From Actinomycetota bacterium (GTDB lineage Bacteria; Actinomycetota; Actinomycetes; S36-B12; UBA10799): a DNA stretch of 64,000 nt. Position numbers and translations under genes: made by a program. The notes beneath the pieces are model-generated. The model was not told where the DNA came from, ran no database searches, and saw only the letters and a program-made list of their open reading frames with translations. Below are positions 1 through 64,000 of the stretch, piece after piece. Positions within the stretch are counted from its first letter, which is position 1; the number at the start of each line of letters is the position of its first letter. The stretch is from assembly GCA_020637055.1 (NCBI GenBank), contig JACJWR010000003.1:393550-457549 (forward strand), read 5' to 3'.

Positions 1-552
1 CGTGGTGAGGATGCCCAGCACACCCCCGGCCACGTTCGATGCCCAACTCGCTATCTGCGTGGTGGAGATGTTGAACTGCTTGGCGATGGCGTTGGGATCG
101 ATATCCCGCTCAAACGTCCGGCTGGCCCAATCGGCGGCCCGGTCGATGATGGTCGGTACCTCTTGGATCAGTTGCGACAGTTGCGCCACCAGGAGGCCAC
201 CGAAAGCCGCGATGAAAGCGATTGCCAGCAGCACGAAGGCAACCATGGCGATTCCGGTCGCCAGACCGCGGCGCATGCCACGGCGGGACAACCAGCCGAC
301 GATCGGTTCCAGTGCCACGCCGAACAACCAAGCCAGCAGGAGCAGGAAGAGGAACGAGGCGATGCTCTCGAAGACCCAGATGCCGATGCTGAACACGATG
401 AGCAGGCCCAGCACGATCATCACGGATCGTCGCAGGCGTTTCGGTTCGAACGCCACCAACTGCACCGGCGGTTCCGCATCCCCGGGTGTCGTCGGGGTGA
501 GGGCAGGGCCACCGGATGTGTCGACGTCGGGTGGCAGCTCGTCAGCAGGCAT
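1..552 (-). CDS. AI-2E family transporter (PerM-like), N-terminal part; the gene runs off the window start
   Basis: My own minus-strand translation from the ATG (complement of 550-552) reads MPADELPPDVDTSGG...RRSVMIVLGLLIVFSIGIWVFESIASFLFLLLLAWLFGVALEPIVGWLSRRGMRRGLATGIAMVAFVLL and stays open to position 1. The multi-TM pattern fits AI-2E permeases. The listed + ORF 2..640 is its antisense shadow. Confidence 0.65.
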   Translation of the reverse strand, partial: MPADELPPDVDTSGGPALTPTTPGDAEPPVQLVAFEPKRLRRSVMIVLGLLIVFSIGIWVFESIASFLFLLLLAWLFGVALEPIVGWLSRRGMRRGLATGIAMVAFVLLAIAFIAAFGGLLVAQLSQLIQEVPTIIDRAADWASRTFERDIDPNAIAKQFNISTTQIASWASNVAGGVLGILTT

Positions 553-620
553 GCGGCTGATTGTGCCGCACCCGCGAGTGCCGTGTCCGAAACTCATCCT
601 CCGAGTAGGACACTGGATCC

Positions 621-1361
621 ATGCCTCTGGTCCGGGATGAAGCGGTGGTGCTGCGGTGCCACAAACTCGGCGAGGCGGATCGGATCATCAGCCTGTTGAC
701 CAGGGACCGCGGCCGGGTCCGGGCGGTGGCCAAGGGTGTCAGGCGCACGACGAGTGGATTCGGTGCCCGACTCGAACCGCTCGGCCACGTCGACATCCAG
801 TTCCACACCGGCAAATCCCTGGAGATCGTCACCCAGGTCGAGTCGTTGCACTCCTACGGCAACGCGCTCGCCCAGGACTACGGCCGGTGGACGGCGGGTC
901 AGGCGATGGTCGAGGCGAGCGAGAAGTTGACCCCGGAGGAGGGCCATCCGGCAGTGCAGCAGTACCTGCTGTTGGTCGGCGGATTGCGGGCGCTGGTGGC
1001 GCGCCGGCACGACCACGGTCTGATCCTCGACGCCTTCCTGCTGCGTTCGCTGGCCGTCGGCGGGTGGGCGCCGACGTTCGACGCCTGCGCCCGGTGTGGT
1101 CGGCCGGGCCCGCACCGGGCGTTCCATTTCGGGGCCGGCGGATCCCTGTGCGCCGACTGTCGGCTGCCGGGTGCGGCGGCACCCAGCCCGGCCGCGCTGA
1201 GCCTGATGGCGGCGCTGCTCACCGGTGAGTGGGAAGAGGCGGAACTCTTCGAACCCAAGGTGCGTCGGGAGGCGAGCGGACTGGTGGCGGCGTATGTGCA
1301 GTGGCATCTCGAGCACCGGCTGCGGGCGCTGCCGCTGGTGGACCGCACACCGGCAGACTGA
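621..1361 (+). CDS. recO: DNA repair protein RecO
   Basis: The N-terminus reads VRDEAVVLRCHKLGEADRIISLLTRDRGRVRAVAKGVRR, and there is a C-terminal zinc motif CARCG...CADC. Both are typical of RecO, and uppS follows as in many actinobacteria. Confidence 0.9.
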   Translation: MPLVRDEAVVLRCHKLGEADRIISLLTRDRGRVRAVAKGVRRTTSGFGARLEPLGHVDIQFHTGKSLEIVTQVESLHSYGNALAQDYGRWTAGQAMVEASEKLTPEEGHPAVQQYLLLVGGLRALVARRHDHGLILDAFLLRSLAVGGWAPTFDACARCGRPGPHRAFHFGAGGSLCADCRLPGAAAPSPAALSLMAALLTGEWEEAELFEPKVRREASGLVAAYVQWHLEHRLRALPLVDRTPAD

Positions 1362-1450
1362 GGGCATCCGGCGCAGCCGTGGGGAGGGGGCGTCCACAAG
1401 TTCCACGTCGCTACCCGGGTCTGCTGGGCTGCGGTGGCAGAATCGCCGGT

Positions 1451-2269
1451 ATGCCGGTCCGCCCCCCTTCGCCCCATGTCTCCGGGGCCCGGCCTCCTGA
1501 CATCCCGGCTGCCGAACTGCCCGAACACGTGGCCATCGTGATGGACGGAAACGGGCGCTGGGCCCATCAACGCGGCCTCCCACGTACGGCTGGCCACGAG
1601 GCGGGCGAGTTCGCCCTCTTCGACGTGGTCAACGGCGCCCTAGAGGTCGGTGTCAAGTGGCTGTCCGTCTACGCGTTCTCCACGGAGAACTGGCGCCGCT
1701 CCGCCGAGGAGGTGCGTTTCTTGATGGGCTTCAACCGCGATGTCGTGCGGCGGCGGCGCCAGGAGATGCACGAGATGGGGATCCGGGTGCGTTGGGCCGG
1801 TCGCACCGGGCGGCTGTGGCGAAGTGTCGTCTCGGAATTGCGCCAGACCGAAGAACTCACGGCGGGCAATTCGGAACTGAACCTGGTCATGTGCGTGAAC
1901 TACGGCGGCCGGGCCGAACTGGCCGACGCGATGGGTGCCATGGCCGCGGATGTCAGGGCCGGAAAGTTGAACCCGGGGCGAATCGACGAGCGCACGATCG
2001 AGCGCTACCTCTACGTGCCTGACATGCCGGACGTCGATCTCTTCGTCCGCTCCAGCGGTGAGCAGCGCACGAGCAACTTCCTGCTGTGGGAGGCGGCGTA
2101 CGCCGAGTTCGTCTTCCTCGACACCCTGTGGCCCGACTTCGACCGCACCCACTTCTGGCACGCACTGGAGTTGTACGCCGCTCGGGACCGCCGCTACGGC
2201 GGTGCGCCGCCGGTGGCCCCGCCGCCGGCGCACCCGCGGGTCGATCAGTTGCCGGGGCGGGAACAGTGA
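1451..2269 (+). CDS. uppS: isoprenyl transferase / undecaprenyl-diphosphate synthase
   Basis: Motifs HVAIVMDGNGRWA, YAFSTENWRR and RSSGEQRTSNFLLWEAAYAEF are present. I set the start at the internal ATG 1451, because the upstream part of ORF 1229..2269 is a low-complexity Ala/Gly/Arg extension. Confidence 0.9.
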   Translation: MPVRPPSPHVSGARPPDIPAAELPEHVAIVMDGNGRWAHQRGLPRTAGHEAGEFALFDVVNGALEVGVKWLSVYAFSTENWRRSAEEVRFLMGFNRDVVRRRRQEMHEMGIRVRWAGRTGRLWRSVVSELRQTEELTAGNSELNLVMCVNYGGRAELADAMGAMAADVRAGKLNPGRIDERTIERYLYVPDMPDVDLFVRSSGEQRTSNFLLWEAAYAEFVFLDTLWPDFDRTHFWHALELYAARDRRYGGAPPVAPPPAHPRVDQLPGREQ

Positions 2270-3264
2270 CGCTCACCGATCCGGCCAAGTCGGCCGCCGG
2301 TTCCACCCAGCGGCGCTGGCGCCCGGGCGCGCTCGAGGTGTTGACGGTGGGCATGCTGGCCGTCCTGGTCGGTCAGCGTTGGATCGTGGGCCTTTTCGAT
2401 TCGCCCCGTCTCCAGGCCGGCGCCACCATCTTCGTCTCGATCATCGTCCAGGCGTTGCCGTTCCTGGTCGTCGGCGTGGTCCTCTCCGGAGCGATCGCAG
2501 CCTTCGTGCCCGCGACGTTCTGGCAACGGGTCCTGCCCAAGAAGCCTGGCCTGGCCGTGCCGGTTGCCGGGTGTGCGGGTGCGGTGCTGCCGGGTTGTGA
2601 ATGCGCTTCGGTGCCGGTCGCTGGTGGGCTGATCGCCCGGGGTGTGGCGCCGGCGGCGGCGCTGGCGTTCCTGCTGTCGGCGCCTGCCATCAACCCGATC
2701 GTGATCATCTCCACCGTGGTGGCTTTCCCGAACGATCCGATGATGGCCGCTGCGCGCTTCCTCGCGTCGCTGGCGGCGGCGGTGGTGATCGGGTGGCTCT
2801 GGCTGCGTTTGGGCAACGACTCCTGGATCCGAATGCCCCGCCGGGACCACCTGGTCGGCAACACCGATTGGCACACCTTCAGGCTCACCGCCACCCACGA
2901 TTTCCTACACGCGGGCGGCTACTTGGTGGTGGGAGGGCTCACCGCAGCCGTGCTCAATGTCGTCGTTCCGCGTGGGATCTTGCAGACGGTGGCCGACAAC
3001 CCGGTGCTCGCGGTGGTGGCCATGGCGGGTTTGGCCGTGGTGCTGAGCATCTGCTCGGAGGCGGATGCGTTCGTTGCGGCATCGCTCACCGAGTTCTCGT
3101 TGACCTCTCGACTGGTGTTCCTGGTGGTGGGTCCCATGGTCGATCTGAAGTTGATCGCGATGCAGAGCGGCACCTTCGGGCGGGTGTTCGCGACCCGATT
3201 CGCGCCCACCACGTTGGTGGTGGCCGTGCTCTCGGCCGTGCTGGTGGGCTGGTGGTTGCTGTGA
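2266..3264 (+). CDS. permease (UPF0718/YraQ-like family)
   Basis: Polytopic membrane protein with a CECASVP motif. The GTG start overlaps the uppS stop (GTGA). Confidence 0.7.
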   Translation: MTLTDPAKSAAGSTQRRWRPGALEVLTVGMLAVLVGQRWIVGLFDSPRLQAGATIFVSIIVQALPFLVVGVVLSGAIAAFVPATFWQRVLPKKPGLAVPVAGCAGAVLPGCECASVPVAGGLIARGVAPAAALAFLLSAPAINPIVIISTVVAFPNDPMMAAARFLASLAAAVVIGWLWLRLGNDSWIRMPRRDHLVGNTDWHTFRLTATHDFLHAGGYLVVGGLTAAVLNVVVPRGILQTVADNPVLAVVAMAGLAVVLSICSEADAFVAASLTEFSLTSRLVFLVVGPMVDLKLIAMQSGTFGRVFATRFAPTTLVVAVLSAVLVGWWLL

Positions 3265-3998
3265 AACGGGAAGTCCAAGGCGTGTTGCTCATCCTGGTCG
3301 GCGGCGCGATCGCGCGGATCGTCATCAGCGGGGCCTACATCAACTACGTGAAACCCTCGATGAAGCCGTACCTCTACGTGTCCGCGGCGATCCTGCTCGC
3401 GCTCGGGGTCTTGGCCCTGTACGACGCGGTTCGGGCCCCACGAACGAACGTGGCCCGGGTGGGCGCCGGCGCCGGGCACGACCATGACGACGGCCATGGA
3501 CACGGTTCGATGGGCGTTGCCTGGTTGTTGCTGCTACCGGTCGCAGCCGTCTTCCTCGTCGCACCCGGCCCGCTCGGGGCCTACACTGCGACCCGCGAGG
3601 CGTCCAGCGTCTCGCAGCCCAAGGCGGGCGAATTGATGCCGCCGTTGCCGCCGGGTGATCCGGTTCCGGTGCCGTTGGACTCCTACGCCACCAGAGCCGT
3701 GTGGGACGACGGGCGCACGCTGGAGGGTCGAACCGTGGAGTTGATCGGCTTCGTCGCGCCCTCCCCGGAGGGGGACGGTTGGCAATTGACCCGGTTGGCG
3801 CTGGCGTGCTGTGCGGCCGACACGGTGCCGGTCAAGGTCCAGCCGGTCGGCGACGTGCCCGACCTGCCGGCGAACACCTGGGTGGCCGTGACCGGGCGCT
3901 ATCAGCCCGGCGGCGGAACCCAATCGGCTACCGCAGTTCCGTGGGTCGAGGTGGATCGAATCGTACCCATCCAGCCACCGGCGGAGCCGTACCTCTGA
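3261..3998 (+). CDS. TIGR03943-like membrane protein, partner of the upstream permease
   Basis: The GTG start overlaps the permease stop (GTGA). It has two N-terminal TM segments, a His/Asp-rich loop (GHDHDDGHGHG) and a C-terminal soluble domain with an ACCAAD motif. This pairing is the known two-component permease arrangement. Confidence 0.65.
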   Translation: MKREVQGVLLILVGGAIARIVISGAYINYVKPSMKPYLYVSAAILLALGVLALYDAVRAPRTNVARVGAGAGHDHDDGHGHGSMGVAWLLLLPVAAVFLVAPGPLGAYTATREASSVSQPKAGELMPPLPPGDPVPVPLDSYATRAVWDDGRTLEGRTVELIGFVAPSPEGDGWQLTRLALACCAADTVPVKVQPVGDVPDLPANTWVAVTGRYQPGGGTQSATAVPWVEVDRIVPIQPPAEPYL

Positions 3999-4031
3999 CG
4001 ATTCCTCGGGCAGCTGCGCCCGGGAGTCAAC

Positions 4032-4412
4032 TCAGGTCCAGCCCATGAGTTTCATGACGCCGACAACAGCCACCACCCCGATGACGATCACCCGGAACGC
4101 ACGCGAACTCGGCATGATCACCGGCCACGACAGCACCAGCAGCCAACCGAGGAAGACGGCGATCGCGATGATGAAGATGCCGGCCCAGGCCGCTTGGATG
4201 AACAGGCCCAGCAGCAGCAGGATCCCCATCACCACCGGGATCAGCCACCGGGGCATGCGATGCAGCACCAGCAGCGGACCGGCCGACTTGCGCTCCAACG
4301 CCCGCCTGGCCTCGGAGGTCTGCCGCGGAGGTGCCTGCTGCGGCTTGCCCGAGAGGGGTCGCTGGCTCGACGCAGGGCGACGATTCGTCGGCTTCTTGCG
4401 CTTCTTCGACAT
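4032..4412 (-). CDS. small membrane protein, unknown function
   Basis: From the internal ATG: MSKKRKKPTNRRP..., followed by two or three hydrophobic helices. The longer listed ORF (to 4865) would overlap the convergent + gene and looks like an artefactual extension. Confidence 0.5.
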   Translation of the reverse strand: MSKKRKKPTNRRPASSQRPLSGKPQQAPPRQTSEARRALERKSAGPLLVLHRMPRWLIPVVMGILLLLGLFIQAAWAGIFIIAIAVFLGWLLVLSWPVIMPSSRAFRVIVIGVVAVVGVMKLMGWT

Positions 4413-4508
4413 GAACTCAATGGTGAACCAAGGAACAGCGCAGCGCGCATCCGGGTCGAACCGCCGACCCGGAGTGGTGCCACACGAGGCCTGGAAGGGT
4501 GGTTCGAC

Positions 4509-4859
4509 GTGTTGGTGGTGACTCGTCACGTGGTTCGGGCGGCCGAACAGGAGGCCTTCCGCGAGGCGGCCGAAGCAGCCTGCGAGGTGCTGCAACGACA
4601 GCCGGGCTGCCGCGCTGTTCAGGTGGCACGGGCTATCGATGATGCGACGGTGTATCTGCTGGTCAGCAGTTGGAAAGACGTGGGGTCGTACCGGCGCGCG
4701 CTGAGCAATTTCGACGTCAAGATGGCTGCGGTCCCGGTGCTCGCCAGCGCGTCCGACGAAGTGAGTGCTTTCGAGGTGCTCTCCGCGAGGACTCCGGCCG
4801 GACACGAGGTGAACGAGTCCGACTTGGCGCCAGACGCGGACACCGCCGGACCGGCTTGA
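4509..4859 (+). CDS. antibiotic biosynthesis monooxygenase (ABM)-like small protein
   Basis: The sequence VLVVTRHVV...EAFREAAEAACEVLQRQPGCRAVQVARAIDDATVYLLVSSWKDVGSYRRAL has the ABM/Dabb fold pattern. The start is uncertain (GTG 4509, TTG 4512 or GTG 4515). Confidence 0.5.
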   Translation: MLVVTRHVVRAAEQEAFREAAEAACEVLQRQPGCRAVQVARAIDDATVYLLVSSWKDVGSYRRALSNFDVKMAAVPVLASASDEVSAFEVLSARTPAGHEVNESDLAPDADTAGPA

Positions 4860-4932
4860 GGGCACTCGGTAGCCTAGGGGGTCGGACCGTCAGGCAGACG
4901 GGCACCTCGACGAGCCCGCAAGGAGAGCATCA

Positions 4933-6295
4933 GTGGCCGCAGACCGGGTGGACGCCGTCGTCAACCTCAGCAAACGTCGGGGCTTCGTGTTCCAGTCCTC
5001 GGAGATCTACGGCGGAAGCCGTTCGGCCTGGGACTACGGGCCGCTGGGGGTGGAGCTGAAGGAGAACATCAAGAAGCAGTGGTGGCAACGCGTGGTGCGG
5101 GGTCGCGAGGACGTCGTCGGACTGGACAGCGCGGTGATCCTGGCACCGCAGGTGTGGAAGGCGTCTGGCCACCTCGAGGCTTTCAGCGATCCGCTGACGG
5201 AGTGCCGGAAGTGTCACCGCCGGTACCGGGCCGACCAACTGCTGGAGGAGTACGAAGAGCGCAAGGGTCGGCCGGGCACGCTCGAGGATGTGGTCTGCGT
5301 CAACTGCGGCACCCGGGGCGACTTCACCGAACCGCGCGACTTCAACGGCATGTTGCGCACCATGGTCGGCCCGGTCCAGGACGCCGGCGCCGAGCACTTC
5401 CTGCGTCCGGAGACCGCGCAGGGAATCTTCGTCAACTACCTCAACGTGATGAACGCCGCCCGCCGCAAGCCGCCGTTCGGGATCGGGCAGACCGGCAAGT
5501 CCTTCCGCAATGAGATCACTCCCGGCAACTTCATCTTCCGCACGCGGGAGTTCGAGCAGATGGAGATGGAGTTCTTCGTCCAGCCCGGCACCGACGAGGA
5601 ATGGCACGAGTACTGGCTGCAGAACCGCTGGGACTGGTACGTGGATCTGGGTATCGACCCCGGGAACCTGCGCTACTTCGAACACCCCCAGGAAGCGCTG
5701 TCCCACTACTCCAAGCGCACCGTCGACATCGAATACCGCTTCCAGTTCGCCGGGTCCGAGTGGGCCGAGCTCGAGGGGATCGCCAATCGCACGGACTTCG
5801 ACCTGAAGACGCACTCCGAACATTCCGGGACCGATCTGGCCCCAATCAGGGAGACATCGACCCGGTGGGTGCCCTACGTCATCGAACCCGCCGGTCTGAC
5901 CCGATATTGCTCGCCTTCCTGCTCGACGCCTATGACGTCGACTCAGCGCCTGCACCAAAGGCGGCGTGGCACCCGAACGGTGATGCGCTTCGATCCGCGA
6001 CTCGCAGTGAAGAGCCGTGCTGCCGGTGAGCCGGCACGCCGACCTCTCGCCGGTCGCCCGCGACCTCGCCGCGGAACTGCGTACTCAGTGGAACGTGGAC
6101 TTCGACGACGCCGGGCAGATCGGTCGTCGCTACCGCCGCCAGGACGAGATCGGTACGCCGTTCTGTGTCACCGTCGACTTCGACACCCTCGACGACAATG
6201 CGGTCACCGTCCGCGAGCGCGACACGATGCACCAGGAACGGGTGAGCCTGGACGCGGTCACGAGTTGGCTGGCTGATCGGTTGCCCGCCAGTTGA
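4933..6295 (+). pseudogene. glyQS: glycine--tRNA ligase (class II, dimeric type); the frame is interrupted several times between about 5840 and 6016
   Basis: The N-terminal 300 aa are a clear GlyRS ([16 protein letters not shown]..., [25 protein letters not shown]). The homologous reading then jumps between frames: [19 protein letters not shown] (frame 0), GGVAPER (frame 2), [12 protein letters not shown] (frame 1), then [12 protein letters not shown]...[11 protein letters not shown] (frame 2, ORF 6017..6295). Confidence 0.85.
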
Positions 6296-7491
6296 CCGGA
6301 GCGGCCGCCACCACGGAAACCCGGACGAGCGCACCACTGCGACTCGGCCGGTACACGCTGCCCGTTCCGGTCGTGCTCGCCCCCATGGCGGGTGTCACGA
6401 ACCGGGCCTTTCGACGGTTGTGCCGGGAGCAGGGGGGCGGGTTGTTCGTCTCCGAGATGGTGACGAGCCGGGCATTGGTGGAACGCAATGCCGAAACCTT
6501 GCGGATGTGCACGTTCGACTCCGATGAGCGACCGCGGAGCATCCAGCTCTACGGCGTCGATCCCGACACCGTGGCCGATGCGGTACGGATCGTGGTCGGT
6601 GAAGGCATGGCCGACCACATCGACCTCAACATGGGGTGCCCGGTGCCGAAAGTGACCCGCAAAGGCGGTGGTGCGGCGCTGCCCTGGAAGGTCGACTTGT
6701 TCGAGGCCATCTGCAACGCCGCGGTAGGTGCCGCCGCAGACACGGCCAGAGCCGTCGGCGTCCCCGAACCCCCGGTGACGGTGAAGATGCGCATGGGCAT
6801 CGACGACGACCACCTCACCTACGTGCGGGCAGGTCATATCGCTGCAAGGGCCGGAATGGCCTGGGTGGCTCTGCATGCACGTACGGCGCAGCAGTCCTAC
6901 AGCGGCACCGCCCGGTGGGAGGCCATCGCGACCCTGACCGAGGAGTTGCGGCCGTACGGCGTCGGAGTGCTGGGCAACGGTGACATCTGGACTGCGGCCG
7001 ATGCCGTGCGGATGGTCGAACAGACCGGTTGCTCCGGCGTCGTGGTCGGACGCGGCTGTCTCGGACGGCCGTGGCTGTTCAGTCAACTCTCGGCCGCCTT
7101 CGAAGGTCGCCAGCCGCCGACGGATCCCGACTTGGGACAGGTCGTCGCGCTCATGCGCCGACACCTGGAGTTGCTTGCCGAGGTGCTCGGTGAGGAACGG
7201 GGGGCGCGCGACTTCCGCAAACACATCGCCTGGTACTTCAAAGGCTTCCGGGTGGCCCATCATGTGCGGGTCGGCCTGGCCAACGTCAGCGACCTCGCGG
7301 AGTTCGACCGCCTGACCGCCCAGATCGACCTGGATCAGGAATTCCCCGCCGACATGGCCGGCCGCCCCAGGGGCCGAACGTCGGGTGGCCGTCCGGTGAG
7401 CCTGCCCGCCGGATGGCTGGACAGCCCATTCACAGACGTGTCCCAACGCCAGACGGTGGCAGCCGCGGAGTGCTTCTCCTCAGGGGGGTAG
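6292..7491 (+). CDS. dus: tRNA-dihydrouridine synthase
   Basis: Motifs [41 protein letters not shown] and GNGDIW are typical of the Dus family. Confidence 0.85.
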
Positions 7492-7583
7492 GATCGCCCC
7501 GGTAGGGGGATTCTTTTCTCGAATCATGTAAGTCTCGCGCGCGCCGGGGTTCGGCACTTGCGCCTCGGTGTCACAATGCAGGA

Positions 7584-8279
7584 GTGACCATGTCGGCTGA
7601 GCTTGCACACGCGCACGCGGCGCGTGCCCGCAAGCATGCACCGCCGCCACCGCGGCGTGGCTGGGCGACCGCAGTGGGCCTACTGCTCGCCGCGCTGCTC
7701 CTGGTCGCCGCAGTCGTACCTTTCGCCGCCGCCGCGCATGTGGTGCGGATGTCGTCGAGTCAGGTCGCCACGGGCACGGATGCCATCGTGGTGCTCGGGG
7801 CGGCGCAGTTCAACGGCACCCCGTCGCCGGTGTTCGCCAACCGGCTGGACCACGCGGCCGAGCTCTATCGGGACGGGGTTGCGCCGACCGTGATCACGGT
7901 CGGCGGGAACCAGCCCGGTGACCTCTACACCGAGGCCGAGGCGGGGAAGATGTACCTCGAGGAGTCCGGTGTTCCGGCGGAGAACGTGATCGCCGTTCCT
8001 GCCGGAGAGGACACCCTGACCTCCCTTACGGCCGTCGCCGAGGAGATGGCCGATCGGGGTTGGTCGAGCATCACGGTGGTGAGCGACCCCACCCACATGG
8101 CCCGGTCCTTGGCCATCGCCGATCGGCTCGGCATGGTGGCCCAGCCGAACGCCACCGAACTCGGCGATGGAGCCGACGTCACCGCCGAGTACGTCGCCCG
8201 GGAAACCGTGGGGTACCTGTACTTCGTGTTCGCGGGGCAATGGTCGGTGGACCGGATCATCCCGACTGCGGTCGGCTAG
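7584..8279 (+). CDS. YdcF/DUF218 (ElyC/SanA-like) family protein
   Basis: It has an N-terminal TM segment followed by DAIVVLGAAQFNG.PSPVFANRLDHAAELY...VITVGG, the DUF218 pattern. Confidence 0.7.
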   Translation: MTMSAELAHAHAARARKHAPPPPRRGWATAVGLLLAALLLVAAVVPFAAAAHVVRMSSSQVATGTDAIVVLGAAQFNGTPSPVFANRLDHAAELYRDGVAPTVITVGGNQPGDLYTEAEAGKMYLEESGVPAENVIAVPAGEDTLTSLTAVAEEMADRGWSSITVVSDPTHMARSLAIADRLGMVAQPNATELGDGADVTAEYVARETVGYLYFVFAGQWSVDRIIPTAVG

Positions 8280-8305
8280 TCGAACCCCACCTGGCGACCG
8301 CCGGT

Positions 8306-9529
8306 ATGCGGACCTCTGAATATTCGTCGGCGGATGCCGAGCGGCGTGCGCCGGAGCGGCCGAAACGACCTGTGCGCGATCCCTTCCGCCGGGACCGGGC
8401 GCGGGTGCTGCACAGTTGGGCGTTGCGCCGCCTGGCCGACAAGACCCAGGTGCTGCTCCCGGGGGAGTCCGATTTCCCACGCACCAGGCTGACTCACACC
8501 CTGGAAGTGTCCCAGGTCGCCCGCGAGATGGGTGATGAACTCGGCTGCGACCCGGATATCGTCGACACCGCCGGCCTCTGCCACGATCTCGGCCATCCGC
8601 CGTTCGGACACAACGGGGAGTCCGCGCTCGATTCGGTGGCGGCCGCCATCGGTGGCTTCGAGGGCAACGCGCAGAGCTTCCGGGTGCTCACGAGGTTGGA
8701 GCCCAAGGTCATTGTGAAGGGTCGGTCGATGGGGCTCAACCTCACCCGTGCCTCGCTCGACGCCATGCTCAAGTACCCGTGGTTCCGGCGTCCCGATTCG
8801 GTGAAGTTCAACGCCTACGCCGACGACGCCGAGGCCTTCGAATGGGTCCGTCGGGGGGCGCCGGTCGGCCGCCCGAGTCTGGAAGCCCAAGTGATGGATT
8901 GGGCCGATGACGTGGCCTACTCCGTGCACGACGTGGAGGATGCGCTCTATTCGGGATTCATTTCGCCGGAGCAGTTGCAGCCGGGGCCGGAGATGGAGCG
9001 CGTTGTCGCGGTGGCGGCCGAGCAGTCGGGCCCCGAGGTGGATGTGGCAGATGTGGTGCAGGCGCACGCCCGTCTGCGCGCCCTGCCCCAGTGGCCGACG
9101 GCGTTCGACCACACCTCGTCATCGTTGGCCGCCCTGAAGGCGTTCACCAGCACCATGATCGGCCGACTCTCGGCCGCTGCGGTCGATCACACCCTGGCGG
9201 CGGCCGCGGGTGGTCCGGTGGCCAGGTACCAGGCTGATCTGGTGGTGCCGCGGGAGCAGCGGGCGGAGGTCGCGCTGCTGAAGGCTGTCTCCAGCCACTT
9301 CGTCTTCAACCGACCCGGGGTGAGCCCGTTGTACGACGATCAGCGCGCGTTGCTCATCGATCTTGTCTCCGTCCTCAGAGAAGGGGCGCCGGATGCGCTG
9401 CATCCGATGTTCGCCGAACTCTGGCGGGAGGCACCGGGTGAGGAGGCGAGGTTCCGGGTGGTGATCGATCAAGTCGCCTCCTTGACCGATGTCTCCGCTG
9501 TGCGTTGGCACCGACGCCTGGTCGGCTGA
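8306..9529 (+). CDS. dgt: dGTP triphosphohydrolase-like HD-domain protein
   Basis: Motifs FRRDRARVLHS.ALRRLADKTQV, TRLTHTLEVSQVAR and HDLGHPPFGH are present. Start set at ATG 8306. The gene sits upstream of dnaG as usual. Confidence 0.85.
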   Translation: MRTSEYSSADAERRAPERPKRPVRDPFRRDRARVLHSWALRRLADKTQVLLPGESDFPRTRLTHTLEVSQVAREMGDELGCDPDIVDTAGLCHDLGHPPFGHNGESALDSVAAAIGGFEGNAQSFRVLTRLEPKVIVKGRSMGLNLTRASLDAMLKYPWFRRPDSVKFNAYADDAEAFEWVRRGAPVGRPSLEAQVMDWADDVAYSVHDVEDALYSGFISPEQLQPGPEMERVVAVAAEQSGPEVDVADVVQAHARLRALPQWPTAFDHTSSSLAALKAFTSTMIGRLSAAAVDHTLAAAAGGPVARYQADLVVPREQRAEVALLKAVSSHFVFNRPGVSPLYDDQRALLIDLVSVLREGAPDALHPMFAELWREAPGEEARFRVVIDQVASLTDVSAVRWHRRLVG

Positions 9530-9548
9530 TCGACGTAGGATCGTTGCC

Positions 9549-11426
9549 GTGGCCAAGATTCGCGCCGAAGACATCGGGGAGGTGCGCGAGCGCGCCCGGA
9601 TCGATGAGGTCGTGGCACAGACGGTCGCGCTCAAACCGGCCGGCGGAGGTTCGTTCAAGGGACTGTGCCCTTTCCACGACGAGCGTAGTCCCAGTTTCCA
9701 CGTCAGTCCCTCAAAAGGCCTGTGGTACTGCTTCGGCTGCGGTGAGGGCGGCGACACGATCGATTTCCTCATGCGAGTCGAGGCGTTGTCTTTCGCGGAG
9801 GCGGTCGAGAAACTGGCCGGGCAGTTCGGGGTGGAACTGCACTACGAGGAGGGTTCCGCTGCGCCGGGCCGGCAGCAGGGGCAGCGCACCAGGCTGGTCG
9901 CCGTCAACACCGCGGCGGCCGAATTCTTCGTGCGTCAGTTGGCCGGCGACGAGGCGGGTCCGGCGCGGGAATTCTTGGCGAGTCGGGGGTTCGACGAGCA
10001 GGCCGTGCGCCACTTCGGGGTTGGCTATGCGCCGCGCTCCTGGGACGCCCTGACCAAGGTGCTGCGCGGCCGCGGTTTCCGGGAGGACGAGCTTCTCGCC
10101 GCGGGGGTCGTGAGCCAGGGCAACCGAGGCGTCTACGACAGGTTCCGGGGGAGGGTGATCTGGCCGATTCGTGACCTCTCCGCCGACGTTGTGGGTTTTG
10201 GTGCCAGAAGACTCTTCGACGACGATCAAGGCCCGAAGTACCTCAATACGCCGGAGACCCCGCTCTACAAGAAGTCGCGGGTGCTCTATGGGCTCGACCT
10301 GGCTCGGCAAGCGATCGCGAAGGGGCAGCAGGCGGTCCTGGTGGAGGGCTACACCGACGTCATGGCCTGCCATCTGGCGGGCGTGACCACCGCGGTGGCG
10401 ACGTGTGGCACGTCGTTCGGCGAGGACCACGTGAAGGTGCTGCGACGGCTGCTCATGGATGACGACGCCATGCGGGGTGAAGTCATCTTCACTTTCGACG
10501 GCGACGCCGCGGGGCGCAAGGCGGCGCTTCGCGCCTTCGGTACCGATCAGTCGTTCGTCGCGCAGACGTACGTGGCCGTGCAGCCGGATGGGCTCGATCC
10601 GTGCGATGCCCGACTCGCCGGCGGTGACGAAGCTGTTCGGGCTCTGGTCGCAGGCCGGGTGCCGATGTTCGAGTTCGCCATCCGAGCTGCCTTGGAGGAC
10701 CACAACCTGGATCAGGCCGAAGGTCGGGTCGCCGCCCTTCGGGCCACCGCACCGATGGTGCAGAGCATGCGCGACGTTGCCCTGCGTGACGAATACGCCG
10801 CCCGACTCGCGGGTTGGCTGGGCATGGAGCAATCCAGGGTGGCGTCGGCCGTCCGCCAAGCCGGTGCCAAGGCGAATCGGCAGCACCGTCCGCCGCCGTC
10901 GGAGGTATCGGAACCCCGACGACCGCCAGCCGACACCGATGCGCCGGCCGACCCGCGGGTGGAGCGTCAGGCTGTCCAGGTGATGCTGCAACGACCCGAC
11001 CTGGTGTGGGAGTGGGTGGCCGCCACCGAGGACTCCGCCTTCGTCGACTCCGCCTGCGCGGCCGTGTTCCGAGCGGTCAGGGAAGCCGGGGAGCCGGAGG
11101 GGGACGACGAGGCCGCACTGAGGGGGTGGCTCGACCGTGTCCTCGCGGCCGCCGATGATGACCGGGTGCGGTTGGAGATCCGGCGCTGGTCCGTCCTCAC
11201 CCTCCCGATCTCGAACGGGGTCGACCCGGCTGCGTACGCCCAAGGTGTGATGGCGAGACTGCACGAACTCGACGTCACCCGCCGGATCGCACCGCTGAAA
11301 GGTCGGCTGGCAAGGCTCGACGTGGTCAAGGAGTCCGAGCAGTTCGCCGACTTGATGGCCCAATTGATGGACCTGGAGAACTACCGGCGGGAACTGGGCG
11401 AACTGGCCATAGGGGAGGCGCCGTGA
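9549..11426 (+). CDS. dnaG: DNA primase
   Basis: It has the zinc finger CPFHDERSPSFHVSPSKGLWYCFGCGEGGD and the Toprim segment LVEGYTDVMA. A GTG start at 9549 gives the usual VAKIRAEDI N-terminus. Confidence 0.9.
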   Translation: MAKIRAEDIGEVRERARIDEVVAQTVALKPAGGGSFKGLCPFHDERSPSFHVSPSKGLWYCFGCGEGGDTIDFLMRVEALSFAEAVEKLAGQFGVELHYEEGSAAPGRQQGQRTRLVAVNTAAAEFFVRQLAGDEAGPAREFLASRGFDEQAVRHFGVGYAPRSWDALTKVLRGRGFREDELLAAGVVSQGNRGVYDRFRGRVIWPIRDLSADVVGFGARRLFDDDQGPKYLNTPETPLYKKSRVLYGLDLARQAIAKGQQAVLVEGYTDVMACHLAGVTTAVATCGTSFGEDHVKVLRRLLMDDDAMRGEVIFTFDGDAAGRKAALRAFGTDQSFVAQTYVAVQPDGLDPCDARLAGGDEAVRALVAGRVPMFEFAIRAALEDHNLDQAEGRVAALRATAPMVQSMRDVALRDEYAARLAGWLGMEQSRVASAVRQAGAKANRQHRPPPSEVSEPRRPPADTDAPADPRVERQAVQVMLQRPDLVWEWVAATEDSAFVDSACAAVFRAVREAGEPEGDDEAALRGWLDRVLAAADDDRVRLEIRRWSVLTLPISNGVDPAAYAQGVMARLHELDVTRRIAPLKGRLARLDVVKESEQFADLMAQLMDLENYRRELGELAIGEAP

Positions 11427-11905
11427 AGTTGTTCAACCGACCGCCCGTCGAAGTGTCGAGTCTGCTCGAGCGCGGTGAGCGGGCCTTGGCCTGGGCCGAG
11501 ACCTCAGATGGTGGATGGCTGGTCGCGACCGGGACCCGGCTCTGCGGCTCGGGTCCGACGTTGGACTACCGATGGGTGTCGGTCCTCGGAGCCTCGTGGG
11601 ATCCGCCCGTGCTGGAACTCAAGATCTGGACGCCGCAAGGGGTGGACACCTCCGCCCTCACCATCCCGCAGGCCGGAGTCCTGCCACAAGTCATCCGCGA
11701 ACGAATCATGCAGTCCCTGGTGGTGCAGCGCCACGTGGCGCTGTCCGGGAAGAAGGGGGTCAGATTCCTCGCCCGGCGGGATCCGGAGACGGATCTGGTG
11801 ACTTGGCAGACGGTGCTCGACGCGGGGGTAGACGCCTCCGACCCGGTGGTCGCAGCCCGGATCGCGGAGTCGCTGGCGGTGCTGCGCGAGGCCTACGGCG
11901 TGTAG
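11423..11905 (+). CDS. hypothetical protein, translationally coupled to dnaG
   Basis: A 160-aa ORF whose GTG start overlaps the dnaG stop. I recognised no motif. Confidence 0.55.
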   Translation: MKLFNRPPVEVSSLLERGERALAWAETSDGGWLVATGTRLCGSGPTLDYRWVSVLGASWDPPVLELKIWTPQGVDTSALTIPQAGVLPQVIRERIMQSLVVQRHVALSGKKGVRFLARRDPETDLVTWQTVLDAGVDASDPVVAARIAESLAVLREAYGV

Positions 11906-11968
11906 CGCGCCTCCGGCGGCAGCGTCGGGTATGGTCGAAAGACTTGACGTCGGTGTCATTTCAGGGAC

Positions 11969-12757
11969 GTGGAGGTCGTTGACGTGCATGTGGCCGTAGG
12001 AATCGTGGCAGGCACTGCGATTCGGGGAGTGGCCGCAAACGTCATGATGCGGCCAGTGCTCGAGCGTCACCCCGACGCCTTCCTCATCACCCTTGCCAAC
12101 TACGGCGTCACCCTGCCGCTGCACCGATCACAGGAACACCTCGGCGCAGACATCGCCAGGTCGTTGGCGGAGCAGGGCAAGCCACCGGGAACCCCGATCG
12201 TGTTGGTCGGACACTCCCAAGGTGGTTTGGCAGTCCTGCGCTACACCGCCGACCATCCCGATCAGGTGGCGGCAGTGTTCAGCATCGGATCCCCCTGGAA
12301 CGGCGCCGTGAGCGCCGGACGGGTGAGCCGTCTCTTCGGCGGCCGACTGACTCCGGCGCTGCGGGACATGTCGGCCGGGTCGAGGTTCCTCACCTCGCTG
12401 CACGCGGATCTGCCGGAGGTGGCCGATCGGGTGCACAACATCTACAGCACCCATGAGCTCTTCATCCGGCCCTATGTGGACGCCCACATCGACGTTCCAG
12501 GGGTGTCGAACACGCTCATCGCAACGGAGGAGGAACACCTTCGGCACCTGCAGATGTACCCGGACCTTGCCCTCGACGACATCATCCTGGGCCGGGTCAA
12601 CCACCTCAACGAGATGCACTCGCCAGAGGTCAGGCAGAAGATCTGGGTGAAGGTGAACGAACTCAACGCCGCCTTGTCCGCCCGCGGGGCCGCCGGCCCT
12701 TCGCCGCGATCCTCCCAGCTCCCGCGCCGGGATTCGAACCTGGAACCGTCCGATTAG
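11969..12757 (+). CDS. alpha/beta hydrolase (lipase-like, GHSQGG nucleophile elbow)
   Basis: It contains the VLVGHSQGG motif. The last 13 codons (QLPRRDSNLEPSD) are read from the inverted tRNA-Asn fragment. The start is uncertain. Confidence 0.55.
   Translation: MEVVDVHVAVGIVAGTAIRGVAANVMMRPVLERHPDAFLITLANYGVTLPLHRSQEHLGADIARSLAEQGKPPGTPIVLVGHSQGGLAVLRYTADHPDQVAAVFSIGSPWNGAVSAGRVSRLFGGRLTPALRDMSAGSRFLTSLHADLPEVADRVHNIYSTHELFIRPYVDAHIDVPGVSNTLIATEEEHLRHLQMYPDLALDDIILGRVNHLNEMHSPEVRQKIWVKVNELNAALSARGAAGPSPRSSQLPRRDSNLEPSD
12718..12756 (-). repeat. displaced 3' half of tRNA-Asn (anticodon loop to 3' end), inverted relative to the intact gene
   Basis: The 39 nt at 12718-12756 are the exact reverse complement of 22251-22289. 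Confidence 0.85.
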
Positions 12758-12775
12758 GTCACATTAGGCCGGAGG

Positions 12776-12793
12776 GGTGGACTTCTGTCCACC
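12776..12793 (+). terminator. hairpin downstream of the hydrolase gene
   Basis: The stem is ggtggac / gtccacc with loop ttct. There is no U-tract, so it is only terminator-like. Confidence 0.3.
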
Positions 12794-12855
12794 GTCGGCG
12801 CAGATGGGATCGATCGGGGTGGTAGGAGGGGTGCGGTACTCCATAGCCTCAAAGC

Positions 12856-12999
12856 ATGATTATCAAATACCCGCACGAGCCGGAGAAGAACCAGTGGTCA
12901 ACGCCTCGACTCACCGTCCTGGGTGCCGGTGCCGGCGTCGCGGGGGGCAAGGTGTTCGATAAAGACGAAACCGATTTCATCCCCAACGGACCCTCGTAG
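12856..12999 (+). CDS. 47-aa small ORF, candidate peptide
   Basis: MIIKYPHEPEKNQWSTPRLTVLGAGAGVAGGKVFDKDETDFIPNGPS. The ATG is the first start after an in-frame stop. Third-position G+C is about three quarters by hand count. There is no obvious SD. The ORF is too short for the supplied track. Confidence 0.3.
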   Translation: MIIKYPHEPEKNQWSTPRLTVLGAGAGVAGGKVFDKDETDFIPNGPS

Positions 13000-13261
13000 A
13001 GGGTCACGATCCGTACTGCCTGTGGCTAGCCCAACCGGGCTGTCAGGTGCACCCCGATCATGGTGAGGCCGCGCCCACATGTGCAGGTGGCGGCGGTGGC
13101 CGCCCAAGCAGTGGCTGGCGGCAGTTCACTTCAGTATCCAAAGGACTAGCCGCAGGGATTGGACATGCCTGGAGCCAAAGAGGTGGTCTTGGGGTCGATG
13201 CCGGAGGTCAGAGCGAACGCGACGATGAGCGCGGTGCTGTAGGTCGAGTCATACGCCTTCT

Positions 13262-13287
13262 TGGGTGTAAGACCTGGGTGTAAGACC
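13262..13287. repeat. 13-bp tandem direct repeat x2 (tgggtgtaagacc)
   Basis: Two exact adjacent copies, 25 bp outside the left island repeat. Confidence 0.85.
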
Positions 13288-13312
13288 ATCTGCTGTCAAG
13301 ATTCGGACCTTT

Positions 13313-13374
13313 GAAACCGCCCCTGAGCTGCGCTAACAGTAGGGCGGGTGGGACTCGAACCCACGACCTGCCGG
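13313..13374. repeat. left att-type direct repeat (displaced tRNA-Met 3' fragment)
   Basis: gaaaccgcccctgaGctgcgctaacagtagggcgggtgggactcgaacccacgAcctgccgg matches 21987-22048 with about 4 differences. Confidence 0.8.
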
Positions 13375-13502
13375 GTCAAGGCGCAGTGTTTCTAGACGTA
13401 TCCTGATGTATCCGCAGTGGGTTGCGATCCAACCGCTGACCAGGGCAAACAGTGTCCGAGTGAGTCTGCGCGTCTCAGGACGTGAAGTCGGCGCGGAATG
13501 CA

Positions 13503-13520
13503 GGAGTCCTGTAGGACTCC
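13503..13520 (-). terminator. perfect palindrome/hairpin just downstream of the last minus-strand island gene
   Basis: ggagtcct-gt-aggactcc has 8-bp arms and is nested in an outer ggaatgc/gcattcc pairing. It lies about 30 nt after the stop of 13552..13902. No U-tract. Confidence 0.35.
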
Positions 13521-13551
13521 CTGTAATCCGACCGCAGGTGGCATTCCGACA

Positions 13552-13902
13552 TCACCGCCGTTCGTCCTCGCGCCACTTCCGCAGCGTGGTGCGCGAGATT
13601 CCCGCCAGCCGGGCCGCCTCGACCTCCGACAGCGCCCCCCGGCGCACAGCGGACAGCACCACCCGGCGCAGGTCATCTTGCTCACGGTCGTAGCGTTGCC
13701 GGGCCTTGGCGGTGCGCTTGGCGTTGGCGCTGATGGTGCCGTCGATGACTTGCTGCGCCAGTTTTGGGTCATCGCGTTTCAGTCGGGCGATGATGTAGCC
13801 CGCATCGTGCTCACGCCTCAAGTTGGTAATACCAACTTGCCCTGTCCGGTCCCCGCCGTGTTCGGCTGCCGGGGCGATGTCCTCGGCGAGCATCCGACGC
13901 AC
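13552..13902 (-). CDS. HTH DNA-binding protein, unknown role
   Basis: It has the C-terminal HTH LSEVEAARLAGISRTTLRKW, and its N-terminal half reads GYIIARLKRDDPKLAQQVIDGTISANA. The 5' end overlaps palindrome P1, so the true start may be further downstream. Confidence 0.5.
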   Translation of the reverse strand: MRRMLAEDIAPAAEHGGDRTGQVGITNLRREHDAGYIIARLKRDDPKLAQQVIDGTISANAKRTAKARQRYDREQDDLRRVVLSAVRRGALSEVEAARLAGISRTTLRKWREDERR

Positions 13903-14165
13903 CGTTGCCGCAGCGGCCTTGAAGTGGGGTTGGTATTACCAACCCCTGCCTTGCTGTGTTGGTTGGTGCCGTTCTTGGCTGCCGGGGTGATATCCACCAC
14001 CTGGGTGAGGATTTCGGCGGCACGTTCGGGGCCGTCCGATTTGATGATCGCCGCAACCTCACGCGCCTGACGAGCGTTCGAGATGGGAACCGGTGACATG
14101 TCACCGATCGCGGTAGCAGCGCTGGCAGCAGTGATGAACTCCCGAGCGCGGCGATCATCAAATCC
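13818..14165 (-). pseudogene. degenerate, frameshifted copy of the HTH-module gene
   Basis: It encodes ...DDRRAREFITAASAATAIGDMSPVPISNARQAREVAAIIKSDGPERAAEILTQV, paralogous to the C-terminus of 14308..15006. The expected ERWGF codons read gaacgtgggga instead of gaacggtgggga, a 1-nt loss. 13998-14070 repeats 14371-14443 with 3 mismatches in 73 nt. Confidence 0.4.
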
Positions 14166-15070
14166 CCACGTTCGAGTCGTACTGCCGCGAACGGTGGAAC
14201 TTGGCCCGCAGGACCGCCTACCAGTTGATGGAAGGCGCGGAGGCGGTGTGCGCCATGGCGCACATCACGCCGGTTCCGATCACGAGTGGAGTTAGTATTA
14301 CTAACTCCTACCTTGGTGTGTTGGTTGCTGCGTCGCGGATGGCTTTGGCTGTGACGGGTCCAGACTCGGCCACCTGGGTGAGGATTTCGGCGGCGCGTTC
14401 GGGGCCGTCGGTTTTGATGATCGCCGCAACCTCACGCGCCTGACCCTCATTCGCGATGGTGGGTACATTTGTACCCACCGACTCCACCGCTGTGACAGCC
14501 TCCGACGCGGCAATCATCTTGTTGGCGTAGTTGCGCTGGAATCCCCACCGTTCGCGGCAGTACCCCTCGAACGTGGCGTACCCCTCCAGCCGATACAGGC
14601 GCCCGTCACGAATCCGGGCCAACGCCTGACCCTCGTTTGTGACCGGAACAATTGTTCCGATTTGCCCCACGGCGTCGGCCGCCTCGATCATCTGCCGGGC
14701 GCGCCGATCAGTGAACCCCCACCGTTCGCGGCGGTACGCCTTGTCGAGCGCCACGGTCCCGGCGAGCACCTGGGGCAGCAGGTCGGTCCAGTCAGCGACC
14801 AAACCGCAACGCGCCAGGTCAAACCTCAAGTCATTCGATAGTTGCGGATCCGCAAGTATCGACCCGCGCGCCCACCTGCCGCTCTCGCGTTTCCCCTGAG
14901 CGATCAGCATCAACGCACGCCCAGCGGCCTGCTGATTCGACGCCGAGGGCGGCGCCGATCGCCCGCTGCCCCTTCGATAGATTCCGCCGGTCACCGTTCG
15001 CACCACTGGATCACCTGCCGGGCGTGACCGATGTAGCCGTTGGTGATGCCCGTGTGTGTACTAAGTACAC
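13819..15070. repeat. array of eight perfect palindromes (15-24 nt)
   Basis: The eight sites are 13819-13839 caagttggta-a-taccaacttg; 13926-13946 ggggttggta-t-taccaacccc; 14090-14105 cggtgacatgtcaccg; 14288-14308 ggagttagta-t-tactaactcc; 14458-14479 ggtgggtaca-tt-tgtacccacc; 14644-14659 cggaacaattgttccg; 14842-14855 ttgcggatccgcaa; 15056-15070 gtgtact-a-agtacac. Confidence 0.85.
14308..15006 (-). CDS. DNA-binding protein with two tandem HTH-like modules (RERWGF..R.A..MI.A..AV...GT.VP..NEGQA)
   Basis: Internal repeat: YRRERWGFTDRRARQMIEAADAVGQIGTIVPVTNEGQA and CRERWGFQRNYANKMIAASEAVTAVESVGTNVPTIANEGQA. The start may be the internal ATG near 14910. Confidence 0.5.
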   Translation of the reverse strand: MVRTVTGGIYRRGSGRSAPPSASNQQAAGRALMLIAQGKRESGRWARGSILADPQLSNDLRFDLARCGLVADWTDLLPQVLAGTVALDKAYRRERWGFTDRRARQMIEAADAVGQIGTIVPVTNEGQALARIRDGRLYRLEGYATFEGYCRERWGFQRNYANKMIAASEAVTAVESVGTNVPTIANEGQAREVAAIIKTDGPERAAEILTQVAESGPVTAKAIRDAATNTPR

Positions 15071-15125
15071 GCGTGGACTCTGGCCTCAACGCGGCGAGCA
15101 TCGCCCGCTGACCCTTCGACCTGGG

Positions 15126-15413
15126 CTACATCACCCGCTGCGGCGGCCGCTTGCCGTACAACCGCCACGACGTCCGCCGCCGCGACGCGGCTGCGACACG
15201 CTCGGCCGGCAGCAGGCCGGCGCGGATCCCGAACCGCAGCGACGACGGAAGGCCATCCTCGAGTCGAAGCGCATCCGCCAGGCACTCGGCGCGAACTCCG
15301 CACCCGGCGCAGATCGCCTTCGCCGCCAACTGTTCAGGCGGCCGACCCGCGAACCACAGGTCGAGGTCCGAACCCACACACGACGCGTCGTCTTGCCAGT
15401 TCCCAGGCTCCAC
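15126..15413 (-). CDS. WhiB-family transcription factor
   Basis: Four Cys in WhiB spacing: DDASCVGSDLDLWF...AKAICAGCGVRAEC (C-x2-C-x5-C). I chose the GTG start at 15413; the listed ORF extends to 15461. Confidence 0.8.
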   Translation of the reverse strand: MEPGNWQDDASCVGSDLDLWFAGRPPEQLAAKAICAGCGVRAECLADALRLEDGLPSSLRFGIRAGLLPAERVAAASRRRTSWRLYGKRPPQRVM

Positions 15414-15563
15414 CCGCCCACAATAGCCGCCACAACGCCCGTGGGCACGGCTACAACGCACGCAGACGCCCGACAGGTGTATCCGGTAGGGTCGCCGCCT
15501 TCGACGCTTCTACGGGCGTCCTGCGGCGACGGGGGGTTTCGCCGGAGGTGGCGGGTATCGTTG

Positions 15564-15755
15564 TCACCGGAGATCCTCTCCATCTCCAGCGCGGTCGAGC
15601 GAGGTCGCCATCGCTCCCGCGAGAGGCTCCACCAACCGGGTCGTGCTGGCCTCGGTTGGTGGAGCCTCACCCTGGTGAAACGGGCAATATCCGTTCGCCC
15701 ACCTCCCGATGAACGGGCAGGCTCGGACGCTGCAACGGGCTACGGGTGACTTCAT
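15564..15755 (-). CDS. small Cys/His-rich (zinc-finger-like) protein
   Basis: 63 aa: MKSPVARCSVRACPFIGRWANGYCPFHQ... Confidence 0.4.
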   Translation of the reverse strand: MKSPVARCSVRACPFIGRWANGYCPFHQGEAPPTEASTTRLVEPLAGAMATSLDRAGDGEDLR

Positions 15756-16149
15756 GCTGGAATGCCTCTCAGTGTGCGCGGGAGCGGCCTAGGACGGCCT
15801 CTGCGCCCATGTTGGTAGGTGTGTGACCCCTCGCCCGTTCGTCGCGTCTGCGGCCCGTTGGGCGTATGCTGGGGGCGCATCTCGCAGCGATGTAACGCGG
15901 CCCCTCCGACTCGACCACGGAGGGGCCGCTTCGCGTCCGTGCCCAGCGTCGGGGTCTGGATCCGCCGCGACGCCCAGCCTGCCGAGGCTCACTGTCCCAA
16001 CCCTCAACCTCGGGTTGAGACTTCTGGATACGCCGCGACGATCAGGCTCATCCCGCGCCGCCCCTAGTGGCTGCCACGGGAGGGGCATCCCCCCTCGGGG
16101 GTGAGGGTGACGGCCCCGAGACTCGGAGCCGCCACCCTTCCGCGCCCGG
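15756..16149 (-). other. hairpin-rich, apparently noncoding segment (candidate ncRNA or origin)
   Basis: The only long ORF (15789..16166, minus) has third-position G+C no higher than the local base composition by my hand count. Stable stems include gcggcccctcc/ggaggggccgc (15896-15928), ctcaacc/ggttgag (16003-16019), and gggtgacgg/ccgccaccc with one G-U pair (16105-16136). Confidence 0.3.
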
Positions 16150-16929
16150 TCAGTCGAACGACCCACGCGGCCCGTCGCCCCTGTGCGTGAGGGACTTCCT
16201 CAGCGCACGCTGCAACGTCTCCGTGGCCTTCACGCCGTTGCGTTGCAGCGCTCGCCAGTCACCTGCGAGCGTGCTCCACTCGCTCGCAACGGTCTGAGCA
16301 AGTCGAGACACGATCTGTCGATCCTTCCCGCTGTCCACGAGTTGCTGGACTTCCGTGACGAGTCGCTGACGTGCCGAGACGTACTCGGACGCGACTGGGA
16401 TCGGGAGGTCGGGCAACTTCGCCCGCGTCGATGTCTGCGCGTGCGGTGGTGTGGCGACCACACGCACGAGATCCAGACGCTGTGCCAGCACAGCCTGGGC
16501 GTCGGCAGCGGCCTTGTCGGCAGCGGCCTGCTTGCGCTCCCACGCCTTCACGGCGGCCACGGCAGCGACCTCGGCCTGGCCCAGCACAGCGTCGGCAGCC
16601 TCGCCCAGCGCGGCGTGCAGCGCCCACCAGCGCCGGGTCACGAGGTCGGCCTGCACAGCCTGGAACCGCTCGGCTGTCGCGAGTGCTTCCTCCAGCCGCC
16701 AGGTGTCGTTGCGCACGCTGGCGAGATCCTCCCCGGCCTCGGCAGCGGCGCGCAGCGCCTCGGCGTATGCGTCCGGCGCGGCAGCGTGTGCGCGTCGCGC
16801 CTCGGCCACCTTCACGTTCGCAGCCTTCAGCGCAGCGACCGCGTCCTGCAACGCGGCGTAGGCGTCCGTGACTGGGGTCGGCAGGTCGAGTCCAGACAGG
16901 TCTGGGGCGGCGTATCGGGTGCTTGTCAT
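16150..16929 (-). CDS. hypothetical Ala-rich, probably all-helical protein
   Basis: A 259-aa ORF overlapped by the upstream gene. I recognised no motif. Confidence 0.5.
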   Translation of the reverse strand: MTSTRYAAPDLSGLDLPTPVTDAYAALQDAVAALKAANVKVAEARRAHAAAPDAYAEALRAAAEAGEDLASVRNDTWRLEEALATAERFQAVQADLVTRRWWALHAALGEAADAVLGQAEVAAVAAVKAWERKQAAADKAAADAQAVLAQRLDLVRVVATPPHAQTSTRAKLPDLPIPVASEYVSARQRLVTEVQQLVDSGKDRQIVSRLAQTVASEWSTLAGDWRALQRNGVKATETLQRALRKSLTHRGDGPRGSFD

Positions 16930-17198
16930 TCTGAGTACCTCCGGTTGGGGTCGAGCAGGTGTCGTAGTTGGCCGGATTCGTGCAGGCGCACGATCTCTTC
17001 GGGCGCGAGTCCGCGCAGCCCGGCCCTCGTGATCCGCCCCTCGGCGTCGCGTTCCGGTTTCGTGCGCCCGGCGAGCAGGTCGTCGAGTTGCCCGAGAGTG
17101 CGGGCGCGTTCGATCTGCTCATGGTCGAGTCCACGCAGGTCGTCCCTCGTGAGTTGGGGCGGGCGGCTCTTGCCGCTCGGGTCGATGTAGTCGGTCAT
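16926..17198 (-). CDS. hypothetical protein with an internal duplication
   Basis: From ATG 17198: MTDYIDPSG.... It has two copies of (L/I)TR..LRGL..E.I.R....GQL..LL. Confidence 0.45.
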   Translation of the reverse strand: MTDYIDPSGKSRPPQLTRDDLRGLDHEQIERARTLGQLDDLLAGRTKPERDAEGRITRAGLRGLAPEEIVRLHESGQLRHLLDPNRRYSE

Positions 17199-17241
17199 CG
17201 GTGTTTCCTTTCGTTGGTTGTGAGGACGGTCTTCTTGGTTG

Positions 17242-17646
17242 TCATCGGGCAGGTTCTTTCGCGAGTTCGTCGGCCACCGAGTTGATCTCCTTCGCACGAT
17301 CCGGCGATCCGCCAACGTCGGGATGGAACACGCGCATGAGTGCGGCTCGGAGTTTGGGTCGCAGTTCCGGCGAGCACTCTTGGAACGCCTCGCGTACCCA
17401 CGACGCACTTGAAGTCGTGGGTTTTGCTTTGCTCCCCGTGTCCGGCGTGACGACGGTGATCCCGACCGCGGTGAACGCCGCCTTGAGTGAAGGCCAATGG
17501 CCGGATTCGACGTACCAGCAGCGATCCAACTTGGACCATCGGCGGGCATACGCGGGCACCGTGCCCTTGATGATGTTGCGCGCCTCGTAGGGCGAGCGGA
17601 TCTGCCACTCGTTGCCGAGGGCCATCTTGGTTGCGGTGACGATCAC
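17242..17646 (-). CDS. hypothetical protein; N-terminal DUF5710-like pattern and a C-terminal J-domain-like HPD segment
   Basis: The N-terminal part reads WQIRSPYEARNIIKGTVPAYARRWSKLDRCWYVE, and the C-terminal part reads LMRVFHPDVGGSPDRAKEIN. Both assignments are from memory of the family patterns. Confidence 0.45.
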   Translation of the reverse strand: MIVTATKMALGNEWQIRSPYEARNIIKGTVPAYARRWSKLDRCWYVESGHWPSLKAAFTAVGITVVTPDTGSKAKPTTSSASWVREAFQECSPELRPKLRAALMRVFHPDVGGSPDRAKEINSVADELAKEPAR

Positions 17647-19019
17647 GAGGCACGCTCGCAGCGTTCGCAGCGGTTCCGACCTGGGACTACCAGGAGGATC
17701 GGGTTACCGCAGGTGTCGCACCTCGGCCGGTCGGATGACTCGGGTGTCACGGGTGTCACGGGTGTTTCCGAAGGCGCGGGTGACTCGGGTGTCACGGGTG
17801 TCACGGGTGTTTCCGAAGGCAAGTAGCGGGACCAAGGGTCTTCCAGGTCCGCGCGCCGATAGCCGCGATGCCTATCGGGGCCGTCCCGATCCTGCTTCGG
17901 CTTCACTCCGTACTGGCGAAGGCGACGCGACAGGTCGCGCGCGTCCAAAGCCTTACCCCTCAGGTCAGACCAAGGCTCCTCCTCCATCTCGTGCAGAGCT
18001 TTGATGATGACCTCGGTGGGCAGGTGTGCCGGGTTGCCCTTCGAGTTGAACACTGTCCGAAGCGACCCCAGCAGTCGCACGTTCAAACTGGTGGTGGAGT
18101 TCTCCTCTGCCGCCTTCACCATCGCCACTGCTGCGTCTCGGGCAAGGGTCGGCCACTCACCACCTGCCAGGTCGGCGATGGCGATCAGCGGCTCCCAGCA
18201 GTCCGCGTCCCTGTCTGTGATGACATCGGGCAGGTCGGGCCAGGTGTCGGCCAACGCTGGAAGGTGTGGGTTGAGCCAGTCGGCGAGGTCGTCTCGCAGA
18301 GCGTGACCTTCGGGTTCTTGACGCCGGCGGCGATACGGTTCCACCCGTTCCCCTGGGGCGCGTCTGCGCATCCGGATGACGATCGAGCGGGTCATGATCG
18401 TGTCCGGAAGGTCGTTCAGTCCGGCTAGTGCCACGGGGGCGAAGCAGGGGAAGGTTTCGATGGTGAACGTCTTTCCCGTCATCGCCACCCGCTGCGCGTA
18501 TCCGGAAGACCGGTATCCCGCGTTCACGAACCCGCGCAGGTCTTCGTGATCCTTCGATGCGCGAGGTCCGAACACTGTGTCCGCCTCATCGAGCATGATC
18601 GTTGGCCGGTCTACTACGAATCCGTCTTCGTCTGGGGTCATGGACCTGTAGAGCACTGCCACGGAGACGTTGAAGGTCAGCATCGGGTTGGGTGAAAGCA
18701 ACTCCAAGACTTCGAGGAGTCGAGTCTTTCCCGAACCGGGTTCGGGTGAGAGTGCCGCTAGCCGGGGTGTGGTGTCGAAGGCTTCGACTGCGTGGGCGTG
18801 GGCAACCCACAGGGTCGTTGCGGTGTAGGCGTGTTCGTCGGGTAGGACGGTGAAGCGCCTGATGAATGTCTCCACGTCTCCGAGTAGCCGCGCGCCTTCC
18901 GGGGTATCCGTGACATCCGTGACATCCGAGTCATCCGTGACCCGCGCGCCTTCCGGGGTATCCGTGACATCCGTGACATCCGAGTCATCCGGGTCTTGCG
19001 GTGCGGTGAAGGTCATCAT
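17643..19019 (-). CDS. DUF3631-type P-loop protein with a C-terminal zinc ribbon
   Basis: It has Walker A SPEPGSGKTRLLE, Walker B IMLDEAD and a C-terminal CDTCGNP...RCERCERAS. Repeated peptides sit at both termini. Confidence 0.75.
   Translation of the reverse strand: MMTFTAPQDPDDSDVTDVTDTPEGARVTDDSDVTDVTDTPEGARLLGDVETFIRRFTVLPDEHAYTATTLWVAHAHAVEAFDTTPRLAALSPEPGSGKTRLLEVLELLSPNPMLTFNVSVAVLYRSMTPDEDGFVVDRPTIMLDEADTVFGPRASKDHEDLRGFVNAGYRSSGYAQRVAMTGKTFTIETFPCFAPVALAGLNDLPDTIMTRSIVIRMRRRAPGERVEPYRRRRQEPEGHALRDDLADWLNPHLPALADTWPDLPDVITDRDADCWEPLIAIADLAGGEWPTLARDAAVAMVKAAEENSTTSLNVRLLGSLRTVFNSKGNPAHLPTEVIIKALHEMEEEPWSDLRGKALDARDLSRRLRQYGVKPKQDRDGPDRHRGYRRADLEDPWSRYLPSETPVTPVTPESPAPSETPVTPVTPESSDRPRCDTCGNPILLVVPGRNRCERCERAS
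17737..17820. repeat. tandem 45-nt units (1 full + 39 nt) containing 4 x GTCACGG
   Basis: gactcgggtgtcacgggtgtcacgggtgtttccgaaggcgcgggt is repeated. GTCACGG occurs at 17746, 17755, 17791 and 17800. Confidence 0.85.
18888..18989. repeat. tandem 54-nt units containing 5 x CCGTGAC, an inverted counterpart of 17737-17820
   Basis: ccgcgcgccttccggggtatccgtgacatccgtgacatccgagtcatc occurs twice. CCGTGAC occurs at 18908, 18917, 18935, 18962 and 18971. Confidence 0.85.
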
Positions 19020-19906
19020 GCGGCACCTCCGTTGGTGCCGTGCCGCATCCCAGACTTGATCGTGGCCGTCGCTTCACGCTCGGTGAGGCCCAACCGGACC
19101 GCCGTATCGGTGAGGCTGCGGTGAAGGTCGTCATCGAGCAGTCCGAGGACGGCGGCCCGCTTGGACGCCCAGAACAGTCCCGCGTTCCGGTTGCCCTCGC
19201 CTTGCCGCTCCAGCCACTTCACCAACTGGTCGCCGTCGTTGCCGCGACGGCCCGGCGTCCTCTTCGGCTGCGGGCGTTGCAGTCGCGGGGGGTCTAGCCG
19301 GTTGGAGATCGCCTCCACGTCGAGCGGTTTTGGGTCGCGAACGTGGTCGAAGTTCAACCACTTGTACCGGCCTGGTCCGTCGACGCCTTCATCTGCGGCG
19401 ACAGTGGACGGGGCGAGGAGGACGTATCCGCCTGCGGCCTTGATGTCGATCCGGTGGCGGGGAAATGATCGGCATCCGGAGCCGGACGTGGGGAAGAACA
19501 GGTGCTTGCCACCGTTGCGGGTTTCGGCCTCGGCGAAAGCGCCCGCGAGTAGACCGGCGCGGCCCAGTCGGCGAAGCGCGGCGAACCCGTCTCCGTCGAG
19601 CCGGACGTCCACGTCGAGCACGTCGAAGAAGACCCCGGTGGGTGTTCCGATGTTCGCTTCCGGCTCCGAAGTCCACCACCTTCGGATGGTGGCTACGTCG
19701 GTCGTGGCGTCTTTGAATCCGTGCGGGGCCAACCTTCCGATCGGTGCTTTCCCGCCCGGCTCGCAGGGGAAGACGGGCCATCCGGCTTTGACGTAGACGA
19801 GGGCAGCATCCGCGAGTTGGGGTACCCTTGTCTTGATCTTCTCGTCTTGGAGATCCTCGGCCGCCCGTGCTCCCCGGTGTGGGCGGCCTCTCCCTTCCCG
19901 GCTCAT
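19016..19906 (-). CDS. bifunctional DNA primase/polymerase (Prim-Pol) domain protein
   Basis: YVKAGWPVFPCEPGGKAPIG..HGFKDATTD...IGTPTGVFFDVLDVD...GGKHLFF is the typical Prim-Pol N-terminal domain. Confidence 0.8.
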   Translation of the reverse strand: MSREGRGRPHRGARAAEDLQDEKIKTRVPQLADAALVYVKAGWPVFPCEPGGKAPIGRLAPHGFKDATTDVATIRRWWTSEPEANIGTPTGVFFDVLDVDVRLDGDGFAALRRLGRAGLLAGAFAEAETRNGGKHLFFPTSGSGCRSFPRHRIDIKAAGGYVLLAPSTVAADEGVDGPGRYKWLNFDHVRDPKPLDVEAISNRLDPPRLQRPQPKRTPGRRGNDGDQLVKWLERQGEGNRNAGLFWASKRAAVLGLLDDDLHRSLTDTAVRLGLTEREATATIKSGMRHGTNGGAA

Positions 19907-20085
19907 CGGCAGCCCCCGGCGGAATCGGCGAACAAGGCTTCGATGGAATCGGCGAAGATGATCCGCCGCCGCCCTATCTGGGTGAACTCGATTCGACCCT
20001 CACGCATGAGTCGGTAGAGCGTTGCTCGGGAGAGCGTCGTCTTGCTGACCGCTTCGGTCACGGTGAGCGCTTCGCGCATGGTCAC
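19903..20085 (-). CDS. xis: excisionase / AlpA-like HTH protein
   Basis: 60 aa: LTVTEAVSKTTLSRATLYRLMREGRIEFTQIGRRRIIF. It sits in the usual xis position. Confidence 0.7.
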   Translation of the reverse strand: MTMREALTVTEAVSKTTLSRATLYRLMREGRIEFTQIGRRRIIFADSIEALFADSAGGCR

Positions 20086-20196
20086 TCCTTTCGTTGAGTG
20101 ACTTCACTTTCACTGATGTATGAGTGATCGGCATGTCAGTGATGCCAAATCAGTGAAACTCATGATTCACTCTGGCCCGTAGAGATCCGCAGTGAT
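20083..20196. promoter_or_regulatory. divergent switch region with nine AGTGA/TCACT pentamers
   Basis: This is a locally AT-richer intergenic stretch between xis (-) and 20209 (+). Pentamers occur at 20083, 20098, 20105, 20111, 20124, 20139, 20153, 20168 and 20192. Some are arranged as inverted pairs (agtga-ct-tcact; tcact-8-agtga). Confidence 0.45.
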
Positions 20197-20208
20197 ACAG
20201 TCCCTTTC

Positions 20209-20799
20209 ATGGGCACTGAAAACGGAGCGATTCCGGAAGTTCACTGGTCAATCGGATTCACCGGCAAGATGGCACTGATCCGCCGCAGAATCGGCGAGCA
20301 TGACCGGATCTTCGCGACGATCGCAGACAACGTGACCTTCACGGTCCTGCGGGCGGGCACCCGCATCGCCGAAGGCGCGGTGATTGTGGACGAGGCCGAT
20401 GGGCGGCTGGTCATCAGTGAGTACAGCGTCCGATTCCCCGAATCGAACCCCGACATCCTCTGTGCGGACTTCCTGCGATCCCTCACTGAAGGTGCCGCGC
20501 GGAAGTTGTTGGTGGAGACCCAGATCAACGGGGGCGAGATCAAGATTCCTGAAGGCTTGACCCGCAGCCTCGGGCGTGCAGGACTACCAGCTGCGATCGC
20601 ATCCGGATTCCAACGCAAGGAGCGACCGCGACTCTCGGATGAACTCTTGCGCGAAGTCCACTCGGTCTACGCCAGTGCCGAGGATCGCGCGCGACTGACG
20701 GCCGTCCGTAAGCACTTCGGGATCACCCAGTCGCGGGCGCAGAACTGGGTCGCAGCGTCACGCAAACGCCTGCCCGAACTGTGGGAGGTCTCGCGGTGA
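20209..20799 (+). CDS. hypothetical protein with a C-terminal HTH-like segment, coupled to the integrase
   Basis: A 196-aa ORF with C-terminal RLTAVRKHFGITQSRAQNWVAASRKRL. Its stop overlaps the integrase GTG (GTGA at 20796-20799). Confidence 0.55.
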   Translation: MGTENGAIPEVHWSIGFTGKMALIRRRIGEHDRIFATIADNVTFTVLRAGTRIAEGAVIVDEADGRLVISEYSVRFPESNPDILCADFLRSLTEGAARKLLVETQINGGEIKIPEGLTRSLGRAGLPAAIASGFQRKERPRLSDELLREVHSVYASAEDRARLTAVRKHFGITQSRAQNWVAASRKRLPELWEVSR

Positions 20800-21944
20800 G
20801 CCGTAGCCTGTGGAAGCGCAAGGATGGGCGTTGGGGCGGCGAGGAGCGCGTCCGCGACCCACGCACGGGCGGCATCGTCAAGGTGTCGGCCACGGCCCGC
20901 ACCCGCAAAGAGGTTGTGGCCCGGCTGGAAGGCCGCGCGCAGCGGGTGAAGGACCACAAGGCGCAGCGGGACTCCACCTGCACCTTCGCCGATGCGGCAA
21001 CGTCCTGGGCATCCTCTTTGGCCGACGTCGCCCAGTATTCGGCTACGACCCGCGAGTTGTATTCCGGGGACGTGCGACGCTACCTCGCCGATGGTGGCCT
21101 TGCGATCGGCGAGATCCCGCTGTCGAAGTTGCGCGGTTCCGACTTCGAGGATGCACTGGGAGAGATGAGGTCGCGCGGGTTGTCCGCATCGGTGCGTAGG
21201 CGGTTCCTCACAATCTCCAAGGCCATCATTCGGCGGGAGATGCGCGACGGCCGGCTCGGGTTCGACCCGACGCAGGGGGTGAACCGTCCCAAGTCCGATC
21301 CGATCCAGCCGAAGGCGCACACCGCTGCCGAGGTTCGCGAAATCCTGACCCGCACGTCGGGTACCCGCGTGGGCAACCTGGTGGTGTTCCTCGCCCACAC
21401 GGGCATGCGGGTTGGTGAGGCACTGGCCCTGCAATGGCCGGACGTGGACTTCGACGCTTCCACGGTCCGGATCTCCGGCACGTTGGTGCGGATCACCGGG
21501 GAGGGCGTCTACAAGGCTGCGACGAAGACGAAGGGTTCCAAGAGGACGGTGCCGCTGAACTCGTACGCGGTTGAGGCCTTGCGCCGCCAGGCGCAGATGC
21601 AGACAGCGGACGCCGAACGTGCCCACTCCAAGTACGAGTTCAGCGGGTACATCTTCACCGGCGACTTCGGCAACGTGCTCGACCTTCGCAACGCGTCGCG
21701 CGCCTACAAGGATGCACTCAAGTCCGACAGGGATGGGGAGTCGATCGAATCGTCTTTCCATCGGCTGCGGCATTCGTTCGCGACGTTGCTTGTGGGGACC
21801 GGGGAGTCCGCGAACACGGTCGCGGCGATCCTGGGTCACAACTCCACGAGGGTGACATTGGAGACGTACGCGGCGGCGCTGGACGAGTTCAAGTCGCAGG
21901 CTACGGACCGGCTCGGTTCCCTGTATGAAGCCGATTCCCTGTAA
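20796..21944 (+). CDS. int: tyrosine recombinase / phage-type integrase
   Basis: It has the N-terminal SAM-like region and the C-terminal catalytic pattern ...HTGMRVGEALAL..., HRLRHSFATLLV, LGHNSTRVTLETY. Confidence 0.9.
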   Translation: MSRSLWKRKDGRWGGEERVRDPRTGGIVKVSATARTRKEVVARLEGRAQRVKDHKAQRDSTCTFADAATSWASSLADVAQYSATTRELYSGDVRRYLADGGLAIGEIPLSKLRGSDFEDALGEMRSRGLSASVRRRFLTISKAIIRREMRDGRLGFDPTQGVNRPKSDPIQPKAHTAAEVREILTRTSGTRVGNLVVFLAHTGMRVGEALALQWPDVDFDASTVRISGTLVRITGEGVYKAATKTKGSKRTVPLNSYAVEALRRQAQMQTADAERAHSKYEFSGYIFTGDFGNVLDLRNASRAYKDALKSDRDGESIESSFHRLRHSFATLLVGTGESANTVAAILGHNSTRVTLETYAAALDEFKSQATDRLGSLYEADSL

Positions 21945-21986
21945 CTTCCCCTGTAACGGCCTCGCGGGTGGTTGTCGACCGGTGGT

Positions 21987-22048
21987 GAATCGCCCCCTGA
22001 CCTGCGCTAACAGTAGGGCGGGTGGGACTCGAACCCACGGCCTGCCGG
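21987..22048. repeat. right att-type direct repeat, overlapping the 3' part of the intact tRNA-Met
   Basis: Matches 13313-13374. Confidence 0.8.
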
Positions 22049-22087
22049 ATTATGAGTCCGCCGCTCTAACCAGCTGAGCTACCGCCC
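22013..22087 (-). tRNA. tRNA-Met (anticodon CAT; could alternatively be the lysidine-modified Ile2 type)
   Basis: The minus strand reads ggggcggtagctcagctggttagagcggcggactCATaatccggcaggccgtgggttcgagtcccacccgcccta and folds as a cloverleaf. The acceptor end has G1-U72. No CCA is encoded. Confidence 0.85.
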
Positions 22088-22216
22088 CGTGGATGGCACC
22101 ACCCTACAAGGAGCGATCCTCGTCCGGAGCAGCACTCGAGGCGACGCCACCGGACTCCGTGCGCCGGTAGGCGTGCCGGTTCCAGGCCGGTGGTGCTGCT
22201 ACCCTTGTCCACGCAT

Positions 22217-22291
22217 TCCCGCGTAGCTCAACGGCAGAGCATCCGACTGTTAATCGGACGGTTCCAGGTTCGAATCCCGGCGCGGGAGCCA
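22217..22291 (+). tRNA. tRNA-Asn (anticodon GTT), CCA encoded
   Basis: tcccgcgtagctcaacggcagagcatccgactGTTaatcggacggttccaggttcgaatcccggcgcgggagcca. Confidence 0.9.
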
Positions 22292-22311
22292 CGAAGGGCG
22301 CCACGGGGTGG

Positions 22312-23202
22312 TCAGTACATTCGCGTGGTGACCGTCAGCTCCGTCTGGGTCTCGTCGAGGCTTGCGGTGACGGACACTCGGCCAAGTTGGGAGAGGTGCT
22401 CGACGTGGGTACCCCCACAGGCCACCGTGGCTGATCCGGCGGGCAGGTCGCACACCCACCGCCGCGGGGAAGTCAAACCGGTGTCTTCGGCTTCGATCCG
22501 GACGGCCGCATCGGTGGACAACCAGTCGTTGAGTTGCGTCGAGACGCGAGCGGCGAGGCTCTCGGTGGCCTCGGCGAGGCCTGGCAACTCGGCGCCGGGT
22601 GCAGCGATGAAGCCCTTCTTGCGCAGTGACTTGCCGATGCGGTACGTATCGATGCTCGACTCCGGCGTGATGACAGACGACGTGATGGCGAGCGCGTCGA
22701 AATCGGGGTGGCCCAAGGAGTCGACGGGAACGGGTTTGCGCCAACGCTGCGCCAGTGCGTCGTTGAGCGCGAACGCCATGAGGTGGCAGGCGGTGTGAGC
22801 CGCGCTCAGCCTTGACCTGCGTTCGGCGTCCACCTGGGTTTTGGCCGTTGCCCCCACCCAGGCGACAGCCTCCGGATACGGGACCTCGGCGACATGAACC
22901 ACAAACCAGAGCCACCCCGGATCGCCGCGCCGCACCGGAATGTCGGATCCGATCAGCGTCTCGGCCGTGCCGATTCGTTGGGCGCCGGTGACGCAGTCGA
23001 CCACTGCCAGCACCCGATCCCCGACGGTGAGGGTGCCGGTATCGCCGGGTTGATCGGGCCAGGTGTGGTCCACCGGGTGGAACGGCGACTCTGCGGTGAT
23101 GATGCCGACGCCCGCGGGCAATTCGACGATCCGAGTGATGCGTGAGGTGCCGTGCACCGCTCCGGTCGGAAACGTCACTCGGGTTGATTCGACCGGCTCC
23201 AT
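22312..23202 (-). CDS. AlaX-like alanyl/threonyl-tRNA editing-domain metal hydrolase
   Basis: The HTACH (HxxxH) and CGGTH motifs are characteristic of the tRNA synthetase second additional domain. Confidence 0.7.
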   Translation of the reverse strand: MEPVESTRVTFPTGAVHGTSRITRIVELPAGVGIITAESPFHPVDHTWPDQPGDTGTLTVGDRVLAVVDCVTGAQRIGTAETLIGSDIPVRRGDPGWLWFVVHVAEVPYPEAVAWVGATAKTQVDAERRSRLSAAHTACHLMAFALNDALAQRWRKPVPVDSLGHPDFDALAITSSVITPESSIDTYRIGKSLRKKGFIAAPGAELPGLAEATESLAARVSTQLNDWLSTDAAVRIEAEDTGLTSPRRWVCDLPAGSATVACGGTHVEHLSQLGRVSVTASLDETQTELTVTTRMY

Positions 23203-23277
23203 GTGTGGCCTCTCCAGTAGCGATGGGCTGTGCGACCCATGATGCAGCAGGCGTGCCAGACTCTCGGAGGAGGCGCC

Positions 23278-23757
23278 ATGAGATTTCCGGAGTTCGCCGC
23301 CCGCACGCTGCAGGGCGAGGAGAAGGAGCTACCCGCTGATCTACCGGCGGAGCGGACCCTGGTGCTCCTACCGTTTCGACAGTGGCAGCAGCGCCAGGTG
23401 GATGGATGGATCGCCCGGGCGGAGCAGGCCGGTTGGGTTGCGGATCTGGCTGAGGCCACCAGCGGTGCGGCGCGGCCGTCGCGGGCGACGATCGAGGTGC
23501 CCTGCATCTCGCGTCGTTGGGGGACGGTCCGGAGGTTCATCGACGGCGGCATGGCCGCCAGCATCCGGACACCTTCGATCCTCGGCCGAACGTGGACGGC
23601 CTACACCGATGTAGGTCGGGTGCAGCGGGCACTCGGCCTGTCCGATTCGGATCAGACGTGGGTGGGCGTGGTGCAACCCGATGGTGTCATTCGAGTCAGT
23701 GTCCTGGGTGACGTGACTGACCGGGCATGGGCTGCCGTCGCGACCGAGTTGCACTGA
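23278..23757 (+). CDS. hypothetical protein
   Basis: ATG 23278 is preceded by ggaggagg. I recognised no motif. Confidence 0.5.
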   Translation: MRFPEFAARTLQGEEKELPADLPAERTLVLLPFRQWQQRQVDGWIARAEQAGWVADLAEATSGAARPSRATIEVPCISRRWGTVRRFIDGGMAASIRTPSILGRTWTAYTDVGRVQRALGLSDSDQTWVGVVQPDGVIRVSVLGDVTDRAWAAVATELH

Positions 23758-23766
23758 ACCTCGGAC

Positions 23767-25089
23767 TCACCATCCGACTGCGAGCATCTCCTGCACTCGG
23801 ATCGCCGTCTGCTCAGCGGCATCGGGCGGCACAGGTGTCGCCACACCCACCCGCTGTTGCCAGCGTTGCAGCGCGATGACACGCGCCGCGGCCTCCTCGG
23901 CGCGTGTGCGGGGGAGCTCGCCGCTGGCGATGGCGTTCGCGACCTGTTCGTGCGCCACCCTGGTGTCAGCGGGCATCAACAGCAGATCGGCGCCGGCGTT
24001 CAGCGCAGTGACCGACGGACTCGGGTCGGCCATCACAGCACCCATCCCCAACGAGTCGGTGATGGCCACGCCTTCGAAGCCGTAGTCGCCGCGGAGCAAG
24101 TCGTAGGTCTGCGGCGCCAGGCTGCTCGGCACGCCCGGTGCCAGTGCGGTGACGTCGAGGTGACCCACCATCACGGCGGGGGCTCCGGCGTCGATGGCGA
24201 CGTCGAAGGGGCGAAGATCCGTGGCCTGCAGTTCGCCCAGACTCTCGGTCAACGTGGGAAGTGTCTGGTGGCTGTCCTCGGTGGCTGCGCCGTGGCCGGG
24301 GAAGTGCTTGACAGTGGAGACGATGCCGGCATCGCGATACCCCCGGATCGCGGCCACCGCGGTGAGGCCAGCAATGCCGGGGTCGGTGGAGGGGGAGCGG
24401 CTGCCGATCGTCGGATCCGCGCTGCCGATGGTGACATCGGCCACCGGGGCGAAGACCCAGGTGAAGCCCAGATCGCGCAGCTCGAGGGCGGCCGCGGTCA
24501 TCGCCGCCTGCACCGCCTGGGCGCCTGCGCCACCGGTGCTCACGGCGCGACCTGCCTCGGCGAACGCGGGGAGTTCGGTGGTGACCCCGCTCAAATGGGA
24601 AACCGCGCCGCCTTCCTGGTCCACTCCGATCACCGGCGGGAAGTCCCGTCCGGATGTGGCGAATGCGGCGATCACCGCCTCGTTCACAGCTCGGACTTGA
24701 CCCTCGTCGACGATGTTCGCCCCGGTGAGCTGCACACCTGCCAGATTGAGATCGGAGACCATCGAGGCAGCCTCGGCCGGGTCCGTTCCTTGCCAGCGGC
24801 CGACGATCACTTGCCCGGCGAGTTGCTCCGGCGTCCAGGAGGCCACCAGTGACCTGGCGTCGTCGAGTTCGCCCAGGGTCGGACCCCAGGCGGTGGGGGT
24901 GTCCGGGTCGGGCTGGCTCGGGGTAGGGGAGGTCTCTGCGGCAGGAGGCTGGGTGGTGGCGCCCTCGGTGCCCGTGGTCGTTGCGCCGGTGGCGGATCCG
25001 CAGGAGGTGAGGGCGAGCGCAGCCACCGCGCAAACCGCGGCGATCGCCCCGATCCGACGACGCGGTTCGGTGCGGTGTCGGGAGGTCAC
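23767..25089 (-). CDS. glycoside hydrolase family 3 (NagZ-like beta-N-acetylhexosaminidase) lipoprotein
   Basis: It has the lipobox LTSCGS, the motif GVDQEGG.VSHL, and KHFPGHGAATEDSH. Confidence 0.8.
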   Translation of the reverse strand: MTSRHRTEPRRRIGAIAAVCAVAALALTSCGSATGATTTGTEGATTQPPAAETSPTPSQPDPDTPTAWGPTLGELDDARSLVASWTPEQLAGQVIVGRWQGTDPAEAASMVSDLNLAGVQLTGANIVDEGQVRAVNEAVIAAFATSGRDFPPVIGVDQEGGAVSHLSGVTTELPAFAEAGRAVSTGGAGAQAVQAAMTAAALELRDLGFTWVFAPVADVTIGSADPTIGSRSPSTDPGIAGLTAVAAIRGYRDAGIVSTVKHFPGHGAATEDSHQTLPTLTESLGELQATDLRPFDVAIDAGAPAVMVGHLDVTALAPGVPSSLAPQTYDLLRGDYGFEGVAITDSLGMGAVMADPSPSVTALNAGADLLLMPADTRVAHEQVANAIASGELPRTRAEEAAARVIALQRWQQRVGVATPVPPDAAEQTAIRVQEMLAVGW

Positions 25090-25157
25090 CGGCGTGATTC
25101 TACCCTCGGCGCCAGAGCCTGCTTTCCACCGAGCGTGGCGCGGCCTACACTTGTGTC

Positions 25158-25394
25158 ATGTCTCAAGTACGCGTCGAATCCGCAGATCGTTCCTGGACGA
25201 CCACCAAGGTCGTGGCCGTCATCGTCGCCATCCTCACCGCCGGCTACATGCTCCCCTGGGCGATCGCGGCCGTGCGCGACGTGCCGCACTGGTCGGTGTT
25301 CTGGGTCAACTTGCTGCTGGGTTGGACCATCGTGGGTTGGATCATCGCGCTGGTCATGTCGCTGCGGGCGCAGCGGCAAGTGATCGTGGGCTAG
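25158..25394 (+). CDS. superinfection-immunity (Imm)-family small membrane protein
   Basis: 78 aa with two TM segments and the motifs YMLPWAIA and NLLLGWTIVGWIIALVM. Confidence 0.55.
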   Translation: MSQVRVESADRSWTTTKVVAVIVAILTAGYMLPWAIAAVRDVPHWSVFWVNLLLGWTIVGWIIALVMSLRAQRQVIVG

Positions 25395-26440
25395 GGCGTC
25401 GGCCTCCCGGCCGAGCCGACACCTCGGGTGTAGACCTGGGCCTGCGGGCGGGAGGACTCCCGGTAGGTGCTGGTGCCGCGGCGACGTGCCAGCACGACCA
25501 AGGCGTCTTTCAATGTCCTCGTGATCGTTGAACTGCTGACCGTCGAACCCGCCATCCGCTCCTTCAACTCCACCGGTGCGGCGACCGCAGTGGTGTAGCC
25601 CGCCGTCGAGGCCGCCACGAACAACTCCAGGTCGAACGCGAACCGGGTCTCACGCAGGCGGGGGAGAACGTCGGCCAGAACCTCCCGGCGCAGCAACTTG
25701 CAGCCGGTCTGGGTGTCGTTGACGCCCAACGAGAACAGGGCGTCCACCAGGCTTGAGAAGCCCAGCGAGATCACCTTCCGGAACGGCGACGAGGCAGAGA
25801 TCGAGTCGCGGTGCTTCTTGTTCGCATACACCATGTCCGCCCCGGTCTCCCGGCCCACCTTGAGGTAGTCGACCAGGTGCGCCGGGTCGATGTCCCCGTC
25901 CGAGTCCACGAAACCCACCCACGAACCCCGGGCTCGCGAGAAGCCGGCGTGCAGCGCACCCCCCTTGCCCCGGTTCGCCGGCAACTCGATGATCCTGACC
26001 TCGGGCCCAGCACCCTCCAGGGTGGCCATGGAGCCGTCGGTCGAACCGTCGGAGACGACGATGAGTTCGAATCCGATACCTTCGGCGCGCATCACGTCGA
26101 CGCAGCGATCGACAGCCGGGCGGAGCGCGTCGCCCGGGTTGTAGGCCGGCATCACGACGCTGATCTCGATCTCCCGGTTCGCCGGCATCCACAGTCGGGA
26201 GGATTCGGTCCAGACGTCACGGCTGGGCTCGGGACGATCTTTGAGCAGCATCTTGCCCACGAGGAACGCGGGCGTGACCGCCGCCTCCCGCACCCTGTCG
26301 ACGATCCGCCCGGAGGTGCGTGCCTCGGGTCTGTGCGCGGCCTGACTCATGCTCTCTACATTAGGCACTCGGGGGTCAAGATGGCGCGGGACTTCCGGCA
26401 GGTCCTCGTCGGTCGAAGGTTGCACCGTTCGGGGGGCCAT
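25391..26440 (-). CDS. family 2 glycosyltransferase
   Basis: Motifs ISVVMPAYNPG and VVSDGSTDGS, plus DSDGD. An alternative start is ATG 26350. Confidence 0.75.
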   Translation of the reverse strand: MAPRTVQPSTDEDLPEVPRHLDPRVPNVESMSQAAHRPEARTSGRIVDRVREAAVTPAFLVGKMLLKDRPEPSRDVWTESSRLWMPANREIEISVVMPAYNPGDALRPAVDRCVDVMRAEGIGFELIVVSDGSTDGSMATLEGAGPEVRIIELPANRGKGGALHAGFSRARGSWVGFVDSDGDIDPAHLVDYLKVGRETGADMVYANKKHRDSISASSPFRKVISLGFSSLVDALFSLGVNDTQTGCKLLRREVLADVLPRLRETRFAFDLELFVAASTAGYTTAVAAPVELKERMAGSTVSSSTITRTLKDALVVLARRRGTSTYRESSRPQAQVYTRGVGSAGRPTP

Positions 26441-26469
26441 GGTTCGGTGCGTGCTCCTACGATGGGCTG

Positions 26470-27390
26470 GTGAACCTCCCAGATGCCCCAGCCACCTCCA
26501 CGTCGCGCATCTTGATCATTGACGACGACCCGGTGTTGACCAGGCTTTTCAGTGGCATCCTGGCCGATGTGGGCGAGGTTTCCGTGGCCCATACCGGCGC
26601 CGAAGGTCTGGCGTTGGCCAAGTCGGGGGCCCCCGACCTCATCCTCCTCGACGTCGCGATGCCGGGCAATGACGGCTTCGACACCATCAGCGAATTGAAA
26701 CTCGACCCTGCGGTGAGGCACATTCCGGTGATCTTCATCACGGGCGAAGTGATCCCGGAGATCGAGTCTCACTGCCTGGAGGCCGGCGGCGCGGACTACA
26801 TCGCCAAGCCCGTGAACCCGCGGGTGCTCAAGGCCCGGGTGCGCACCCATCTGTTGCTCAAGCAGCAGGCCGACCAGCTCGCCGACCTCGCCATCCGGGA
26901 CGCGCTCACCAACGCCCTGAGCCGGGGCGTGTTCGACGAACTGTTGGACGCGGAGTGCCGCCGCGCTGCATGGAAGCAGCGTCCGATCAGCCTGGTCATG
27001 GTCGATGTCGACGACTTCGCCCGATACAACGAGACGTACGGCAGCGTGGCGGGCGACGACGTCTTGGTCGCCGTGCATCGGACGTTGGCGGAACTCGCAC
27101 ACAACCCCGGCGACGTCATCGCGCGCGTCGCGGGAGACAGATTCGCGGTCATGCTGCCCGAGGCCGATGCACGCGCCGCCGCCGAGGTCGCCGGCCGGAT
27201 CTGTGGGGCCGTGCGGCGGCTGGATCTGCGCAACAGCAACGCCCGGGCGGCGGACGTCGTGACGGTGAGTGTGGGTGCTGTGAGTTCCGCAGGGCCGATC
27301 TCAGCCTCGGCATTGTCCGCCGCCGCCGGCGCCGAGTTGGATCGGGCCAAGCGCGCGGGGCGGAACCGGGTGTCGACCCGGGTCGGCTAG
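26470..27390 (+). CDS. response regulator receiver + GGDEF-type domain (degenerate AGDRF motif)
   Basis: The REC domain reads ILIIDDDP...DLILLDVAMPGNDGF...PVIFITG. The GGDEF domain reads DALTNALSRG...VMVDVDDFARYNETYG, with VAGDRFAVML at 27130-27144. Confidence 0.8.
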   Translation: MNLPDAPATSTSRILIIDDDPVLTRLFSGILADVGEVSVAHTGAEGLALAKSGAPDLILLDVAMPGNDGFDTISELKLDPAVRHIPVIFITGEVIPEIESHCLEAGGADYIAKPVNPRVLKARVRTHLLLKQQADQLADLAIRDALTNALSRGVFDELLDAECRRAAWKQRPISLVMVDVDDFARYNETYGSVAGDDVLVAVHRTLAELAHNPGDVIARVAGDRFAVMLPEADARAAAEVAGRICGAVRRLDLRNSNARAADVVTVSVGAVSSAGPISASALSAAAGAELDRAKRAGRNRVSTRVG

Positions 27391-27400
27391 CGACCTGCCG

Positions 27401-28258
27401 TTAGGAGCCGAACCGTTCCTCGGCGATGCTGTTGCCGCCGTCGACCACCAGGCACTGGCCGGTGACGTAGGAGGCGGCGGGAGTGCACAACCAGGCGATC
27501 GCGGAGGCCACCTCAAGCGGCGTGCCGCTGCGTCCCAGCGGAGTCGCACGCCCGGCGACCTCCTCAGCGGCGGTTTGCGAGCCGGTGGCGATCCATCCCG
27601 GCGCCACAGCGTTCACCGTGATCCGGTCGGCGGCGCCGTCGATGGCAAGGGCCCGGGTGAGCCCGACCAGGCCGGCTTTGGCCGCGGCGTAGACGGGTTC
27701 GTCCCGCATCGCCATCACCGGGCCGGTGACGCTGGCGACATTCACCACCCGGGCGGTACCGGCACGGGCGTTGCGCAGGTGAGGCCACGCCGCCTTGGTG
27801 GTGAGGAATGCGGTATCGAGGTTGCGCGCCAGCCCCGAGCGCCAGGTGGCGTAGTCCATGCCCGATAACGCACCTGCTTCGAAATCGCCCCCGACGCTGA
27901 CCATCCCGGCGTTGTTGACCAGCAGCGTGAGAGCGCCATGCGCGGAGACGACGTCATCCACGACGCGTCGCACCTGACTTTCGTCGCGCAGGTCCGCGAT
28001 GTGACCGCTGTGCTGGGCACCGGCGGTAGTCGGCAACGAGGCGGCCCGGGCGTGGATGCGGTCGGTGGTGGCGGCGACGGCGACCGACGCCCCGAGGTCC
28101 GCGAGCAGGGCAGCGGTTGCGAAGCCGATGCCGGTCGGTGAGCCGGCCCCGGTTACCAGGGCGACGTGCCCGGTCAAGTCCCAACTCGCAGGCAGCGTCG
28201 ATGGCTCCTGGCGGTCACCAGGGGACGGCTGGGCGGGATCGGAATTCACGGCGAGCAC
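27401..28258 (-). CDS. SDR-family oxidoreductase
   Basis: It has the [10 protein letters not shown] Rossmann motif, NNAG, and YAAAK catalytic residues. Confidence 0.8.
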
Positions 28259-28293
28259 CTCTTGTATGTGTCGGATAGGTCACCGCAGGTTGT

Positions 28294-30579
28294 GTGCGGC
28301 TGACGGGCCGCGTCACCCTCGGCGTACCGTTGGGCTTGGTCTGCGCAGTGAGGAGGAGTCGGGGGCCATTGAGTCACACCATTATTCGCCCTGAGTTCGC
28401 CCGGCCCGAGCAACCGCGCCCAGTCCGGCGCACTCTGCGGGCCGACATCCAAGGCTTGCGTGCCCTCGCCGTACTGCTGGTATTCGCCAACCACCTGTGG
28501 GGTTGGCCGCGCGGCGGCTACATCGGGGTGGACGTCTTCTTCGTTATCTCCGGCTACCTCATCACCGGCCTGCTCATCCGGGAGCGTCGGAACACCGGGC
28601 GGATCTCCTTCCGGGAGTTCTACGCCCGGCGGATGCGTCGCATCTTCCCCATGGCGACCCTCGTCCTCGCGGTGACCGTGGGACTCGGCTACGCGCTGCT
28701 CTTCGCCTCCGAAGCCCAACAGACCCTCTGGGATGCGCTGTGGGCTTTCGTGTTCCTCGAGAACTGGCACCTGATCAGCGTCGGCACGGACTACTTCCAC
28801 GCCGCCGATGGGGTCTCGGCCGTGCAGCAGTACTGGTCGCTCTCAGTGGAGGAGCAGTTCTACCTGGTGTGGCCGGCGCTGCTGGTCGGGCTGTGGTGGC
28901 TGGCGCGCCGGTTGCCGGCGAGTTGGCGCCCGCTCCGGATGAGCCGTCGGCTGCCGGTGGCGGTGTTGGCTGCCGCCACGCTGGCATCCTTCGGCTGGGC
29001 GTTGTGGCAGACCGGCCAGGATCCGACCGTCGCCTACTTCTCGTCCGCCACCCGGATGTGGGAACTCGGAGTCGGTGCCCTGCTGGCCTTCGTCGCACCT
29101 GCATTCGTCCGGCTGACGCCGGGAGTTCAATGGATCGCGGCCCGGCTCGGTCTGGTCCTCATCGCGGCTGCCGCGCTACTTCTCACCGAGACGTCGGCCT
29201 TCCCCGGACCGTGGGCGCTGCTTCCCGTGCTGGGCGCAACACTGGTGGTTGTAGCGGGGATCCCGACGTCCGGTCCCGACGTGGGCCTGCTCACGAATCC
29301 TGTCGCCGGGTACATCGGCAAGATCTCGTATTCGCTCTACCTCTGGCATTTTCCGATCATCGTCTTCGCGCTGGTGCTCGCACCGCCTTCGCCTGCGCTG
29401 TCGGCAGCGGTGATCGCGCTTACCTTCGGACTGTCCGCATTGTCCTACCGATTCGTCGAACAGCCCGTGCGACGGTCGACTTGGCTGTCTAAACGGATCA
29501 CTCCACGCACCCAGACGACGTGGCGGGCACATCTGCGTCGGGCGGCGACGCTCGGCGCCGTACTCATGCTCTGTGCGACCCTGGTGACCCTCACCTGGCA
29601 CAACGCGAACGCCCGGCTGCGCACGACTGCCGCCGCGGTGCCGGAGGAGTCCGCAGCGGCGGTGGCCGACCTGCGCAAACCTCCGGGCGAAGCCGCTGCC
29701 GGAGGCGGGTTCACCGTTGAGTTCCCGGACGAACAGGGGATTCACCAAGCCCACCTGCGCGCCTCGCTGGCGGCGACGGAGTGGCCGGAACTGCAGATCG
29801 GCGACGATTGGGACGACTGGTCGCTGAACGTGAATTCCGGTGCGTGCAGCAGCGGCTTCGGAGAAGCGCGCTTCTGCACCTTCGGCGATCCCGGTGCCGA
29901 GAAGAGGGCCGTGCTGTTCGGTGATTCGAATGCCGCCGCGTGGTTCTCCGCGCTCAGACCGACGTTCGAGCGGCAGGGGTACTACGTGGAGGTCTACTAC
30001 CTGGTCGGCTGCACGGCGGCCGATGTGCCCATCCACGAACACCAGGTAGGTGCACCGCGCAACCAGAACTGTGAGGACTTCCGTGCCGACGTGGTTGGCC
30101 GGGTGGCAGACCTGGCCCCGGATCTGACCATCGTCACAAGCTTCTGGCGGCAGGCCGAACTCGCGATGAGTGGGATTACCGGCCCGGAGGCCGAAAACGA
30201 GTGGCGCGACGGTACGGTCCGCACGCTGGAGGCGCTGAGTCCGCACACCTCGAATCTGGTGGTGCTGGACAGTCCGCCAGGTTCGGAGTCGATCAAGAAG
30301 TGCAAGACCGCCGGGTCAGTCCCGACCGATTGCCAGCGGGCGGTGCCGGAGTTGGCCGTGACCGTGTCCCGGCTCAACTCTGAGGCGGTTGCCAGGGTCA
30401 ACCAGGCCGCACCGCCGGGGAACGTGCGCCACCAGGGGGTCGAGCAGTGGTTCTGCGTGGACGGTACCTGCCCCGCTCTGCTGGGGGACCTGCCGATCTA
30501 CACCGACGGGATCCATATCTCCCCGATCTTCGCCCTCTACCTCGTCCCGTTGGTGGCCCCGAGCATCGTCGGGGAGTAA
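28294..30579 (+). CDS. acyltransferase-3 membrane domain fused to a C-terminal SGNH-like domain (OafA/YrhL type)
   Basis: LRALAVLLVFANHL...GGYIGVDVFFVISGYLIT, about 10 TM segments, then the soluble tail FGDSNAAAW. The start is uncertain. Confidence 0.8.
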   Translation: MRLTGRVTLGVPLGLVCAVRRSRGPLSHTIIRPEFARPEQPRPVRRTLRADIQGLRALAVLLVFANHLWGWPRGGYIGVDVFFVISGYLITGLLIRERRNTGRISFREFYARRMRRIFPMATLVLAVTVGLGYALLFASEAQQTLWDALWAFVFLENWHLISVGTDYFHAADGVSAVQQYWSLSVEEQFYLVWPALLVGLWWLARRLPASWRPLRMSRRLPVAVLAAATLASFGWALWQTGQDPTVAYFSSATRMWELGVGALLAFVAPAFVRLTPGVQWIAARLGLVLIAAAALLLTETSAFPGPWALLPVLGATLVVVAGIPTSGPDVGLLTNPVAGYIGKISYSLYLWHFPIIVFALVLAPPSPALSAAVIALTFGLSALSYRFVEQPVRRSTWLSKRITPRTQTTWRAHLRRAATLGAVLMLCATLVTLTWHNANARLRTTAAAVPEESAAAVADLRKPPGEAAAGGGFTVEFPDEQGIHQAHLRASLAATEWPELQIGDDWDDWSLNVNSGACSSGFGEARFCTFGDPGAEKRAVLFGDSNAAAWFSALRPTFERQGYYVEVYYLVGCTAADVPIHEHQVGAPRNQNCEDFRADVVGRVADLAPDLTIVTSFWRQAELAMSGITGPEAENEWRDGTVRTLEALSPHTSNLVVLDSPPGSESIKKCKTAGSVPTDCQRAVPELAVTVSRLNSEAVARVNQAAPPGNVRHQGVEQWFCVDGTCPALLGDLPIYTDGIHISPIFALYLVPLVAPSIVGE

Positions 30580-30591
30580 GCGGCGGCTTGC

Positions 30592-31782
30592 CTAGCCGAT
30601 CTTGAGCGCACACTCCCACGGCCGCCAGCCGGCCCGTTGCCAATACGTCCACGCCACGTAGTCCTGCTGCGCCTTGGTCGCCTGGTGGGGGTATTCGGCG
30701 AACTGGCCGCCGCCGTTGTCGTGCCAGGACGGGTAGTCGAATTGCCAGGCGCCGTAGTAGCCGTTGCCGGTGTTGATCGAGTAGTTCCCGCTGGATTCGC
30801 ACATCTTGATGGCCTGCGAGTAGGCGCTGTCCGCCCAGGCCGAGACATCGCTCGGCGCACCGCCGGACTGCGGTGCAGCTGCCGGGGCCTGCTGCGGCGC
30901 TGGGGTCCATTGCGGGGCCGCCGCGGCTGCCGCAGCCTGGGCAGCCGCAGCCTGGGCAGCTGCCTCGGACTGTGCCGCCTGCCATTGCCATTGCTGCACC
31001 ACCGCGGCGGCGATGCCAGCTTGCCGGGCCTGCTCCGCGGCCGCGGCCTCTGCTTCAGCCTGACGTCTGGCGGCCTCGGCCGCAGCCCGCGCTTCTGCCT
31101 CGGCGCGGGCCCTGGCTGCTTCTTGCTCGGCGGCAATCCGGGCTGCCTCCCGGGCTGCCGCGATCGCCTCGGCGATGCGCTTGCGCTCCTCCTCCTTCAG
31201 TCGTGCCAACTCCGCGGAGGCTTCGTCGAGTGCCGCCCGGGACGCATCCCTGGCCGCCTCCAGTTCCGCTGCGACGCGGGCGCGTTCGTTGCGCTCCGCA
31301 GCCACGGCAGCCTCGGCGTCGGCGACTGCTTGGGCGGCTGCAGCGGCCCGATCCACCACGGTGCTTTGGTTCGCGCCGGCGGCTGCCACGCGTTCCAGGC
31401 TGTCGAGGAAAGCGTCCGGATCTTCGAGCGCGAAGCCGGCCGTGGCGTTGTCCATGCCACCGTTGACGTAGACCTGCCTGGCGATTCCGGACATCGCCTG
31501 CCGCTGCGAGTCGAGCGCGCGGTTGGCCTCGGAGAGTTGGGCGGTGAGTTCGTCCAGTCGCGCTTGCACGGCGGCGAGTTCCTGGCGCGCAGCCACAGCC
31601 CGGTCCGACGCCTCCAGGCTCTGCGCTTCGAGCGCCTCGACCCGGGCTTGCACCGCTTCGATCTGCTGGCTGTCCGCGACGGCCGGGGAGGTGCCCGACA
31701 CCCCTACTGCCACCGCCGTCAGGCAGAGGGCCGCGCCGAACTTGGGAAGGTGCCGATGACGTCTGTCTGGCTGGTTCCGCAT
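30592..31782 (-). CDS. secreted coiled-coil protein with a C-terminal Rpf-type transglycosylase-like domain
   Basis: It has a signal peptide, a long Ala/Glu/Arg coiled coil, and C-terminal CESSGNYSINTGNGYYGAWQFDYPSW...GWRPWEC. Confidence 0.75.
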   Translation of the reverse strand: MRNQPDRRHRHLPKFGAALCLTAVAVGVSGTSPAVADSQQIEAVQARVEALEAQSLEASDRAVAARQELAAVQARLDELTAQLSEANRALDSQRQAMSGIARQVYVNGGMDNATAGFALEDPDAFLDSLERVAAAGANQSTVVDRAAAAAQAVADAEAAVAAERNERARVAAELEAARDASRAALDEASAELARLKEEERKRIAEAIAAAREAARIAAEQEAARARAEAEARAAAEAARRQAEAEAAAAEQARQAGIAAAVVQQWQWQAAQSEAAAQAAAAQAAAAAAAPQWTPAPQQAPAAAPQSGGAPSDVSAWADSAYSQAIKMCESSGNYSINTGNGYYGAWQFDYPSWHDNGGGQFAEYPHQATKAQQDYVAWTYWQRAGWRPWECALKIG

Positions 31783-32115
31783 AAGTTCTGCACCGTAGCG
31801 GCCCGATTGCGCTCCGCAGCGCAGACTCGCGGAGCAAACATCAGCAAAGGGGGTAAAGAACTTTACTCAAGAATGGCCGTAACTGTGACTCACATCACCC
31901 GAGTGGCCGAATCGCCCGACCGTTGCCTGGGTAGCGTTTCGGACATCACGAACCGACGGCCCCGGCCGCCCGTGATCTGCCGAGTCATCGACGCCGCACA
32001 TCTCCCGATGAGTGTTCCGGCTCGAGGTACCGGTTCCGAGTGCAAACCACTCGGAACTCAATCGGTGTCGCGCTTCTGGTGCTGACGCCGCGGGAGGCAG
32101 TCCGCAGGGAGAGTC

Positions 32116-33072
32116 ATGCGAAAGTCAATGTCGTACGCCATTCCGGTTGCCGCGCTCGCTGCCGGAGCCTCGCTGTTCAGCGCGGGTCCGGCGATGGCCG
32201 AGGAGGGTCCCGCCGCGGATTCCTCGCAGGCGGTGCCGGTCTCGTCGGCTCCGACTCAGACCGACCCCATTGACGTTGATGCAGTGCCCAGCGCGACTCC
32301 GGAGCCGGTTCCTGCGCCCGAGTCGGTCGTTGAGACTCCGGCCATCGTCGTAGAGACCCCCGTGGTTGCCGAGGCGCCGGTGGTTGCCGAAGTGCCCGTG
32401 GTCGCAGAGGCCCCCGCGGTCGTGGAGGTGCCGGTGGTTGCCGAGGCCCCGGTCGTCGCCGACGTGCCGGCGCAGCCGGCCGCCGCAGTGGTCGCCGCTG
32501 CCGAACCCGCCGCCGACCCAGCTGTCGCGGACGCCGACGCTGCGGCAGCCGATGCCGCAGCCCTCGCCGCCTACAACCAGGCCGTGCGGGAAGCTGTGGC
32601 CGCCAAGTGGCGCCAGGAAGCAGCCGACCGTGCTGCAGCGATCCGTGCGGCGGTGGCCGCGAAGTGGCGCTATGAGGCCGCCATCCGCGAGGCCGTAGCC
32701 GCGAAGTGGCGCTATGAGGCCGCCGTCCGCGCCGCGGTTGCGCAGAAGATGCGCGCCGAGGCCGCCTTCATCGCGGCGATCCAGGCCAACATGCGCGCCC
32801 GTGCTGCCGCCGCCAACCCATTCGCCGCGTCTGAGGCCTGGGCCAGTTCCGCCTTCGCGCAGAGCGTGATCCGCTGTGAGTCCGGCGGCAACTACTCGAT
32901 CAACACCGGAAACGGCTACTACGGCGCCTGGCAGTTCGACTACGGCACCTGGCTTGGCAACGGTGGCGGCCAGTTCGCCCCCTATGCCCACCTGGCCACC
33001 CCGGCCCAGCAGAACTACATCGCCTACCGCACCTGGCAGGCGCGTGGATGGCAGCCCTGGGCCTGCGCCTGA
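32116..33072 (+). CDS. secreted repeat protein with a C-terminal Rpf-type transglycosylase-like domain
   Basis: It has a signal peptide ending AMA, VVAEAP hexapeptide repeats, AVAAKWRYEAA repeats, and C-terminal CESGGNYSINTGNGYYGAWQFDYGTW...GWQPWAC. Confidence 0.75.
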   Translation: MRKSMSYAIPVAALAAGASLFSAGPAMAEEGPAADSSQAVPVSSAPTQTDPIDVDAVPSATPEPVPAPESVVETPAIVVETPVVAEAPVVAEVPVVAEAPAVVEVPVVAEAPVVADVPAQPAAAVVAAAEPAADPAVADADAAAADAAALAAYNQAVREAVAAKWRQEAADRAAAIRAAVAAKWRYEAAIREAVAAKWRYEAAVRAAVAQKMRAEAAFIAAIQANMRARAAAANPFAASEAWASSAFAQSVIRCESGGNYSINTGNGYYGAWQFDYGTWLGNGGGQFAPYAHLATPAQQNYIAYRTWQARGWQPWACA

Positions 33073-33105
33073 CGGTCCCAGTCGGGACGAGTCGACTCGG
33101 TTCGG

Positions 33106-35583
33106 CTAGCCGGCGCTGGCGTGCCAGATGCGGTCGAGGTAGTCGTTGATCGCCCGGTCGGAGGAGAAGTAGCCGGTCCGTGCGACGTTGAGGATCGCCA
33201 TCCGATTCCACAGATCCTGATCCTGGTATGTGGCGGACACACGATCCTGGATGTCGATGTACGAGCGGTAGTCGGCGAACACCAGGAACGGGTCGTTGTT
33301 CAGCAAGTGCCCGACGACGGCGTTGCCCGCCTCCCGGGCTGAACCCAGCAGCACACCGCCGGCGAGGGCATCGATGGCACGCCGAAGTTCCGGGTCGCTG
33401 TAGTAGTAGTCGCGGGGCTGGTACCCCGACTCCTGCAGTGCGGTGACCTCATCCACGGTGAGCCCGAACAGGAAGAAGTTGTCCTGGCCGACCAGTTGCT
33501 CGATCTCCACGTTGGCGCCGTCGAGCGTTCCCACGGTCAGGGCTCCGTTGAGGGCGAATTTCATGTTGCCGGTGCCGGAAGCCTCCTTGCCGGCCATCGA
33601 GATCTGTTCACTGAGTTCGGCGGCCGGCACGATCACCTGGTTGAGGACCACGTTGTAGTTGGCCGGGAACGCGATCCGCAGACGTCCGCGGACGGCCGGA
33701 TCGGAATCGATCGCCTTGGCGACCGCCAGGATCACCTCGATGGTCTGTTTGGCCATCAGATAACCCGGCGCTGCTTTGGCGCCGAACACGAACGTTCGCG
33801 GCACGATGTTGCTGGTCGGGTCGGCCTTGATCCGCTGGTAGAGGGTGACGATGTGGAGCAACTTCAGGATCTGCCGCTTGTACTCGTGCAGTCGCTTCAC
33901 CATCACGTCGTACATGGTCGCCGGGTCGACCTCGATGCCGTCGCGTTCGTGCAGGAGGCTGGCGAACCGTGCCTTGTTGGCGCGCTTGACGGCGGCGAAT
34001 TCCTCCCGGAACGACGCGTCGTCGGCGTAGGGGACCAGTTGTTCGAGGCGATCGAGATCTGACTCCCAGCCGGGTCCGATGGTGTCCGTGATCAGTTTGG
34101 ACAGGCCGGGGTTGGCGACCCGTAGGAACCTGCGGGGCGTGATGCCGTTGGTGACGTTGGTGAACTTCTCGGGCGACATCATCGAGAAGTCGTGCAGGAC
34201 CCGGTCGCGCAGCAGTTGCGAGTGCAGTTCGGCCACACCGTTGACCCGGTTGGAGCCGACGACGGCGAGGTGCGCCATCCGGACGCCCCGCCACGGTTCC
34301 TCCTGGATGATCGACATCCGGGAAAGAAGGTCGTATTCGCCGGGGTAGCGGGTGGCGACGTCGGCGAGGAACCGGGCGTTGATTTCGTAGATGATCTCCA
34401 TGTGCCGTGGGAGCAGGCGCTGGATGAGGTCGACCGACCAGACTTCGAGCGCTTCGGGCATCAAGGTGTGGCAGGTGTAGTTGAAGGTGTGGGTGGTGAT
34501 CTCCCAGGCGTCGTCCCAGAGCATGCCCTGCTCGTCGACCAGGATTCGCATGAGTTCGGGAATGCCGATCACCGGGTGCGTGTCGTTGAGTTGGAACACC
34601 ACCCGGTCGGGCAGTTTCGCCAGGTCGAAACCAGCCGGCAGGGTCTGGTCGAGGAAGTCGCGAATCGAGGCCGCGGTGAAGAAATACTGCTGGGAGAGGC
34701 GCAGCTCCTTGCCCTGCGGGGTGGAGTCCTCCGGGTAGAGCACCTTCGAGAGGTTCGACGCCTTCACCTGGTCCTCCACGGCGTCGACGTAGTCTCCGCG
34801 GTTGAAGATCGAGAGGTTGAATTCGTCGGGGGATTCGGCGGCCCAGAGTCGCAGCGTGTTTACCACGCCGTTGCGATAGCCGGGCACGAGGTAGTTGTAG
34901 GGCACCGCATTCACGGTGTACTCCGGAACCCAGGTGGTGCGCAGCTGGCCGAGGGCGTCCACGTGGCTCTCGGTGTGCCCGCCGAACCCGATGGTCTGCG
35001 ACATGTGAGTGTGCGGGAACTCCCAGGGATTGCCGCCCCCCAACCACTTGTCGGGCAGTTCCACCTGCTTGCCGTCTTCGAACACCTGCCGGAAGATGCC
35101 GTATTCGTAGCGGATTCCGTAGCCGACGGCCGGAATCCCGAGCGTTGCCAAGGAATCGATGTAGCAGGCAGCGAGGCGGCCCAGGCCGCCGTTGCCCAGG
35201 CCGGGTTCCGGTTCGATCGCCACCAGGGCATCGAGGTCGAGGCCCAACTCCGACAACGCCGCCCGCATCAACTCCTCGAGGTCGTAGGAGAGGAGGGTGT
35301 TGAGCAGTTGGGGACCGAGCAGGTATTCGGCGCTGAGATAGGCCACCACCTTGGGCCCGGTGACGAGTTGCTTCGCGAGGCGGTCCATCCAGTCCTGCAT
35401 CAGCAACCCGCGCACGGTGAGGCCGAGCGCCTGGTACAGGTCGTTCTCGGTGGCGCGGGTGAGATCGACGCCCTGTGTCGTCCGCAGATTCCGCATGAAT
35501 TCTTCTGCGAGTTGGGTGGGAGTGATGGCGGGGGGCACGAACTCAGTGGTCACGGCGTGGCCTTCCGATGGCGGACATCGCAC
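33106..35583 (-). CDS. glgP: glycogen/maltodextrin phosphorylase
   Basis: 825 aa. The EASGTGNMKF pyridoxal-phosphate motif and overall family pattern are present. The start may be GTG 35553. Confidence 0.9.
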   Translation of the reverse strand: MRCPPSEGHAVTTEFVPPAITPTQLAEEFMRNLRTTQGVDLTRATENDLYQALGLTVRGLLMQDWMDRLAKQLVTGPKVVAYLSAEYLLGPQLLNTLLSYDLEELMRAALSELGLDLDALVAIEPEPGLGNGGLGRLAACYIDSLATLGIPAVGYGIRYEYGIFRQVFEDGKQVELPDKWLGGGNPWEFPHTHMSQTIGFGGHTESHVDALGQLRTTWVPEYTVNAVPYNYLVPGYRNGVVNTLRLWAAESPDEFNLSIFNRGDYVDAVEDQVKASNLSKVLYPEDSTPQGKELRLSQQYFFTAASIRDFLDQTLPAGFDLAKLPDRVVFQLNDTHPVIGIPELMRILVDEQGMLWDDAWEITTHTFNYTCHTLMPEALEVWSVDLIQRLLPRHMEIIYEINARFLADVATRYPGEYDLLSRMSIIQEEPWRGVRMAHLAVVGSNRVNGVAELHSQLLRDRVLHDFSMMSPEKFTNVTNGITPRRFLRVANPGLSKLITDTIGPGWESDLDRLEQLVPYADDASFREEFAAVKRANKARFASLLHERDGIEVDPATMYDVMVKRLHEYKRQILKLLHIVTLYQRIKADPTSNIVPRTFVFGAKAAPGYLMAKQTIEVILAVAKAIDSDPAVRGRLRIAFPANYNVVLNQVIVPAAELSEQISMAGKEASGTGNMKFALNGALTVGTLDGANVEIEQLVGQDNFFLFGLTVDEVTALQESGYQPRDYYYSDPELRRAIDALAGGVLLGSAREAGNAVVGHLLNNDPFLVFADYRSYIDIQDRVSATYQDQDLWNRMAILNVARTGYFSSDRAINDYLDRIWHASAG

Positions 35584-35620
35584 GCCAGCGTAGTCCGACA
35601 GAAGCGGTCATGCGATCCAT

Positions 35621-36520
35621 GTGGCACTTCCGATCGGCGGGGGATTGCCTATCCTGAAGTCCGTGCACATCCGACCCGGCGACCCGCTTCGCAGTTATGC
35701 GGTGCCGCTCACGCCGAGGCCGTATCGGATGGTGGTGGGAACGCGTCCGACATCGAAGTGGTTGTTGCCCGGGGTCGACGGCCCGCCGCAGTTGGCTGCC
35801 AAGGTGGAGGTCCTGCGGAAACACGCCGGCGCGGCCGTGGCAGTGTTGCCGGGAGCCGAACACGGCGTAGAACTGCTCGCCGACCTGGTCGATTCGACCG
35901 TTCCTGCCGGATCGGACGACGGCTCAGGTCACCGAATGGCAGGTTCCGCCCCCGAACAGGCCCTGGCGTCGGTCGCCCTGCGGGTTCAGGAGGACCTCTG
36001 TCTGCTGCAGCGCCGATCGGGGCAATGGCGACTGTGGGCGGCCTGCGTCTGTTTCCCGAGCCACTGGCGCCTGACCGAGAAGATCGGGGCCGGCCTCGAC
36101 GCCATACATGGCCCGGTGCCCGGCTATCGGCAGCGGTTGGCCACGGCCAGCACCAAGGTGTTGGATCGCCTCGCCGGGACCACGGAGATCGTGGAGCGAT
36201 TCAACTGGGTCCTGGTGGACACCCCCCGGCTGTACACACCCCGCGCCGAGCGGTTCGGCGACGCCGAACCAAGGTCGGATGTGGACGGGCTGTGGTTGCG
36301 GACGGAGCGGCAAACCCTTCGGGCCCTCCCCGGAGATCTGGGTCTGGTGTTCACCATCCGGACCTTCGTCACCCCGCTGACCGACCTCACGCGACCGGAA
36401 CGCGGGGCGCTGGCAAAGTCCATGCACGGCATATCCGACGAATTGCACAAGTATCGGTCGTCGCTTCGCTACCGTAATGTCGTCATGAGTTGGCTTGCAG
36501 CCTCCGAGCGCACCGTCTGA
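35621..36520 (+). CDS. DUF3445-family protein (heme-dependent oxidative N-demethylase-like)
   Basis: VQEDLCLLQRR...FPSHWRL.EKIG..L..IHGPVPGY...ERFNW.L...ERQTLRALP; the family pattern was recognised from memory. Confidence 0.6.
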   Translation: MALPIGGGLPILKSVHIRPGDPLRSYAVPLTPRPYRMVVGTRPTSKWLLPGVDGPPQLAAKVEVLRKHAGAAVAVLPGAEHGVELLADLVDSTVPAGSDDGSGHRMAGSAPEQALASVALRVQEDLCLLQRRSGQWRLWAACVCFPSHWRLTEKIGAGLDAIHGPVPGYRQRLATASTKVLDRLAGTTEIVERFNWVLVDTPRLYTPRAERFGDAEPRSDVDGLWLRTERQTLRALPGDLGLVFTIRTFVTPLTDLTRPERGALAKSMHGISDELHKYRSSLRYRNVVMSWLAASERTV

Positions 36521-36665
36521 GCGCCTCGATGGGTGTGACGCCTGTGACTGATGGGGTTCAGGAGACGGGTGTTGCCATTTCGATGTGCGTTGCTATAGTT
36601 GCGCCTGTCAAACCGAACTTCACGAGGGCGCAGGGGAAGGCGACTCTCAAACGAGGAGGACGGTC

Positions 36666-37208
36666 GTGACATCACACACTGGCGTGGCTGGCGGCGCAAA
36701 CCAAGCGCGTGGCGTCGTGTTCGTCCACACCTGCACAAAAGCGATGAGTGCTCACGTGTCGTGGGCGCTCGAACGAGTGCTGGACTCCGAGGTGAACTTG
36801 GAGTTCACACCGCAACCGGCCCTAGAAGGGGCGCTGCGGTGCGAATACGCCTGGCACGGCACCCCCGGAACGGGATCCCGAATCGCCACCGAGTTGAGGG
36901 CCTTTCCCGGCCTTCGGTTTGAGGTGACGGAGGATCCGACGCCCGGCGCCGACGGCGAACGTTATTCATGCACCCCGGAGTTGGGGATTTTCCGCGCCAC
37001 GATCGCCACCAACGGCGATGTGCTCGTCGGCGAGGAGCAACTGCGCGAGATGCTCGGCCGGTCCATGGCCGCCTCGATCCTCGGCGAAGAGTTCAACATG
37101 GAAGACGAACTCGAGTTGCTCATGGGCCGCCCGTGGGACGACGAACTCGAACCCTTCCGGCACGCCGGCGACGGCGCCCCGGTGCGGTGGCTCAACCAGG
37201 TCGGTTGA
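36666..37208 (+). CDS. DUF3145-family protein
   Basis: RGVVFVHTC...HVSWALERVL...LRCEYAWHGTPGTGSRIATELRAFPGLRFEVTEDPTPGADGERYSCTPELGIF. GTG 36666 is preceded by gaggagga. It neighbours aceE, as is common. Confidence 0.7.
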   Translation: MTSHTGVAGGANQARGVVFVHTCTKAMSAHVSWALERVLDSEVNLEFTPQPALEGALRCEYAWHGTPGTGSRIATELRAFPGLRFEVTEDPTPGADGERYSCTPELGIFRATIATNGDVLVGEEQLREMLGRSMAASILGEEFNMEDELELLMGRPWDDELEPFRHAGDGAPVRWLNQVG

Positions 37209-37221
37209 CCCGGCCGGCGCC

Positions 37222-39951
37222 TCAGCCGCCACCTTCGGTGCTGCCCGCGTCGGCGGCGGCGGGGTCCCACAACCGGTAGCGGTTGATCGCCTCGGCCACC
37301 GTCGCAGCTGGGATCTCGCCGCGTCGGGAGAGCGCCGACAGCGTCTGCACCGCGATCGATTCCGCATCGACCAGGAAATGGCGGCGCAGGGCTCCTCGGG
37401 TGTCCGACATGCCCCAGCCGTCGGTGCCCAGGGTGTAGTAGTCGCTCGGCACCCAGGGCCGGATGAGATCCTGAACAGCCGTCATGTAGTCCGACACCGC
37501 CACCACCGGACCTGGCCGGCCGGTCAGCTTCTGGGTGACGAACGCGGTCTGCGGGGGTTCGGTGGGTCGGGTCAAGTTGTGCCGGTCCACCGCAAGGCCG
37601 TCGCGGCGGAGTTCCGTCCAGGACGTCACCGACCACACGGCGGCCTGAACGCCCCATTCGTCGGCCAGGAGCCGTTGCGCCTTCATCGCCCATGGCAGGG
37701 CGATGCCGGCGGCGAGGATCTGCGCCTGCGGCCCCTCCGACGACGCGGCGGGGGAGACCAGGTGCATCCCCTTGAGGATGCCGTCGACGTCCACATCGGC
37801 CGGTTGGGCGGGTTGCGGGATCGGCTCGTTGTAGACGGTGAGGTAGTAGAAGATGTCTTCGGAGTTCTCGCCGTACATGCGCCGCAGACCGTCCTTGACG
37901 ATGTGCACGATCTCATAGGCGTAGGCCGGGTCGTAGTAGACGACCACCGGATTGGTCGCCGCCATCAACGGCGAATGGCCGTCCTCGTGCTGCAGCCCTT
38001 CACCGTTGAGCGTGGTCCGGCCCGCGGTGGCGCCGATGACGAATCCGCGGACCCGTTGATCCATCGCCAGCCAGAACTGGTCGCCGGTGCGCTGGTAGCC
38101 GAACATCGAATAGAAGATGTAGACCGGGATCATCGGCTCGTCGTGGGTGGAGTAGGACGTGCCCGCCGCGGCGAAGGTCGCCATCGACCCCGCCTCGTTG
38201 ATCCCTTCGTGCAGGATCTGCCCGGCGGTACTCTCTTTGTAGGACAGCAGCAGTTCGCGGTCCACTGCGGTGTAGAGCTGGCCGTGCTGGTTGAAGATCT
38301 TCTGGGTCGGGAACATGGCGTCCATACCGAAGGTCCGCGCCTCATCCGGAATGATGGGCACGATCCGATGGCCGATCTCCGGATCCTTGACGAGGTCCTT
38401 GAGCAGCCGGACGAAGGCCATCGTGGTGGCCACCTCCTGCTTGCCGGAGCCTTTCGTCATGACTTCGTAGACCTTGTCGCCCGGCAGCACCAACGGCCGT
38501 GATTCGTCGTGCCGACTCGGGACGAAGCCGCCGAGATCCCGACGGTGGTCGAGCGCGTATTGCACCACCGGGTCGTCGATGCCCGGGTTGTAGTACGGCG
38601 GCAGGTACGGGTCGAGTTCCGAGTCCGGGATCGGGATCTCGAGGCGGTCCCGCAGGCCTTTGATGTCGTCGAGGGTGAGCTTCTTCATCTGGTGGGTGGA
38701 GTTGCGGCCCTCGAAGTGGGATCCGAGCGTGTAGCCCTTGACAGTCTTGGCGAGGATGACCGTGGGGCGGCCCTTGTGGGCCAACGCCGCCGAGTAGGCG
38801 GCATTCAGTTTCGTGTAGTCGTGCCCTCCGCGGTAGAGCGCCCAGATCTGGTCGTCGCTCCAGTCGGCCACCATGGCGGCCGTGCGCGGGTCCCGGTTGA
38901 AGAAGTACTCGCGGATGAAGCCGCCGTCTTCGGCCTTCATCGTCTGATAGTCGCCGTCAAGGGTGTTGTTCATGAGGTTCACCAGCGCACCGTCGGTGTC
39001 CTGCGCCAGCAGTTGATCCCACGGGGTTCCCCAGATCACCTTGATGACGTTCCAGCCGGCTCCGCGGTAGAGCGCCTCCAACTCCTGGATGATCTTGCCG
39101 TTGCCGTTGACCGGACCGTCGAGGCGCTGCAGGTTGCAGTTGATGACGAAGGTCAGGTTGTCCAGTTCTTCACGCGCGGCGAGGTTGATCTTGCCCAGCG
39201 TCTCCGGTTCGTCCGTCTCACCGTCGCCGACGAAGGCCCACACATGCTGCTCTGAGGTGTCTTTGATGCCTCGGCCGGTGAGGTACCGGTTGAACCGTGC
39301 CTGGTAGATCGCGTGCAGCGGACCCAGACCCATCGAAACGGTCGGGAACTGCCAGTAGCCGGGCATCAGCCGCGGATGCGGATAGGAGGGCAGACCGCCC
39401 CCGGCATGCGACAGTTCTTGTCGGAATCCATCCATCAGGTCGGCGCCGAAGCGGCCGAGCAGGAAGGAGCGGGCGTAGATTCCGGGGGAGGCGTGGCCTT
39501 GGAAGAACACCTGGTCGCCACCGCCAGGGTGGTCGGGACCGCGGAAGTAGTGGTTGAAGGCAACCTCGTAGAGCGTCGCCGAAGAGGCGAAGGTGGAGAT
39601 GTGGCCGCCGACTCCGATACCGGGACGCTGCGCCCGGTGCACCATCATGGCGGCGTTCCAGCGCACCATCTTGGCGAACCGCTTCTCGGTGGCGATATCG
39701 CCGGGGTACACCGGTTCATCCTCGGGGTGGATGGTGTTGATGTAGTCCGTCTGCCGGACATCCGGCACGCCCAGATCGAGCTCCGAGGCGCGGCGCTGCA
39801 GTTCGCGCAGCAGGAATCGCGCCCGGTCGGCGCCCTCCTCCCGCGCCAAGGCGTCCAGTGAGTCCAACCACTCCTGGCTTTCGCCCGGATCGGGGTCGAC
39901 GTACTGGTGGGGTAGCGGGAGCGGTGACTTGACGATCCGTGGTTCGGTCAC
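37222..39951 (-). CDS. aceE: pyruvate dehydrogenase E1 component (homodimeric type)
   Basis: A 909-aa protein reading [15 protein letters not shown]..., [24 protein letters not shown] and onward. Confidence 0.92.
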
Positions 39952-39992
39952 AAGAGTCTCCTGGACGTCCGTGGATAGGTGAGTGGGCGGAG

Positions 39993-40811
39993 CTAGTCGC
40001 TGTGGGCGGCGGGCGCGGTCAGCGGGCCGAGGTTGTCCGGCGCGGAGAAGGACTTCTTGAACGATCGCGCCACGGTGGCTGCCTGGAATCCGTCGACGAA
40101 CCGGTGATCCAGCGTGGCGGTGATCGTGAGCCCCTTGCGCACCTCGGGTTTGCCGTCGATGGGGAACACCATGTCCCGGATCGCGCCCACTGCGATGTAG
40201 AGCGGCACCCGGGCGAAGGGCGTCGGCGGCACGAAGGCCTCGTCCACCCCGAGCATGCCGACACTGGTGATGATGCCGGCACCGAATGGGTAGGCGGGTT
40301 GTCCGCCGAACGTGCGTCCCATGGAAGTCGTCATGAAGCCAGCCAGGCTGAAGACCCGCCGCAATGCCCAGGTGGGCATCTTGGAGGCGATATCGGCACT
40401 CTTCTTGAAGTTCTCGTCTTGACCGCTGCGCACGTGGCTCGCACCCGACTGCAGGCGTTTGGCCACCTCCGCCGGGGTGAGGGTGTCGATGTTCTTGACC
40501 AGCACCTGGGCCAGCTGCTTGCCACCGTCGACCTGCACCAGGAACGAGATGTTGACGTCGTCATAGGCGTAGTACTTGCCGAACGCGATGTAGCCGTTCA
40601 GCGTCGGCTCCAGGGCCAGAGCCCGCCCAAGCGCCGCGCCGATGAAGGACGTGATGGTGACCTTCTCGCCGGTCACCTCCCGGGCTCGTTCGATGTAGTC
40701 GAGCACGGCGGTCGCGTCCAGGGTGATGACTCCCTGGATCAAACCCTCATGCGGTGGTTTCCAGGTGGCGATGGTCATCCGGCGACGCGTCGACATCAGT
40801 TCACGGGGCAT
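39993..40811 (-). CDS. 2-oxoacid dehydrogenase acyltransferase catalytic-domain protein (stand-alone)
   Basis: [14 protein letters not shown] is the DHRxxDG active-site motif. Start set at ATG 40811 ([11 protein letters not shown]). Confidence 0.7.
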
Positions 40812-40819
40812 ATCGGGTC

Positions 40820-41227
40820 CTATCGCTTTGCTCGTGGGCTCACAAGGCGGGTGCCCTGCCAGTCTTTGGATGCGCTGATGGTGCTGGTCTGTTGCAGGCC
40901 GGCAACGGGAGCGGCCTCGGCGATGTCGGCGGCTTCGATGTGTCCCTCGCGGCCGGACTTCGGGGTGAGCAACCACACCGTTCCGTGGTCCGCGAGCGGT
41001 GTGATGGCGTCCATCAGGGCATCGACCAGATCGCCGTCCTCGTCGCGCCACCAGAGCAGCACGACATCGACGACCTCGTCGGAGTCCTCATCGAGGAGGT
41101 CGCCGGCGGCCGCCTCGGCCACCACTGCGCGGAGCGATTCGTCGCAGTCGGAGTCCCACCCGATCTCCATCACCGCTTCGCCGGCCTTGACGCCAAGCGC
41201 ATTGGCCGGACCCGTGGTCGCCGTCAA
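40820..41227 (-). CDS. DUF3052-family protein
   Basis: LGVKAGEAVMEIGWDSDCDE...VDVVLLWWRDEDGDLVDAL; this is the conserved aceE-neighbourhood gene. Confidence 0.6.
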   Translation of the reverse strand: MTATTGPANALGVKAGEAVMEIGWDSDCDESLRAVVAEAAAGDLLDEDSDEVVDVVLLWWRDEDGDLVDALMDAITPLADHGTVWLLTPKSGREGHIEAADIAEAAPVAGLQQTSTISASKDWQGTRLVSPRAKR

Positions 41228-41353
41228 CGTTCCTCCCTCGCCTGAGCGGACTGCGAAACCGCAGCCCGCGAGTTAGTCCACCCGACGACGGGTGGCTCAT
41301 GCAACATCTGTGCCCATATTGCCCGTAACTGGGGCCCGAAGCGGCCCCACGGC

Positions 41354-42268
41354 TCAGCGGCCGAACGGCAGTTTCGACAGCAGCGTGGTCACCGTGCCCA
41401 GGTAGCGTCCCGCACGTGCCAGGGCAGCGCCACCCGGCAGGCCGGGAACGGTCTCCACCACCGGCACCCAGTTGAGCAGGCCGGAGACATCGTGCAACCG
41501 CAGTGACCCTGATCGGTACAGCCCCGCCACGTCGGCGCGCCCGGCCGTCACCGTGAGCACCGTCGCCACGTCCGCGATGACCGCCGGGCCGGCCGCCTGC
41601 GGGTCGGCCTCGCTGACGTCGCGGGTGCACCAACTCCCGTCAGCTGCACCGGTGCCGATCTGCCGTCCCGGCACGCGAGCTGTGATGGAAGCCGCCACCC
41701 CGGCCCGCGCCGCGAAGGCGCCGGTGGTGTCGACGAGGGCATTGAGACCGGCATCGAGCAGGTCCGCCGGGGCCTCCCCGACCACCGCCGCGAGATCAAG
41801 TGAGATCAGCGCCATCGGGTAGGCGGCCCCGTGGATGGCGGTGAGCAGTGGCAGCGGGCCGAGCGCCGTGGGCGTCGGCAGCAGCGATTCGGCCGACCAG
41901 TCCGGATCGGACTCCAGCCAACGCGCCAGCGAATCCCGGGATCGGCGCAGCGCCGCAGTGAGTTCAGCGGAGGTGGGTCGGGCCGGGATTTCCGGCGCAC
42001 TGCCGGGAGTGGGTTCGCCGACCCGACCCGCCCTGGCGTCGGTGAGCATGTCGTCCAGCGTCCGGCTTCCTGGCCAGGTGCCCATCTCGGCCACCGCCTC
42101 GCCGGCTGAGCGCTTGCGCACCGGCATTGCCGGATCGACCCCAGAGGTGAATTCGATGAACAGATCCCAAGCGGCTAGCGTTGTCGCAACCAGCGCGAGG
42201 GGATCAGTGGTGGCAAGACCCTGCTCGCCGGGCGATGGCTGCAACAACGGCGGAGGTATCTCGCTCAC
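41354..42268 (-). CDS. hypothetical protein
   Basis: A 304-aa ORF with high third-position G+C and no motif that I recognised. Confidence 0.5.
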   Translation of the reverse strand: MSEIPPPLLQPSPGEQGLATTDPLALVATTLAAWDLFIEFTSGVDPAMPVRKRSAGEAVAEMGTWPGSRTLDDMLTDARAGRVGEPTPGSAPEIPARPTSAELTAALRRSRDSLARWLESDPDWSAESLLPTPTALGPLPLLTAIHGAAYPMALISLDLAAVVGEAPADLLDAGLNALVDTTGAFAARAGVAASITARVPGRQIGTGAADGSWCTRDVSEADPQAAGPAVIADVATVLTVTAGRADVAGLYRSGSLRLHDVSGLLNWVPVVETVPGLPGGAALARAGRYLGTVTTLLSKLPFGR

Positions 42269-42305
42269 GCCACATGCTTACACATCATCGGATTGCGAGG
42301 AGATC

Positions 42306-42767
42306 ATGTCTGTTCAGCTGGGCACCCCGGCACCGGATTTCGAACTTCCAAACCAGCACGGTCAGAAGGTTCGACTCTCCGATTTCCGCGGTAAGAAGAA
42401 TGTCGTCGTCGTGTTCTATCCCTTCGCCTTCACGGGGGTATGCACCGGCGAGCTCTGTGTCATCCGCGATGAGGTGTCCGACTTCGTCGCCGACGGAGTC
42501 GAGACCCTGGCGATATCCTGCGACCCGGTGCCTTCGCTGAAGGTGTTCGCCGAGTCGAACGACCTCGGCTACTCGCTGTTGTCGGATTTCTGGCCGCACG
42601 GGGAGACCGCCAAGGCCTACGGCGTGTTCCTGCCGGACACCGGTTTCGCCACCCGCGGCACGTTCATCATCGACACCGAAGGGATCGTGCGCTGGAGCGT
42701 CGTCAACGGCCCCGGTGAGGCGCGTTCGACCGACGAGTACCGGGCAGCGTTGGCACAACTGGGCTGA
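42306..42767 (+). CDS. peroxiredoxin (AhpE/Bcp-like)
   Basis: APDFELPNQHGQKVRLSDFRGKKNVVVVFYPFAFTGVCTGELC. Confidence 0.85.
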   Translation: MSVQLGTPAPDFELPNQHGQKVRLSDFRGKKNVVVVFYPFAFTGVCTGELCVIRDEVSDFVADGVETLAISCDPVPSLKVFAESNDLGYSLLSDFWPHGETAKAYGVFLPDTGFATRGTFIIDTEGIVRWSVVNGPGEARSTDEYRAALAQLG

Positions 42768-42795
42768 CGACGTCACCGGAGGCCGACGGTGCGAG

Positions 42796-42868
42796 TGGGC
42801 CCGGCCGGACTCGAACCGACGACCTACCCGGTGTAAACGGGGTGCGCTACCAGCTGCGCTACGGGCCC
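42796..42868 (-). tRNA. tRNA-Val (anticodon TAC)
   Basis: The minus strand reads gggcccgtagcgcagctggtagcgcaccccgttTACaccgggtaggtcgtcggttcgagtccggccgggccca. Confidence 0.85.
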
Positions 42869-43029
42869 GCGCATGAGCGTAGAGCAGGGGCGCGATGGAA
42901 TGGGCCCGACCCCCGGGTCTCGGGCCGTCGGGGGTCGGGCCCGGCTCAATCATGAGCCCGGTCGACGGTGGGCGCATCTCGGGCGAGCGCGACGCGTCCT
43001 CCCGTTACGGGAGGCTCTACCGTGGACCC

Positions 43030-44211
43030 ATGCCAGCCGAGCCCGGAGTTGCCCCGCCGGTGGATCTTTCCGCAGTGGTCGCCGTCATGGCGGACTTGTA
43101 CCCGCCGTGGTTGGCCGAGTCGTGGGACGCCGTGGGTTTGGTCTGTGGCGCCCCCCAGCAGTCGGTGACCAGGGTGCTGGTGGCCATCGACCCCACCGAG
43201 GAGGTCGTCCGGGAAGCGTTGGACTGGGGGGCGGATCTGTTGATCTGCCACCACCCGAGGCTGCTGACAGGTGTGCACGGAGTGCCGGCGACGACGGCGG
43301 CCGGACGGGTGGTGCACCGGCTGATCGAGGGTTCGTGTGCGCTGCTGACGGCTCACACCAACGCCGACGCCGCAACTCCCGGAGTGTCCGATGCGCTGGC
43401 CGAACTTCTCGGGTTGGTGGATCTCACGGTGCTGCAGCGAGAGCCGGAGGCCGCTGGAACCCACCTGCTCGTCACCTACCTGCCACACGACTACGTCGAC
43501 CCGGTGATCGACGCGGTATCGGCGGCAGGCGCAGGCGTCGTCGGTGACTACCGGCGCTGTGCTTTCACCTCGGATGGGCGTGGTACCTACGAGGTTCCCG
43601 TCGACGGGGCTCCGTTCCTCGGCGAGCCCGGGCAGCGTGCCGGGGCCGACGAAATCCGAATCGAGATGACACTTCCCGCGGCCCGGTTGGCCGCGGTGCT
43701 GGCGGCGCTTCGATCCGCCCACCCGTACGAAGAACCGGCCTTCGAGGTGCTCCCGGTCATCGAGGCGCCGCGGCAGACCGGCATCGGTCGTGTGGGACAT
43801 CTGGCCGAACCCATGACCCTGGCCGGGTTCGCCGAGCGTGTCGCCGAGCGCTTGCCGGCAACTGCGGCCGGGGTGCGCTTCGCCGGCGCCCCGCACCGAC
43901 TGATCCGAAGAGTGGCGGTTTGTGGGGGAGCCGGCGATTCCCTGCTGTCCGATGCCGACGCGGCCGGCGTCGACGTATTCGTCACGGCGGATCTGCGGCA
44001 CCACCGTGCTCTGGATCACCTTGCCGAAGGGGGCTGCGCGCTGATCGATGTGCCTCACTGGGCGAGCGAGTGGCCCTGGTGTGCCCAGGTGGCGAGGCTG
44101 CTGCCCCCGGCTCTGGTGGCGGCGCTGGGGCCAGCAGCGGATAGCGTGGAGGTGCGAGTTTCCCGCTTGCCCACCGATCCCTGGACCGAACACCTGAGGA
44201 GTCCCGTGTGA
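43030..44211 (+). CDS. Nif3-like dinuclear metal centre protein
   Basis: AESWD.VGL..G, LLICHHP, and LTAHTNADAA.PGVSDALA. Confidence 0.8.
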   Translation: MPAEPGVAPPVDLSAVVAVMADLYPPWLAESWDAVGLVCGAPQQSVTRVLVAIDPTEEVVREALDWGADLLICHHPRLLTGVHGVPATTAAGRVVHRLIEGSCALLTAHTNADAATPGVSDALAELLGLVDLTVLQREPEAAGTHLLVTYLPHDYVDPVIDAVSAAGAGVVGDYRRCAFTSDGRGTYEVPVDGAPFLGEPGQRAGADEIRIEMTLPAARLAAVLAALRSAHPYEEPAFEVLPVIEAPRQTGIGRVGHLAEPMTLAGFAERVAERLPATAAGVRFAGAPHRLIRRVAVCGGAGDSLLSDADAAGVDVFVTADLRHHRALDHLAEGGCALIDVPHWASEWPWCAQVARLLPPALVAALGPAADSVEVRVSRLPTDPWTEHLRSPV

Positions 44212-44951
44212 AGGCTGACCCGTTCGCGCAACTCGCCCTACTCCGGCTGCAGGGCATAGACACCGCGTTGGACCGCAATCGCCACACGCAGGCGAATCTG
44301 CCGGAACGTGCCGAGGTGGCGAGGCTGCGCAAGGTGGCAGTTGAGGCACACAACCGGGTGGTACGAGCCACCACCGAGTTGACCGACCTGCGGCGCGCTC
44401 TGCGCAAGGCCGAAGACGGGGTGGCCTCGGTCCGCGCCCGGGCCGACCGGGATCGTGCACTGCTGGCCTCGGGGAACGTCACCTCACCCAAACAGTTGGC
44501 CGACTTGGAACACGAAGTCGCGTCGTTGGGGCGCAGGCAGTCGGACCTCGAGGACGCCGAGCTCGAGGTCATGGAGGCGGTGGAGCAGGCCGAGTCGGAG
44601 TTGGCCCTGGCCGAGGAGGCGGACAGTGCCGCAGCGGCCGACTTGGCGCGTGCCGAGGCTGCCGAGCAGGAGGCGCTGGCGGACCTCGGGGCCGAGCAGC
44701 AGCGCCTCACCGAGGAACGAGCCGGAAGCACCGAAGGCATTCCGGCGGACTTGCTCTCGGCCTACCAACGCATCCGCGATCACGGGAACGCGATTGCCGT
44801 GGGGCTGTTGCGCTACGGCAGGTGTGAGTCGTGCCAGATGGAACTGTCCAGGGTGGACATTGCGGCCGCCCGCGCGGCCGCCGTCGACGAGGTGCTGCGG
44901 TGTCCGGAATGCCAGGCGATCATGGTGCGGTCCGAGGAGTCCGGTCTGTGA
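44208..44951 (+). CDS. coiled-coil zinc-ribbon protein (COG1579-like)
   Basis: It has a coiled-coil N-terminus and C-terminal CESCQM...RCPECQ. The GTG start overlaps the upstream stop. Confidence 0.7.
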   Translation: MKADPFAQLALLRLQGIDTALDRNRHTQANLPERAEVARLRKVAVEAHNRVVRATTELTDLRRALRKAEDGVASVRARADRDRALLASGNVTSPKQLADLEHEVASLGRRQSDLEDAELEVMEAVEQAESELALAEEADSAAAADLARAEAAEQEALADLGAEQQRLTEERAGSTEGIPADLLSAYQRIRDHGNAIAVGLLRYGRCESCQMELSRVDIAAARAAAVDEVLRCPECQAIMVRSEESGL

Positions 44952-45385
44952 ACGCCCGCTATGAGGTCGAGGCGGACGGCGGGTCACGTGGCAATCCGGG
45001 CGCAGCGGCCTACGGTGCGGTGGTGCTTCGCGACGGGCAGGTGATCCGACAGCTTGCTGGGGCGCTCGGGCACGCCACCAACAACGTTGCCGAATACCGC
45101 AGCGTGGTAGCCGCCCTCGAGTGGATCGCCACCCAACCGGATGGGGAGGCTGCGGTCGTCCATGTGCGGATGGACAGCAAGTTGGTGGTCGAGCAGATGT
45201 CCGGCCGTTGGAAGATCAAGCACCCAGACATGAAGGAACTCGCCCTGCGCGCCCGAGCTGCGCTCAAGCCCCAGCAGGTCACCTACGAATGGGTGCCGCG
45301 GGAGCGCAACCGACGAGCTGATGCACTGGTCAACGAGGTCTTGGACACCGGCGACGACGCCTTGGTCATCAACCGGAGTCCATGA
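44948..45385 (+). CDS. ribonuclease H family protein
   Basis: EADGGSRGNPGAAAYGAVV...ATNNVAEYRSVVAALEW...ERNRRADALVN. Confidence 0.8.
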   Translation: MNARYEVEADGGSRGNPGAAAYGAVVLRDGQVIRQLAGALGHATNNVAEYRSVVAALEWIATQPDGEAAVVHVRMDSKLVVEQMSGRWKIKHPDMKELALRARAALKPQQVTYEWVPRERNRRADALVNEVLDTGDDALVINRSP

Positions 45386-46005
45386 CCGGGATGAAGGCGC
45401 TGCGGGTGATCGCGATCCGACATGGCGCGACCGAATTGACCCAGGCGTTCCTCAACGGGGCCGGTCCGGGGGCGGCTGATCCTCCGCTTGACGAGCGTGG
45501 TCGTCGTCAGGTGAGGCTGTTGGCAAAGCACTTGGCCGGGGAATCCCCGGTCGGGGTGTGGTGTTCACCGGCCCGGCGGGCGGCGCAGACGGCCGCGGCG
45601 CTCGGCTGGACCCAGGCGCAGTCCGATGACCGGCTGACTGAGGTGGACTTCGGGGAATGGGAAGGACGAGCTCCTGCGGAGTTGGTGACCGATGAACGCT
45701 ACCGGCGTTGGTGGGACGACCCGGACATGAGGGCTCCCGGTGGCACCCGCAGCCTGGCCGAGGTGAATGCGGACGTGCGGAGGTGGTTGGCCGCGCGACA
45801 GAGCGACTGTGCCGGGGAGACCATCGCAGCCGTTGGCCATGCCTCGACGGTGCGAGTCTTGGTGGCGGGGGCGATCGGCTTGCCGGTGGCCGAGTCCACC
45901 CGGTTGACGGTGCTGCCGGCGGGCGCAGCGGTGCTGCGGTTCTGGCCGGACGGCGGTTCCACCTTGGATGCGTTCTGGGCTCCCGGCCGGACACCGCCCG
46001 CGTGA
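45382..46005 (+). CDS. histidine phosphatase family protein (CobC/PGM-like)
   Basis: It has the IAIRHGATE (RHG) motif and a later GHAS motif. It follows RNase H, matching the arrangement that is fused into one protein in some mycobacteria. Confidence 0.75.
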   Translation: MTGMKALRVIAIRHGATELTQAFLNGAGPGAADPPLDERGRRQVRLLAKHLAGESPVGVWCSPARRAAQTAAALGWTQAQSDDRLTEVDFGEWEGRAPAELVTDERYRRWWDDPDMRAPGGTRSLAEVNADVRRWLAARQSDCAGETIAAVGHASTVRVLVAGAIGLPVAESTRLTVLPAGAAVLRFWPDGGSTLDAFWAPGRTPPA

Positions 46006-46133
46006 CCGGTGTGCAGACGGTCGAGTTGCGGGGCCGCCGGTTCGGCTCAAGACTGGAGATCTAGGCGCTGGCTCCTGAGGGCGCGGCAGGGGTGCCGCCC
46101 GCCAGCGCCGACCGAGTGGTTCCCCTCCGTTGC

Positions 46134-46167
46134 CGAGAGCGGAGGGGGACCACTCCCTCCGCTCTCG
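46134..46167 (+). terminator. 13-bp perfect stem hairpin upstream of rnpB
   Basis: The stem is cgagagcggaggg / ccctccgctctcg with an 8-nt loop. An alternative pairing with cccctccg at 46122-46129 is possible. No U-tract. Confidence 0.3.
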
Positions 46168-46187
46168 GGAGGCGAGTAGTCTCGTCT

Positions 46188-46573
46188 CCCGACAAGTCAG
46201 CCGGGCGGCCGCGGCCATCTTTTCGGAGATGGTCGAGGAAAGTCCGGACACCACAGGGCAGGGTGGTGGGTAACGCCCACCCGGGGTGACCCGCGGGAAA
46301 GTGCCACAGAAAACAAACCGCCTCGGCTGAGGTAAGGGTGAAACGGTGGTGTAAGAGACCACCAGCACCGCAGGTGACTGCGGTGGCTAGGCAAACCCCA
46401 CCTGGTGCAAGACCAAGAGGGCCTTCCGCTTCGCGGATCGCCTGCGCAGACGGGTGGCCCGCCCCAAGTCTGCGGGTAGGTCGCATGAGGCCGTCGGCAA
46501 CGGCGGCGCCTGAGATGGATGGTCGCCCCCGCTGATGCGGGACAGAATCCGGCTTACAGGCTGACTTGTCACC
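46188..46573 (+). ncRNA. rnpB: RNase P RNA, bacterial type A
   Basis: The universally conserved gaggaaagtccggac and acagaatccggcttac segments are present. The P1 helix is gacaagtcagcc / ggctgacttgtc. The ends are approximate. Confidence 0.9.
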
Positions 46574-46581
46574 CCTCCGGA

Positions 46582-47790
46582 TCAACGCCGGGCTTCGTTG
46601 AAGCGGTCGACGATGGGTTGGACCCACTCCTCCCACGACCTGGTCGCCTCATCCAGCGGGACCCGGACGATATCCCAGGGCACCCCGATGAAGCCGTTGA
46701 AGCCGTAGTAGTAGATCGCCGGCATCATGATCATGGCGATCGTGATCGCCCCGGCAAAGGCTCCCAGATTGCCTGGATCGGGTCCGGAGCGCACCGGCGA
46801 CGGGAGGAGGCTGGCGACTTCGCCGTGCTTGATGGTGTGGAGTTGCTCGTGCACGACGAACAGGGCAGCTGCGGTGACCACGCAGACGAAAACGCGGGTG
46901 CCGTCCAGCGTGGTGATGGTGAACAGGCCCGGCAGGGCGAAGAGCCCTGCGATCACGAACCAGCGGGATCGGCCGGTGAGGGATCCGACCACGAACAACA
47001 CGACCAGCCACAGCGCGCCGAACCAGGAATAGAGGCTCAGTGGAAACGCCTCAACGAAACCCTGCAGGCTCTTCGCGATCCACACCGGGAACAACAGGGC
47101 CCTGGAACCGTCCACCTCATAGTGGGCGAACCACAGGGTCACGCCGATCCAGTTGACCACCGCGATGCCTCCGAAGATCACCGCATCGCGGCGTTTCGCC
47201 CGGAATCGCGGGGCGCTCGCCACCAGCAGCAGGCAGACCGCCGCGACGATGGACTGTTCCGGATTCGCGCTGGTCGCGATCAGCGCGCCGATCACCACCA
47301 CCCACCATCGACGGCCGAGGGCCACCAGCGCGGAGCCGGTGATCAGGAACAGGTCATATCGGCCGATCCCGTACAGCAGCACAGTCGGCAGCGGGCTGCA
47401 CGCGAGCACGATCAGGGCCACCCGGTGGCGCGGCGTCGGGCGCGCCAGGATCACGACGGCGGCCGCCACCAGGGCTGCCAGCGTGAAGATCAGGAAACCG
47501 GTGTTCCACGTGTCGACGTCGGCGTCCAAGCCGAGCACCCTGCCCACCAGCAGCGGACCCCACGACGAGGAGAACCAGTTCTCCGGCTCGGGCAACTGCC
47601 GCGCGCCGGCGGCGAAATCCACCGAACCGATGTCGAAGTGGATTCCGTTGCGCACCACGGCCAGGAGCACGGCGAGCAGACCCAGAATCCAGGGGCGGAC
47701 ATCCAGGACGAATCGCCCGATGGCGCGCACCGGCGTGAGCGCCGAGGCCAGGGTGAGCGGGGGATGTCCCTCCGACAGCGGCGTGCGCAT
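46582..47790 (-). CDS. polytopic integral membrane protein, unknown function
   Basis: 402 aa with about 10 hydrophobic segments. Confidence 0.55.
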   Translation of the reverse strand: MRTPLSEGHPPLTLASALTPVRAIGRFVLDVRPWILGLLAVLLAVVRNGIHFDIGSVDFAAGARQLPEPENWFSSSWGPLLVGRVLGLDADVDTWNTGFLIFTLAALVAAAVVILARPTPRHRVALIVLACSPLPTVLLYGIGRYDLFLITGSALVALGRRWWVVVIGALIATSANPEQSIVAAVCLLLVASAPRFRAKRRDAVIFGGIAVVNWIGVTLWFAHYEVDGSRALLFPVWIAKSLQGFVEAFPLSLYSWFGALWLVVLFVVGSLTGRSRWFVIAGLFALPGLFTITTLDGTRVFVCVVTAAALFVVHEQLHTIKHGEVASLLPSPVRSGPDPGNLGAFAGAITIAMIMMPAIYYYGFNGFIGVPWDIVRVPLDEATRSWEEWVQPIVDRFNEARR

Positions 47791-47793
47791 GGC

Positions 47794-48276
47794 CTAGTCG
47801 GTTCCAATCGGCGGACTGATGCTGGGCAGGTCGCGGAGCGGTCCGGCGACCTTCTCCGCCAACCGGCCCAACTCGGCGAAGTCGGTCGGACCGAGGAGAT
47901 CGACCAGGCGCCTCCGCACACTGGTCACGTGAACCGGTGCGGCTGCCCGGATCAAGTCCCAGCCGGCGTCGGTCAGCAACGCCCACTGTCCGCGAGCGTC
48001 TTCCGCACATCGCTCGCGGGTCACCCACCCGGCCCGCTCCATCCGGGAGACCTGGTGGGTCAACTTGCTGCGCGAGGCCAAGGTGGCATGAGCGAGATCC
48101 GCCATCCGGACCCGTCCCTCGCCGGACTCGGAAAGGTGCACCAGGATCTCGTATTCGCCCAGTCCGATTCCGAACGCAGCCCGCAGATCGCGATCTAGGG
48201 CCTCCGGCAGGAGTTGGTTCATCGCCAACCAGGCGCGCCATTGCTGCTGTTCGGCGGGGGTCAGCCATTGCGTCAC
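47794..48276 (-). CDS. MarR-family transcriptional regulator
   Basis: LGEYEILVHLSESGEGRVRMADLAHATLASRSKLTHQVSRMERAGWV is the winged-HTH pattern. Confidence 0.8.
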   Translation of the reverse strand: MTQWLTPAEQQQWRAWLAMNQLLPEALDRDLRAAFGIGLGEYEILVHLSESGEGRVRMADLAHATLASRSKLTHQVSRMERAGWVTRERCAEDARGQWALLTDAGWDLIRAAAPVHVTSVRRRLVDLLGPTDFAELGRLAEKVAGPLRDLPSISPPIGTD

Positions 48277-48278
48277 CG

Positions 48279-49097
48279 TTACGACTCGTAGTCCATGTCC
48301 CAGATCTTGATCCCGCCGAGGATGCCGGCCGTGTTCGGAACGATCGTCGCTTTCGGGCCGAGCAGGGTGGCGGGGTAGTGCTTGGCGTTGCCGCCGCCGA
48401 CGTAGATGTGGTCGAAGAACAGGAACTCGTCGAAGGCCGCGATTGCCTTGGTGACCCGCTTGCGCCAGCGCTTGTTGCCGATCCGCTTGCGTGCTTCGTT
48501 GCCGAGTTGGGTGTCGAAGGACTCACCTTGCCGGAACGGGGCGTGGGACAACTCCATGTGCGGCAGCAGGCGGCCGTTGCTGAAGACCGCGGTACCGCAT
48601 CCGGTGCCGAGAGTCATGACGAACTCGAATCCGTGGCCCTGGGCCACCGCGCAGCCCTGCACGTCGGCATCGTTGGCGACCTTGACCGGCACCTTGAATG
48701 CCTGCGCCAGGGCGCTCGCGAGGTCGAAGCCCTCCCACTGGGATGCCATCTCCGGCACCTCCGGTCCGCCGTAGACCTCGCGGGAGAACGCCGGCACATG
48801 GATCACCCGGCCGTTGCGCACCAGTCCAGGGAAACCCACCGTGACGCGGTGGTACTCGGGCAGGTCCTTCGCGAGTTCGAGCAACTTCTCGACCAGCAAC
48901 TGCGGTGGGCACGGGTACGGCGTTGGGATTCGCACCCGGTCGGTGGTCATGGTGCCGTTGACGTCGAGGACCGACGCCTTGAGGCCGCTGCCGCCGACGT
49001 CGATGCTGAGGGTCTTGACGTCGACCGGCCAGGTGGTCTGGGTGTCGGATGCGGGCTTGGCCACTGTCGTCTCCTGTTCGTCGGCCGTCGGTGGCAC
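48279..49097 (-). CDS. ppgK: polyphosphate glucokinase (ROK family)
   Basis: LSIDVGGSGLKASVLD..., GFPGLVRNG, and the ROK pattern. Confidence 0.8.
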   Translation of the reverse strand: MPPTADEQETTVAKPASDTQTTWPVDVKTLSIDVGGSGLKASVLDVNGTMTTDRVRIPTPYPCPPQLLVEKLLELAKDLPEYHRVTVGFPGLVRNGRVIHVPAFSREVYGGPEVPEMASQWEGFDLASALAQAFKVPVKVANDADVQGCAVAQGHGFEFVMTLGTGCGTAVFSNGRLLPHMELSHAPFRQGESFDTQLGNEARKRIGNKRWRKRVTKAIAAFDEFLFFDHIYVGGGNAKHYPATLLGPKATIVPNTAGILGGIKIWDMDYES

Positions 49098-49117
49098 ATC
49101 CGCCGGCGCTTGCTGGG

Positions 49118-49972
49118 TCAGGCCGGCGTCGGCAGAGTGAGGATCTCCGCCCCGCCGTCGGTCACGAGGATCGTGTGTTCGAACTGGGCCGAGCGCCGCC
49201 GGTCGGCGGTCACCACGGTCCAGTTGTCATCCCAGATCTCGTAGTCGATGGTGCCTAGCGTGAGCATAGGCTCAATCGTGAAAGTCATGCCGGATTCCAG
49301 CACGATGGGCAGGTCCGGATCGTCGTAGTGGGGCACGACCAACCCGGAATGGAAGTCCCGGCCGATGCCGTGGCCGGTGAAATCCCGGACCACCCCGTAG
49401 CCGAAACGTTTGGCATACGACTCGATCACCCGACCGACCACGTTGAGCTTTCGCCCGGGGGCGACCGCCTTGATGGCCCGCCGCAGCGACTCGGCGGTGC
49501 GTTCGACCAGCAGCCGCGACTCCTCATCCACATCCCCGGACAGGAAGGTGGCGTTGGTGTCGCCGTGGACACCGCCGATGTACGCGGTGATGTCGATGTT
49601 GACGATGTCGCCGTCGGCGATGACCGTGCTGTCGGGAATGCCGTGGCAGATGACCTCGTTCAGCGACGTGCACATGGACTTCGGGTATCCCCGGTATCCC
49701 AGCGTCGAGGGATAGGCGCCGTGGTCGAGCAGGAATTCGTGGCCGATCCGGTCCAGTTCGTCGGTCGTCACCCCGGGCGCGACGTGGCTTCCCGCGAGGG
49801 CGAGTGCATCGGCGGCGATGTGCCCGGCGATGCGCATCTTCTCGATGGTCTCGGCGTCCTTGACGTCGGGGTCGCCGGTGCGGGTGGGAGCGGGTTGATC
49901 CACATAGCTCGGGCGGGCGATGGTGGCGGGTACGGGCAACCGAGGCGAAACCACACCGGGTGAGAGGGCCAT
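49118..49972 (-). CDS. map: type I methionyl aminopeptidase
   Basis: [32 protein letters not shown] and FEHT metal-ligand motifs are all present. Confidence 0.9.
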
Positions 49973-50034
49973 GGCACGCAGTCTATGGGCGGTGCGGCGC
50001 TAGGGTGGCTCTAGACGTCCAACAGACAGGAGGG

Positions 50035-50253
50035 ATGGCCGTGTCCGACTCACGGAGTATGGAAGAGGAACTGCTCGACCCCCGACCGAAGTGGTACTAC
50101 CTGCTCCTCAAAGGTACGGTCACATCGGATCCCGGTCCGGATCGGATGGGTCCCTACGACACCAAAGAAGAGGCCGAACACGCTCTGGAGATCGCCCGCC
50201 AGCGCAATGACGAGTGGGAAGAGCAGGACGACGAGTGGAACGGCAAGAAGTAG
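50035..50253 (+). CDS. small conserved acidic protein, unknown function
   Basis: 72 aa with an SD-like acaggaggg upstream. The sequence contains PKWYYLLLKGTV...GPYDTKEEAEHALEIARQRNDEW. Confidence 0.5.
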   Translation: MAVSDSRSMEEELLDPRPKWYYLLLKGTVTSDPGPDRMGPYDTKEEAEHALEIARQRNDEWEEQDDEWNGKK

Positions 50254-50294
50254 CAGGCGCAGCCGGCGGTGGTACGCCGCGTGACCCGTGGGAC

Positions 50295-50981
50295 TTGCCC
50301 GACGTCTCCGAACTCACCATCGGGGTGCTCGGCGGCACCGGCGAACAAGGCCGCGGCCTGGCACTGCGCTGGGCGGTCGCCGGACAGCGGGTGATCATCG
50401 GGTCACGGCAGAGCGCTCGGGCCCAGACCGCCGCGTCCGAACTCCGAACCGCGGCTTCACCCCGCGGAACATCCGTGGTGGGGATGTCCAACGAGGAGTG
50501 CGCAGCCAGCGCCGACGTGGTCCTGGTGGCGGTGCCGTGGTCGAGCCATGCCGAGACGCTGGCGGCGCTCGAGGGCCAACTCCGCGGCAAGATCTTGATC
50601 GACTGTGTCAACCCGCTGGGATTCGACAAGCAAGGGGCCTTCGCGCTGGCGGTGCCGGAGGGCTCGGCTGCCGAACAGGCCGCTGGGCTGCTGCCCGACA
50701 CCACCGTGGTCGCGGCCTTCCACCACGTCTCCGCGAAGGTACTGGCGGATCTTTCGATCGCCGAGGTCCCCTCGGACGTGCTGGTGTTGGGGGACGATCG
50801 GGCCGCGACCGACACGGTGCAGGCGCTCGCAGCCCTGATCCCGAGTATGCGCGGGGTGTACGCCGGCAGGTTGCGCAACGCCGGTCAGGTGGAGGGTCTC
50901 ACCGCCAACCTGATCGCGATCAACCGCCGCTACCGGGCCCACTCGTCGGTCGCGGTCACCGGCGTGCCGGCACCCCGGTGA
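50295..50981 (+). CDS. NADPH-dependent F420 reductase-like oxidoreductase
   Basis: IGVLGGTGEQGRGLALRWA.AG..V.IGSR is a Rossmann N-terminus. The start is uncertain (50214, 50235 or 50295). Confidence 0.65.
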   Translation: MPDVSELTIGVLGGTGEQGRGLALRWAVAGQRVIIGSRQSARAQTAASELRTAASPRGTSVVGMSNEECAASADVVLVAVPWSSHAETLAALEGQLRGKILIDCVNPLGFDKQGAFALAVPEGSAAEQAAGLLPDTTVVAAFHHVSAKVLADLSIAEVPSDVLVLGDDRAATDTVQALAALIPSMRGVYAGRLRNAGQVEGLTANLIAINRRYRAHSSVAVTGVPAPR

Positions 50982-50994
50982 CCGCGACGAACGA

Positions 50995-51963
50995 CTAGCG
51001 GAACGTGACCTCGGCCGCGTCGGTGGTGATTCTCGTTCCCTTGCGTCCAGCCATGATTTCCGGCAGGTCGTCCAGCGCCCCGATGACCGCCGCCTTGCCG
51101 GGGTTCCGGCGGGCGAATTCGGCGGCGGCCTCTACCTTCGGCCCCATCGATCCAGCAGGGAAGTCGTACTCCGAGATCGCCTCTGGCGAAGCCTCGGCAA
51201 TCGCCCGCTGATCAGGCGTGCCCCAGTCGAGGTAGACGGCGTCGGCGTCGGTGGCGATCACCAGCAGATCGGCCTCGAGATCCTGCGCCAAAACGGCCGA
51301 TGAGCGATCTTTGTCGATCACCGCCTCGACCCCGACGAGGTGCTTCGGGTTGAAGTCCCAGGGACCTTCGAGTTCGGTTTCACTCGGCAGGTACATCGTC
51401 GGGATGCCGCCGCCTCCGGTGCACACCACAACCGCCCCGAGTTCCAGCAGTGCCTTGATCGGGCGGATCTCGAAGATGCGCTTCGGCACCGGTGAGGGCA
51501 CCACGCGCCGCCACGCGTCGCCGTCCTGCTTGACCGTCCAGCCCTTGTCGACGGCCAGTCGTTTGGCGTCCTCTTCCGAGTAGACCGGGCCGACGAACTT
51601 GGTGGGGTCGGCCATTGCCGGATCGTCGGCGTCCACCTCGGTCATGGTGAGGATGGTGGCGATGGGCTTCTCGAAGGGGAGGTAGTTGCCGAGTTCCTGC
51701 TCGATGAAGTAGCCGATCATGCCCTCGGTCTGTGCCCCCAGCACGTCGAACGGATAGGTCGACGCCTCGTCATAGGACGAAGCCTGTAGGGAGAGCAAGC
51801 CCACCTGGGGGCCGTTGCCGTGGGAGATCACCAACTCGTGTTCCATGGCCACCGGGCTCAGCGCCCGGCAGGCCGTGCGCACGTTGTCGCGCTGGTTCTC
51901 CACCGTCATTGGCTCGCCGCGCTTCTGCAGCGCGTTGCCGCCAAGGGCTACTACCACCCGCAT
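50995..51963 (-). CDS. arcC: carbamate kinase
   Basis: [12 protein letters not shown]...[11 protein letters not shown]...[10 protein letters not shown]. Start set at ATG 51963. Confidence 0.85.
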
Positions 51964-52060
51964 TGTGACTCCTCTACTTGTCGGCTGTGAGGAGAGCGTG
52001 GCAGGTGGAGTCGGTTCGATGCATCCCGAACAGGGCCAACCGGGGGTGAACCCTGGTCGA

Positions 52061-52080
52061 CCCGCCGGTTTCCCTCGGCG
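52061..52080 (-). terminator. hairpin immediately downstream of panB
   Basis: On the minus strand ccgccg-agggaaac-cggcgg starts 1 nt after the panB stop. No clear U-tract. Confidence 0.35.
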
Positions 52081-52081
52081 G

Positions 52082-52915
52082 TCAGTCGTACTGGTGGTCG
52101 GCGTCCGGGTAACTGCCGTCGACGACCTCGCCTGCCCACTGCTTGACCGCGTCACCCAGCGTCGCGCGCAGGTCGGCGTACTGCTTGACGAATTTGGCCG
52201 GCCGACCCGGGGTGAGCCCGGCGAGATCCTGCCACACCAGCACCTGCGCGTCGGTGTGACGACCGGCACCGATTCCGACCGTCGGGATCGCCAGGGATCG
52301 AGTGACCGATTCGGCGAGGTCGTGCGGCACTACCTCGAGGACCACCGCAAAGGCTCCGGCGACCTCGAGGTTCTTCGCATCGCGGAGCAGGATCTGGCCG
52401 GCTTCGCCGCGACCTTGCACCCGATAGCCGCCGAGCCCATGCACCGACTGCGGTGTGAGGCCGAGGTGTCCCATGACCGGTATGCCTGCCGCCACCAGCG
52501 CCTCGACCTGCGGCAGGACCCGTTCGCCACCTTCGAGCTTCACTGCGTGGGCGCCTGCCTCCTTCATGAAACGGGTGGCGGTGGCGAGGGCTTGCGCCGG
52601 CCCCTCCTGGTAGGAGCCGAACGGTAGGTCTGCCACGACCATCGCCCGGGAACTTCCGCGGACCACGGCCCGGGTCAGCGGAATCAGATCATCGACGGTG
52701 ATCGGAATTGTGGAGTCGTAGCCATAGACGACCATGGCGGCGGAGTCTCCGACCAGCATCACGGGAATGCCGGCCTCATCGAAGAGTCCGGCGGTTATGG
52801 CGTCGTAGGAAGTGATCATGGGCCATTTGTCGCCGACGTCTTTTGCGGCGGCGAGGTCCCGCACGGTGACTCGGCGGGTGGGGCCGGCAGGGGACCCGTA
52901 CAAGCGAGTAGTCAT
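52082..52915 (-). CDS. panB: 3-methyl-2-oxobutanoate hydroxymethyltransferase
   Basis: [36 protein letters not shown] and GHLGLTPQS. Start set at ATG 52915. Confidence 0.9.
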
Positions 52916-53009
52916 CGCCATTCTCCAATCTCGAGGCTCCAGATGGAGTCCCCGGACCCCTGAATGATCGCATGCGCCCGGCGTCCGGGCAAGGTTCGGG
53001 TGGGCGGCG

Positions 53010-54203
53010 TTAGCCGACCGCCACCCGATTACGTCCAGAGTGTTTGGCGGTGTAGAGCGCCGAATCAGCCCGGCGCAGCAGCTCGGTGGTGTCGGCCGGC
53101 GGAACGCTGGTCGTGGCCACACCCACACTGACGGTGACCGCTCGATCGATCTCGAAGTCGTGTCGGGCGACACGTTCGCGCAGGGCCTCGGCGTAGTCGC
53201 GGGCCGCCCCATGATCGGTGTCGGGGAGGATCACGACAAATTCTTCACCGCCCCAACGCCCGACCGCGCCGTCGGTCCCGGCGTCGGTGCGAAGTGTCGA
53301 GGCCACCGTGCGGAGAACGGCGTCGCCGGCGGGGTGGCCGAAGTCGTCGTTGATGCTCTTGAAGTGGTCCACATCGACCATCAGAATCGAGAGCGGAAGG
53401 TGCTGCGGCCGGTTGGGATCGGCGTATTCGGCGAGTATCGAATCGATCTGAAGGCGGTTCCCGAGGCCGGTGAGGGCGTCGGTCGTCGAGAGGATCCGCA
53501 GGCGTTCGTTGGCGCGGGTGACGCGATCGCGTTCGGTGCGTAGACGGTCCTGGATGCGCGCGCTGACCACCAGCGCGAGCATGGCACCGAGCCAGGTGTT
53601 GAGGATCAGGTCCAAGTAGTAGGGGATGGCGGAGGAGTTGAGCATCGGCGAGCCAGCGGAGAGCAGTAGCCAGATCAGCGCCGTGATGGCTCGGGTTGCA
53701 TACACGACGGCGACGGCCCAGAAGAGCCCGGCGGTGACCCGGGCCACCAGGGGCGGGAGTTCTGCCCGGTTCGCCGAGAAGATCCACGCACTGGCAGCCG
53801 GAAATACCGTGAGGGCCGCGCTGGTCAGCAGGATCTCGCTGGTGCCTTGTCGCAGGATGCCCTCGAGTAGCACCCCGGCCAGGAACACGACGCCGGCGAC
53901 GAGGTAGACGTAGCGGCGTCCCTTGGGGAGGCCGAGCAGCCGTCTACTGGCGATGTAGACCCATCCGAATCCGAGCACCGCGATGGCATTCGCAATGACC
54001 ACCATGTACGTGTTTCCGTCAGGGCCGCGAAGAGCCGTCACCAGGGACGCGGCTCCGATGGCCACCGCACCCGCCGCCCAGTACCGCAGGCTCACCCGCT
54101 CGGCGGGGTCCAAGATGGTCATCAGCATCAGCGGCACCAATGCGAAGACCAGCGCCGACAGACTCGCCGCCAGCGCGATGGTCTGGACGTCGACGAAACT
54201 CAT
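53010..54203 (-). CDS. membrane-anchored diguanylate cyclase (canonical GGEEF)
   Basis: It has about 6 N-terminal TM segments, then DALTGLGNR...MVDVDHFKSINDDFGH..GD...WGGEEFVV. Start set at ATG 54203. Confidence 0.8.
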   Translation of the reverse strand: MSFVDVQTIALAASLSALVFALVPLMLMTILDPAERVSLRYWAAGAVAIGAASLVTALRGPDGNTYMVVIANAIAVLGFGWVYIASRRLLGLPKGRRYVYLVAGVVFLAGVLLEGILRQGTSEILLTSAALTVFPAASAWIFSANRAELPPLVARVTAGLFWAVAVVYATRAITALIWLLLSAGSPMLNSSAIPYYLDLILNTWLGAMLALVVSARIQDRLRTERDRVTRANERLRILSTTDALTGLGNRLQIDSILAEYADPNRPQHLPLSILMVDVDHFKSINDDFGHPAGDAVLRTVASTLRTDAGTDGAVGRWGGEEFVVILPDTDHGAARDYAEALRERVARHDFEIDRAVTVSVGVATTSVPPADTTELLRRADSALYTAKHSGRNRVAVG

Positions 54204-55978
54204 CCCGGAGGCCCGGTGACCTTCTCCCGCCAACGGTTGGTCACCGGAAGGCGGCGGTCCCGACCGAACGCCTTGTAGGTGATCTTGGTGCCGGGCGGGT
54301 ACTGCCGACGTTTGTATTCGGCGGCGTCGATCATGCGGACCACACGATGCACGAGTTCGGCATCGAATCCGCGGTCCACCAGCTCGCCAGCGCCGAGATC
54401 CTGCTCCACATACGCATCGAGCAAGGCGTCGAGCAGGGCGTAGTCGGGGAGGGAATCGCTGTCGCGCTGATCTGGCCGCAACTCGGCCGAGGGCTCCTTC
54501 TCGATCGAGTTCACCGGGATCGGTGGCAGTCGGCCGGCTTCGGCGGCCGAGCTGTTGCGCCATCGGGAGAGTTCCCAGACCAGCGACTTCGGGACGTCCT
54601 TGATTGGCGCGAATCCGCCCACCGCATCGCCGTAAATGGTCGAGTACCCCACCGCGATCTCGCTCTTGTTTCCCGTGGCCAACACCAGAGGCCCCTCCCC
54701 GTTGGAGATCCCCATGAGTGTCACACCGCGGATGCGGGCCTGCAAGTTCTCCTCCGCCAAACCCGTGAAGTGCAGCGAGTCCTGGAACGCATCGACCATC
54801 GGGGCGATCGGCACAGTGCGGAATTTCAGCCCGGTCCGTCGTGCCAACTCCGCGGCATCGTCCCGTGAATGCTGAGACGAGTATGTGCTCGGCATCGATA
54901 CGCCGATCACGTTCTCGGGTCCGACCGCATCACAGGCGATCGCGGCCACCAGGGCCGAATCGATCCCACCGGACAGACCCAGCGCAACGGTGCTGAACCC
55001 GTTCTTGCGCACGTAGTCGCCGAGTCCGGTCACCAGCGCCTCGTAGACCTCGGCCGGGTCCGGGAGTTCGGGCGCGATGCTGGCCGGGGCGAGCGGGGGC
55101 TTGGCTGTGGCAGTCGGAGGCGCCGGAATGACCAGGGTGGGAGTCCGGGCCTCGTTGGCGACGGGCAGTTCCAGATCGACCACCAAGGTTTCCTCGACGA
55201 ACTCGTGTGCCCGGGCGAGGACGTGGCCCGCCGGCGTGACGACCATCGAATCACCGTCGAAAACCAATTCATCCTGACCGCCGACCATGTTCACGTAGGC
55301 GAGGACACACTCGGCTTCGGCGGCTCGACGTTGGCACAACTCGAGGCGGGCATCGTCCTTGGAGCGTTCGTACGGCGAGCCGTTGATCACGAGGAGCAGG
55401 CCGGCGTCGGCATCCCGCACGCGTGCGACCGGGCCGCCGGGCTGCCACAGGTCCTCGCAGATGGCGAGTGCAACATCAACCCCTCGCACCCGCATGACCA
55501 GGGATTCTTGGCCCGGCACGAAGTAGCGGTACTCGTCGAACACGCCGTAGTTCGGCAGGTGGTGTTTGGCGTAGACGCCCGCCACCCTTCCACGGTGCAG
55601 GACCGCGGCTGCGTTCCGTGGGGCGCCGTGCGGCCTACCCAGTTCCCGCGTGCGATGCCCCTCGGTGTCGAGGAAGCCCACTACCGCGGGAATCTCACCG
55701 ACACCGTCGGCGTCGAGGTCGCGGGCCAGTCGCTCGAGGGCTGCAACGCTGGCGCGTTGGAACGACTCCCGCAGCGCGAGGTCTTCGATCGGGTATCCGG
55801 TCAGCACCATCTCCGGGAACGCCACCAGGTCGGCACCCGCCCGTGCCGCGGTGGCGGCGTAGCGCCGGATCAAGTCCGCGTTGCCCGCGAGGTCGCCGAC
55901 CGTCGGATTCACCTGTGCCAGCGCCAGGCGGAACCCTACGGTTGCGGATTCCGGAGAAGTTCCACCACCAGATGACAT
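54200..55978 (-). CDS. nadE: glutamine-dependent NAD+ synthetase
   Basis: It has an N-terminal CN-hydrolase domain (LALAQVNP..GD, FPEM) and a C-terminal synthetase domain (GLSGGIDS). Start set at ATG 55978. Confidence 0.9.
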   Translation of the reverse strand: MSSGGGTSPESATVGFRLALAQVNPTVGDLAGNADLIRRYAATAARAGADLVAFPEMVLTGYPIEDLALRESFQRASVAALERLARDLDADGVGEIPAVVGFLDTEGHRTRELGRPHGAPRNAAAVLHRGRVAGVYAKHHLPNYGVFDEYRYFVPGQESLVMRVRGVDVALAICEDLWQPGGPVARVRDADAGLLLVINGSPYERSKDDARLELCQRRAAEAECVLAYVNMVGGQDELVFDGDSMVVTPAGHVLARAHEFVEETLVVDLELPVANEARTPTLVIPAPPTATAKPPLAPASIAPELPDPAEVYEALVTGLGDYVRKNGFSTVALGLSGGIDSALVAAIACDAVGPENVIGVSMPSTYSSQHSRDDAAELARRTGLKFRTVPIAPMVDAFQDSLHFTGLAEENLQARIRGVTLMGISNGEGPLVLATGNKSEIAVGYSTIYGDAVGGFAPIKDVPKSLVWELSRWRNSSAAEAGRLPPIPVNSIEKEPSAELRPDQRDSDSLPDYALLDALLDAYVEQDLGAGELVDRGFDAELVHRVVRMIDAAEYKRRQYPPGTKITYKAFGRDRRLPVTNRWREKVTGPPG

Positions 55979-56034
55979 AGCGCAAGTGTGGCAGCGGCGG
56001 CACACGGAAGGAGTCGCGGTGGCAGGCTAGGGCC

Positions 56035-57372
56035 ATGGACAAGCAGACCGAGTTCGTGTTGCGGGCGATCGAAGAGCGCGACATCCGATTCGTCCGGTTG
56101 TGGTTCACCGATGTGTTGGGACAGTTGAAGTCGGTTGCCATCGCGCCTGCCGAACTCGAGGGGGCCTTCGACGAGGGGATCGGGTTCGATGGTTCGGCAA
56201 TCCAGGGTTTCACCCGGGTCACCGAGGCGGACATGCTCGCCCGGCCGGATCCCTCGACCTTCCAGATCCTTCCTTGGCGTGGTGAGAAGGACGCCGTGGC
56301 CCGGATGTTCTGCGATATTGCGTTGCCCGACGGATCTCCGTCGCACGCGGATCCGCGATTCGTCCTCAAGCGGGCGCTCGAAAGTGCGGCGGCGGACGGC
56401 TTCACCTACTACACCCACCCCGAGATCGAGTTCTACCTGCTGCGGGAGCGACCGGCCGAAGGGGGCCGACCGGTCCCGGTGGACGACGCGGGCTACTTCG
56501 ACCACGCGACGCTCGGCCCGGCGCATGACTTCCGTCGCAAGGCGATCACCATGCTCGAGGACATGGGAATCTCGGTCGAGTTCAGCCACCACGAGGGGGG
56601 ACCCGGTCAACAGGAGATCGATCTGCGCTACGCCGACGCCCTTTCCACGGCCGACAACATCATGACCTTCCGCACCGTGGTCAAGGAAGTGGCCGTCGAG
56701 CGCGGGGTATGGGCGACGTTCATGCCCAAACCGTTCCGCGACCACCCCGGTTCGGGTATGCACACCCATCTGAGCCTCTTCGAGGGCGACCACAACGCCT
56801 TCGCCGATCCGTCCGCGCCGATGGGACTGTCGACCGTCGGGCGTTCCTTCATCGCCGGCCTGCTGCACCACGCACCGGAGATGTCCGCGATCACCAACCA
56901 GTGGGTGAACTCCTACAAGAGGTTGGCGGCGGGCGGCGAAGCACCCACCTACGTCTGCTGGGGCCACGACAACCGTTCGGCCTTGGTCCGGGTGCCGATG
57001 TACAAACCGCACAAGAGCAACAGCACCAGGATCGAGTTGCGCAGTCTCGATCCGGCATGCAACCCGTACCTCGCCTTCGCGGTGATGCTGGCCGCCGGGA
57101 TGAAGGGCGTCCGGGAGGGCTACGAACTGCCACCGGCTGCCGAGGACAACGTGTGGAATCTGACCGATCGGGAGCGCTGGGCCATGGGTCTGCGCCCGCT
57201 CCCGGGCAGCCTGCATCAAGCGATCGAGGCGATGGAGGACTCCGAACTCGTGGCGGAGACGTTGGGGGAGCACGTCTTCGACTTCTTCCTGTCCAACAAG
57301 CGGGCGGAGTGGGAGGACTACCGTCGGCAGGTCACCCAGTTCGAACTCGACCGCTACCTGCGCCTGCTGTAG
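56035..57372 (+). CDS. glnA: type I glutamine synthetase
   Basis: IRFVRLWFTDVLG, FDGS.I.GF, HHEGGPGQQEI and NPYLAF. Confidence 0.9.
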   Translation: MDKQTEFVLRAIEERDIRFVRLWFTDVLGQLKSVAIAPAELEGAFDEGIGFDGSAIQGFTRVTEADMLARPDPSTFQILPWRGEKDAVARMFCDIALPDGSPSHADPRFVLKRALESAAADGFTYYTHPEIEFYLLRERPAEGGRPVPVDDAGYFDHATLGPAHDFRRKAITMLEDMGISVEFSHHEGGPGQQEIDLRYADALSTADNIMTFRTVVKEVAVERGVWATFMPKPFRDHPGSGMHTHLSLFEGDHNAFADPSAPMGLSTVGRSFIAGLLHHAPEMSAITNQWVNSYKRLAAGGEAPTYVCWGHDNRSALVRVPMYKPHKSNSTRIELRSLDPACNPYLAFAVMLAAGMKGVREGYELPPAAEDNVWNLTDRERWAMGLRPLPGSLHQAIEAMEDSELVAETLGEHVFDFFLSNKRAEWEDYRRQVTQFELDRYLRLL

Positions 57373-57387
57373 GCAGCGGCGATCGCG

Positions 57388-60384
57388 ATGACCAAGGCTT
57401 CGAGATCCTCCGACCCCACCTCCAGGGCAGCCCTGGCCGGAGCGGGCTTCACCGACCTGGAAAAGGCCCGCCGACTGTGGGCGGAGCCGGCACTAGTTGA
57501 GATCGCGGATCGCGAAGTCGTCGCCGACTTCGGCGTGGCCGCCGACCCTGACCTCGCACTGCTGCTGTTGTCCCGGTTGCTCGGCTCCGACGATTGCCCG
57601 GCCGAACTCTGCGGGGCGCTGATGGCCGATCCGCAGCGCCGCCGCCGCCTGTTCCGGATGCTCGGCCTGAGCGCCGGTCTCGGCGAGATCCTCCTCCGAC
57701 ACCCCGAGTGGTATGAGGTGGCCTGCGACGAGCCCTCCTGGCCGTCGGCAGCCCAGGTGCGCGCAGAGTTCCTGGTGGGGGTGGGGGCGAATCCCGACGC
57801 CGAGTTCCCGACCGCGGCTGCGGGTGGCCCCGAGACGTACGTCGAACTGCGCCGAGCCTACGGCCGTCAGATGGTGCGGATCGCCAACGCCGATCTCAAC
57901 TCCGGCGCCGAGGTCTCCGACATCACGGCCGCGCTGTCGGAGGTGGCCGACGCGGTGCTGGACGCTTCTCTGGCGATCGCGCGGGCCGAGGTTCCCGAGC
58001 ACGACTGCGCCCGACTCGGCATCATCGCGATGGGCAAGTGCGGGGCGGGGGAACTCAACTACCTGTCCGACGTCGACGTGATCTTCGTCGCCGAGCCAGC
58101 CCGGGACGACGTCGACGAGGCCGTCGCACTACGGGTGGCAACCCAGATCGCCCAACGTTTGATGAACGTCACCGTGGCCAGCACGGTGGAGGGTTCGATC
58201 TGGCAGGTCGACGCCGGACTCCGGCCGGAGGGGAAGTCCGGCGCCCTGGTGCGGACGTTGCGCTCTCACCTGGACTACTACCAGCGGTGGGCGAAGACCT
58301 GGGAGTTCCAGGCGCTGTTGAAGGCCCGGGCGGCGGCCGGCGACGTGGAACTGGCTCGGGCCTTCGTGGCCGAGACCAGGCCGTTGGTGTGGAGTGCGTC
58401 GAGGCGTCCGGATTTCGTCGGCGAGGTGCAGCAGATGCGCCGACGGGTCGAACAGAACATCCCCAACAAACACGCCGGCCGGGAACTCAAGCTCGGACCC
58501 GGCGGGCTGCGCGACATCGAGTTTTCGGTGCAGATGCTGCAGATGGTGCACGGCAGTTCCGACATCACGGTGCGGGCACCGGCCACCTTGGCCGCGTTGG
58601 AGCAACTGGCCACCTGGGGCTATGTCGGACGTGAGGATGCCCGCGCGCTCTCTGAGGCGTACGCGTTCCAGCGCACGTTGGAGCACCGGCTCCAACTGCG
58701 GAGTCTGCGGCGGACCCATATGCTGCCCGAGGCCCCGGAGGATCTGCGCTGGCTTGGCCGCTCCCTCGGACTGAAGCCGGATCCGGGAGAGGAACTGCTG
58801 AAGCGGTGGCGGGCAGTCTCGCTGGACGTCCGACGTTTGCACGAGAAGCTGTTCTACCGGCCGTTGCTCAACGCGGTGGCCAAACTCGAACCCGGCCAAG
58901 CGCGGTTGACGCCCGAGGCCGCGGCCGACCGGCTCACCATGCTGGGCTACCGGGATCCGGCCGGGGCGCTGCGGCACTTGCAGGCGCTGTCTGCTGGAGT
59001 GAGCCGTCGGGCGGCCATCCAACGCACCTTGCTGCCGGTCATGCTGGATTGGTTCGCCCAGGGGCCCGATCCGGATGCCGGTCTGCTGGGTTTCCGGCAT
59101 GTGAGCGACGAGTTGGGAGCCACGCCCTGGTATCTGCGCCTGCTGCGGGACGAATCGGCGGTGGCCGAGCGACTGGCGCTGATCCTGTCAACCTCCCGAT
59201 ACGCCTCCGAACTTCTCGTCCGGGCTCCCGAGGCGGTGCAGATCCTGGCCGATTCAACCGCTGCCCCGCCAACCGACCGGGGTGCCTTGGTCGCCGAGAT
59301 GAGGGCCGTCGCCCGACGGCACCGGCGAGCCGACTCGGCCATGGCTGCGGTGCGCGGGATTCGGCGCCGGGAGTTGTTTCGAACAGCTTCGTCGGATCTG
59401 CTGCACGATCTCGGCGTCGAATCGGTGGCCGAAGGCCTGGCAGTGATCACTGACGCCACCATCGACGCCGCCCTGGCGGCGGCCGTCGCCGAGGTCGAGT
59501 CCGTCCGGGGGGAGTCGTTGCCCACCCGATTGCTGATCGTCGCCATGGGCCGGCTCGGTGGGCGGGATCTGTCCTACGCGTCCGACGCCGACGTGATGTT
59601 CGTACATGATCCGCTGCCGGGGACCGATCCTGTGGCTGCCGCCGATGTCGCCCGGGATGTTTTCAACCGGGTGCGGGCCGGTCTATCCGTACCAAGTCCG
59701 GACCCGCCGCTCGAATTGGACGCCGATCTCCGACCGGAGGGTCGCCAGGGCGCCCTGGTGCGCACCCTCGACAGCTATGCGGCCTACTACCAACGCTTCT
59801 CGGCTCCGTGGGAGGCACAGGCGCTGCTGAAGGCGCGTCCGCTGGCCGGCGACAACGAACTCGCCGAGCAGTTCATGCTGATCGTCGATCCGGTCCGCTA
59901 CCCCGCGGGCGGCTTGACCGCGTCCGACCTGCTGCAGATGAGGCGGTTGAAGGCGCGCATGGAATCCGAGCGGTTGCCGCGCGGAGTCGATCCGCGCCGT
60001 CACACGAAACTCGGTCCGGGCGGCCTCAGCGACGTGGAGTGGGTGGTGCAGTTGATCCAGCAGCAGCACGCCAGCCGGATCTGGGGGCTGCGCACCACCT
60101 CGACGCCGGAGGCCATGGCCGTGGCGGTGGCAGAAGATCTGATCCCGCCGAAGGATGCCGATCGGCTCATGGCGGCTTGGCGGTTCGCCTCCAGCATGCG
60201 CAATGCCAACACCCTCGTGCTCGGCAAGCCAAGCGACACCATCCCCAGCGACGTGCGGGAGATCTCCGCGGTGTCCCGGGTGTTGGGCTATGAACCGGGG
60301 CAGAGTTCGGACATGCTCGAGGACTATTTCCGGACGACTCGTCGCTCCCGCAAGGCGTTCGATCGACTTTTCTTCCGCGACTGA
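57388..60384 (+). CDS. glnE: bifunctional glutamine-synthetase adenylyltransferase / adenylyl-removing enzyme
   Basis: 998 aa with two nucleotidyltransferase repeats (GKCGAGELNYLSDVDVIFV and GRLGGRDLSYASDADVMFV). It lies next to glnA. Confidence 0.9.
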   Translation: MTKASRSSDPTSRAALAGAGFTDLEKARRLWAEPALVEIADREVVADFGVAADPDLALLLLSRLLGSDDCPAELCGALMADPQRRRRLFRMLGLSAGLGEILLRHPEWYEVACDEPSWPSAAQVRAEFLVGVGANPDAEFPTAAAGGPETYVELRRAYGRQMVRIANADLNSGAEVSDITAALSEVADAVLDASLAIARAEVPEHDCARLGIIAMGKCGAGELNYLSDVDVIFVAEPARDDVDEAVALRVATQIAQRLMNVTVASTVEGSIWQVDAGLRPEGKSGALVRTLRSHLDYYQRWAKTWEFQALLKARAAAGDVELARAFVAETRPLVWSASRRPDFVGEVQQMRRRVEQNIPNKHAGRELKLGPGGLRDIEFSVQMLQMVHGSSDITVRAPATLAALEQLATWGYVGREDARALSEAYAFQRTLEHRLQLRSLRRTHMLPEAPEDLRWLGRSLGLKPDPGEELLKRWRAVSLDVRRLHEKLFYRPLLNAVAKLEPGQARLTPEAAADRLTMLGYRDPAGALRHLQALSAGVSRRAAIQRTLLPVMLDWFAQGPDPDAGLLGFRHVSDELGATPWYLRLLRDESAVAERLALILSTSRYASELLVRAPEAVQILADSTAAPPTDRGALVAEMRAVARRHRRADSAMAAVRGIRRRELFRTASSDLLHDLGVESVAEGLAVITDATIDAALAAAVAEVESVRGESLPTRLLIVAMGRLGGRDLSYASDADVMFVHDPLPGTDPVAAADVARDVFNRVRAGLSVPSPDPPLELDADLRPEGRQGALVRTLDSYAAYYQRFSAPWEAQALLKARPLAGDNELAEQFMLIVDPVRYPAGGLTASDLLQMRRLKARMESERLPRGVDPRRHTKLGPGGLSDVEWVVQLIQQQHASRIWGLRTTSTPEAMAVAVAEDLIPPKDADRLMAAWRFASSMRNANTLVLGKPSDTIPSDVREISAVSRVLGYEPGQSSDMLEDYFRTTRRSRKAFDRLFFRD

Positions 60385-60482
60385 GCCGCACCCGGGCCCG
60401 ACCGGCTGGCGCTGGAGTGGCTTCGAGGCCACCGGCCGTGGAACACTTCGACGACTTTCGCCCCCTGAGTCTGGAGTTGGCC

Positions 60483-61040
60483 ATGGCACGAACCCACGTT
60501 GTTGCTGTTGCGTCGATGGGGGCTGCAGCCCTCGCGCTCGCCGGATGTTCGTCCGGATCCTCCGAGTCGACCACGGTCACGGTCACCGCCACCCCCTCGG
60601 CGGCGGAAACCACGGCTGCCGCTCCGGCGACGAGCGCCGCCGCCGCTCCGAGCGCCTCGGTGGCGGCTTCGGCGACGGCCGACTCGGTGTCCTTCCCGGC
60701 GCCCCCCTCGGGATCCACGACCCTGCAGACCTCGAATTCCAATGGGGTGGAGTACGCGCGCTACTCGAACTCCTCCCAGCAGCCGCAGCAGGTGGTCGAC
60801 TACTACTCACAGCAGTGGCAGAACGAGGGCTACTCGATGACAAGTTCGGGTGGTGGCGGTGGCGGCTACGGCAAATACGGTGGGGCCGATGCCGGAGCCG
60901 AGGGCAACAAAGAGGGGTCCTATGTGAACGTGCAGGCCGGGGGCAGCACGTCCGGGCCGACCTATTTCGAGGTGTGCATGGGACCCGACCAGTCCGCCGT
61001 GAACCAATGCGGCAACCAGTCGAATTCGGGTTCCAGCTGA
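60483..61040 (+). CDS. lipoprotein, unknown function
   Basis: It has the lipobox LALAGCSS and a Thr/Ala/Ser-rich linker. Start set at ATG 60483. Confidence 0.55.
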   Translation: MARTHVVAVASMGAAALALAGCSSGSSESTTVTVTATPSAAETTAAAPATSAAAAPSASVAASATADSVSFPAPPSGSTTLQTSNSNGVEYARYSNSSQQPQQVVDYYSQQWQNEGYSMTSSGGGGGGYGKYGGADAGAEGNKEGSYVNVQAGGSTSGPTYFEVCMGPDQSAVNQCGNQSNSGSS

Positions 61041-61973
61041 GTGGAGTACAGCTTCGGCCTGGCGCCGAACGTGGTTGCTCCGCCGCCGGTGGAGATCAGC
61101 TTCTCCGCGATGGGGACCTGGTGCCACGTGATCACCCACGGCGGCGGACCGCGCGCGGCGGAGCAGGTGCAGGCGCACGTCGCGCGATTGGAGCGGGTGT
61201 GGACCCGCTTCAACCCTGATTCCGAACTTTGTCGTGCGAACGAGTCCGCCGGCCACTGGTGTGACGTCTCTCCGGATACCCGCCGACTTGCCGGCCATGC
61301 TCTGGCAGGGTGGCGATTCAGTTCCGGAGCGTTTGACCCGTTTGTGGCAGGTCGAATGGCCGACATCGGCTACGACCGGGACTTCGCCGAGATCGACGCG
61401 CCGGAACCGCCGCCGGGAAGGTGGCGGCGCGCGCCCGATCGGGTGCCGGTACAAGTCGATGCCAGGCATGAGAGGTTGCGGATCACTCCCGGATTCGAAC
61501 TTGACTCAGGAGGTATCGGCAAAGGTTTGGCGGCTGACTTCGCGGCCGCGGCGGCGCTACGTCGGGGAGTGCGCAGTGTGCTCGTCAACTTGGGCGGCGA
61601 TGTGCGCTGCGCCGGACGGACACCCGCGGACGGCTGGCGCATCGCCCTGGATGATGCGTGGCGGCCCGGCACTGCGTCGGACTGGTCGATCCGGCTTCGC
61701 GCTGGCGGCGTGGCGACGTCGTCGGCCTTGCGGCGGAGTTGGCGCTACTCCGACGGTACCGAGGGGAATCACCTGCTCGACCCACGCACCGGCCTGCCGG
61801 TGCGGGCACGGTATGCGGCAGTCTCGGTGGTCGCCAGGCATGCCTGGGTGGCAGAGGTGCTCACCAAAGCGACTCTGCTGGGGCCGCCGGCCGCGGTGCG
61901 CGGTTTGCTGCACCGCCGGCAGGCCGCCGCGGTGGTGACCCATTTCGACGGCCGACGAGAGCGCCTCGGCTGA
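61041..61973 (+). CDS. apbE: FAD:protein FMN transferase (ApbE family)
   Basis: FSAMGT, DSGGIGKGLAAD, VNLGGDV and HLLDPRTG. Confidence 0.8.
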   Translation: MEYSFGLAPNVVAPPPVEISFSAMGTWCHVITHGGGPRAAEQVQAHVARLERVWTRFNPDSELCRANESAGHWCDVSPDTRRLAGHALAGWRFSSGAFDPFVAGRMADIGYDRDFAEIDAPEPPPGRWRRAPDRVPVQVDARHERLRITPGFELDSGGIGKGLAADFAAAAALRRGVRSVLVNLGGDVRCAGRTPADGWRIALDDAWRPGTASDWSIRLRAGGVATSSALRRSWRYSDGTEGNHLLDPRTGLPVRARYAAVSVVARHAWVAEVLTKATLLGPPAAVRGLLHRRQAAAVVTHFDGRRERLG

Positions 61974-61999
61974 TCGTGGCCCGCGCGGCGTCGCGCAAG

Positions 62000-62755
62000 T
62001 CAAGGCTCGACGATGACGTCGAGTCGCGAGCCCTCCAGCGCGACCGTCCACCCGGCGCGGTCCAGTTCCGCTACCAGACCGGTGGGTGAACGGGGCAGCC
62101 GATCGGCCTCGAGCAGGGAACGCAGCAGTCGACCCTTGTAGGCCTTGTTGTGGTGGCTGACGGCTGTACGCTCGCCGCCGGGGACGCCTTGCCAGATCTT
62201 GACCGTGACGGTGCGTTTGGTCAGTGACTCGGGGATCGGCCAGAGCGAGACGTACGCACTCGAGCGCAGGTCCAGGATGATCGACGGGGCCAGCCGGGAA
62301 ATGTATGAGGTCAGCGGCGCCGACCACAGTTCCCGCAGCGGCGCCATCCCGGGCAGGGGTCCCGCGGACGCCGAGAGCCGGTAGGCGGGAATCCGTTCGG
62401 AAAGACCGACCAGACCGAACAAACCGGAAGCCACCAAGACGTCGGACCTGCCACGACGCCTACCGCGAGTCGTCAAGCTTCCGAAGTCCAGGGCGTCGTA
62501 GAGGACACCGTTGTAGATCTTCCAGGCGGGTGCGGTCGGCGCCTGTCGAAGTCGGGCATTCAGCGTCACCAAATCCGCTTGCCCCGGACTCAGCTTCAGC
62601 AGGCGCCTGGCCCGGGCCGGATCGGAGTCGCACACATCGATCAACGCGTCGAGCACCAACTCTGTGGTCGCCCGCAGTTCGTCGGGCCGGTCGGCCAGGC
62701 TCAATGTCGGTCCGGCCTCCGGGGCTGCCTTGGATTCCGAAGGCGGCAGCAGCAT
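62000..62755 (-). CDS. yaaA: peroxide stress protein YaaA (DUF328)
   Basis: MLLPPSESK... and YNGVLYDAL. Start set at ATG 62755 (GTG 62761 is also possible). Confidence 0.8.
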   Translation of the reverse strand: MLLPPSESKAAPEAGPTLSLADRPDELRATTELVLDALIDVCDSDPARARRLLKLSPGQADLVTLNARLRQAPTAPAWKIYNGVLYDALDFGSLTTRGRRRGRSDVLVASGLFGLVGLSERIPAYRLSASAGPLPGMAPLRELWSAPLTSYISRLAPSIILDLRSSAYVSLWPIPESLTKRTVTVKIWQGVPGGERTAVSHHNKAYKGRLLRSLLEADRLPRSPTGLVAELDRAGWTVALEGSRLDVIVEP

Positions 62756-62973
62756 CAACACCGTGTCACCGAGACCCGACCCCGGAACCGGCGGGAGCCG
62801 CGGGTCTTCCGGTGCGGGCAGCTGGCTTCGGCGTGTTCTCGCCCATGGACCCACCCTATGTCGTCTGCGTACAGCCCATCGACTGGGCGAGGGGAGCGCG
62901 ATCGACAGGTGGTGGGCAACTCGGGTGTGGAATAGTGAAATCGTCGGCAACCGAGCAGAGAGGCACCACTGGC

Positions 62974-63759
62974 ATGGGCGAACATGGCGTTTCGGATCGG
63001 GTGGACCTGGTGGGCAAGCGGGCGATCGTCGCGATCGATTTCCGTCGGGCCCGTGTGTACGCCACCAGCACTCCGGATGGCAGGGTCCCGGAGTCGGTTG
63101 AGGCGGCGGACCCGTGGCACCTGAATCACAACCTGTACCACCGGGAGGGCAACGTCGACGGCACCTATGACATCGACCGCATAGACACCGATGCCTTCTT
63201 CGCCACCGTCGCCCACGAGTTGGCGCCCGCCGAGGAGGTGCTACTGCTGGGCCACGGAAAAGGCAAGTCCAATGCGAGCCACATCTTCTACCACTACCTC
63301 GAGCGCCACTACTCAGACATCGCGGCCAAGGTCGTGGCCGACCTCAGGGTGGATATCGACGACATCACCGATGCGCAGTTGAAGCGGCTGGGCGAACTTT
63401 ACTTCGGAACGGATCAGCCGGTGCGCGACTACGGCGACGGCCGTTGGGGAGAAGCCAGGCCGGGGGAGGACGACAACGTCGCGCACGACTTGAACAACCA
63501 CCACACGGACACCCTCACGGCGATCTTCGACCATCCGGCGAGTGGCAACATCCGATGGGCCGACGTGGTGTCGTTGCTCGGTGCGGTTGGAGTTGTGGAG
63601 GAACGCCACGACGGCAAGTTCAAGGTCACGGTCGGCGCCGAAACCGAAGTGCTCACCAGGCCGCGCGGCAAGGACATCGACAAGGGCATGATCGAGGACC
63701 TACGCCGGATGCTCCGGGGGGCTGGCTACCAGCCGCAGCGACCCGGCAAGGAAGTGTGA
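62974..63759 (+). CDS. hypothetical two-domain protein
   Basis: 261 aa from ATG 62974. The N-terminal domain contains LLLGHGKGKSNASH. The C-terminal 70 aa read IRWADVVSLLGAVG...RPRGKDIDKGMIEDLRRMLRGAG, which is HicA-like by pattern only. Confidence 0.5.
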   Translation: MGEHGVSDRVDLVGKRAIVAIDFRRARVYATSTPDGRVPESVEAADPWHLNHNLYHREGNVDGTYDIDRIDTDAFFATVAHELAPAEEVLLLGHGKGKSNASHIFYHYLERHYSDIAAKVVADLRVDIDDITDAQLKRLGELYFGTDQPVRDYGDGRWGEARPGEDDNVAHDLNNHHTDTLTAIFDHPASGNIRWADVVSLLGAVGVVEERHDGKFKVTVGAETEVLTRPRGKDIDKGMIEDLRRMLRGAGYQPQRPGKEV

Positions 63760-63772
63760 TCGCCGACTACGG

Positions 63773-64000
63773 CTAGCCCCCGGTGACGCCGGCCTCGATG
63801 TCCTGACCCACCGTGGTGGTGATCAACACGGGGATGCCGTTGGGGACTTGACCTTCGAGGCTCTTGGTGAGGTCGGCCACCGGCGGCAGATCGCCGGGCG
63901 TCTGCACCCGGATGAGGATCTTGTTGGAGGCGAAACTGACGTCCTCGACCGTGGCGCCCGGCACCGATTCCACCCACTTGTCGGCCGCCGCCTCGATTCG
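63773..64000 (-). CDS. C-terminal part of a hypothetical protein; the gene starts beyond the window end
   Basis: The minus frame is open from position 64000 (RIEAAADKWVESVPGATVEDV...) to the stop at 63773. Confidence 0.4.
   Translation of the reverse strand, partial: RIEAAADKWVESVPGATVEDVSFASNKILIRVQTPGDLPPVADLTKSLEGQVPNGIPVLITTTVGQDIEAGVTGG

Follow-up and report, generated by a model that had tools for sequence, protein, structure and literature searches.

A small island at a tRNA-Met gene of an Actinomycetota bacterium is probably a PICI-like phage satellite, with an AICE-type replicon and a putative CpmB-like capsid hijacker

Known phage satellites interfere with their helpers, and CpmB of SaPI1 has the C-terminal capsid-binding motif of the helper scaffold and competes with this scaffold for the capsid protein (PMC5644958). 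Predicted PICIs have a median size of about 9 kb (PMC10085698). In Actinomycetota, small phage-dependent elements include MiniFlayer and MulchRoom of Streptomyces (PMC10690885), the EPIPs of Mycolicibacterium (PMC12822802) and predicted PICIs resembling phiRv1/phiRv2 (PMC10085698); the described actinobacterial satellites are about 10-17 kb. The EPIPs are annotated with TerS, adaptor, stopper, scaffold, major capsid protein (MCP) and tape measure, and MiniFlayer and MulchRoom with capsid genes (PMC12822802). The RepAM/Prim-Pol AICEs (the pMEA300, pMEA100 and pSE211 group) replicate by a documented module of Prim-Pol and RepAM, the latter being the DUF3631 protein in pMEA300 (Ghinet et al. 2011, PMC3218068).

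We analysed a stretch of 64,000 nucleotides (the window) of contig JACJWR010000003.1 from an Actinomycetota bacterium, in which an island of 8.7 kb (island A) lies at an intact tRNA-Met(CAT) gene. In the best reading, a putative CpmB-like capsid hijacker has been joined to an AICE-type replicon, and with moderate confidence we take the element for an integrated phage satellite of the PICI-like kind, one that lives as a parasite of a phage or interferes with it. At about 9 kb it matches the median size of predicted PICIs. The boundaries are as follows.

13312..13374, no strand: attL, direct repeat D4 (63 nt), partner at 21986-22048
21986..22048, no strand: attR, the second copy of D4, shared over 36 nt with the 3' end of the intact tRNA-Met
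22013..22088, minus strand: tRNA-Met(CAT), the integration target (ARAGORN; Rfam RF00005, 65.7 bits)

The direct repeats of the preliminary description were confirmed, with a length of 63 nt instead of 62, and the integrase gene does adjoin the tRNA-Met, stopping 42 nt before attR. The repeat consists of the 3' 36 nt of the tRNA and 27 nt downstream of it; attL and attR are identical at 58 of 63 nt (92%) and are spaced 8674 bp start to start. Reading the two sequences shows an identical 31-nt core flanked by five mismatches, a pattern expected for the products of an attB x attP crossover. An empty attB, which had been suggested as a check, was found in one relative (G008), where tRNA-Asn and tRNA-Met lie directly between the same flanking genes without an insert. 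The island is not a fixed part of this locus: it is absent from all 40 genomes of relatives searched.

The genes for integration, replication and control are the following.

20781..21944, plus strand: tyrosine integrase (PF00589, E=1.3e-25; GC3, the third-position G+C, 0.84)
20209..20799, plus strand: p196, 196 aa, overlapping the integrase start (GC3 0.75)
20086..20208, no strand: control region from which xis (leftward operon) and p196-int (rightward) diverge, as the gene layout shows
19903..20085, minus strand: excisionase, xis (TIGR01764, E=5.4e-8, above cut-off; phrog_66, E=7.6e-7)
19016..19906, minus strand: Prim-Pol, bifunctional primase-polymerase (PF09250, E=1.7e-33; phrog_5852, E=8.1e-34)
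17643..19019, minus strand: RepAM-type replication protein, DUF3631 (PF12307, E=1.4e-61)
17242..17646, minus strand: p134, 134 aa, coupled to repAM (GC3 0.76; no Pfam match)
15126..15461, minus strand: WhiB-like Fe-S transcription factor (PF02467, E=2.2e-12; phrog_472, E=4.7e-14)

The integrase, xis, Prim-Pol, DUF3631 and WhiB assignments made earlier are each supported by a Pfam or NCBIfam profile match, whereas the call of a DUF5710-like protein for p134 found no Pfam support. By their coordinates, xis, Prim-Pol, RepAM and p134 are coupled via 4-nt overlaps. The element has an autonomous replication module, of Prim-Pol and RepAM families unlike the Pri-Rep families of SaPIs. Inverted arrays of 9-nt units containing GTCACGG are located at both ends of repAM (repeat families D1, 18870-19004, and D2, 17723-17829); these candidate iterons, flanking a replication gene, are reminiscent of the ori and crr of P4. 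The C-terminus of p134 has an HPD-containing, J-domain-like segment (residues 99-130 weakly match the J-protein TIM14, E=0.17), and a homologue of p134 adjoins RepAM in another locus (L058; 33% identity, E=6e-13). The control region lies in the stretch of lowest G+C in the island (0.587 in the 600-nt window 20000-20599). Judging from the layout, p196 may occupy the position of an Stl-like master repressor; it is a near-orphan with one homologue in the protein collection (52% identical) and no match in Pfam, PHROGs, NCBIfam or PADLOC.

With the AICEs mentioned above (PMC3218068) island A has in common the tyrosine integrase at a tRNA 3' end, xis, the adjoining Prim-Pol and DUF3631/RepAM genes, the actinobacterial host and the small size, but it lacks the defining FtsK/SpoIIIE Tra, spread, Kor and Nudix genes and carries a phage-scaffold mimic module instead. 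Because the replication backbone is a known AICE type, the element is better called a chimera than something foreign to AICEs. One could then consider an AICE-derived IME that has dropped tra while keeping int, xis and Prim-Pol/RepAM. A co-resident conjugative element would supply in trans the FtsK-like translocase that moves it, and the palindrome or repeat arrays would serve as the clt-like site on which this translocase acts. The documented AICE replication module (PMC3218068), the AICE-like layout of int, xis and rep and the dense repeat and palindrome arrays fit such an origin. We nevertheless consider it quite unlikely, for the following reasons. A six-frame search of the whole genome with PF01580 (FtsK/SpoIIIE) gave no match in island A or in island B, a second island of the same genome; the sole strong match was the chromosomal FtsK and the next best (30 bits, with frame neighbours) was weak, so that no obvious helper AICE is present. 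The Pfam scan of the island found no Spd, Nudix or Kor-type gene and no P-loop protein other than RepAM, and tblastn, an insensitive search, detected an FtsK motor at 0 of 22 loci with RepAM homologues. Moreover, the IME would leave unexplained both the conserved scaffold mimic, which is under purifying selection, and the TerS and HNH genes of sister islands described below.

The lack of an FtsK/TraB-type transfer protein, relaxase, capsid, portal and terminase had been the whole basis of the first proposal of a satellite-like or mobilisable element. Profile searches bore this out: the island ORFs match no transfer, relaxase, capsid, portal or terminase family, and the supported ORFs include no virion structural or lysis gene (Pfam, PHROGs and NCBIfam), neither a conjugative translocase nor a relaxase being detected. 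Two exceptions to the lack of structural matches were seen, the short scaffold-motif match of p90 and a weak match of an HTH to TerS. Searches of the whole genome for capsid, portal and TerL families gave no match inside the island, which also has no capsid, protease, portal or head-tail connector of its own as in cfPICIs or EPIPs.

Positive evidence for the satellite-like proposal comes from p90 and its surroundings.

16926..17198, minus strand: p90, 90 aa (phrog_2592, head scaffolding, E=1.3e-6, profile positions 175-206 of 209)
16150..16929, minus strand: p259, 259 aa, Ala-rich, all-helical (GC3 0.80)
15756..16149, minus strand: hairpin-rich non-coding stretch, 394 nt, common to island B, no frame with coding GC3
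15564..15755, minus strand: Cys-rich ORF, 63 aa, doubtfully coding (GC3 only 0.70), inside the block 90% identical to island B

The ORF of p90 had been singled out for profile searches, and these revealed a tandem mimic of a scaffold end: p90 consists of two full copies, about 30 residues each, of the C-terminal motif of actinophage scaffolding proteins (consensus QLTRxDLxxMxxEQIxxAxxxGQLxxLL), and the phrog_2592 match covers the last 32 profile positions. In phages the motif is present once, at the very C-terminus of the scaffold and just upstream of the major capsid gene, which is of the Phage_capsid_4 or P22-coat-like type; motif-bearing scaffolds pair with PF25209, P22-coat-like or Phage_capsid_2 MCPs. 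Weak tblastn matches of p90 fell on annotated scaffolds in 15 of 20 phage records and on an unannotated gene, xhp1, in one more. Both repeats align with the C-termini of actinophage scaffolds, and the part matched in phiSASD1, Thermobifida P318 and phiGD20-1 is the scaffold's final ~30-40 residues, closely followed by the MCP gene. Even the best phage matches extend over just 30-40 residues, with an identity of ~53%. A family member (P0023) matches the P318 scaffold with E=5e-4 in a search of 2.3 Gb of phage DNA. When IMG/VR was searched with family members, 14 of the 15 loci found were single motifs ending a full-length scaffold, 13 of them with an MCP gene ~20-30 nt downstream.

Free-standing proteins with the tandem motif form a family of about 86 clusters (defined at E<=1e-3), and neither 50,697 phage records nor the IMG/VR contigs retrieved contained a tandem version. 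The p90 gene has a good Shine-Dalgarno sequence (AAAGGAAAC) 4 nt upstream of its ATG and a dN/dS of 0.12 against the island B copy, indicating purifying selection; the AF2 model (pLDDT 75) predicts short helices in each repeat. Judging from its position, and by analogy with P22 and 80alpha, the actinophage motif would bind the capsid protein. We propose that p90 is a capsid-protein binder analogous to CpmB; it would be an analogue and not a sequence relative.

Islands A and B differ in integrase, att site and replication module, island B having a P4-alpha-like D5_N/DUF5906 primase-helicase, and have in common only the block 15552-17224 (90% nucleotide identity); that a second island of the same genome shares just this module supports the satellite-like reading. 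The WhiB of island B is in the same position and 40% identical. Within the block p259 is translationally coupled to p90 via an ATGA overlap and is 95.7% identical to the island B copy (dN/dS 0.11, purifying selection). No further homologue was found among 5.8 billion protein clusters, no similarity was detectable to the positional counterparts in other islands, and the fold, from a weak AF2 model of five long helices (pLDDT 61.6), gave no significant structural match. We propose p259 as the partner of p90 in capsid hijacking. The 394-nt stretch folds as RNA at -217 kcal/mol (z=-4.0), a stability reached by 0 of 100 shuffles; its stems are kept between A and B, and the loop of a 10-bp GC-rich hairpin has fully diverged. 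It has no Rfam family and no match in the phage database, and is a candidate cis-acting site, either a packaging site or a structured RNA. The Cys-rich ORF has no match in PHROGs or PADLOC.

Five other contexts of tandem-motif genes were examined.

Island B: same genome, 8.87 kb, tRNA-Val
L039: 10.1 kb, tRNA-Leu, with RepAM, HNH and TerS (phrog_1496, E=3.6e-19)
L041: 9.15 kb, 3' end of dcd
G290 island: decayed, with a frameshifted integrase and a split primase-helicase
L040 (G701): mobile-element-like region with HTH genes and an Xer-type integrase, no att repeats detected

The first four are small integrative islands, in which the tandem-motif gene lies just downstream of the replication genes; the next gene, of unknown function, adjoins or overlaps it. 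TerS was also found in a Demequina island with RepAM and WhiB (sister island L048). These TerS and HNH genes in small islands of the same kind further support the satellite-like reading.

The clear decay of the G290 island would suit the idea that island A is an inert remnant as well, an immobile piece of a decaying prophage or AICE whose leftover ORFs include a scaffold-gene fragment. The locus has indeed been rearranged, the tRNA pair having been inverted, and a decayed partial copy of a protein module lies at ~13997-14086 (90-nt direct repeat D3, 91% identity, of the RERWGF module described below). We regard this idea as highly improbable, however, since both att sites are present, all 11 genes supported as real by GC3 are intact with coding-type values, and the operon is coupled by four-base overlaps. 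Nor is p90 a fragment: the ORF is complete, with a Shine-Dalgarno sequence and an ATG of its own and two full motif copies. It is a member of a family of similar small proteins and is itself under purifying selection.

The scaffold-motif evidence fits equally well a defence-only island, in which p90, together with p259, would act as a decoy, capturing the capsid protein of incoming phages so that head assembly is aborted; the host population would be protected, and the island would never be packaged and would move rarely or by other means. Satellites are known to interfere with helpers (PMC5644958), and in islands A and B neither a small terminase nor HNH could be recognised and no cos/pac site identified. 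No resident helper was found either: in the genome, which is 93% complete, searches for HK97-type capsid, Phage_capsid_4, P22 coat, portal, three TerL families, TerS phrog_1496 and a motif-bearing scaffold gave no match, and a Phage_capsid_4 gene is present in only 1 of 40 relatives. Even so, a purely defensive role appears rather unlikely, because four independent islands repeat the same set of features, a full int/xis pair, an autonomous replicon and a size kept within 8.7-10 kb, which one would expect of an element that is excised, amplified and packaged. Sister islands also have TerS, in some cases along with HNH, and these genes make sense only for packaging. PADLOC detected no defence family in the island.

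We favour the PICI-like satellite: with a scaffold mimic and its own int and rep genes, and without shell or conjugation genes, the element most likely takes over the capsid assembly of a helper phage or sabotages it. When a helper phage with the cognate capsid protein infects or is induced, the switch would flip, Xis and Int would excise the island and Prim-Pol and RepAM would replicate it. p90 would then compete with the phage scaffold for capsid protein, the coupled helical p259 probably acting alongside. Having two binding motifs on one short chain, p90 would bridge neighbouring capsid subunits, in a manner resembling a covalent CpmB dimer, and assembly would either be redirected to small capsids fitting ~9 kb or the phage procapsid assembly would simply be poisoned. 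Because islands A and B lack a small terminase, packaging would need a helper-type cos or pac site, for which the conserved hairpin-rich stretch travelling with p90 and p259 is a candidate; as this stretch matches no known phage, the packaging route is one that we purely infer.

Compared with PICIs and SaPIs such as SaPI1, whose helper is 80alpha, island A has the same ~9 kb size, an integrase with att sites, the same divergent switch, which separates int from xis and the replication and hijack genes, a primase/replication-initiator module of its own, and no virion or lysis genes. The small protein with the capsid-binding motif of a scaffold C-terminus would follow the CpmB principle (PMC5644958), p90 being similar in principle only, with two motifs per chain instead of dimerising. 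The likeness in TerS is confined to sister islands, island A having none. The host phylum differs, the replicon is an AICE-type Prim-Pol and RepAM instead of Pri-Rep, and a WhiB regulator is present, whereas no Stl homologue was recognised. P4-like satellites, with the external scaffold Sid and the alpha primase-helicase, are likewise small integrative and replicative elements with a scaffold-type capsid redirection, to which that of island A would be analogous, and alpha resembles the primase-helicase of island B. The mechanism proposed here would be an internal mimic of the scaffold C-terminus and not an external cage, and no homologues of sid, psu, delta, alpha, eps or cnr were seen in island A in general Pfam and PHROG scans. 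The actinobacterial satellites are of the same small phage-dependent kind, but unlike EPIPs, MiniFlayer and MulchRoom island A has no structural or packaging proteins of its own, only the tandem scaffold-end mimic.

The left end of the island contains three further features.

13552..13902, minus strand: protein of 116 aa with an HTH at its C-terminus; the long leftward operon ends with this gene (GC3 0.79)
14308..15006, minus strand: 232-aa protein with repeated RERWGF...GTxVP..NEGQA modules (GC3 0.76; no Pfam match)
13819..15070, no strand: eight perfect palindromes with arms of 7-10 nt (palindrome scan)

These two ORFs and p259 had also been proposed for profile searches; the outcome was a weak TerS match, covering the HTH only, in the 116-aa protein (phrog_4102, E=6.5e-4), and the other two gave no capsid, terminase or transfer match. 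The HTH itself matches HTH_28 (E=2.9e-4, below the Pfam cut-off) and phrog_2311, HTH DNA-binding (E=1.9e-5), and BLASTP found no similarity to the TerS of L039; the protein is a candidate for either a regulator or a packaging-site binder. The 232-aa protein weakly matches PHROGs of unknown function, and its modules are putative DNA-binding repeats. Three of the eight palindromes are of the type GTTGGTAnTACCAAC, and the starts of seven palindromes fall into a single 1250-bp bin, whereas the other bins of the window have 0-3 each. The cluster probably represents binding sites for one of the HTH proteins of the island.

Island A is an 8.7-kb element at a tRNA-Met gene. The preliminary description of a tRNA-Met island with int, xis, Prim-Pol, DUF3631 and WhiB genes is borne out by ARAGORN, profile searches (Pfam, NCBIfam and PHROGs) and third-position G+C, the last of which backs eleven genes. 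Bounding direct repeats are also present, measuring 63 nt instead of the 62 nt given earlier; the copies at 13312-13374 and 21986-22048 (58/63 identical, spacing 8674 bp) consist of the final 36 nt of the tRNA-Met and the 27 nt past the tRNA end. The two copies share an unbroken 31-nt core, and the mismatches, five in number, are confined to the sequence around it; this is the pattern of attL and attR left by a crossover between a diverged attB and attP.

Main features of island A and the adjacent tRNA genes (tRNAs from ARAGORN, proteins from Pfam, NCBIfam and PHROGs profile searches)
15126..15461, minus strand, WhiB
17643..19019, minus strand, DUF3631 (RepAM)
19016..19906, minus strand, Prim-Pol
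19903..20085, minus strand, excisionase (xis)
20781..21944, plus strand, tyrosine integrase
22013..22088, minus strand, tRNA-Met(CAT)
22217..22291, plus strand, tRNA-Asn

The island was absent from all 40 relatives compared, 10 of them of the same genus, and the matches were limited to the flanks and the two tRNAs. An empty site, which the preliminary description had named as a check, was found in the relative G008, where the genes flanking the locus on the left and right are the same but have only tRNA-Asn and tRNA-Met between them, and ~100 bp separate the tRNA-Met 3' end from the next gene. Thus, the case in which the same stretch lies in all relatives without an att duplication is ruled out.

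Four-nucleotide overlaps link xis, Prim-Pol, DUF3631 and a 134-aa gene (p134, 17242..17646, minus strand) in a chain; the label "DUF5710-like" attached earlier to the 134-aa protein was not reproduced. DUF3631 is RepAM, the replication protein of the AICE pMEA300, and the pairing of Prim-Pol with an adjoining RepAM has been described as a replication module of AICEs (PMC3218068), so the backbone of island A is AICE-like. Such a backbone would suit a conjugatively mobilised AICE derivative, but, unlike an AICE, island A is without the defining Tra translocase. Relaxase, FtsK/SpoIIIE, capsid, portal and large terminase families were unmatched among the island ORFs (Pfam, NCBIfam and PHROGs), and when the entire 2.67-Mb genome was searched in six frames with PF01580, the chromosomal ftsK was matched and nothing in island A, as expected from the earlier statement that no transfer, relaxase, capsid, portal or terminase gene is recognizable. 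We rank the AICE derivative second among the rival explanations and regard it as decidedly unlikely. Compared with SaPIs, the layout is the same: a low-G+C control region separates the integrase and p196 (20209..20799, plus strand) from the xis, replication and proposed hijack genes. From its position, p196 is a candidate repressor.

The 90-aa protein p90 (16926..17198, minus strand) has a good ribosome-binding site, and its stop codon overlaps the start codon of p259 (16150..16929, minus strand) in ATGA. It matches PHROG 2592 "head scaffolding protein" (E=1.3e-6), the match being limited to the last 32 positions of the profile. In tblastn searches of 50,697 phage records, neither p90 nor p259 gave a match at E<=0.01, and the scaffold motif surfaced only through the PHROG profile and a relaxed tblastn, which gave p90 20 weak matches in these records. 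Fifteen of the 20 fell on annotated scaffolding genes, in twelve M. abscessus prophages, Thermobifida P318 and Streptomyces phiSASD1; a sixteenth fell on an unannotated Actinomyces xhp1 gene. In the three matched phages that we opened (phiSASD1, P318 and phiGD20-1), p90 matches the final ~30-40 residues of the scaffold, and the gene for the major capsid protein begins no more than 40 nt further on.

Scaffold C-termini (up to the stop) and the two repeats of p90
phiSASD1 scaffold C-terminus: …QLTRADLKGMTDEQIHKAKAEGRLNTLLGIGK
P318 scaffold C-terminus: …QLTREDLRRMTPEQIVEARKKGQLEALARGAI
phiGD20-1 scaffold C-terminus: …QLTRDDLKNMSPKAIREARESGQLDELMGK
p90 repeat 1: PQLTRDDLRGLDHEQIERARTLGQLDDLLAGR
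p90 repeat 2: RITRAGLRGLAPEEIVRLHESGQLRHLLDPN

Since both repeats align with the phage scaffold ends, p90 consists of two tandem scaffold-end copies and little besides. This C-terminal motif of actinophage scaffolds is likely to be the capsid-binding end in a large scaffold group. An AF2 model of p90 built from the family alignment has two similar short-helix modules (pLDDT 75); Foldseek found no match to it, and a word-based homologue search of p90 returned essentially the genome's own copies alone.

An exhaustive HMMER search of 1.84 billion representatives gave a p90 family of 86 proteins (E<=1e-3), all of 52-194 aa, and most of the 38 members that we read have two or three motif copies. 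In one member (P0005), extra motif copies are joined to a typical scaffold core, and another (P0023) matches the P318 scaffold in the phage collection (E=5e-4). None of the 50,697 phage records encodes a free-standing tandem-motif protein. Viral-contig scans with the single proteins P0003 and P0023 gave no match, and a scan of IMG/VR with two other family members gave 15 loci, in 14 of which a single motif ends a full-length scaffold (open frames of 206-446 aa). Among these 14 scaffold loci, a major capsid protein (MCP) homologue lies 20-30 nt downstream in 13 and a portal gene upstream in nine; the paired MCPs belong to the Phage_capsid_4, P22-coat-like or Phage_capsid_2 families. In phages the motif is thus single and terminal, and the tandem stand-alone form is something different.

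Over the motif, identity between some tandem-motif proteins and the scaffold C-termini of IMG/VR viral contigs (L065-L073) reaches 79%, an example pair being P0012 (…DLKGMSADEIVAAQKAGQLDDYLG) and an IMG/VR scaffold (…DLKTMSADQIVAAQDAGQLDDYLS). This suggests that the motifs were recently captured from particular helpers or closely mimic them.

p259 is predicted by AF2 to be all-helical, but the model is weak (pLDDT 61.6); with it Foldseek gave only non-significant long-helix proteins, and a word-based homologue search returned essentially the genome's own copies alone. Given its helical prediction, its coupling to p90 and their co-inheritance, p259 is likely to be a partner of p90. A 394-nt non-coding stretch (15756-16149) travels with p90-p259 and contains several long GC-rich hairpins; its predicted RNA fold is unusually stable (z=-4.0). 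It matched no Rfam family and no phage DNA, and we take it as a candidate packaging site of the cos/pac type.

The source genome carries a second island (island B; contig 2, 548020-556930, that is, 10021-18931 of locus L013) of 8.87 kb, bounded by perfect 40-nt att repeats at tRNA-Val(GAC). Its integrase and xis differ from those of island A, a WhiB gene is also present, and a P4-alpha-like D5_N/DUF5906/Pox_D5 primase-helicase (860 aa) replaces Prim-Pol and RepAM. The two islands have only 15552-17224 in common, at 90% nucleotide identity; this block holds p90 (92% aa identity), p259 (95.7%), the non-coding stretch and a small Cys-rich ORF. Between the two copies of the non-coding stretch the stems are kept and the loop of a 10-bp GC-rich hairpin is wholly different. 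The low dN/dS between the islands (0.12 for p90 and 0.11 for p259) argues that both are functional proteins and that the cassette has passed from one island to another that is otherwise unrelated. We consider an inert remnant, the third-ranked rival, very improbable. A decaying island in the window's own family (G290) lies at the tRNA-Asn of the same Asn/Met locus; in it, the gene of a p90 homologue (43% identity, E=3e-15) precedes that of a helical protein.

Tandem-motif genes were also found elsewhere in the class. In a genome of another family (G682), a 10.1-kb island (L039) with perfect 46-nt repeats at tRNA-Leu has, in order, int, xis, DUF3631/RepAM, the tandem-motif protein, an overlapping 224-aa gene, an HNH endonuclease and a small terminase (TerS; phrog_1496, E=3.6e-19). 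The last two fill a seemingly empty gap (10808-11794 of L039, contig C31), with the HNH endonuclease just upstream of the P27-type TerS; HNH-TerS pairing is typical of cos-packaging phages. Inserted at the 3' end of dcd, island L041 (9.15 kb; G605) encodes an integrase, of which the ORF filter recovered only the C-terminal part, an HTH_3 repressor, DUF2742, an AAA_25 protein, the tandem-motif protein and an adjacent 310-aa protein homologous to the 224-aa protein of L039 (32% identity, E=6e-8). Homology of p259 to these two partner proteins was not supported by BLASTP. The third double-motif match of the class search (L040, G701) neighbours two HTH_38 genes, an HTH_17-containing gene, a SprT-like gene and a Xer-type integrase. 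The search for att repeats there was negative, and the locus resembles a mobile element without clearly being an island of this kind. None of 22 loci with RepAM homologues in other Actinomycetota has a tandem-motif gene, so the cassette is not tied to RepAM; a Demequina RepAM locus reads int, xis, RepAM, WhiB … TerS. The picture is of 9-10-kb integrative islands with interchangeable replicons, without virion genes, and with a scaffold-end mimic, TerS and HNH accessories, which is the gene logic of PICIs.

Close RepAM homologues (45-49% identity) also occur on MAG contigs labelled Alphaproteobacteria (Hyphomicrobium, Afifella, Xanthobacteraceae; L045, L047, L049, L052, L055 and L064), reflecting either binning errors or spread of the replicon beyond Actinomycetota.

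SaPI1 CpmB is a 72-residue helical dimer that has the C-terminal capsid-binding motif of the 80alpha scaffold and makes the same contacts with the capsid protein; in the proposal of Dearborn et al., the scaffold is outcompeted by CpmB, and small capsids are the result (PMC5644958). With two motifs in one chain, p90 would amount to a covalently joined pair of binding ends that lacks a scaffold core. It would compete with the helper scaffold for a Phage_capsid_4 or P22-like capsid protein, and procapsid assembly would be redirected or poisoned. A defence-only decoy role is the rival of the phage-satellite reading that we rank first and hold to be rather unlikely; PADLOC matched no defence family. 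As neither TerS nor HNH was found in islands A and B (PHROGs and phrog_1496 searches), packaging would depend on a cos or pac site of the helper type, for which 15756-16149 is the candidate. Four capsid families, portal, three TerL families, TerS phrog_1496 and a motif-bearing scaffold were all unmatched in the source genome, and only one of 40 relatives has a Phage_capsid_4 gene. In a prophage of the same bacterial family (G292), a scaffold ending …KQLTRADMSRMTNDQIVKADEAGLFDDLKAGRL adjoins a Phage_capsid_4-type MCP.

We consider it possible, though somewhat less likely than not, that free-standing proteins with two or three scaffold-end motif copies form an unrecognised class of capsid-assembly hijackers across the class Actinomycetes, single-chain bivalent analogues of SaPI CpmB. 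They would be carried in an exchangeable cassette (p90, helical partner and structured non-coding site) on small islands whose integrases and replicons (RepAM, D5-type primase-helicase, AAA_25) are unrelated. On this view, two satellites of one genome, islands A and B, would have converged on the same helper, and PICI-type piracy in Actinomycetota would for the first time become accessible at the molecular level.

Gene transfer and phage resistance are both shaped by phage satellites, and Actinomycetota include Mycobacterium, Corynebacterium, Streptomyces and many industrial and skin/soil genera; to our knowledge, few satellites have been described in this phylum, and those described encode their own capsid or packaging parts. 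Predicted PICIs exist in Mycobacterium and Rhodococcus (PMC10085698), and the satellites isolated from Streptomyces and Mycolicibacterium are annotated with their own capsid or packaging proteins (PMC10690885; PMC12822802). The literature searched contained no description of tandem scaffold-end proteins or AICE-replicon satellites. If the hijacker reading is true, a small tandem-scaffold-end-motif ORF after a replication module would be a signature for minimalist PICI-type satellites in Actinomycetota, AICE replicons would be recruitable into phage-dependent elements, and capsid redirection by a bivalent scaffold-end mimic, distinct from CpmB, Sid, TcaP and Ccm, would be testable. The scaffold-end motif is also relevant to phage assembly studies and to the engineering of transducing particles.

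Several minor features of island A were also observed. A word-based search of p196 returned essentially the genome's own copy alone, and PDB sequence searches of p259, p196, p134 and rep232, a 232-aa repeat-module protein (14308..15006, minus strand), gave nothing usable; the "Cake" designer-propeller matches of rep232 had no passing stretch and were treated as repeat artefacts. The 116-aa protein with a C-terminal HTH (13552..13902, minus strand) was rejected for now as a small terminase, since the TerS PHROG is matched by the HTH alone, the HTH is C-terminal and there is no similarity to the L039 TerS. The region 13819-15070, in and around the repeat-module gene, contains eight perfect palindromes (arms of 7-10 nt) with a spacing of 100-215 bp; three are 21-mers of the type GTTGGTAnTACCAAC. 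This densest palindrome cluster of the 64-kb window looks like a candidate operator, centromere or packaging-type array for an island HTH protein.

The RepAM gene has an array of 9-nt units with GTCACGG / CCGTGAC near either end (17723-17829 and 18870-19004); the arrays are in inverted orientation and translate as the peptide repeats DVTDVTD… and TPVTPVTPE…. They are candidate iterons, reminiscent of P4, in which ori and crr flank the alpha gene. Comparable in-frame repeats (SVHTSVHT…, VNDVNDVN) occur in the split helicase of the G290 island. The RepAM-coupled p134 ends with an HPD-containing segment (…LMRVFHPDVGGSPDRAKEIN…) weakly resembling J-domain helices II-III (TIM14, E=0.17), a likeness by which p134 may be a DnaK-recruiting replication accessory; a homologue adjoins RepAM in an unrelated MAG (L058).

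The tRNA-Asn/tRNA-Met pair (22013-22291) and island A are inverted relative to G008, G009, G005 and G010, relatives in which tRNA-Asn (minus strand) abuts the left flank and tRNA-Met (plus strand) faces the right flank. At the left flank (12718-12756), the 3' half of tRNA-Asn persists as a perfect inverted copy of 39 nt, directly followed by a 555-bp region (12757-13311) with no similarity to any sequence compared, islands included. In the simplest model, an older tRNA-Asn element left the fragment and this region, and the segment from tRNA-Asn to the tRNA-Met island was then inverted; a related island occupies that tRNA-Asn in G290. In G290 the tRNA-Met of the same locus also has a 2.9-kb insert (L042 8453-11346, contig C3), bounded by a 31-nt repeat of the tRNA 3' end, whose 800-aa open frame has an N-terminus that, by eye, we take to be that of a heavy-metal P-type ATPase. 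The Asn/Met tRNA pair is thus a hot spot for insertions in this bacterial family.

Follow-up and report, generated by a model that had tools for sequence, protein, structure and literature searches.

Four perfect palindromes in the 64-kb window, the whole stretch of DNA analysed here, fall at one homologous codon position of a repeated DNA-binding module (14644-14659, 14458-14479, 14091-14106 and 14247-14264). The module is all-helical, carries the signature ..TFE.YC.ERW-helix-loop-NE.QAR.. and appears to define a very large, unannotated protein family. Our comparisons show computationally that these sites exist, that they are selected at the DNA level and conserved in position, and that they co-vary with the recognition helix in a chemically sensible way. 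Each module palindrome is probably the binding site of the ParB/KorB/SopB-like helix-turn-helix (HTH) protein encoded around it. The window contains a cluster of four module copies, two of them remnants. Binding itself, and what binding does, we infer.

All eight palindromes reported by an earlier, sequence-only reading of this DNA are present at the centres it gave. Two others had been overlooked, TGTGCGCCATGGCGCACA at 14247-14264 and GGAGTCCTgtAGGACTCC at 13503-13520, so that ten perfect palindromes lie within 13503-15070. When perfect arms separated by a spacer no longer than 2 were counted and compared with 2,000 dinucleotide-preserving shuffles, we observed ten palindromes with arms of at least 7 against 0.49 expected, eight with arms of at least 8 against 0.125, and four with arms of at least 10 against 0.009, and none of these counts was reached in any shuffle (0/2000). 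Elsewhere in the window, a 1.6-kb stretch holds at most three. The sequence-only reading had correctly noted that three palindromes, differing in both arms, occupy the equivalent G-T-x-V-P position in copies of one protein module; its statement that all centres are AT-rich fails at 14848, where the centre is GGATCC.

The palindrome and module cluster lies at the att-distal end of an integrative island of about 8.7 kb (about 13375-22048) that encodes a Prim-Pol, a DUF3631 protein and an integrase (20781-21944). The end of the island is marked by a 63-nt direct repeat of the 3' part of tRNA-Met at 13312-13374, with a 92% identical partner at 21986-22048. The longest ORF of the cluster, gene A (14308..15006, minus strand, 232 aa; the public 164-aa call, P0001, uses a later start), contains the partial module M1 and the complete module M2. 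In M1, the first helix and recognition helix, YRRERW-GFTDRRARQMIEAADAV, are encoded at 14668-14736 (minus strand), and the site is the perfect palindrome CGGAACAATTGTTCCG at 14644-14659, encoding G-T-I-V-P. This module obeys the family residue-base code derived below in 5/5 cases, and its helix type and site also occur in L013-15 (Plantactinospora) and L089. M2 has its N-terminal helices, the stretch TFEGYCRERW and its recognition helix GFQRNYANKMIAASEAV at 14494-14622 (minus strand), and its site GGTGGGTACAttTGTACCCACC (GGTGGGTACAaaTGTACCCACC in minus-strand reading) at 14458-14479 encodes V-G-T-N-V-P-T and agrees with 4/4 testable rules; RNYANK is paired with GGGTAC, the M2 type, in L006, L021, L033, L064, L098 and L111.

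The other two modules are truncated. M3 (13926..14171, minus strand; TWGFDDRRAREFITAASAA...AIGDMSPVPISNARQAREVAAIIKSDGPERAAEIL...) is a 5'-truncated remnant whose 3' half (13997-14086) is a 91% duplicate of that of M2 (14370-14459). Its site, CGGTGACATGTCACCG at 14091-14106, encodes G-D-M-S-P and follows the rules in 4/4 cases; relative to M1, Gln9 is replaced by Glu and A-4 has changed to G. M4 (14168..14287, plus strand; TFESYCRERWNLARRTAYQLMEGAEAVCAMAHITPVPITS) is an inverted fragment without a start codon, head to head with M3, and its site at 14247-14264 follows the rules in 3/4 cases. The M4 helix type is shared with P0004/L088 and the viral locus L169, and an orphan copy of its site lies in L087 at 8683-8698. 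Together, M1-M4 fit the residue-base rules in 16/17 cases, and they were not used in deriving those rules. Because M1 is missing the N-terminal helices and both M3 and M4 are incomplete, no more than one or two of these modules could yield a functional protein, and their perfect palindromes may therefore reflect recent rearrangement and not present function.

Homologous modules keep the palindrome at the equivalent position. We compared 149 other distinct module genes, 77 from GTDB genomes that span at least seven phyla and 72 from IMG/VR contigs. A perfect palindrome with an arm of at least 7, about 97 nt after the T of TFE.YC, was present in 90% of the former and 82% of the latter, but in only 4.3% of control windows from the same loci. 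The family site has an 18-bp consensus, TG-NNNN-CAATTG-NNNN-CA, and its arms pair in 100% of cases at -7 to -3, 94% at -8, 87% at -9 and about 30% beyond -10. Its centre is in one codon phase in 114/127, and since the module motif begins at about residue 59 and the centre follows TFE by about 97 nt, the site is some 270 nt (about 250-300 bp) into the ORF. Almost no extra copies of the site were found within about 12 kb of a module, which argues against arrays, iterons and dispersed operators.

These data bear directly on whether the symmetry is a by-product of coding, in which a conserved peptide such as G-T-x-V-P happens to use self-complementary codons. The codons concerned (GGN ACN NNN GTN CCN) are self-complementary at codon positions 1-2, so the symmetry is partly carried by the amino acids, and synonymous resampling still attains the observed arm in a median of about 2% of trials and in more at some loci. 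However, the peptide is not conserved across the family and changes as reverse-complement codon pairs (LGPIGPK, LSPIGDT, VTPIGVI, TGTMVPV and others, with cores such as GPIGP, SPIGD, TPIGV, VPIGT, TTIVV and GDMSP). Wobble positions also match, using rare codons; in the window, where GC3 is 0.74-0.81, the M1 site codons GGA ACA ATT GTT are rare for such GC-rich genomes. In addition, AlphaFold2 (AF2) models (pLDDT 87 and 91) place the palindrome-encoded residues in a loop. The family peptides, the synonymous resampling and the pairing profile effectively refute a coding by-product, an explanation to which we give almost no credence, and the G-T-x-V-P peptide is itself dictated by the DNA. The earlier inference that selection acts on the DNA symmetry itself was thus correct, as the family-wide position, pairing and resampling data indicate.

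Selection at the RNA level would be another source of symmetry, with mRNA hairpins serving for attenuation, RNase III cleavage or translational pausing. The palindromes are indeed part of transcribed coding sequence and keep the same codon phase throughout. Their symmetry is nevertheless perfect to the centre, leaving no loop, and G:T mismatches are not in excess (80/227, or 35%, against 33% expected), so that G-U-type pairs do not appear to be tolerated. The missing loop and the lack of a G:T excess indicate that selection operates on DNA, not RNA. An Rfam scan of 13000-16000 at E<=1 gave no credible match, no terminator-like sites were found in 13300-15600, and hairpins would leave the covariation with the HTH helix unexplained. 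We regard an RNA element as highly improbable.

The evidence that connects site to protein comes from residue-base covariation across 116-124 modules; helix positions are numbered from the invariant Trp. The more alike two recognition helices are, the more alike are their half-sites (r=0.46), whereas half-site identity is uncorrelated with identity over the 35 residues before (r=-0.02) or the 40 residues after (r=-0.01). With the protein backbone controlled in a partial Mantel test, the partial r was 0.47, a value reached by 0/1000 permutations; mutual-information z-scores rest on simple shuffles and are inflated by shared ancestry, the backbone being controlled only in the Mantel test. The variable bases co-vary with helix residues 4, 5, 8 and 9 and not with the rest of the protein. 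At position 9, Arg occurs with C(-4) in 59/62 modules, Gln with A in 29/34 and Glu with G in 6/6; at position 8, Tyr occurs with T(-7) in 37/37 and Arg with G in 21/21; at position 5, Arg occurs with G(-6) in 36/38; and at position 4, Arg or Lys occurs with G(-8) in 86/91 and Asp with C in 12/12. The hydrophobic helix positions 7, 10 and 11 give no covariation signal. As predicted from sequence, the covarying positions lie on one face of the helix and their pairings correspond to the classical contacts Arg/Lys-G, Gln-A and Asp/Glu-C. This covariation has the chemistry expected of direct readout and points to the module as an HTH reader of an 18-bp inverted repeat. The predicted cognate sites of the gene A product and of the P0005 and P0004 modules are CGGAACAATTGTTCCG, GGTGGGTACAAATGTACCCACC and TGTGCGCAATTGCGCACA.

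The same data weigh on linkage without recognition, in which the palindrome would be a recombination or crossover point, or the cis site of another protein, and would simply be co-inherited with the helix. Several observations suit this explanation. P0004 and P0005 share a near-identical C-terminal part of about 150 residues and differ in helix and site, which have been exchanged together; the window contains one inverted copy as well as broken cassettes whose junctions fall in conserved flanks (RERWGF, NEGQA); and L087 carries an orphan site fragment. On the other hand, the 40 residues after the site are equally close to it and show no correlation, and hitch-hiking would not give associations of one residue with one base, on one helix face and with known contact chemistry. 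The arms, at 7-9 bp without a spacer, are also short for the core sites of tyrosine or serine recombinases. Linkage without recognition is therefore unlikely.

The family comprises about 19,000 clusters at 50% identity, with relatives in phages, plasmids and islands; IMG/VR contigs and BFVD models contain relatives, and 131 PLSDB plasmid records are all annotated 'hypothetical'. Profile searches of gene A and its relatives against Pfam, NCBIfam and PHROGs returned no model of the module and no useful PHROG model, and blastn and tblastn searches of GenBank phages (INPHARED) gave no match to it. A literature search of incomplete coverage found no published description of such an arrangement, which does not establish novelty. 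In 74/98 loci the gene upstream of the module gene shares its strand, and neighbours are often helicases, DnaB, D5_N, RecT or SSB, as in an early, replication or recombination region. About 30 of 104 relatives are fused to DNA methyltransferase domains (Dam 20, N6_N4_Mtase 7, MT-A70 1, and others); the window module proteins and most relatives have none.

These fusions, together with the 6-bp palindromic centres, raise the question of whether the central hexamers (CAATTG, CCATGG, CAGCTG) are restriction-modification targets linked to the fused Dam, N6_N4 or MT-A70 domains. We tested whether the centre hexamer tracks the fused methyltransferase, and it does not: centre types are identical in Dam-fused and unfused proteins. 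Moreover, conservation and symmetry reach 18 bp with the variable part in the arms, and two thirds of the proteins have no methyltransferase domain. A restriction-modification target is accordingly a very remote explanation. Among self-regulating systems that combine a sequence-specific HTH with a DNA methyltransferase, as the fused relatives do, the N-terminal HTH of SsoII-type methyltransferases binds a palindromic operator. Two reports describe the controller (C) proteins of restriction-modification systems likewise, with an HTH that binds a palindromic operator in self-regulation (PMC2175313, PMC2632904). In both cases the operators lie in promoter regions and the HTH is Xre-like, whereas the module site is inside the ORF, its predicted fold is ParB-HTH-like, and most members lack a methyltransferase.

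Structural models suggest that the module fold resembles the DNA-binding domains of SopB, KorB, Noc and VirB. The AF2 model of the gene A residues encoded by 14308-14790 is all helical (pLDDT 86.9). Foldseek matched the module to Noc-DNA (7ol9, prob 0.93), SopB-18mer (3mkz, prob 0.8-0.9, TM 0.57 on target), KorB-operator (1r71, prob 0.66, TM 0.61) and VirB-DNA (3w2a), with weak E-values of 0.4-2.4 for the ParB-type matches and 0.1-2.4 overall, and with the unrelated Raf1 alpha-domain ranking first. Sequence searches gave no such assignment. Neither gene A nor any of 104 relatives matched a ParB/KorB-type HTH model in Pfam at 1e-3; the best match, to HTH_ParB (PF17762) in one of eight proteins, remained below threshold (E=0.07, 13.7 bits against a cut-off of 22.6); and PDB searches with two profiles returned nothing relevant. 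The module model of P0005 also had weak BFVD matches (E 0.03-0.7) to several phage proteins annotated as DUF3102, which are similar in helical layout; the Pfam DUF3102 model had no match at E<=10 in eight module members, and DUF3102 has no described function.

The module is predicted to act like SopB of the F plasmid (SopB/sopC, type Ia partition), whose HTH domain binds as a dimer to a short inverted repeat that is perfect or nearly so, and the module's model matches SopB(155-272) in the 18mer complex. The two have no significant sequence similarity, and their recognition helices are presumably unrelated. Unlike SopB, the module has no ParB N-terminal domain, SopA/ParA partner or tandem array downstream, and its site is single and within coding sequence. 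The SopB consensus site TGGGACCACGGTCCCA (PMC3177203) resembles module family sites such as TGGGACCAATTGGTCCCA and TGGGTACCACGGTACCCA. KorB with its operator OB (RK2) and VirB share with the module a fold-level resemblance, a palindromic site and a mobile-element origin. Each of these proteins also has an N-terminal domain of the ParB type and acts at several promoter-region sites, whereas the module stands alone or fused to an enzyme and has its site within its own ORF. No ParBc-type (ParB/Srx, CTP-binding) N-terminal domain matched in Pfam in gene A or the 104 relatives. CbiA/ParA/AAA_31 neighbours were found in 1/102 downstream and 2/98 upstream positions and among none of the island ORFs scanned. 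The suggestion that the array is a centromere is thus not supported, as the modules lack the ParB N-terminal domain and a ParA-type ATPase adjoins only 2-3% of relatives.

There are precedents for a binding site inside the gene of its binder. The Bacillus subtilis spo0J/parB gene contains a parS, which is one of several chromosomal sites that all have one conserved sequence, whereas the module sites are family-wide, occupy a fixed codon position and have a co-evolving specificity. Similarly, the lambda O gene holds ori-lambda in its linker-coding part and pac sites lie inside small-terminase genes, so that the pair stays linked in mosaic phage genomes. In contrast to the pac arrangement, large terminase (Terminase_6N/Terminase_3) is adjacent in only 1-2% of module relatives (1/102 downstream, 2/98 upstream). 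This rarity and the varied replication modules of the same elements speak against packaging signals, a further suggestion of the sequence-only reading.

The lambda parallel also raises an origin or priming function, in which hairpins or cruciforms would serve as single-strand initiation sites or as an origin for the Prim-Pol/DUF3631 replicase, with module binding as lambda O-like origin recognition. The island encodes both replication proteins, in L087 a Prim-Pol-DUF5906 gene follows two genes downstream of the module gene, and relatives often sit beside the replication and recombination genes named above. However, the lambda origin has four iterons and an AT-rich region, whereas there is one palindrome per module, different for each in the window, with no adjacent AT-rich block seen and usually one site per element without an iteron array beside it. 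The island's DUF3631 gene has its own, separate iteron-like 9-mer arrays at both ends. The palindrome travels with the module across elements that have many different replication modules, which disfavours the single-strand initiation sites proposed earlier; one third of relatives are methyltransferase fusions, and a hairpin function alone leaves the helix-residue covariation unexplained. We consider an origin or priming role improbable.

Binding sites for the encoded HTH/ParB-like proteins, the remaining option of the sequence-only reading, are strongly supported for the four module palindromes by the residue-base covariation and the predicted fold resemblance, and the predicted pairing of site and protein is tighter than that reading supposed, each site lying within the very part of the gene that codes for the helix reading it. 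The other six palindromes are not explained by the module family. Three of them form a second class with GTTGGTAnTACCAAC: CAAGTTGGTAaTACCAACTTG at 13819-13839, within the 5' part of gene C and encoding Q-V-G-I-T-N-L; GGGGTTGGTAtTACCAACCCC at 13926-13946, about 25-45 nt upstream of the gene C start; and GGAGTTAGTAtTACTAACTCC at 14288-14308, abutting the gene A stop codon. The last two differ by two compensatory changes and are spanned by a repeat (13923-13969 and 14285-14331, 85% identity), and the related contig L292 has the first without change. Scanning IMG/VR for the exact pattern of this class returned only single, apparently random matches.

Gene C (13552..13902, minus strand) encodes a small protein with a C-terminal HTH (Pfam HTH_28/HTH_29 sub-threshold; PHROG HTH DNA-binding protein match, 1.9e-5). 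It is a candidate binder of the GTTGGTAnTACCAAC palindromes because one lies just upstream of it and one inside its 5' end. Only two homologues were found: that in L292 is 98% identical and uninformative, and the other (P0086/L291) has no palindrome at that position. We infer that a different island regulator, perhaps the gene C protein, most likely uses the three GTTGGTAnTACCAAC palindromes as its operators. The remaining three are TTGCGGATCCGCAA at 14842-14855, in the N-terminal part of gene A and encoding ILADPQL; GTGTACTaAGTACAC at 15056-15070, inside a short remnant ORF (14994..15119, minus strand, SKGQRAMLAALRPESTRVLSTHTGITNGYIGHARQVIQWCER); and GGAGTCCTgtAGGACTCC, 32 nt past the gene C stop, near the island end and conserved in L292. 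A homologue search for the remnant ORF found none, and a suspected 'KGQRA...LDxAY' family was dropped when a regex scan of the collected loci gave no confirmation. All six are at most probable operators and fall outside the module family explanation.

For the module palindromes, our preferred explanation is that a dimer of the module would bind the palindrome contained in the coding sequence of the loop that immediately follows its own recognition helix, with helix residues 4, 5, 8 and 9 reading bases -8, -6, -7 and -4 of each half-site. With the site 5-10 codons from the reading helix, protein and target would stay linked through phage, plasmid and island recombination, and helix and site would be exchanged as a single cassette between otherwise near-identical proteins. 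The function we prefer is binding in cis to the element's own DNA, which could block transcription through the gene and make expression self-limiting, or could anchor the C-terminal part, a DNA methyltransferase in about one third of relatives, on the element. Operators are not usually found singly and in mid-gene, within coding sequence, which counts against this explanation, as does its failure to cover six of the ten palindromes.

A broader reading, which we put forward only tentatively, is that these modules are self-addressed, with every gene in at least 19,000 protein clusters carrying the address that its own protein reads, specificity and target evolving and recombining as a cassette, and the island keeping an array. 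The window island, and L087 with its orphan site, could then keep cassettes and orphan addresses of several specificities. The island could be recognised by, titrate or sense the module proteins of different co-resident phages in helper-satellite cross-talk. Or else the exchange or inversion of cassettes could let the island change its own specificity, M4 being inverted relative to M3.

If binding is true, the cognate DNA site of each family member could be read directly from its sequence. The family would then offer thousands of natural protein-DNA pairs for one fold, a resource for learning and testing recognition codes and designing orthogonal binders, and a natural, near-deterministic recognition code for a ParB-like HTH. 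For annotation, the internal 18-bp palindrome TG-N4-CAATTG-N4-CA is a simple family diagnostic. Binding would also be the first activity assigned to an N-terminal domain that is common among DNA methyltransferases of phages and plasmids, and would raise the question of whether these enzymes are tethered to their own gene or limit themselves through it. More generally, by accommodating the site in a tolerant loop beside the reading helix, mosaic genomes would have a widely applicable means of keeping a trans factor linked to its cis site.

The sequence-only reading had reported eight perfect palindromes at 13819-15070. Direct reading of 13400-15400 and an exhaustive search for perfect palindromes (arms ≥7, separated by a spacer of ≤2) recovered all eight at those centres. 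Two further palindromes were found, TGTGCGCCATGGCGCACA (14247-14264) and GGAGTCCTgtAGGACTCC (13503-13520). Palindromes are strongly enriched here, as 13500-15075 contains ten with arms ≥7, where 2000 dinucleotide-preserving shuffles averaged 0.49; the corresponding figures are eight and 0.125 for arms ≥8, and four and 0.009 for arms ≥10. None of the 2000 shuffles matched the observed count, and equal-length stretches elsewhere in the 64-kb window hold at most three. Four of the ten palindromes can be accounted for with confidence, namely those within four copies (M1-M4) of a putative DNA-binding module.

The palindromes lie at the distal end of a ~8.7-kb integrative island. A 63-nt direct repeat matching the 3′ portion of a tRNA-Met gene (13312-13374 and 21986-22048) flanks the island, and host genes (dgt-like and dnaG) lie to its left. 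The island encodes a tyrosine integrase (20781-21944, plus strand) and, on the minus strand, an excisionase-like HTH protein (19903-20085), a Prim-Pol (19016-19906), a DUF3631 protein (17643-19019) and a WhiB-like protein (15126-15461). The palindrome stretch also reads on the minus strand, and comprises a short remnant ORF (14994-15119), gene A with modules M1 and M2 (14308-15006), the 5′-truncated module M3 (13926-14171), and gene C, a small protein with a C-terminal HTH (13552-13902). M4, an inverted module fragment lacking a start codon, lies head to head with M3 on the plus strand (14168-14287). Elsewhere in the island, the DUF3631 gene contains 9-mer arrays within both coding ends, with a 45-nt unit present twice near the 3′ end (17732-17820) and a 54-nt unit present 1.9 times near the 5′ end (18888-18991). 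The two arrays are mutually inverted because their 9-mers, read on one strand, are GTCACGGAT and ACCCGTGAC; these iteron-like arrays may mark an island origin. Upstream of the WhiB-like gene, an imperfect inverted repeat (15616-15638 and 15653-15675; 23-nt arms, 87% complementary, 14-nt gap) is the source of spurious Rfam miRNA matches.

M1-M4 each carry one palindrome at an equivalent place, within the codons that join a helix ending in ..MI.AAE.V to the following helix, which starts NE.QAR. Gene A matched no Pfam or NCBIfam model. A word index returned 84 homologues, and a profile search (E≤1e-3) returned 19,358 clusters at 50% identity, 5,389 of them with E≤1e-30. We fetched 80 loci from GTDB genomes by protein pattern alone (TFE[DAG]YCxx[RAV]W), spanning Actinomycetota, Chloroflexota, Verrucomicrobiota, Planctomycetota, Cyanobacteria, Proteobacteria and Bacillota. 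A perfect palindrome (arm ≥7) is present at the equivalent position in 90% of 77 distinct modules from this set and in 82% of 72 modules from an independent set of IMG/VR viral contigs; among random 90-nt windows drawn from the GTDB loci the rate is 4.3%. Across both sets palindromy is kept while the arms change as reverse-complement pairs, bearing out in homologues the covariation that had been suggested from the window. Centred alignment of 127 sites gives the consensus T(-9) G(-8) [G/T] N N [A/C] C(-3) [A/C] A(-1) plus its mirror, or TG-NNNN-CAATTG-NNNN-CA. Pairing is 100% at -7 to -3, 94% at -8 and 87% at -9, and falls to about 30% beyond -10. The centre lies ~97 nt past the T of TFE, in one codon phase in 114 of the 127. 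Some sites extend beyond the usual 18 bp, with 42 perfect base pairs in the second module of locus L024 (TGGCTGGTGCTTTGTCTCCAATTGGAGACAAAGCACCAGCCA) and 30, 28 and 26 bp at L108, L148 and L155. Cyanobacterial plasmids in PLSDB carry two to four module genes apiece; on pCC7120alpha of Nostoc sp. PCC 7120 (L086, 7147-7173) the palindrome, AAAATGTCCACAAtTTGTGGACATTTT, occupies the usual place and is 27 bp long. Module relatives are encoded on 129 or more IMG/VR contigs. PHROGs contains no real family for the module, and 50,697 deposited GenBank phage genomes gave no tblastn match to either a window module or a consensus of the family; the family seems to be absent from cultured phages or to have diverged there past detection.

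Each site appears to be read by the helix encoded beside it. In 116 modules, identity of the variable half-site bases correlates with identity of the eight helix residues after the invariant Trp (r = 0.46), and the 35 residues before the motif (r = -0.02) and the 40 after the site (r = -0.01) show no such relationship. Controlling for both flanks leaves a partial correlation of 0.47, with none of 1000 label permutations as high; in a set of 36 modules chosen earlier and more strictly, the value was 0.56 (0 of 2000 permutations). A few residue-base pairs on one helix face carry most of the mutual information. Counting residues from the Trp and bases from the site centre, the z-scores, computed without phylogeny correction, are 10-15 for position 4 with bases -9/-8, 20 for position 5 with -6, 25 for position 8 with -7, 17 and 25 for positions 6 and 9 with -4, and 8.5 for position 3 with -5. 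The conserved hydrophobic positions 7, 10 and 11 gave no signal, and positions 13 and 14 at most a weak one (z <4). The contingency tables are near-deterministic and in line with textbook contact preferences. At position 9, Arg accompanies C at -4 (G on the other strand) in 59 of 62 cases, Gln accompanies A in 29 of 34 and Glu accompanies G (C on the other strand) in 6 of 6. At position 8, Tyr pairs with T at -7 (37/37) and Arg with G (21/21); position 5 Arg pairs with G at -6 (36/38), and at position 4 Arg or Lys pairs with G at -8 (86/91) and Asp with C (12/12). M1-M4, which were excluded from rule derivation, obey these rules in 16 of 17 testable cases. The sequence-only observation that both arms had changed together corresponds to a Gln-to-Glu switch at position 9 accompanied by A-to-G at base -4, as seen between M1 (DRRARQ, CGGAAC) and M3 (DRRARE, CGGTG). 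In addition, the relatives P0004 (L088) and P0005 (L089/L090) are near-identical over their C-terminal ~150 residues and differ in the helix (LARRTAYNMI versus FSDRRARQMI), and the site differs along with it (TGTGCGCAATTGCGCACA versus TCGGAACAATTGTTCCGA). By sequence, this pair is a clean swap of a helix and site cassette, and provides a test independent of phylogeny. Reading of the site by the helix encoded directly upstream is strongly supported in silico.

The encoded peptide is not conserved among relatives. It varies as reverse-complement codon pairs (LGPIGPK, LSPIGDT, VTPIGVI, LVPIGTK, LTTIVVK, TGTMVPV), and reads GTIVP, VGTNVPT and GDMSP in the window. When codons were redrawn from local usage with amino acids fixed, the observed arm was attained in a median of 2% of trials per locus; the M1 site uses GGA ACA ATT GTT in genes with GC3 of 0.74-0.81. 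An RNA hairpin does not fit, given that G:T types are not over-represented among mismatches flanking the perfect core (80 of 227, versus one third expected) and that symmetry is continuous through the centre, without a loop. Both features fit duplex DNA under a symmetric dimer. Scans of the palindrome stretch for Rfam families, promoter-like sites and terminator-like sites were negative. Together, these sequence patterns argue that the selected entity at module sites is DNA rather than peptide or RNA.

AlphaFold2 predicts all-helical folds for the window protein (pLDDT 86.9) and P0005 (pLDDT 91.1). In each model the palindrome-coded residues lie in a loop that separates the putative recognition helix from the helix after it. 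Foldseek searches against the PDB returned only non-significant E-values, with the Raf1 alpha-domain among the top matches. The best specific matches besides Raf1, likewise non-significant, were ParB-family DNA-binding domains bound to inverted repeats: Noc (7ol9), SopB(155-272)-18mer (3mkz), KorB-operator (1r71), VirB (3w2a) and P1 ParB (2ntz). The sole Pfam hint was HTH_ParB (E=0.07, one member), and BFVD matches were uncharacterised phage proteins, DUF3102 proteins and 'ParB-like' proteins. The consensus site of F SopB, TGGGACCACGGTCCCA (PMC3177203), looks like several module-family sites, a resemblance only.

The module array of the window appears to have arisen by recombination among cassette variants. 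M1 starts at ..YRRERWGF without the usual N-terminal helices and is joined to a complete M2 at NEGQA|LARIRDGRLYR, the inverted M4 cuts M3 at ..TWGF, and the 3′ half of M3 is a 91% duplicate of that of M2. Multi-module proteins also occur at L024, L060 and L080, and among profile-search proteins with two to three matched stretches. A related island on Logan contig L087, with P0007 and a Prim-Pol-DUF5906 gene, has TGTCCACCATGGTGGACA as its own module site, and carries at 8683-8724 an orphan 42-nt fragment 86% identical to 14223-14263 of the window, which bears an M4-type palindrome, GTGCGCCATGGCGCAC, without a surrounding module gene. Such extra cassettes and orphan sites may be debris or may have a function, such as being targeted by the module proteins that co-resident phages encode. 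Next to gene A, the WhiB-like ORF stops at TAG (15126-15128) and its frame runs on into the remnant (14994-15125), PRSKGQRAMLAAL...QVIQWCER, an ORF fragment lacking a proper start. Part of this remnant (29 nt, 15091-15119) recurs inside gene A in a different frame (14949-14977, 86%), which suggests several rounds of duplication and decay.

The other six palindromes fall outside the module-site explanation. Three (13819-39, 13926-46 and 14288-308) share GTTRGTAnTACYAAC and lie within homologous repeat units of ~50-70 nt, with compensatory differences. The 13926-46 copy precedes gene C by 25-45 nt, and the 13819-39 copy is inside the 5′ end of that gene, coding Q-V-G-I-T-N-L with genome-rare codons. 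Contig L292 (98% identical) keeps both of these and the terminal 13503-20 palindrome, with unrelated sequence upstream. The single distant gene C homologue has no palindrome at the equivalent place, and a pattern scan of viral contigs returned nothing informative. Our best guess is that the three are candidate operators for gene C or another island regulator. The remainder are TTGCGGATCCGCAA (14842-55), GTGTACTaAGTACAC (15056-70) and the 13503-20 palindrome.

HTH dimers on palindromic sites are familiar, and there are precedents for sites within the binding protein's own gene. What appears undescribed is a family-wide rule with a fixed codon position, a co-evolving specificity in which helix and site are exchanged as one cassette, and the size of a module family that has no curated model; a full-text literature search of incomplete coverage found no account of such an arrangement. 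Relatives reside in prophage early regions, adjoining cI/xis-like genes, RecT, SSB, RusA, helicases, DnaC-like loaders and DNA methylases; in small islands, directly after xis and upstream of Prim-Pol-helicase genes; and on 131 PLSDB plasmids, chiefly of Nostoc and Streptomyces. Module genes have no constant partner gene, and ParA-type ATPases and terminases each adjoin about 1-3% of module loci. Among 104 full-length relatives (from L001-L170; median 289 aa, motif near residue 59), about a third have C-terminal methyltransferase domains (Dam-type 20, N6_N4 7, MT-A70 1), DUF4326 (4) and DUF5131 (1) are also fused, and the remainder lack a Pfam domain. Dam-fused and other relatives share the same types of centre hexamer. 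The site is almost always single copy within ~12 kb. We propose that a module dimer binds the palindrome within its own gene, a step that is strongly supported in silico. As for the consequence, we infer that the bound dimer would either curb transcription through the gene or tether the C-terminal effector to the element's own DNA, and that encoding the site beside the helix that reads it would keep the pair linked.

Follow-up and report, generated by a model that had tools for sequence, protein, structure and literature searches.

The closest described system is that of pMEA300. According to a review (PMC2440964), which reports work by te Poele et al. (2006), purified pMEA300 RepAM binds 8-bp repeats that are situated within its own coding sequence, and replication of the element requires two regions, orfA-repAM and korA. 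The same review describes a hairpin model, in which a pC194-like nick site is proposed to lie in a single-stranded region. A Prim-Pol gene is sometimes found adjacent to repAM in such elements (PMC3218068). A more remote system is pRN1, whose origin consists of an inverted repeat immediately following the rep gene. Replication depends on this repeat and is restored when the repeat is placed at another site; the cognate site of the pRN1 winged helix was not found experimentally (PMC2777425, PMC4234260). A C-terminal winged helix is also present in the alpha protein of P4 (PMC2777425).

The window, i.e., the whole 64-kb stretch of DNA that was analysed, contains a gene of the PF12307 (DUF3631) family, which the family entry equates with RepAM, the pMEA300 initiator (Table 1). 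An initial annotation had described tandem arrays at the two ends of the gene, read in frame and inverted relative to each other, and these observations hold. Tandem Repeats Finder detects the 3'-end array at 17732-17820 with a period of 45 (2.0 copies, 97% matches) and the 5'-end array at 18888-18991 with a period of 54 (1.9 copies, 100% matches), both with a 9-nt sub-period. Translation of ORF 17643-19019 (-) places the two arrays in frame, as DDSDVTDVTDTPEGAR (twice) and SETPVTPVTPES-type units. A repeat search of the window aligns 17732-17810 with 18913-18991 as inverted arms (79 nt, 78% complementary) and, likewise, 17732-17778 with 18891-18937 (47 nt, 83% complementary), which agrees with the roughly 38 of 48 matching positions reported before. 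The gap between the arms is 1,067-1,147 nt (~1.1 kb). Moreover, the heptamer GTCACGG is found where the initial annotation had placed it, four times in the 3' array (+ strand, at 17746, 17755, 17791 and 17800) and five times in the 5' array (- strand, at 18908, 18917, 18935, 18962 and 18971).

Over the whole window this heptamer shows no excess above chance (22 copies, 22.45 expected). The enrichment concerns only the exact 8-mer TGTCACGG and its clustering: all eight exact copies in the 64 kb belong to the two arrays and thus fall within 17643-19019, four per array and on opposite strands, together with additional copies that carry one mismatch. The repeating unit is 9 nt long with a 7-8-nt core, TGTCACG(G), and homology between the arms includes the whole 45/54-nt higher-order unit with its spacer CCGRAAGGCGCG, the 5' unit having one extra 9-mer relative to the 3' unit. 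TGTAGCGG, like TGTAACGG, is a point-change variant of TGTCACGG. Further palindromes with TGTNNC cores are present at 14.1-14.9 kb.

Table 1. Coordinates, in the window, of the island boundaries, the island genes, the two arrays and the parts of repAM discussed in the text.
Feature	Position	Strand	Details
Left attachment-site core	13320..13374	.	copy of the tRNA-Met 3' part; 63-nt direct repeat, 92%
repAM (DUF3631), 458 aa	17643..19019	-	PF12307, E 1.4e-61, 208 bits, residues 216-399
repAM domains			P-loop ATPase core (Walker A GSGKT, Walker B LDEAD), helical domain, winged helix ~330-400, C-terminal zinc ribbon
C-terminal CxxC...CxxC zinc ribbon	17646..17729	-	translation, AlphaFold2 model
3'-end (C-terminal) array	17732..17820	+	two 45-nt units of 9-nt sub-units
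3'-end array, exact TGTCACGG	17745, 17754, 17790, 17799	+	flanked by degenerate TGACTCGG units
3'-end array, peptide SETPVTPVTPES	residues ~400-430	read from -	predicted disordered
Wing codons, residues 376-385 (QDRDGPDRHR)	17865..17894	-	beta-hairpin wing of the predicted winged helix
5'-end (N-terminal) array	18888..18995	-	two 54-nt units; peptide DDSDVTDVTDTPEGAR
5'-end array, exact TGTCACGG	18908-18915, 18917-18924, 18962-18969, 18971-18978	- (coding strand)	
5'-end array, one-mismatch GGTCACGG	18935-18942	-	
Prim-Pol gene	19016..19906	-	PF09250, E 1.7e-33
HTH_17/AlpA-type excisionase or regulator gene	19903..20085	-	domain search
Tyrosine integrase of the island	20781..21944	+	PF00589, E 1.3e-25
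Right attachment-site core	21994..22048	.	within tRNA-Met (22013-22088, -)

The arrays, repAM and the Prim-Pol gene are part of an island inserted at tRNA-Met, which is a discrete insertion of 8,674 bp, measured between the left and right attachment-site cores: an empty-site contig from a near-identical genome joins 13374 to 21994. Contig JAGQUA010000028.1 of assembly GCA_020438705.1 matches window positions 9423-13905 at 100% identity. The island encodes an integrase, an Xis-like HTH protein, Prim-Pol and RepAM. The stop codon of the Prim-Pol gene overlaps the start codon of repAM (ATGA), and the two genes are therefore probably co-transcribed and translationally coupled. None of the island ORFs scanned matches FtsK/SpoIIIE, whereas a 13.5-kb circular AICE plasmid of Streptomyces does encode such a protein; lacking this transfer gene, the island is incomplete as an AICE. 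The neighbouring ORF 17242-17646 contains an HPD tripeptide that hinted at DnaJ; it was dropped as a J-domain candidate after Pfam gave no DnaJ match.

In Foldseek, the AlphaFold2 model of the window RepAM (pLDDT 87) matched ORC/Cdc6, MCM, NrS-1, MPXV E5 and ASFV PrimPol helicase parts; the predicted fold is similar to that of ORC/Cdc6, of MCM and of the helicase portions of primase-helicases. Exact-sequence look-ups with either start codon found no entry, and PHROGs returned no family match; a pRN-type plasmid of Sulfolobus is matched weakly (23.6% identity, 55% of the query covered). Residues 1-40, where the 5'-end array is read, are predicted to be disordered, and the array-encoded segments have pLDDT values below 50, i.e., no predicted structural constraint. 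Since the cores sit in codons of disordered tails and the two arms are read in different frames, a constraint at the DNA level is compatible with coding.

Homologous loci were compared, as the initial annotation had suggested. A search yielded 5,768 homologues at E <= 1e-20, and arm pairs were analysed in a sample of 157 loci (153 in the first pair count). Inverted array pairs with a 9-nt period and at least 7 of 9 matching positions are present at 72 of 153 loci, with cores that differ widely from locus to locus, and a strict detector left 81 of 157 loci without an array pair. The inverted-pair cores that recur across loci fit TGT-NN-CG. Among 51 loci whose arrays had independently been classed as TGTNNC-type, and which comprise 12 NN types, 48 have the same NN in the two arms (6.9 expected), a value that none of 100,000 permutations reached (maximum 19); these covariation statistics are inflated by common ancestry, though the changes recur inside clades. 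This test and a test of each core position replaced an earlier between-locus null, based on the maximum over all array pairs, in which 12% of comparisons reach 8 of 9 and which was too permissive. Thus, repeats occur at both ends in homologues and the ends change together, a strong positive outcome.

The same behaviour is seen in the window's own clade (58-81% protein identity), where NN is CA, TG, TA or AG and the arms switch in concert. One homologous locus (L155) has three copies of TGTTGCGGA, read as VAD, facing three copies of CCGCAACAT, read as PQH; another one (L156) encodes the peptide VTD at both ends, yet its DNA arms are inverted; and in a third (L157) the two arms are TGTAGCGGA and CCGCTACAT. 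All three seem to be exceptions at the protein level, and the PQH C-terminus and the VTD at both ends had been considered as counter-examples, but in the DNA the inverted arms are perfect. A counter-example to strict matching of the arms is the closest relative (L154), whose gene body is near-identical in DNA (98% protein identity over the conserved core): its 5' arm consists of three copies of TGTAACGG, while the 3' arm is still TGTCACGG. Array copy number differs among close relatives, and the array regions change fast. Across loci, the two arms differ in reading frame, or one of them is intergenic, as in the Streptomyces plasmid, and the spacing between arms ranges from 20 to 1,150 nt over the arrangements of the family.

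The dinucleotide NN co-varies not only between arms but also with RepAM residues 376, 383 and 384 (z 15.9, 14.1 and 6.6; background median 0.8), which are located in the predicted wing. When pairs are matched for overall identity the same wing columns stand out (delta 0.42 and 0.38, compared with a mean of 0.012 and an sd of 0.052). Covariation with NN is also seen for residues 299 and 302, but there is one arrangement class in which an arm itself encodes these two residues. The initial annotation had named either Prim-Pol or the DUF3631 protein as the binder; these sequence correlations favour the latter, so that RepAM, acting through the wing of its winged helix, is the likely iteron binder and Prim-Pol the less likely one. 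We propose residues 376-385 as the reading head for the iteron core. The C-terminal zinc ribbon is unlikely to be a general iteron reader, because it is missing from many homologues that still carry arrays.

We think it likely that the arrays are the cognate iterons of the RepAM encoded between them and form the cis-acting replication and control region of the 8.7-kb integrative island. Each arm provides four or five copies of the 7-8-bp core TGTCACG(G) at 9-bp spacing, with the two arms facing each other. The cores are accommodated in codons of the two intrinsically disordered tails, at the 5' end as (GA)T-GTN-NCG-GA, coding for Asp-Val-Thr, and at the 3' end as the reverse complement in another frame, coding for Pro-Val-Thr. 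After excision, RepAM, an AAA+/SF3-like ATPase followed by a winged helix, would recognise the core via its beta-hairpin wing and assemble on the two arms in opposite orientations; RepAM and the adjacent Prim-Pol would then open and prime the DNA, and occupancy of sites within its own transcription unit would exert negative feedback. That separated iteron clusters are bound by the island's replication protein, as put forward in the initial annotation, is well supported by the identity of DUF3631 with RepAM and by the covariation of the arms, and from homology and covariation we infer such binding in this element. An origin function, beyond binding or autoregulation, goes one step further and is put forward more guardedly, as are the place of melting and a looping together of arms 1.1 kb apart. 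Several features speak against reading the arrays as origin iterons: a hairpin of the pMEA300 type is not possible with arms so far apart, neither array adjoins an AT-rich unwinding stretch, CTTGAT is missing in and between the arms, and a spacing of 9 bp is not a helical repeat. The unequal arms of L154 and the 81 loci without a pair in the strict detector also count against it.

A less ambitious view, which we regard as unlikely, is that the arrays serve only as an operator: RepAM or another regulator would bind them and tune expression of Prim-Pol and repAM (autoregulation, copy control, possibly looping), with the true origin elsewhere in the island. The 5' arm begins ~25 nt past the repAM start codon, and PMC2440964 suggests that the unusual position of the sites has to do with regulation. 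Moreover, neither array adjoins an AT-rich unwinding stretch (GC 0.61-0.68 in the flanks; spacers of the class termed 'close' are slightly AT-richer, 0.62 vs 0.665); the GC minimum of the island is at 20101-20150, and the additional TGTNNC-core palindromes would also suit a regulator. However, a pure operator would not need both orientations to be conserved over arrangements in which the arms are 20 to 1,150 nt apart, the inverted repeat beside the pRN1 rep gene is necessary and restores replication when relocated, and PMC2440964 gives korA and orfA-repAM as the replication-essential regions of pMEA300, a separate origin not being reported there.

Covariation of inverted arms would also result if the arms paired as a stem in repAM mRNA or in single-stranded replication intermediates and structure were what is selected. 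The hairpin model for pMEA300 (PMC2440964) points in this direction, and the repeat region of the Streptomyces plasmid forms a hairpin that folds far better than shuffles (z -11.9). In the window, by contrast, 1.1 kb separates the arms, and neither array on its own folds better than its shuffles (z 0.03 and +1.65). The agreement between arms is 0.98, 0.94 and 0.94 at core positions 4, 5 and 7, but falls to 0.48 at position 8 and 0.42 at position 9: seven of nine positions co-vary and two are at chance level, so that a helix would be broken every 7 bp. Because the covariation is restricted to the 7-nt core, it fits repeated protein sites rather than a stem. Furthermore, a stem does not require tandem identical short units, particular RepAM residues co-vary with the core dinucleotide, and in pMEA300 the purified protein is reported to bind the repeats (PMC2440964). 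We therefore consider selection for pairing quite improbable.

The initial annotation also raised the possibility of an invertible segment, in which the repeats are recombination sites that flip the gene body and switch RepAM on or off. The 79-nt inverted repeats around a 1.1-kb segment and the fast change of the array regions between close relatives would suit such a switch, but it is very hard to reconcile with the remaining observations. No invertase, serine recombinase or extra tyrosine recombinase is found near the gene, the only recombinase being the tRNA-att integrase; the segment consists of the conserved ATPase/winged-helix core and offers no alternative coding or promoter; and in other family members the equivalent arms are 20-500 nt apart, or lie partly beyond the gene. 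The layout with arms at both gene ends (N/C layout) was found at 10 loci in at least three clades, and in 10 of 10 the gene is intact, collinear and in a single orientation. Finally, that the arrays are merely slippage-prone linker duplications, kept at the protein level and reverse complementary by accident, is barely credible: both do encode disordered, repetitive peptides, and copy number does vary between close relatives, but this reading is contradicted by the covariation of the arms, as DNA symmetry is kept while the peptides differ among loci (PQH vs SAT vs PVT), one arm can be non-coding, and the specificity base N1, at the wobble position of the Val codon, still co-varies between arms.

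Returning to the arrays as RepAM iterons, we tentatively extend this reading to the family, in a form that is possible, though the balance is against it: RepAM proteins may have an evolvable recognition code, in which a TGT-NN-CG core embedded in the disordered tails is read by two to three wing residues, and N/C arms would be double-stranded protein sites and not a hairpin. The specificity bases would be the valine wobble position and the first base of the next codon. Slippage or conversion could carry near-synonymous changes through the two arms, with substitutions in the wing following, and such switches would create new incompatibility or origin specificities. If this holds, the rolling-circle/hairpin model for pMEA-type elements would have to be revised. 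If the arrays are indeed RepAM iterons, they provide a sequence rule by which cis-acting replication sites could be located in thousands of DUF3631-encoding integrative elements, plasmids and prophage-like contigs, both actinobacterial and other, and a natural, testable recognition code between initiator and origin, with the core dinucleotide on one side and the wing residues on the other. They would also be a clear case of overlapping codes, in which the sites that a protein binds on DNA shape its disordered tails. The split layout would argue that the hairpin is not essential, which bears on whether RepAM replication is of the rolling-circle type or driven by primase and helicase.

Among known systems, pRN1 shares with the window the combination of prim-pol, helicase-like ATPase and winged helix, which are united in ORF904 but distributed over two genes in the window, and a cis element formed by an inverted repeat that is placed at the 3' end of the rep gene or behind it and that keeps its symmetry although its sequence varies; unlike the window, it has a single 100-nt stem-loop in non-coding DNA, and no tandem short iterons are reported (PMC2777425, PMC4234260). 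In sequence, the pRN1 family and the window RepAM are very distant. The parallel that the initial annotation drew to ori and crr of P4 stands as a mechanistic analogy only, given that PHROGs contains no match for RepAM. P4 is a small integrative element in which two separated clusters of short iterons are bound by the alpha primase-helicase, a DnaG-type primase fused to a helicase, by means of its C-terminal winged helix. The window likewise has two separated clusters, 1.1 kb apart, but its RepAM has no detectable homology to the P4 protein, and its resemblance to SF3/AAA+ helicase-initiators is at the level of the fold. To our knowledge, the P4 clusters lie several kb from each other and do not coincide with the ends of the initiator gene.

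The lambda origin has its iterons inside gene O, in the linker-coding part, and the window arrays, too, are inside linker-coding parts of the initiator gene; those of lambda are ~19 bp long, direct, and arranged in one block next to an AT-rich region. In SV40 large T antigen and papillomavirus E1, inverted short elements direct the head-to-head assembly of an SF3 helicase-initiator. The window shares the inverted orientation of short recognition elements, whereas in SV40 and E1 these elements lie next to each other in non-coding DNA. At the level of sequence tested, lambda O, SV40 T and E1 show no homology to RepAM. Classical iteron/theta origins (lambda O, Rep_3) combine direct iterons of ~17-22 bp with an AT-rich element, and differ in this from the 9-nt units, inverted arrays and GC content of the window.

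The closest counterparts are pMEA300, pMEA100 and pSE211. In this group the repeats lie side by side and fold into a stable hairpin, and a CTTGAT-type nick site is proposed; in the window the arms are far apart, neither array forms a hairpin, and the pC194-like CTTGAT motif is absent from 17732-18995 (nearest copies at 17566 and 19055). An AICE, moreover, combines an FtsK/SpoIIIE-type Tra gene with int, xis and rep, and only the latter three have counterparts in the island. The initiator, however, belongs to the same protein family, the element is integrated at a tRNA gene with int and xis beside the replication genes, and multiple identical 8-bp repeats, compared here by their description, lie inside the initiator gene in both orientations. 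Binding sites inside repAM are thus already known, and their split layout at the two ends of the gene is an undescribed variant.

The DUF3631 gene carries an array of tandem units with a 9-nt sub-period at each of its ends, and both arrays are read in frame within its 458-aa ORF. They are reverse-complementary to each other over 79 nt at 78% (best 47 nt at 83%), which confirms the inverted arrays noted at the two gene ends in the initial annotation; its positions for the GTCACGG heptamers are also exact. This heptamer is not enriched across the whole 64-kb window. The 8-mer TGTCACGG occurs exactly 8 times in the 64 kb, and all 8 copies lie inside the arrays, four in the 3' array on the plus strand and four in the 5' array on the minus strand. 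On the coding strand and in 9-nt register, the 5' array reads GACTCGGAT-GTCACGGAT-GTCACGGAT-ACCCCGGAA-GGCGCGCGG-GTCACGGAT, twice. This higher-order unit recurs in the 3' array in reverse complement, one 9-mer shorter. Thus, the entire 45/54-nt unit is homologous between the two arms, beyond the heptamers.

Features of the island and its surroundings (window coordinates)
Feature	Coordinates	Details
3' array	17732-17820	period 45, 2.0 copies, 97% matches, 9-nt sub-period (Tandem Repeats Finder)
5' array	18888-18991	period 54, 1.9 copies, 100% matches, 9-nt sub-period (Tandem Repeats Finder)
DUF3631 (repAM) gene	17643-19019 (-)	E 1.4e-61
Prim-Pol gene	19016-19906	upstream of DUF3631 gene; stop overlaps DUF3631 start
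HTH_17/AlpA-type gene	19903-20085	upstream of DUF3631 gene
Tyrosine integrase gene	20781-21944	strand opposite to DUF3631 gene; adjoins tRNA-Met
tRNA-Met	22013-22088	beside tyrosine integrase
Attachment sites	13312-13374, 21986-22048	63-nt direct repeat
Small ORF	16926-17282	weak head-scaffolding-like
Small ORF	13552-13902	weak TerS/HTH-like
TGTNNC-type palindromes, head-to-head	14091-14106, about 14462-14477, about 14643-14658, 14842-14855	CGGTGACA-TGTCACCG, GGGTACAttTGTACCC, CGGAACAatTGTTCCG, TTGCGGATCCGCAA
GTTGGTAwTACCAAC-like palindromes	13821-13837, 13929-13945, 14291-14307	third copy GAGTTAGTATTACTAACTC
90-nt direct repeat	13997-14086, 14370-14459	91% identity, 373 nt apart
Low-GC region	20101-20150	lowest GC of the island (0.42)
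tRNA-Asn	22217-22291	
39-nt inverted copy of tRNA-Asn 3' part	12718-12756 vs 22251-22289	perfect

A protein search returned 5,768 homologues at E <= 1e-20. On the N-terminal side homologues carry (D-V-A)n or (D-V-T)n, near the terminus or about 35 residues ahead of the second repeat, and on the C-terminal side, past the DUF3631 domain, (S-A-T)n, (S-V-T)n or (P-V-T)n. VA peptides pair with SAT only (n=13) and VT peptides with SVT or PVT only (n=10), mixed pairings being absent among those 13 and 10 homologues. DNA was retrieved for 157 loci, and 153 were surveyed for array pairs. An inverted pair of 9-nt-period arrays matching at no fewer than 7 of 9 positions is present in 72 of the 153, and direct pairs in just 23; under strict criteria, 81 of the 157 loci have no array pair. 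By a looser statistic, a 7-mer occurring at least three times per strand, 56% of the loci score, compared to 13% of codon-shuffled controls. The cores diverge strongly among loci (TGTAAC, TGTTTC, TGTTGC, TGTAGC, TGTGAC, TGTTCC, TGTACC, TGTGGC, TGTCGC, GGACGGG and others). Assigning each array its TGTNNC type independently of its partner, we asked how often the variable dinucleotide NN agrees: it is the same in both arms in 48 of 51 loci, with 6.9 expected and 12 NN types, and none of 100,000 permutations, which ignore phylogeny, reached 48 (maximum 19). Thus, the comparison of homologues proposed in the initial annotation, namely whether repeats occur at both ends and co-vary, gave a positive answer.

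Three apparent exceptions at the protein level are perfect at the DNA level. Locus L155 has three copies of TGTTGCGGA (read VAD) against three of CCGCAACAT (read PQH), and L157 three of TGTAGCGGA against three of CCGCTACAT; in L156 the peptide is VTD at either end, with codons GTT-ACG-GAT in the 5' arm and GTA-ACA-GAC in the 3' arm, and these are inverted in DNA. These arms define the iteron form (GA)T-GTN-NCG-GA, in which the first N is the valine wobble base and the second the first base of the next codon. Agreement between arms is 0.98, 0.94 and 0.94 at positions 4, 5 and 7 and, at about chance level, 0.48 and 0.42 at positions 8 and 9, so the constraint is on a repeated 7-nt core and not on continuous complementarity. 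Within the clade of the window (58-81% protein identity) NN is CA, TG, TA or AG with the arms changing together, which answers in part the concern of shared ancestry. The closest relative, L154 (ENA ERZ28655859, scaffold_40745; aligned to window 17560-19070), has a gene body near-identical in DNA (protein 98% identity over the conserved core) and differs almost only in the arrays, which are thus the fastest-changing part of the gene. One 54-nt unit of its 5' array is deleted, and in all three 5' cores that remain one and the same synonymous substitution, GTC to GTA, has turned TGTCACGG into TGTAACGG; its 3' arm retains TGTCACGG and has four changes at the end of the array. Arm matching is therefore not absolute, and these sequence comparisons indicate that the arrays evolve fast and in concert.

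The AlphaFold2 model of the gene product, RepAM (pLDDT 87), comprises a P-loop ATPase core, a helical domain, a winged helix, whose wing is formed by strands 375-379 and 382-388, and a zinc ribbon. The model is disordered at residues 1-40 and about 400-430, exactly the array-encoded segments. Foldseek matches ORC/Cdc6, MCM, RuvB and the helicase parts of NrS-1, MPXV E5 and ASFV PrimPol (E-values 5e-8 to 2e-5), with TM-scores of only about 0.3, as expected with a multi-domain query. Mutual information between NN and alignment columns was calculated for 96 non-redundant loci, setting aside those top-scoring columns that an arm itself encodes (403, 406, 407 and 409 and, in the 300-nt class, 299 and 302). 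The top remaining columns all lie in the wing: Q376 (z 15.9), R383 (14.1), H384 (6.6) and R385 (5.1), over a background median of 0.8. AG goes with N376 and V383, TC with K376 and T383, TT with Q376 and TG with 'TP' at 383-384; the window and L087, both CA, share Q...RH. Among pairs matched for overall identity (0.63 vs 0.62), those with unlike NN are most enriched for differences at the same columns (delta 0.42 and 0.38, against a mean of 0.012 with sd 0.052). The pattern of dinucleotides and residues looks like a code.

The gap between the arms is about 20-200 nt in 41 of the 157 loci, about 300 nt in 18 and about 365-475 nt in 8; in a further 9 it is about 1,060-1,160 nt, one arm being N-terminal and the other C-terminal. 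The latter layout occurs in at least three clades with different cores: that of the window, L130/L137 (TGTTCCG) and L136/L138 (GGACGGGT). In 24/24 loci with a gap above 290 nt, it is the upstream arm whose coding strand bears TGTNNC, which is the window's arrangement; close pairs mostly have the opposite orientation to the window's.

The gene resides on a mobile island. A metagenomic contig (ENA ERZ27309119, k141_562416) is 100% identical to the window through 13374 and resumes at 21994; it thus represents an empty site and shows the island to be a discrete insertion of 8,674 bp. As the part missing from this near-identical genome is precisely the island bounded by the 55-nt att cores (13320-22048), the element has moved recently. 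Contig JAGQUA010000028.1 of GCA_020438705.1 is 100% identical to window 9423-13905, including the island's left end. The gene set includes int, an xis-like gene, Prim-Pol and RepAM, the remaining ORFs matching a WhiB regulator, an HTH protein and, weakly in the case of small ORFs, scaffolding-like and TerS-like proteins. Neither an FtsK/SpoIIIE transfer gene nor a capsid gene was found among the island ORFs, and the island (13375-21993) is perhaps not an AICE but a mobilisable or satellite-like element. In a related island (L157/L158, relatives of P0004) a ParB_N-like gene and a 160-aa ORF take the place of Prim-Pol ahead of the RepAM gene; RepAM genes with terminal arms thus do not always have Prim-Pol as their partner.

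Further repeats were observed. The four TGTNNC-type palindromes at 14.1-14.9 kb occupy paralogous positions of ORF 14308-15006 (-) and its truncated upstream duplicate; their sequence varies with symmetry preserved, and the first has a 6-nt core identical to that of the island's iteron. They may act as additional initiator sites, as operators or as partition-like sites. The 90-nt repeat duplicates some of the 3' portion of the same ORF. The GTTGGTAwTACCAAC-like copies, situated in low-GC spots at the island's left end, are probably operators of an island regulator. The low-GC region, which includes CACT/AGTG-type repeats, separates ORF 20209-20799 from the divergent xis-like gene. It probably serves as promoter and operator and, should the origin lie elsewhere than at the arrays, is a candidate for the melting site. 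The inverted tRNA-Asn copy, at the end of a hydrolase ORF 9.5 kb away on the island's other side, may have been left by another integration event or by a rearrangement.

We propose that after excision of the island the RepAM wing would bind the 7-8-bp cores and RepAM would assemble on both arms in opposite orientations, possibly looping the DNA between them. Together with the co-expressed Prim-Pol it would open the putative origin at a melting site and prime the DNA, and its binding within its own transcription unit may feed back on expression. Against this reading, the 9-bp spacing does not equal a helical repeat, and an AT-rich element beside the arrays was not found. Binding of such repeats by RepAM has a basis in the literature, and in the distantly related pRN1 system an inverted repeat is required in cis. 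A role of the arrays as operators only, in regulation alone, would fit most of the data. An RNA or single-strand stem agrees poorly with the 7-of-9 pattern of arm agreement, with units that are identical and in tandem, and with covariation that extends to the protein. An invertible segment, the alternative raised initially, is likewise disfavoured: no invertase accompanies it, it comprises the essential body of the gene, arm spacing varies widely in the family and 10/10 loci with terminal arms are collinear. Pure linker duplication is contradicted by DNA symmetry that persists where the reading frames differ and where the DNA is non-coding.

RepAM, the family PF12307, initiates replication of the integrative element pMEA300 and is reported to bind repeats of this kind (2008 review, PMC2440964). 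Repeats within repAM are thus already known; they can fold as a hairpin, with similar hairpins in pMEA100, pSE211 and a Salinispora remnant, and orfA-repAM is one of two regions required for replication (PMC2440964). The free circular 13.5-kb Streptomyces AICE plasmid NZ_CP108827.1 has this published pMEA-type layout: one arm lies in the DUF3631 3' coding end and one is intergenic, and the two are perfectly complementary over 29 nt and separated by 160 nt. GTAGCGG occurs about a dozen times, in either orientation and also between the arms, from the 3' end of the gene through the downstream intergenic region (1880-2115), which folds as a long hairpin (z -11.9; ARRANGEMENTS). The window element belongs to the RepAM family by its DUF3631 domain and by repeats within its own gene, but its arms are split across the gene ends whereas those of known cases are adjacent. 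Unlike the pMEA300 description, it lacks hairpin and nick-site features, with neither hairpin potential in the window arrays nor a CTTGAT motif in or between the arms, and unlike an AICE it has no transfer gene. In the literature searched, DUF3631 is mentioned in the 2011 AICE survey only, and RepAM in the same paper, in the 2008 review and in a commentary of 2012; the split layout bracketing the whole gene, the family-wide arm covariation and the apparent wing-dinucleotide code appear undescribed.

Functionally the system would resemble other pairs of initiator and iterons: P4 ori/crr, the lambda ori inside gene O, the inverted sites of SV40/E1 and the stem-loop of pRN1, none of which belongs to the same family; in pRN1 the inverted repeat beside the rep gene varies in sequence and keeps its symmetry.
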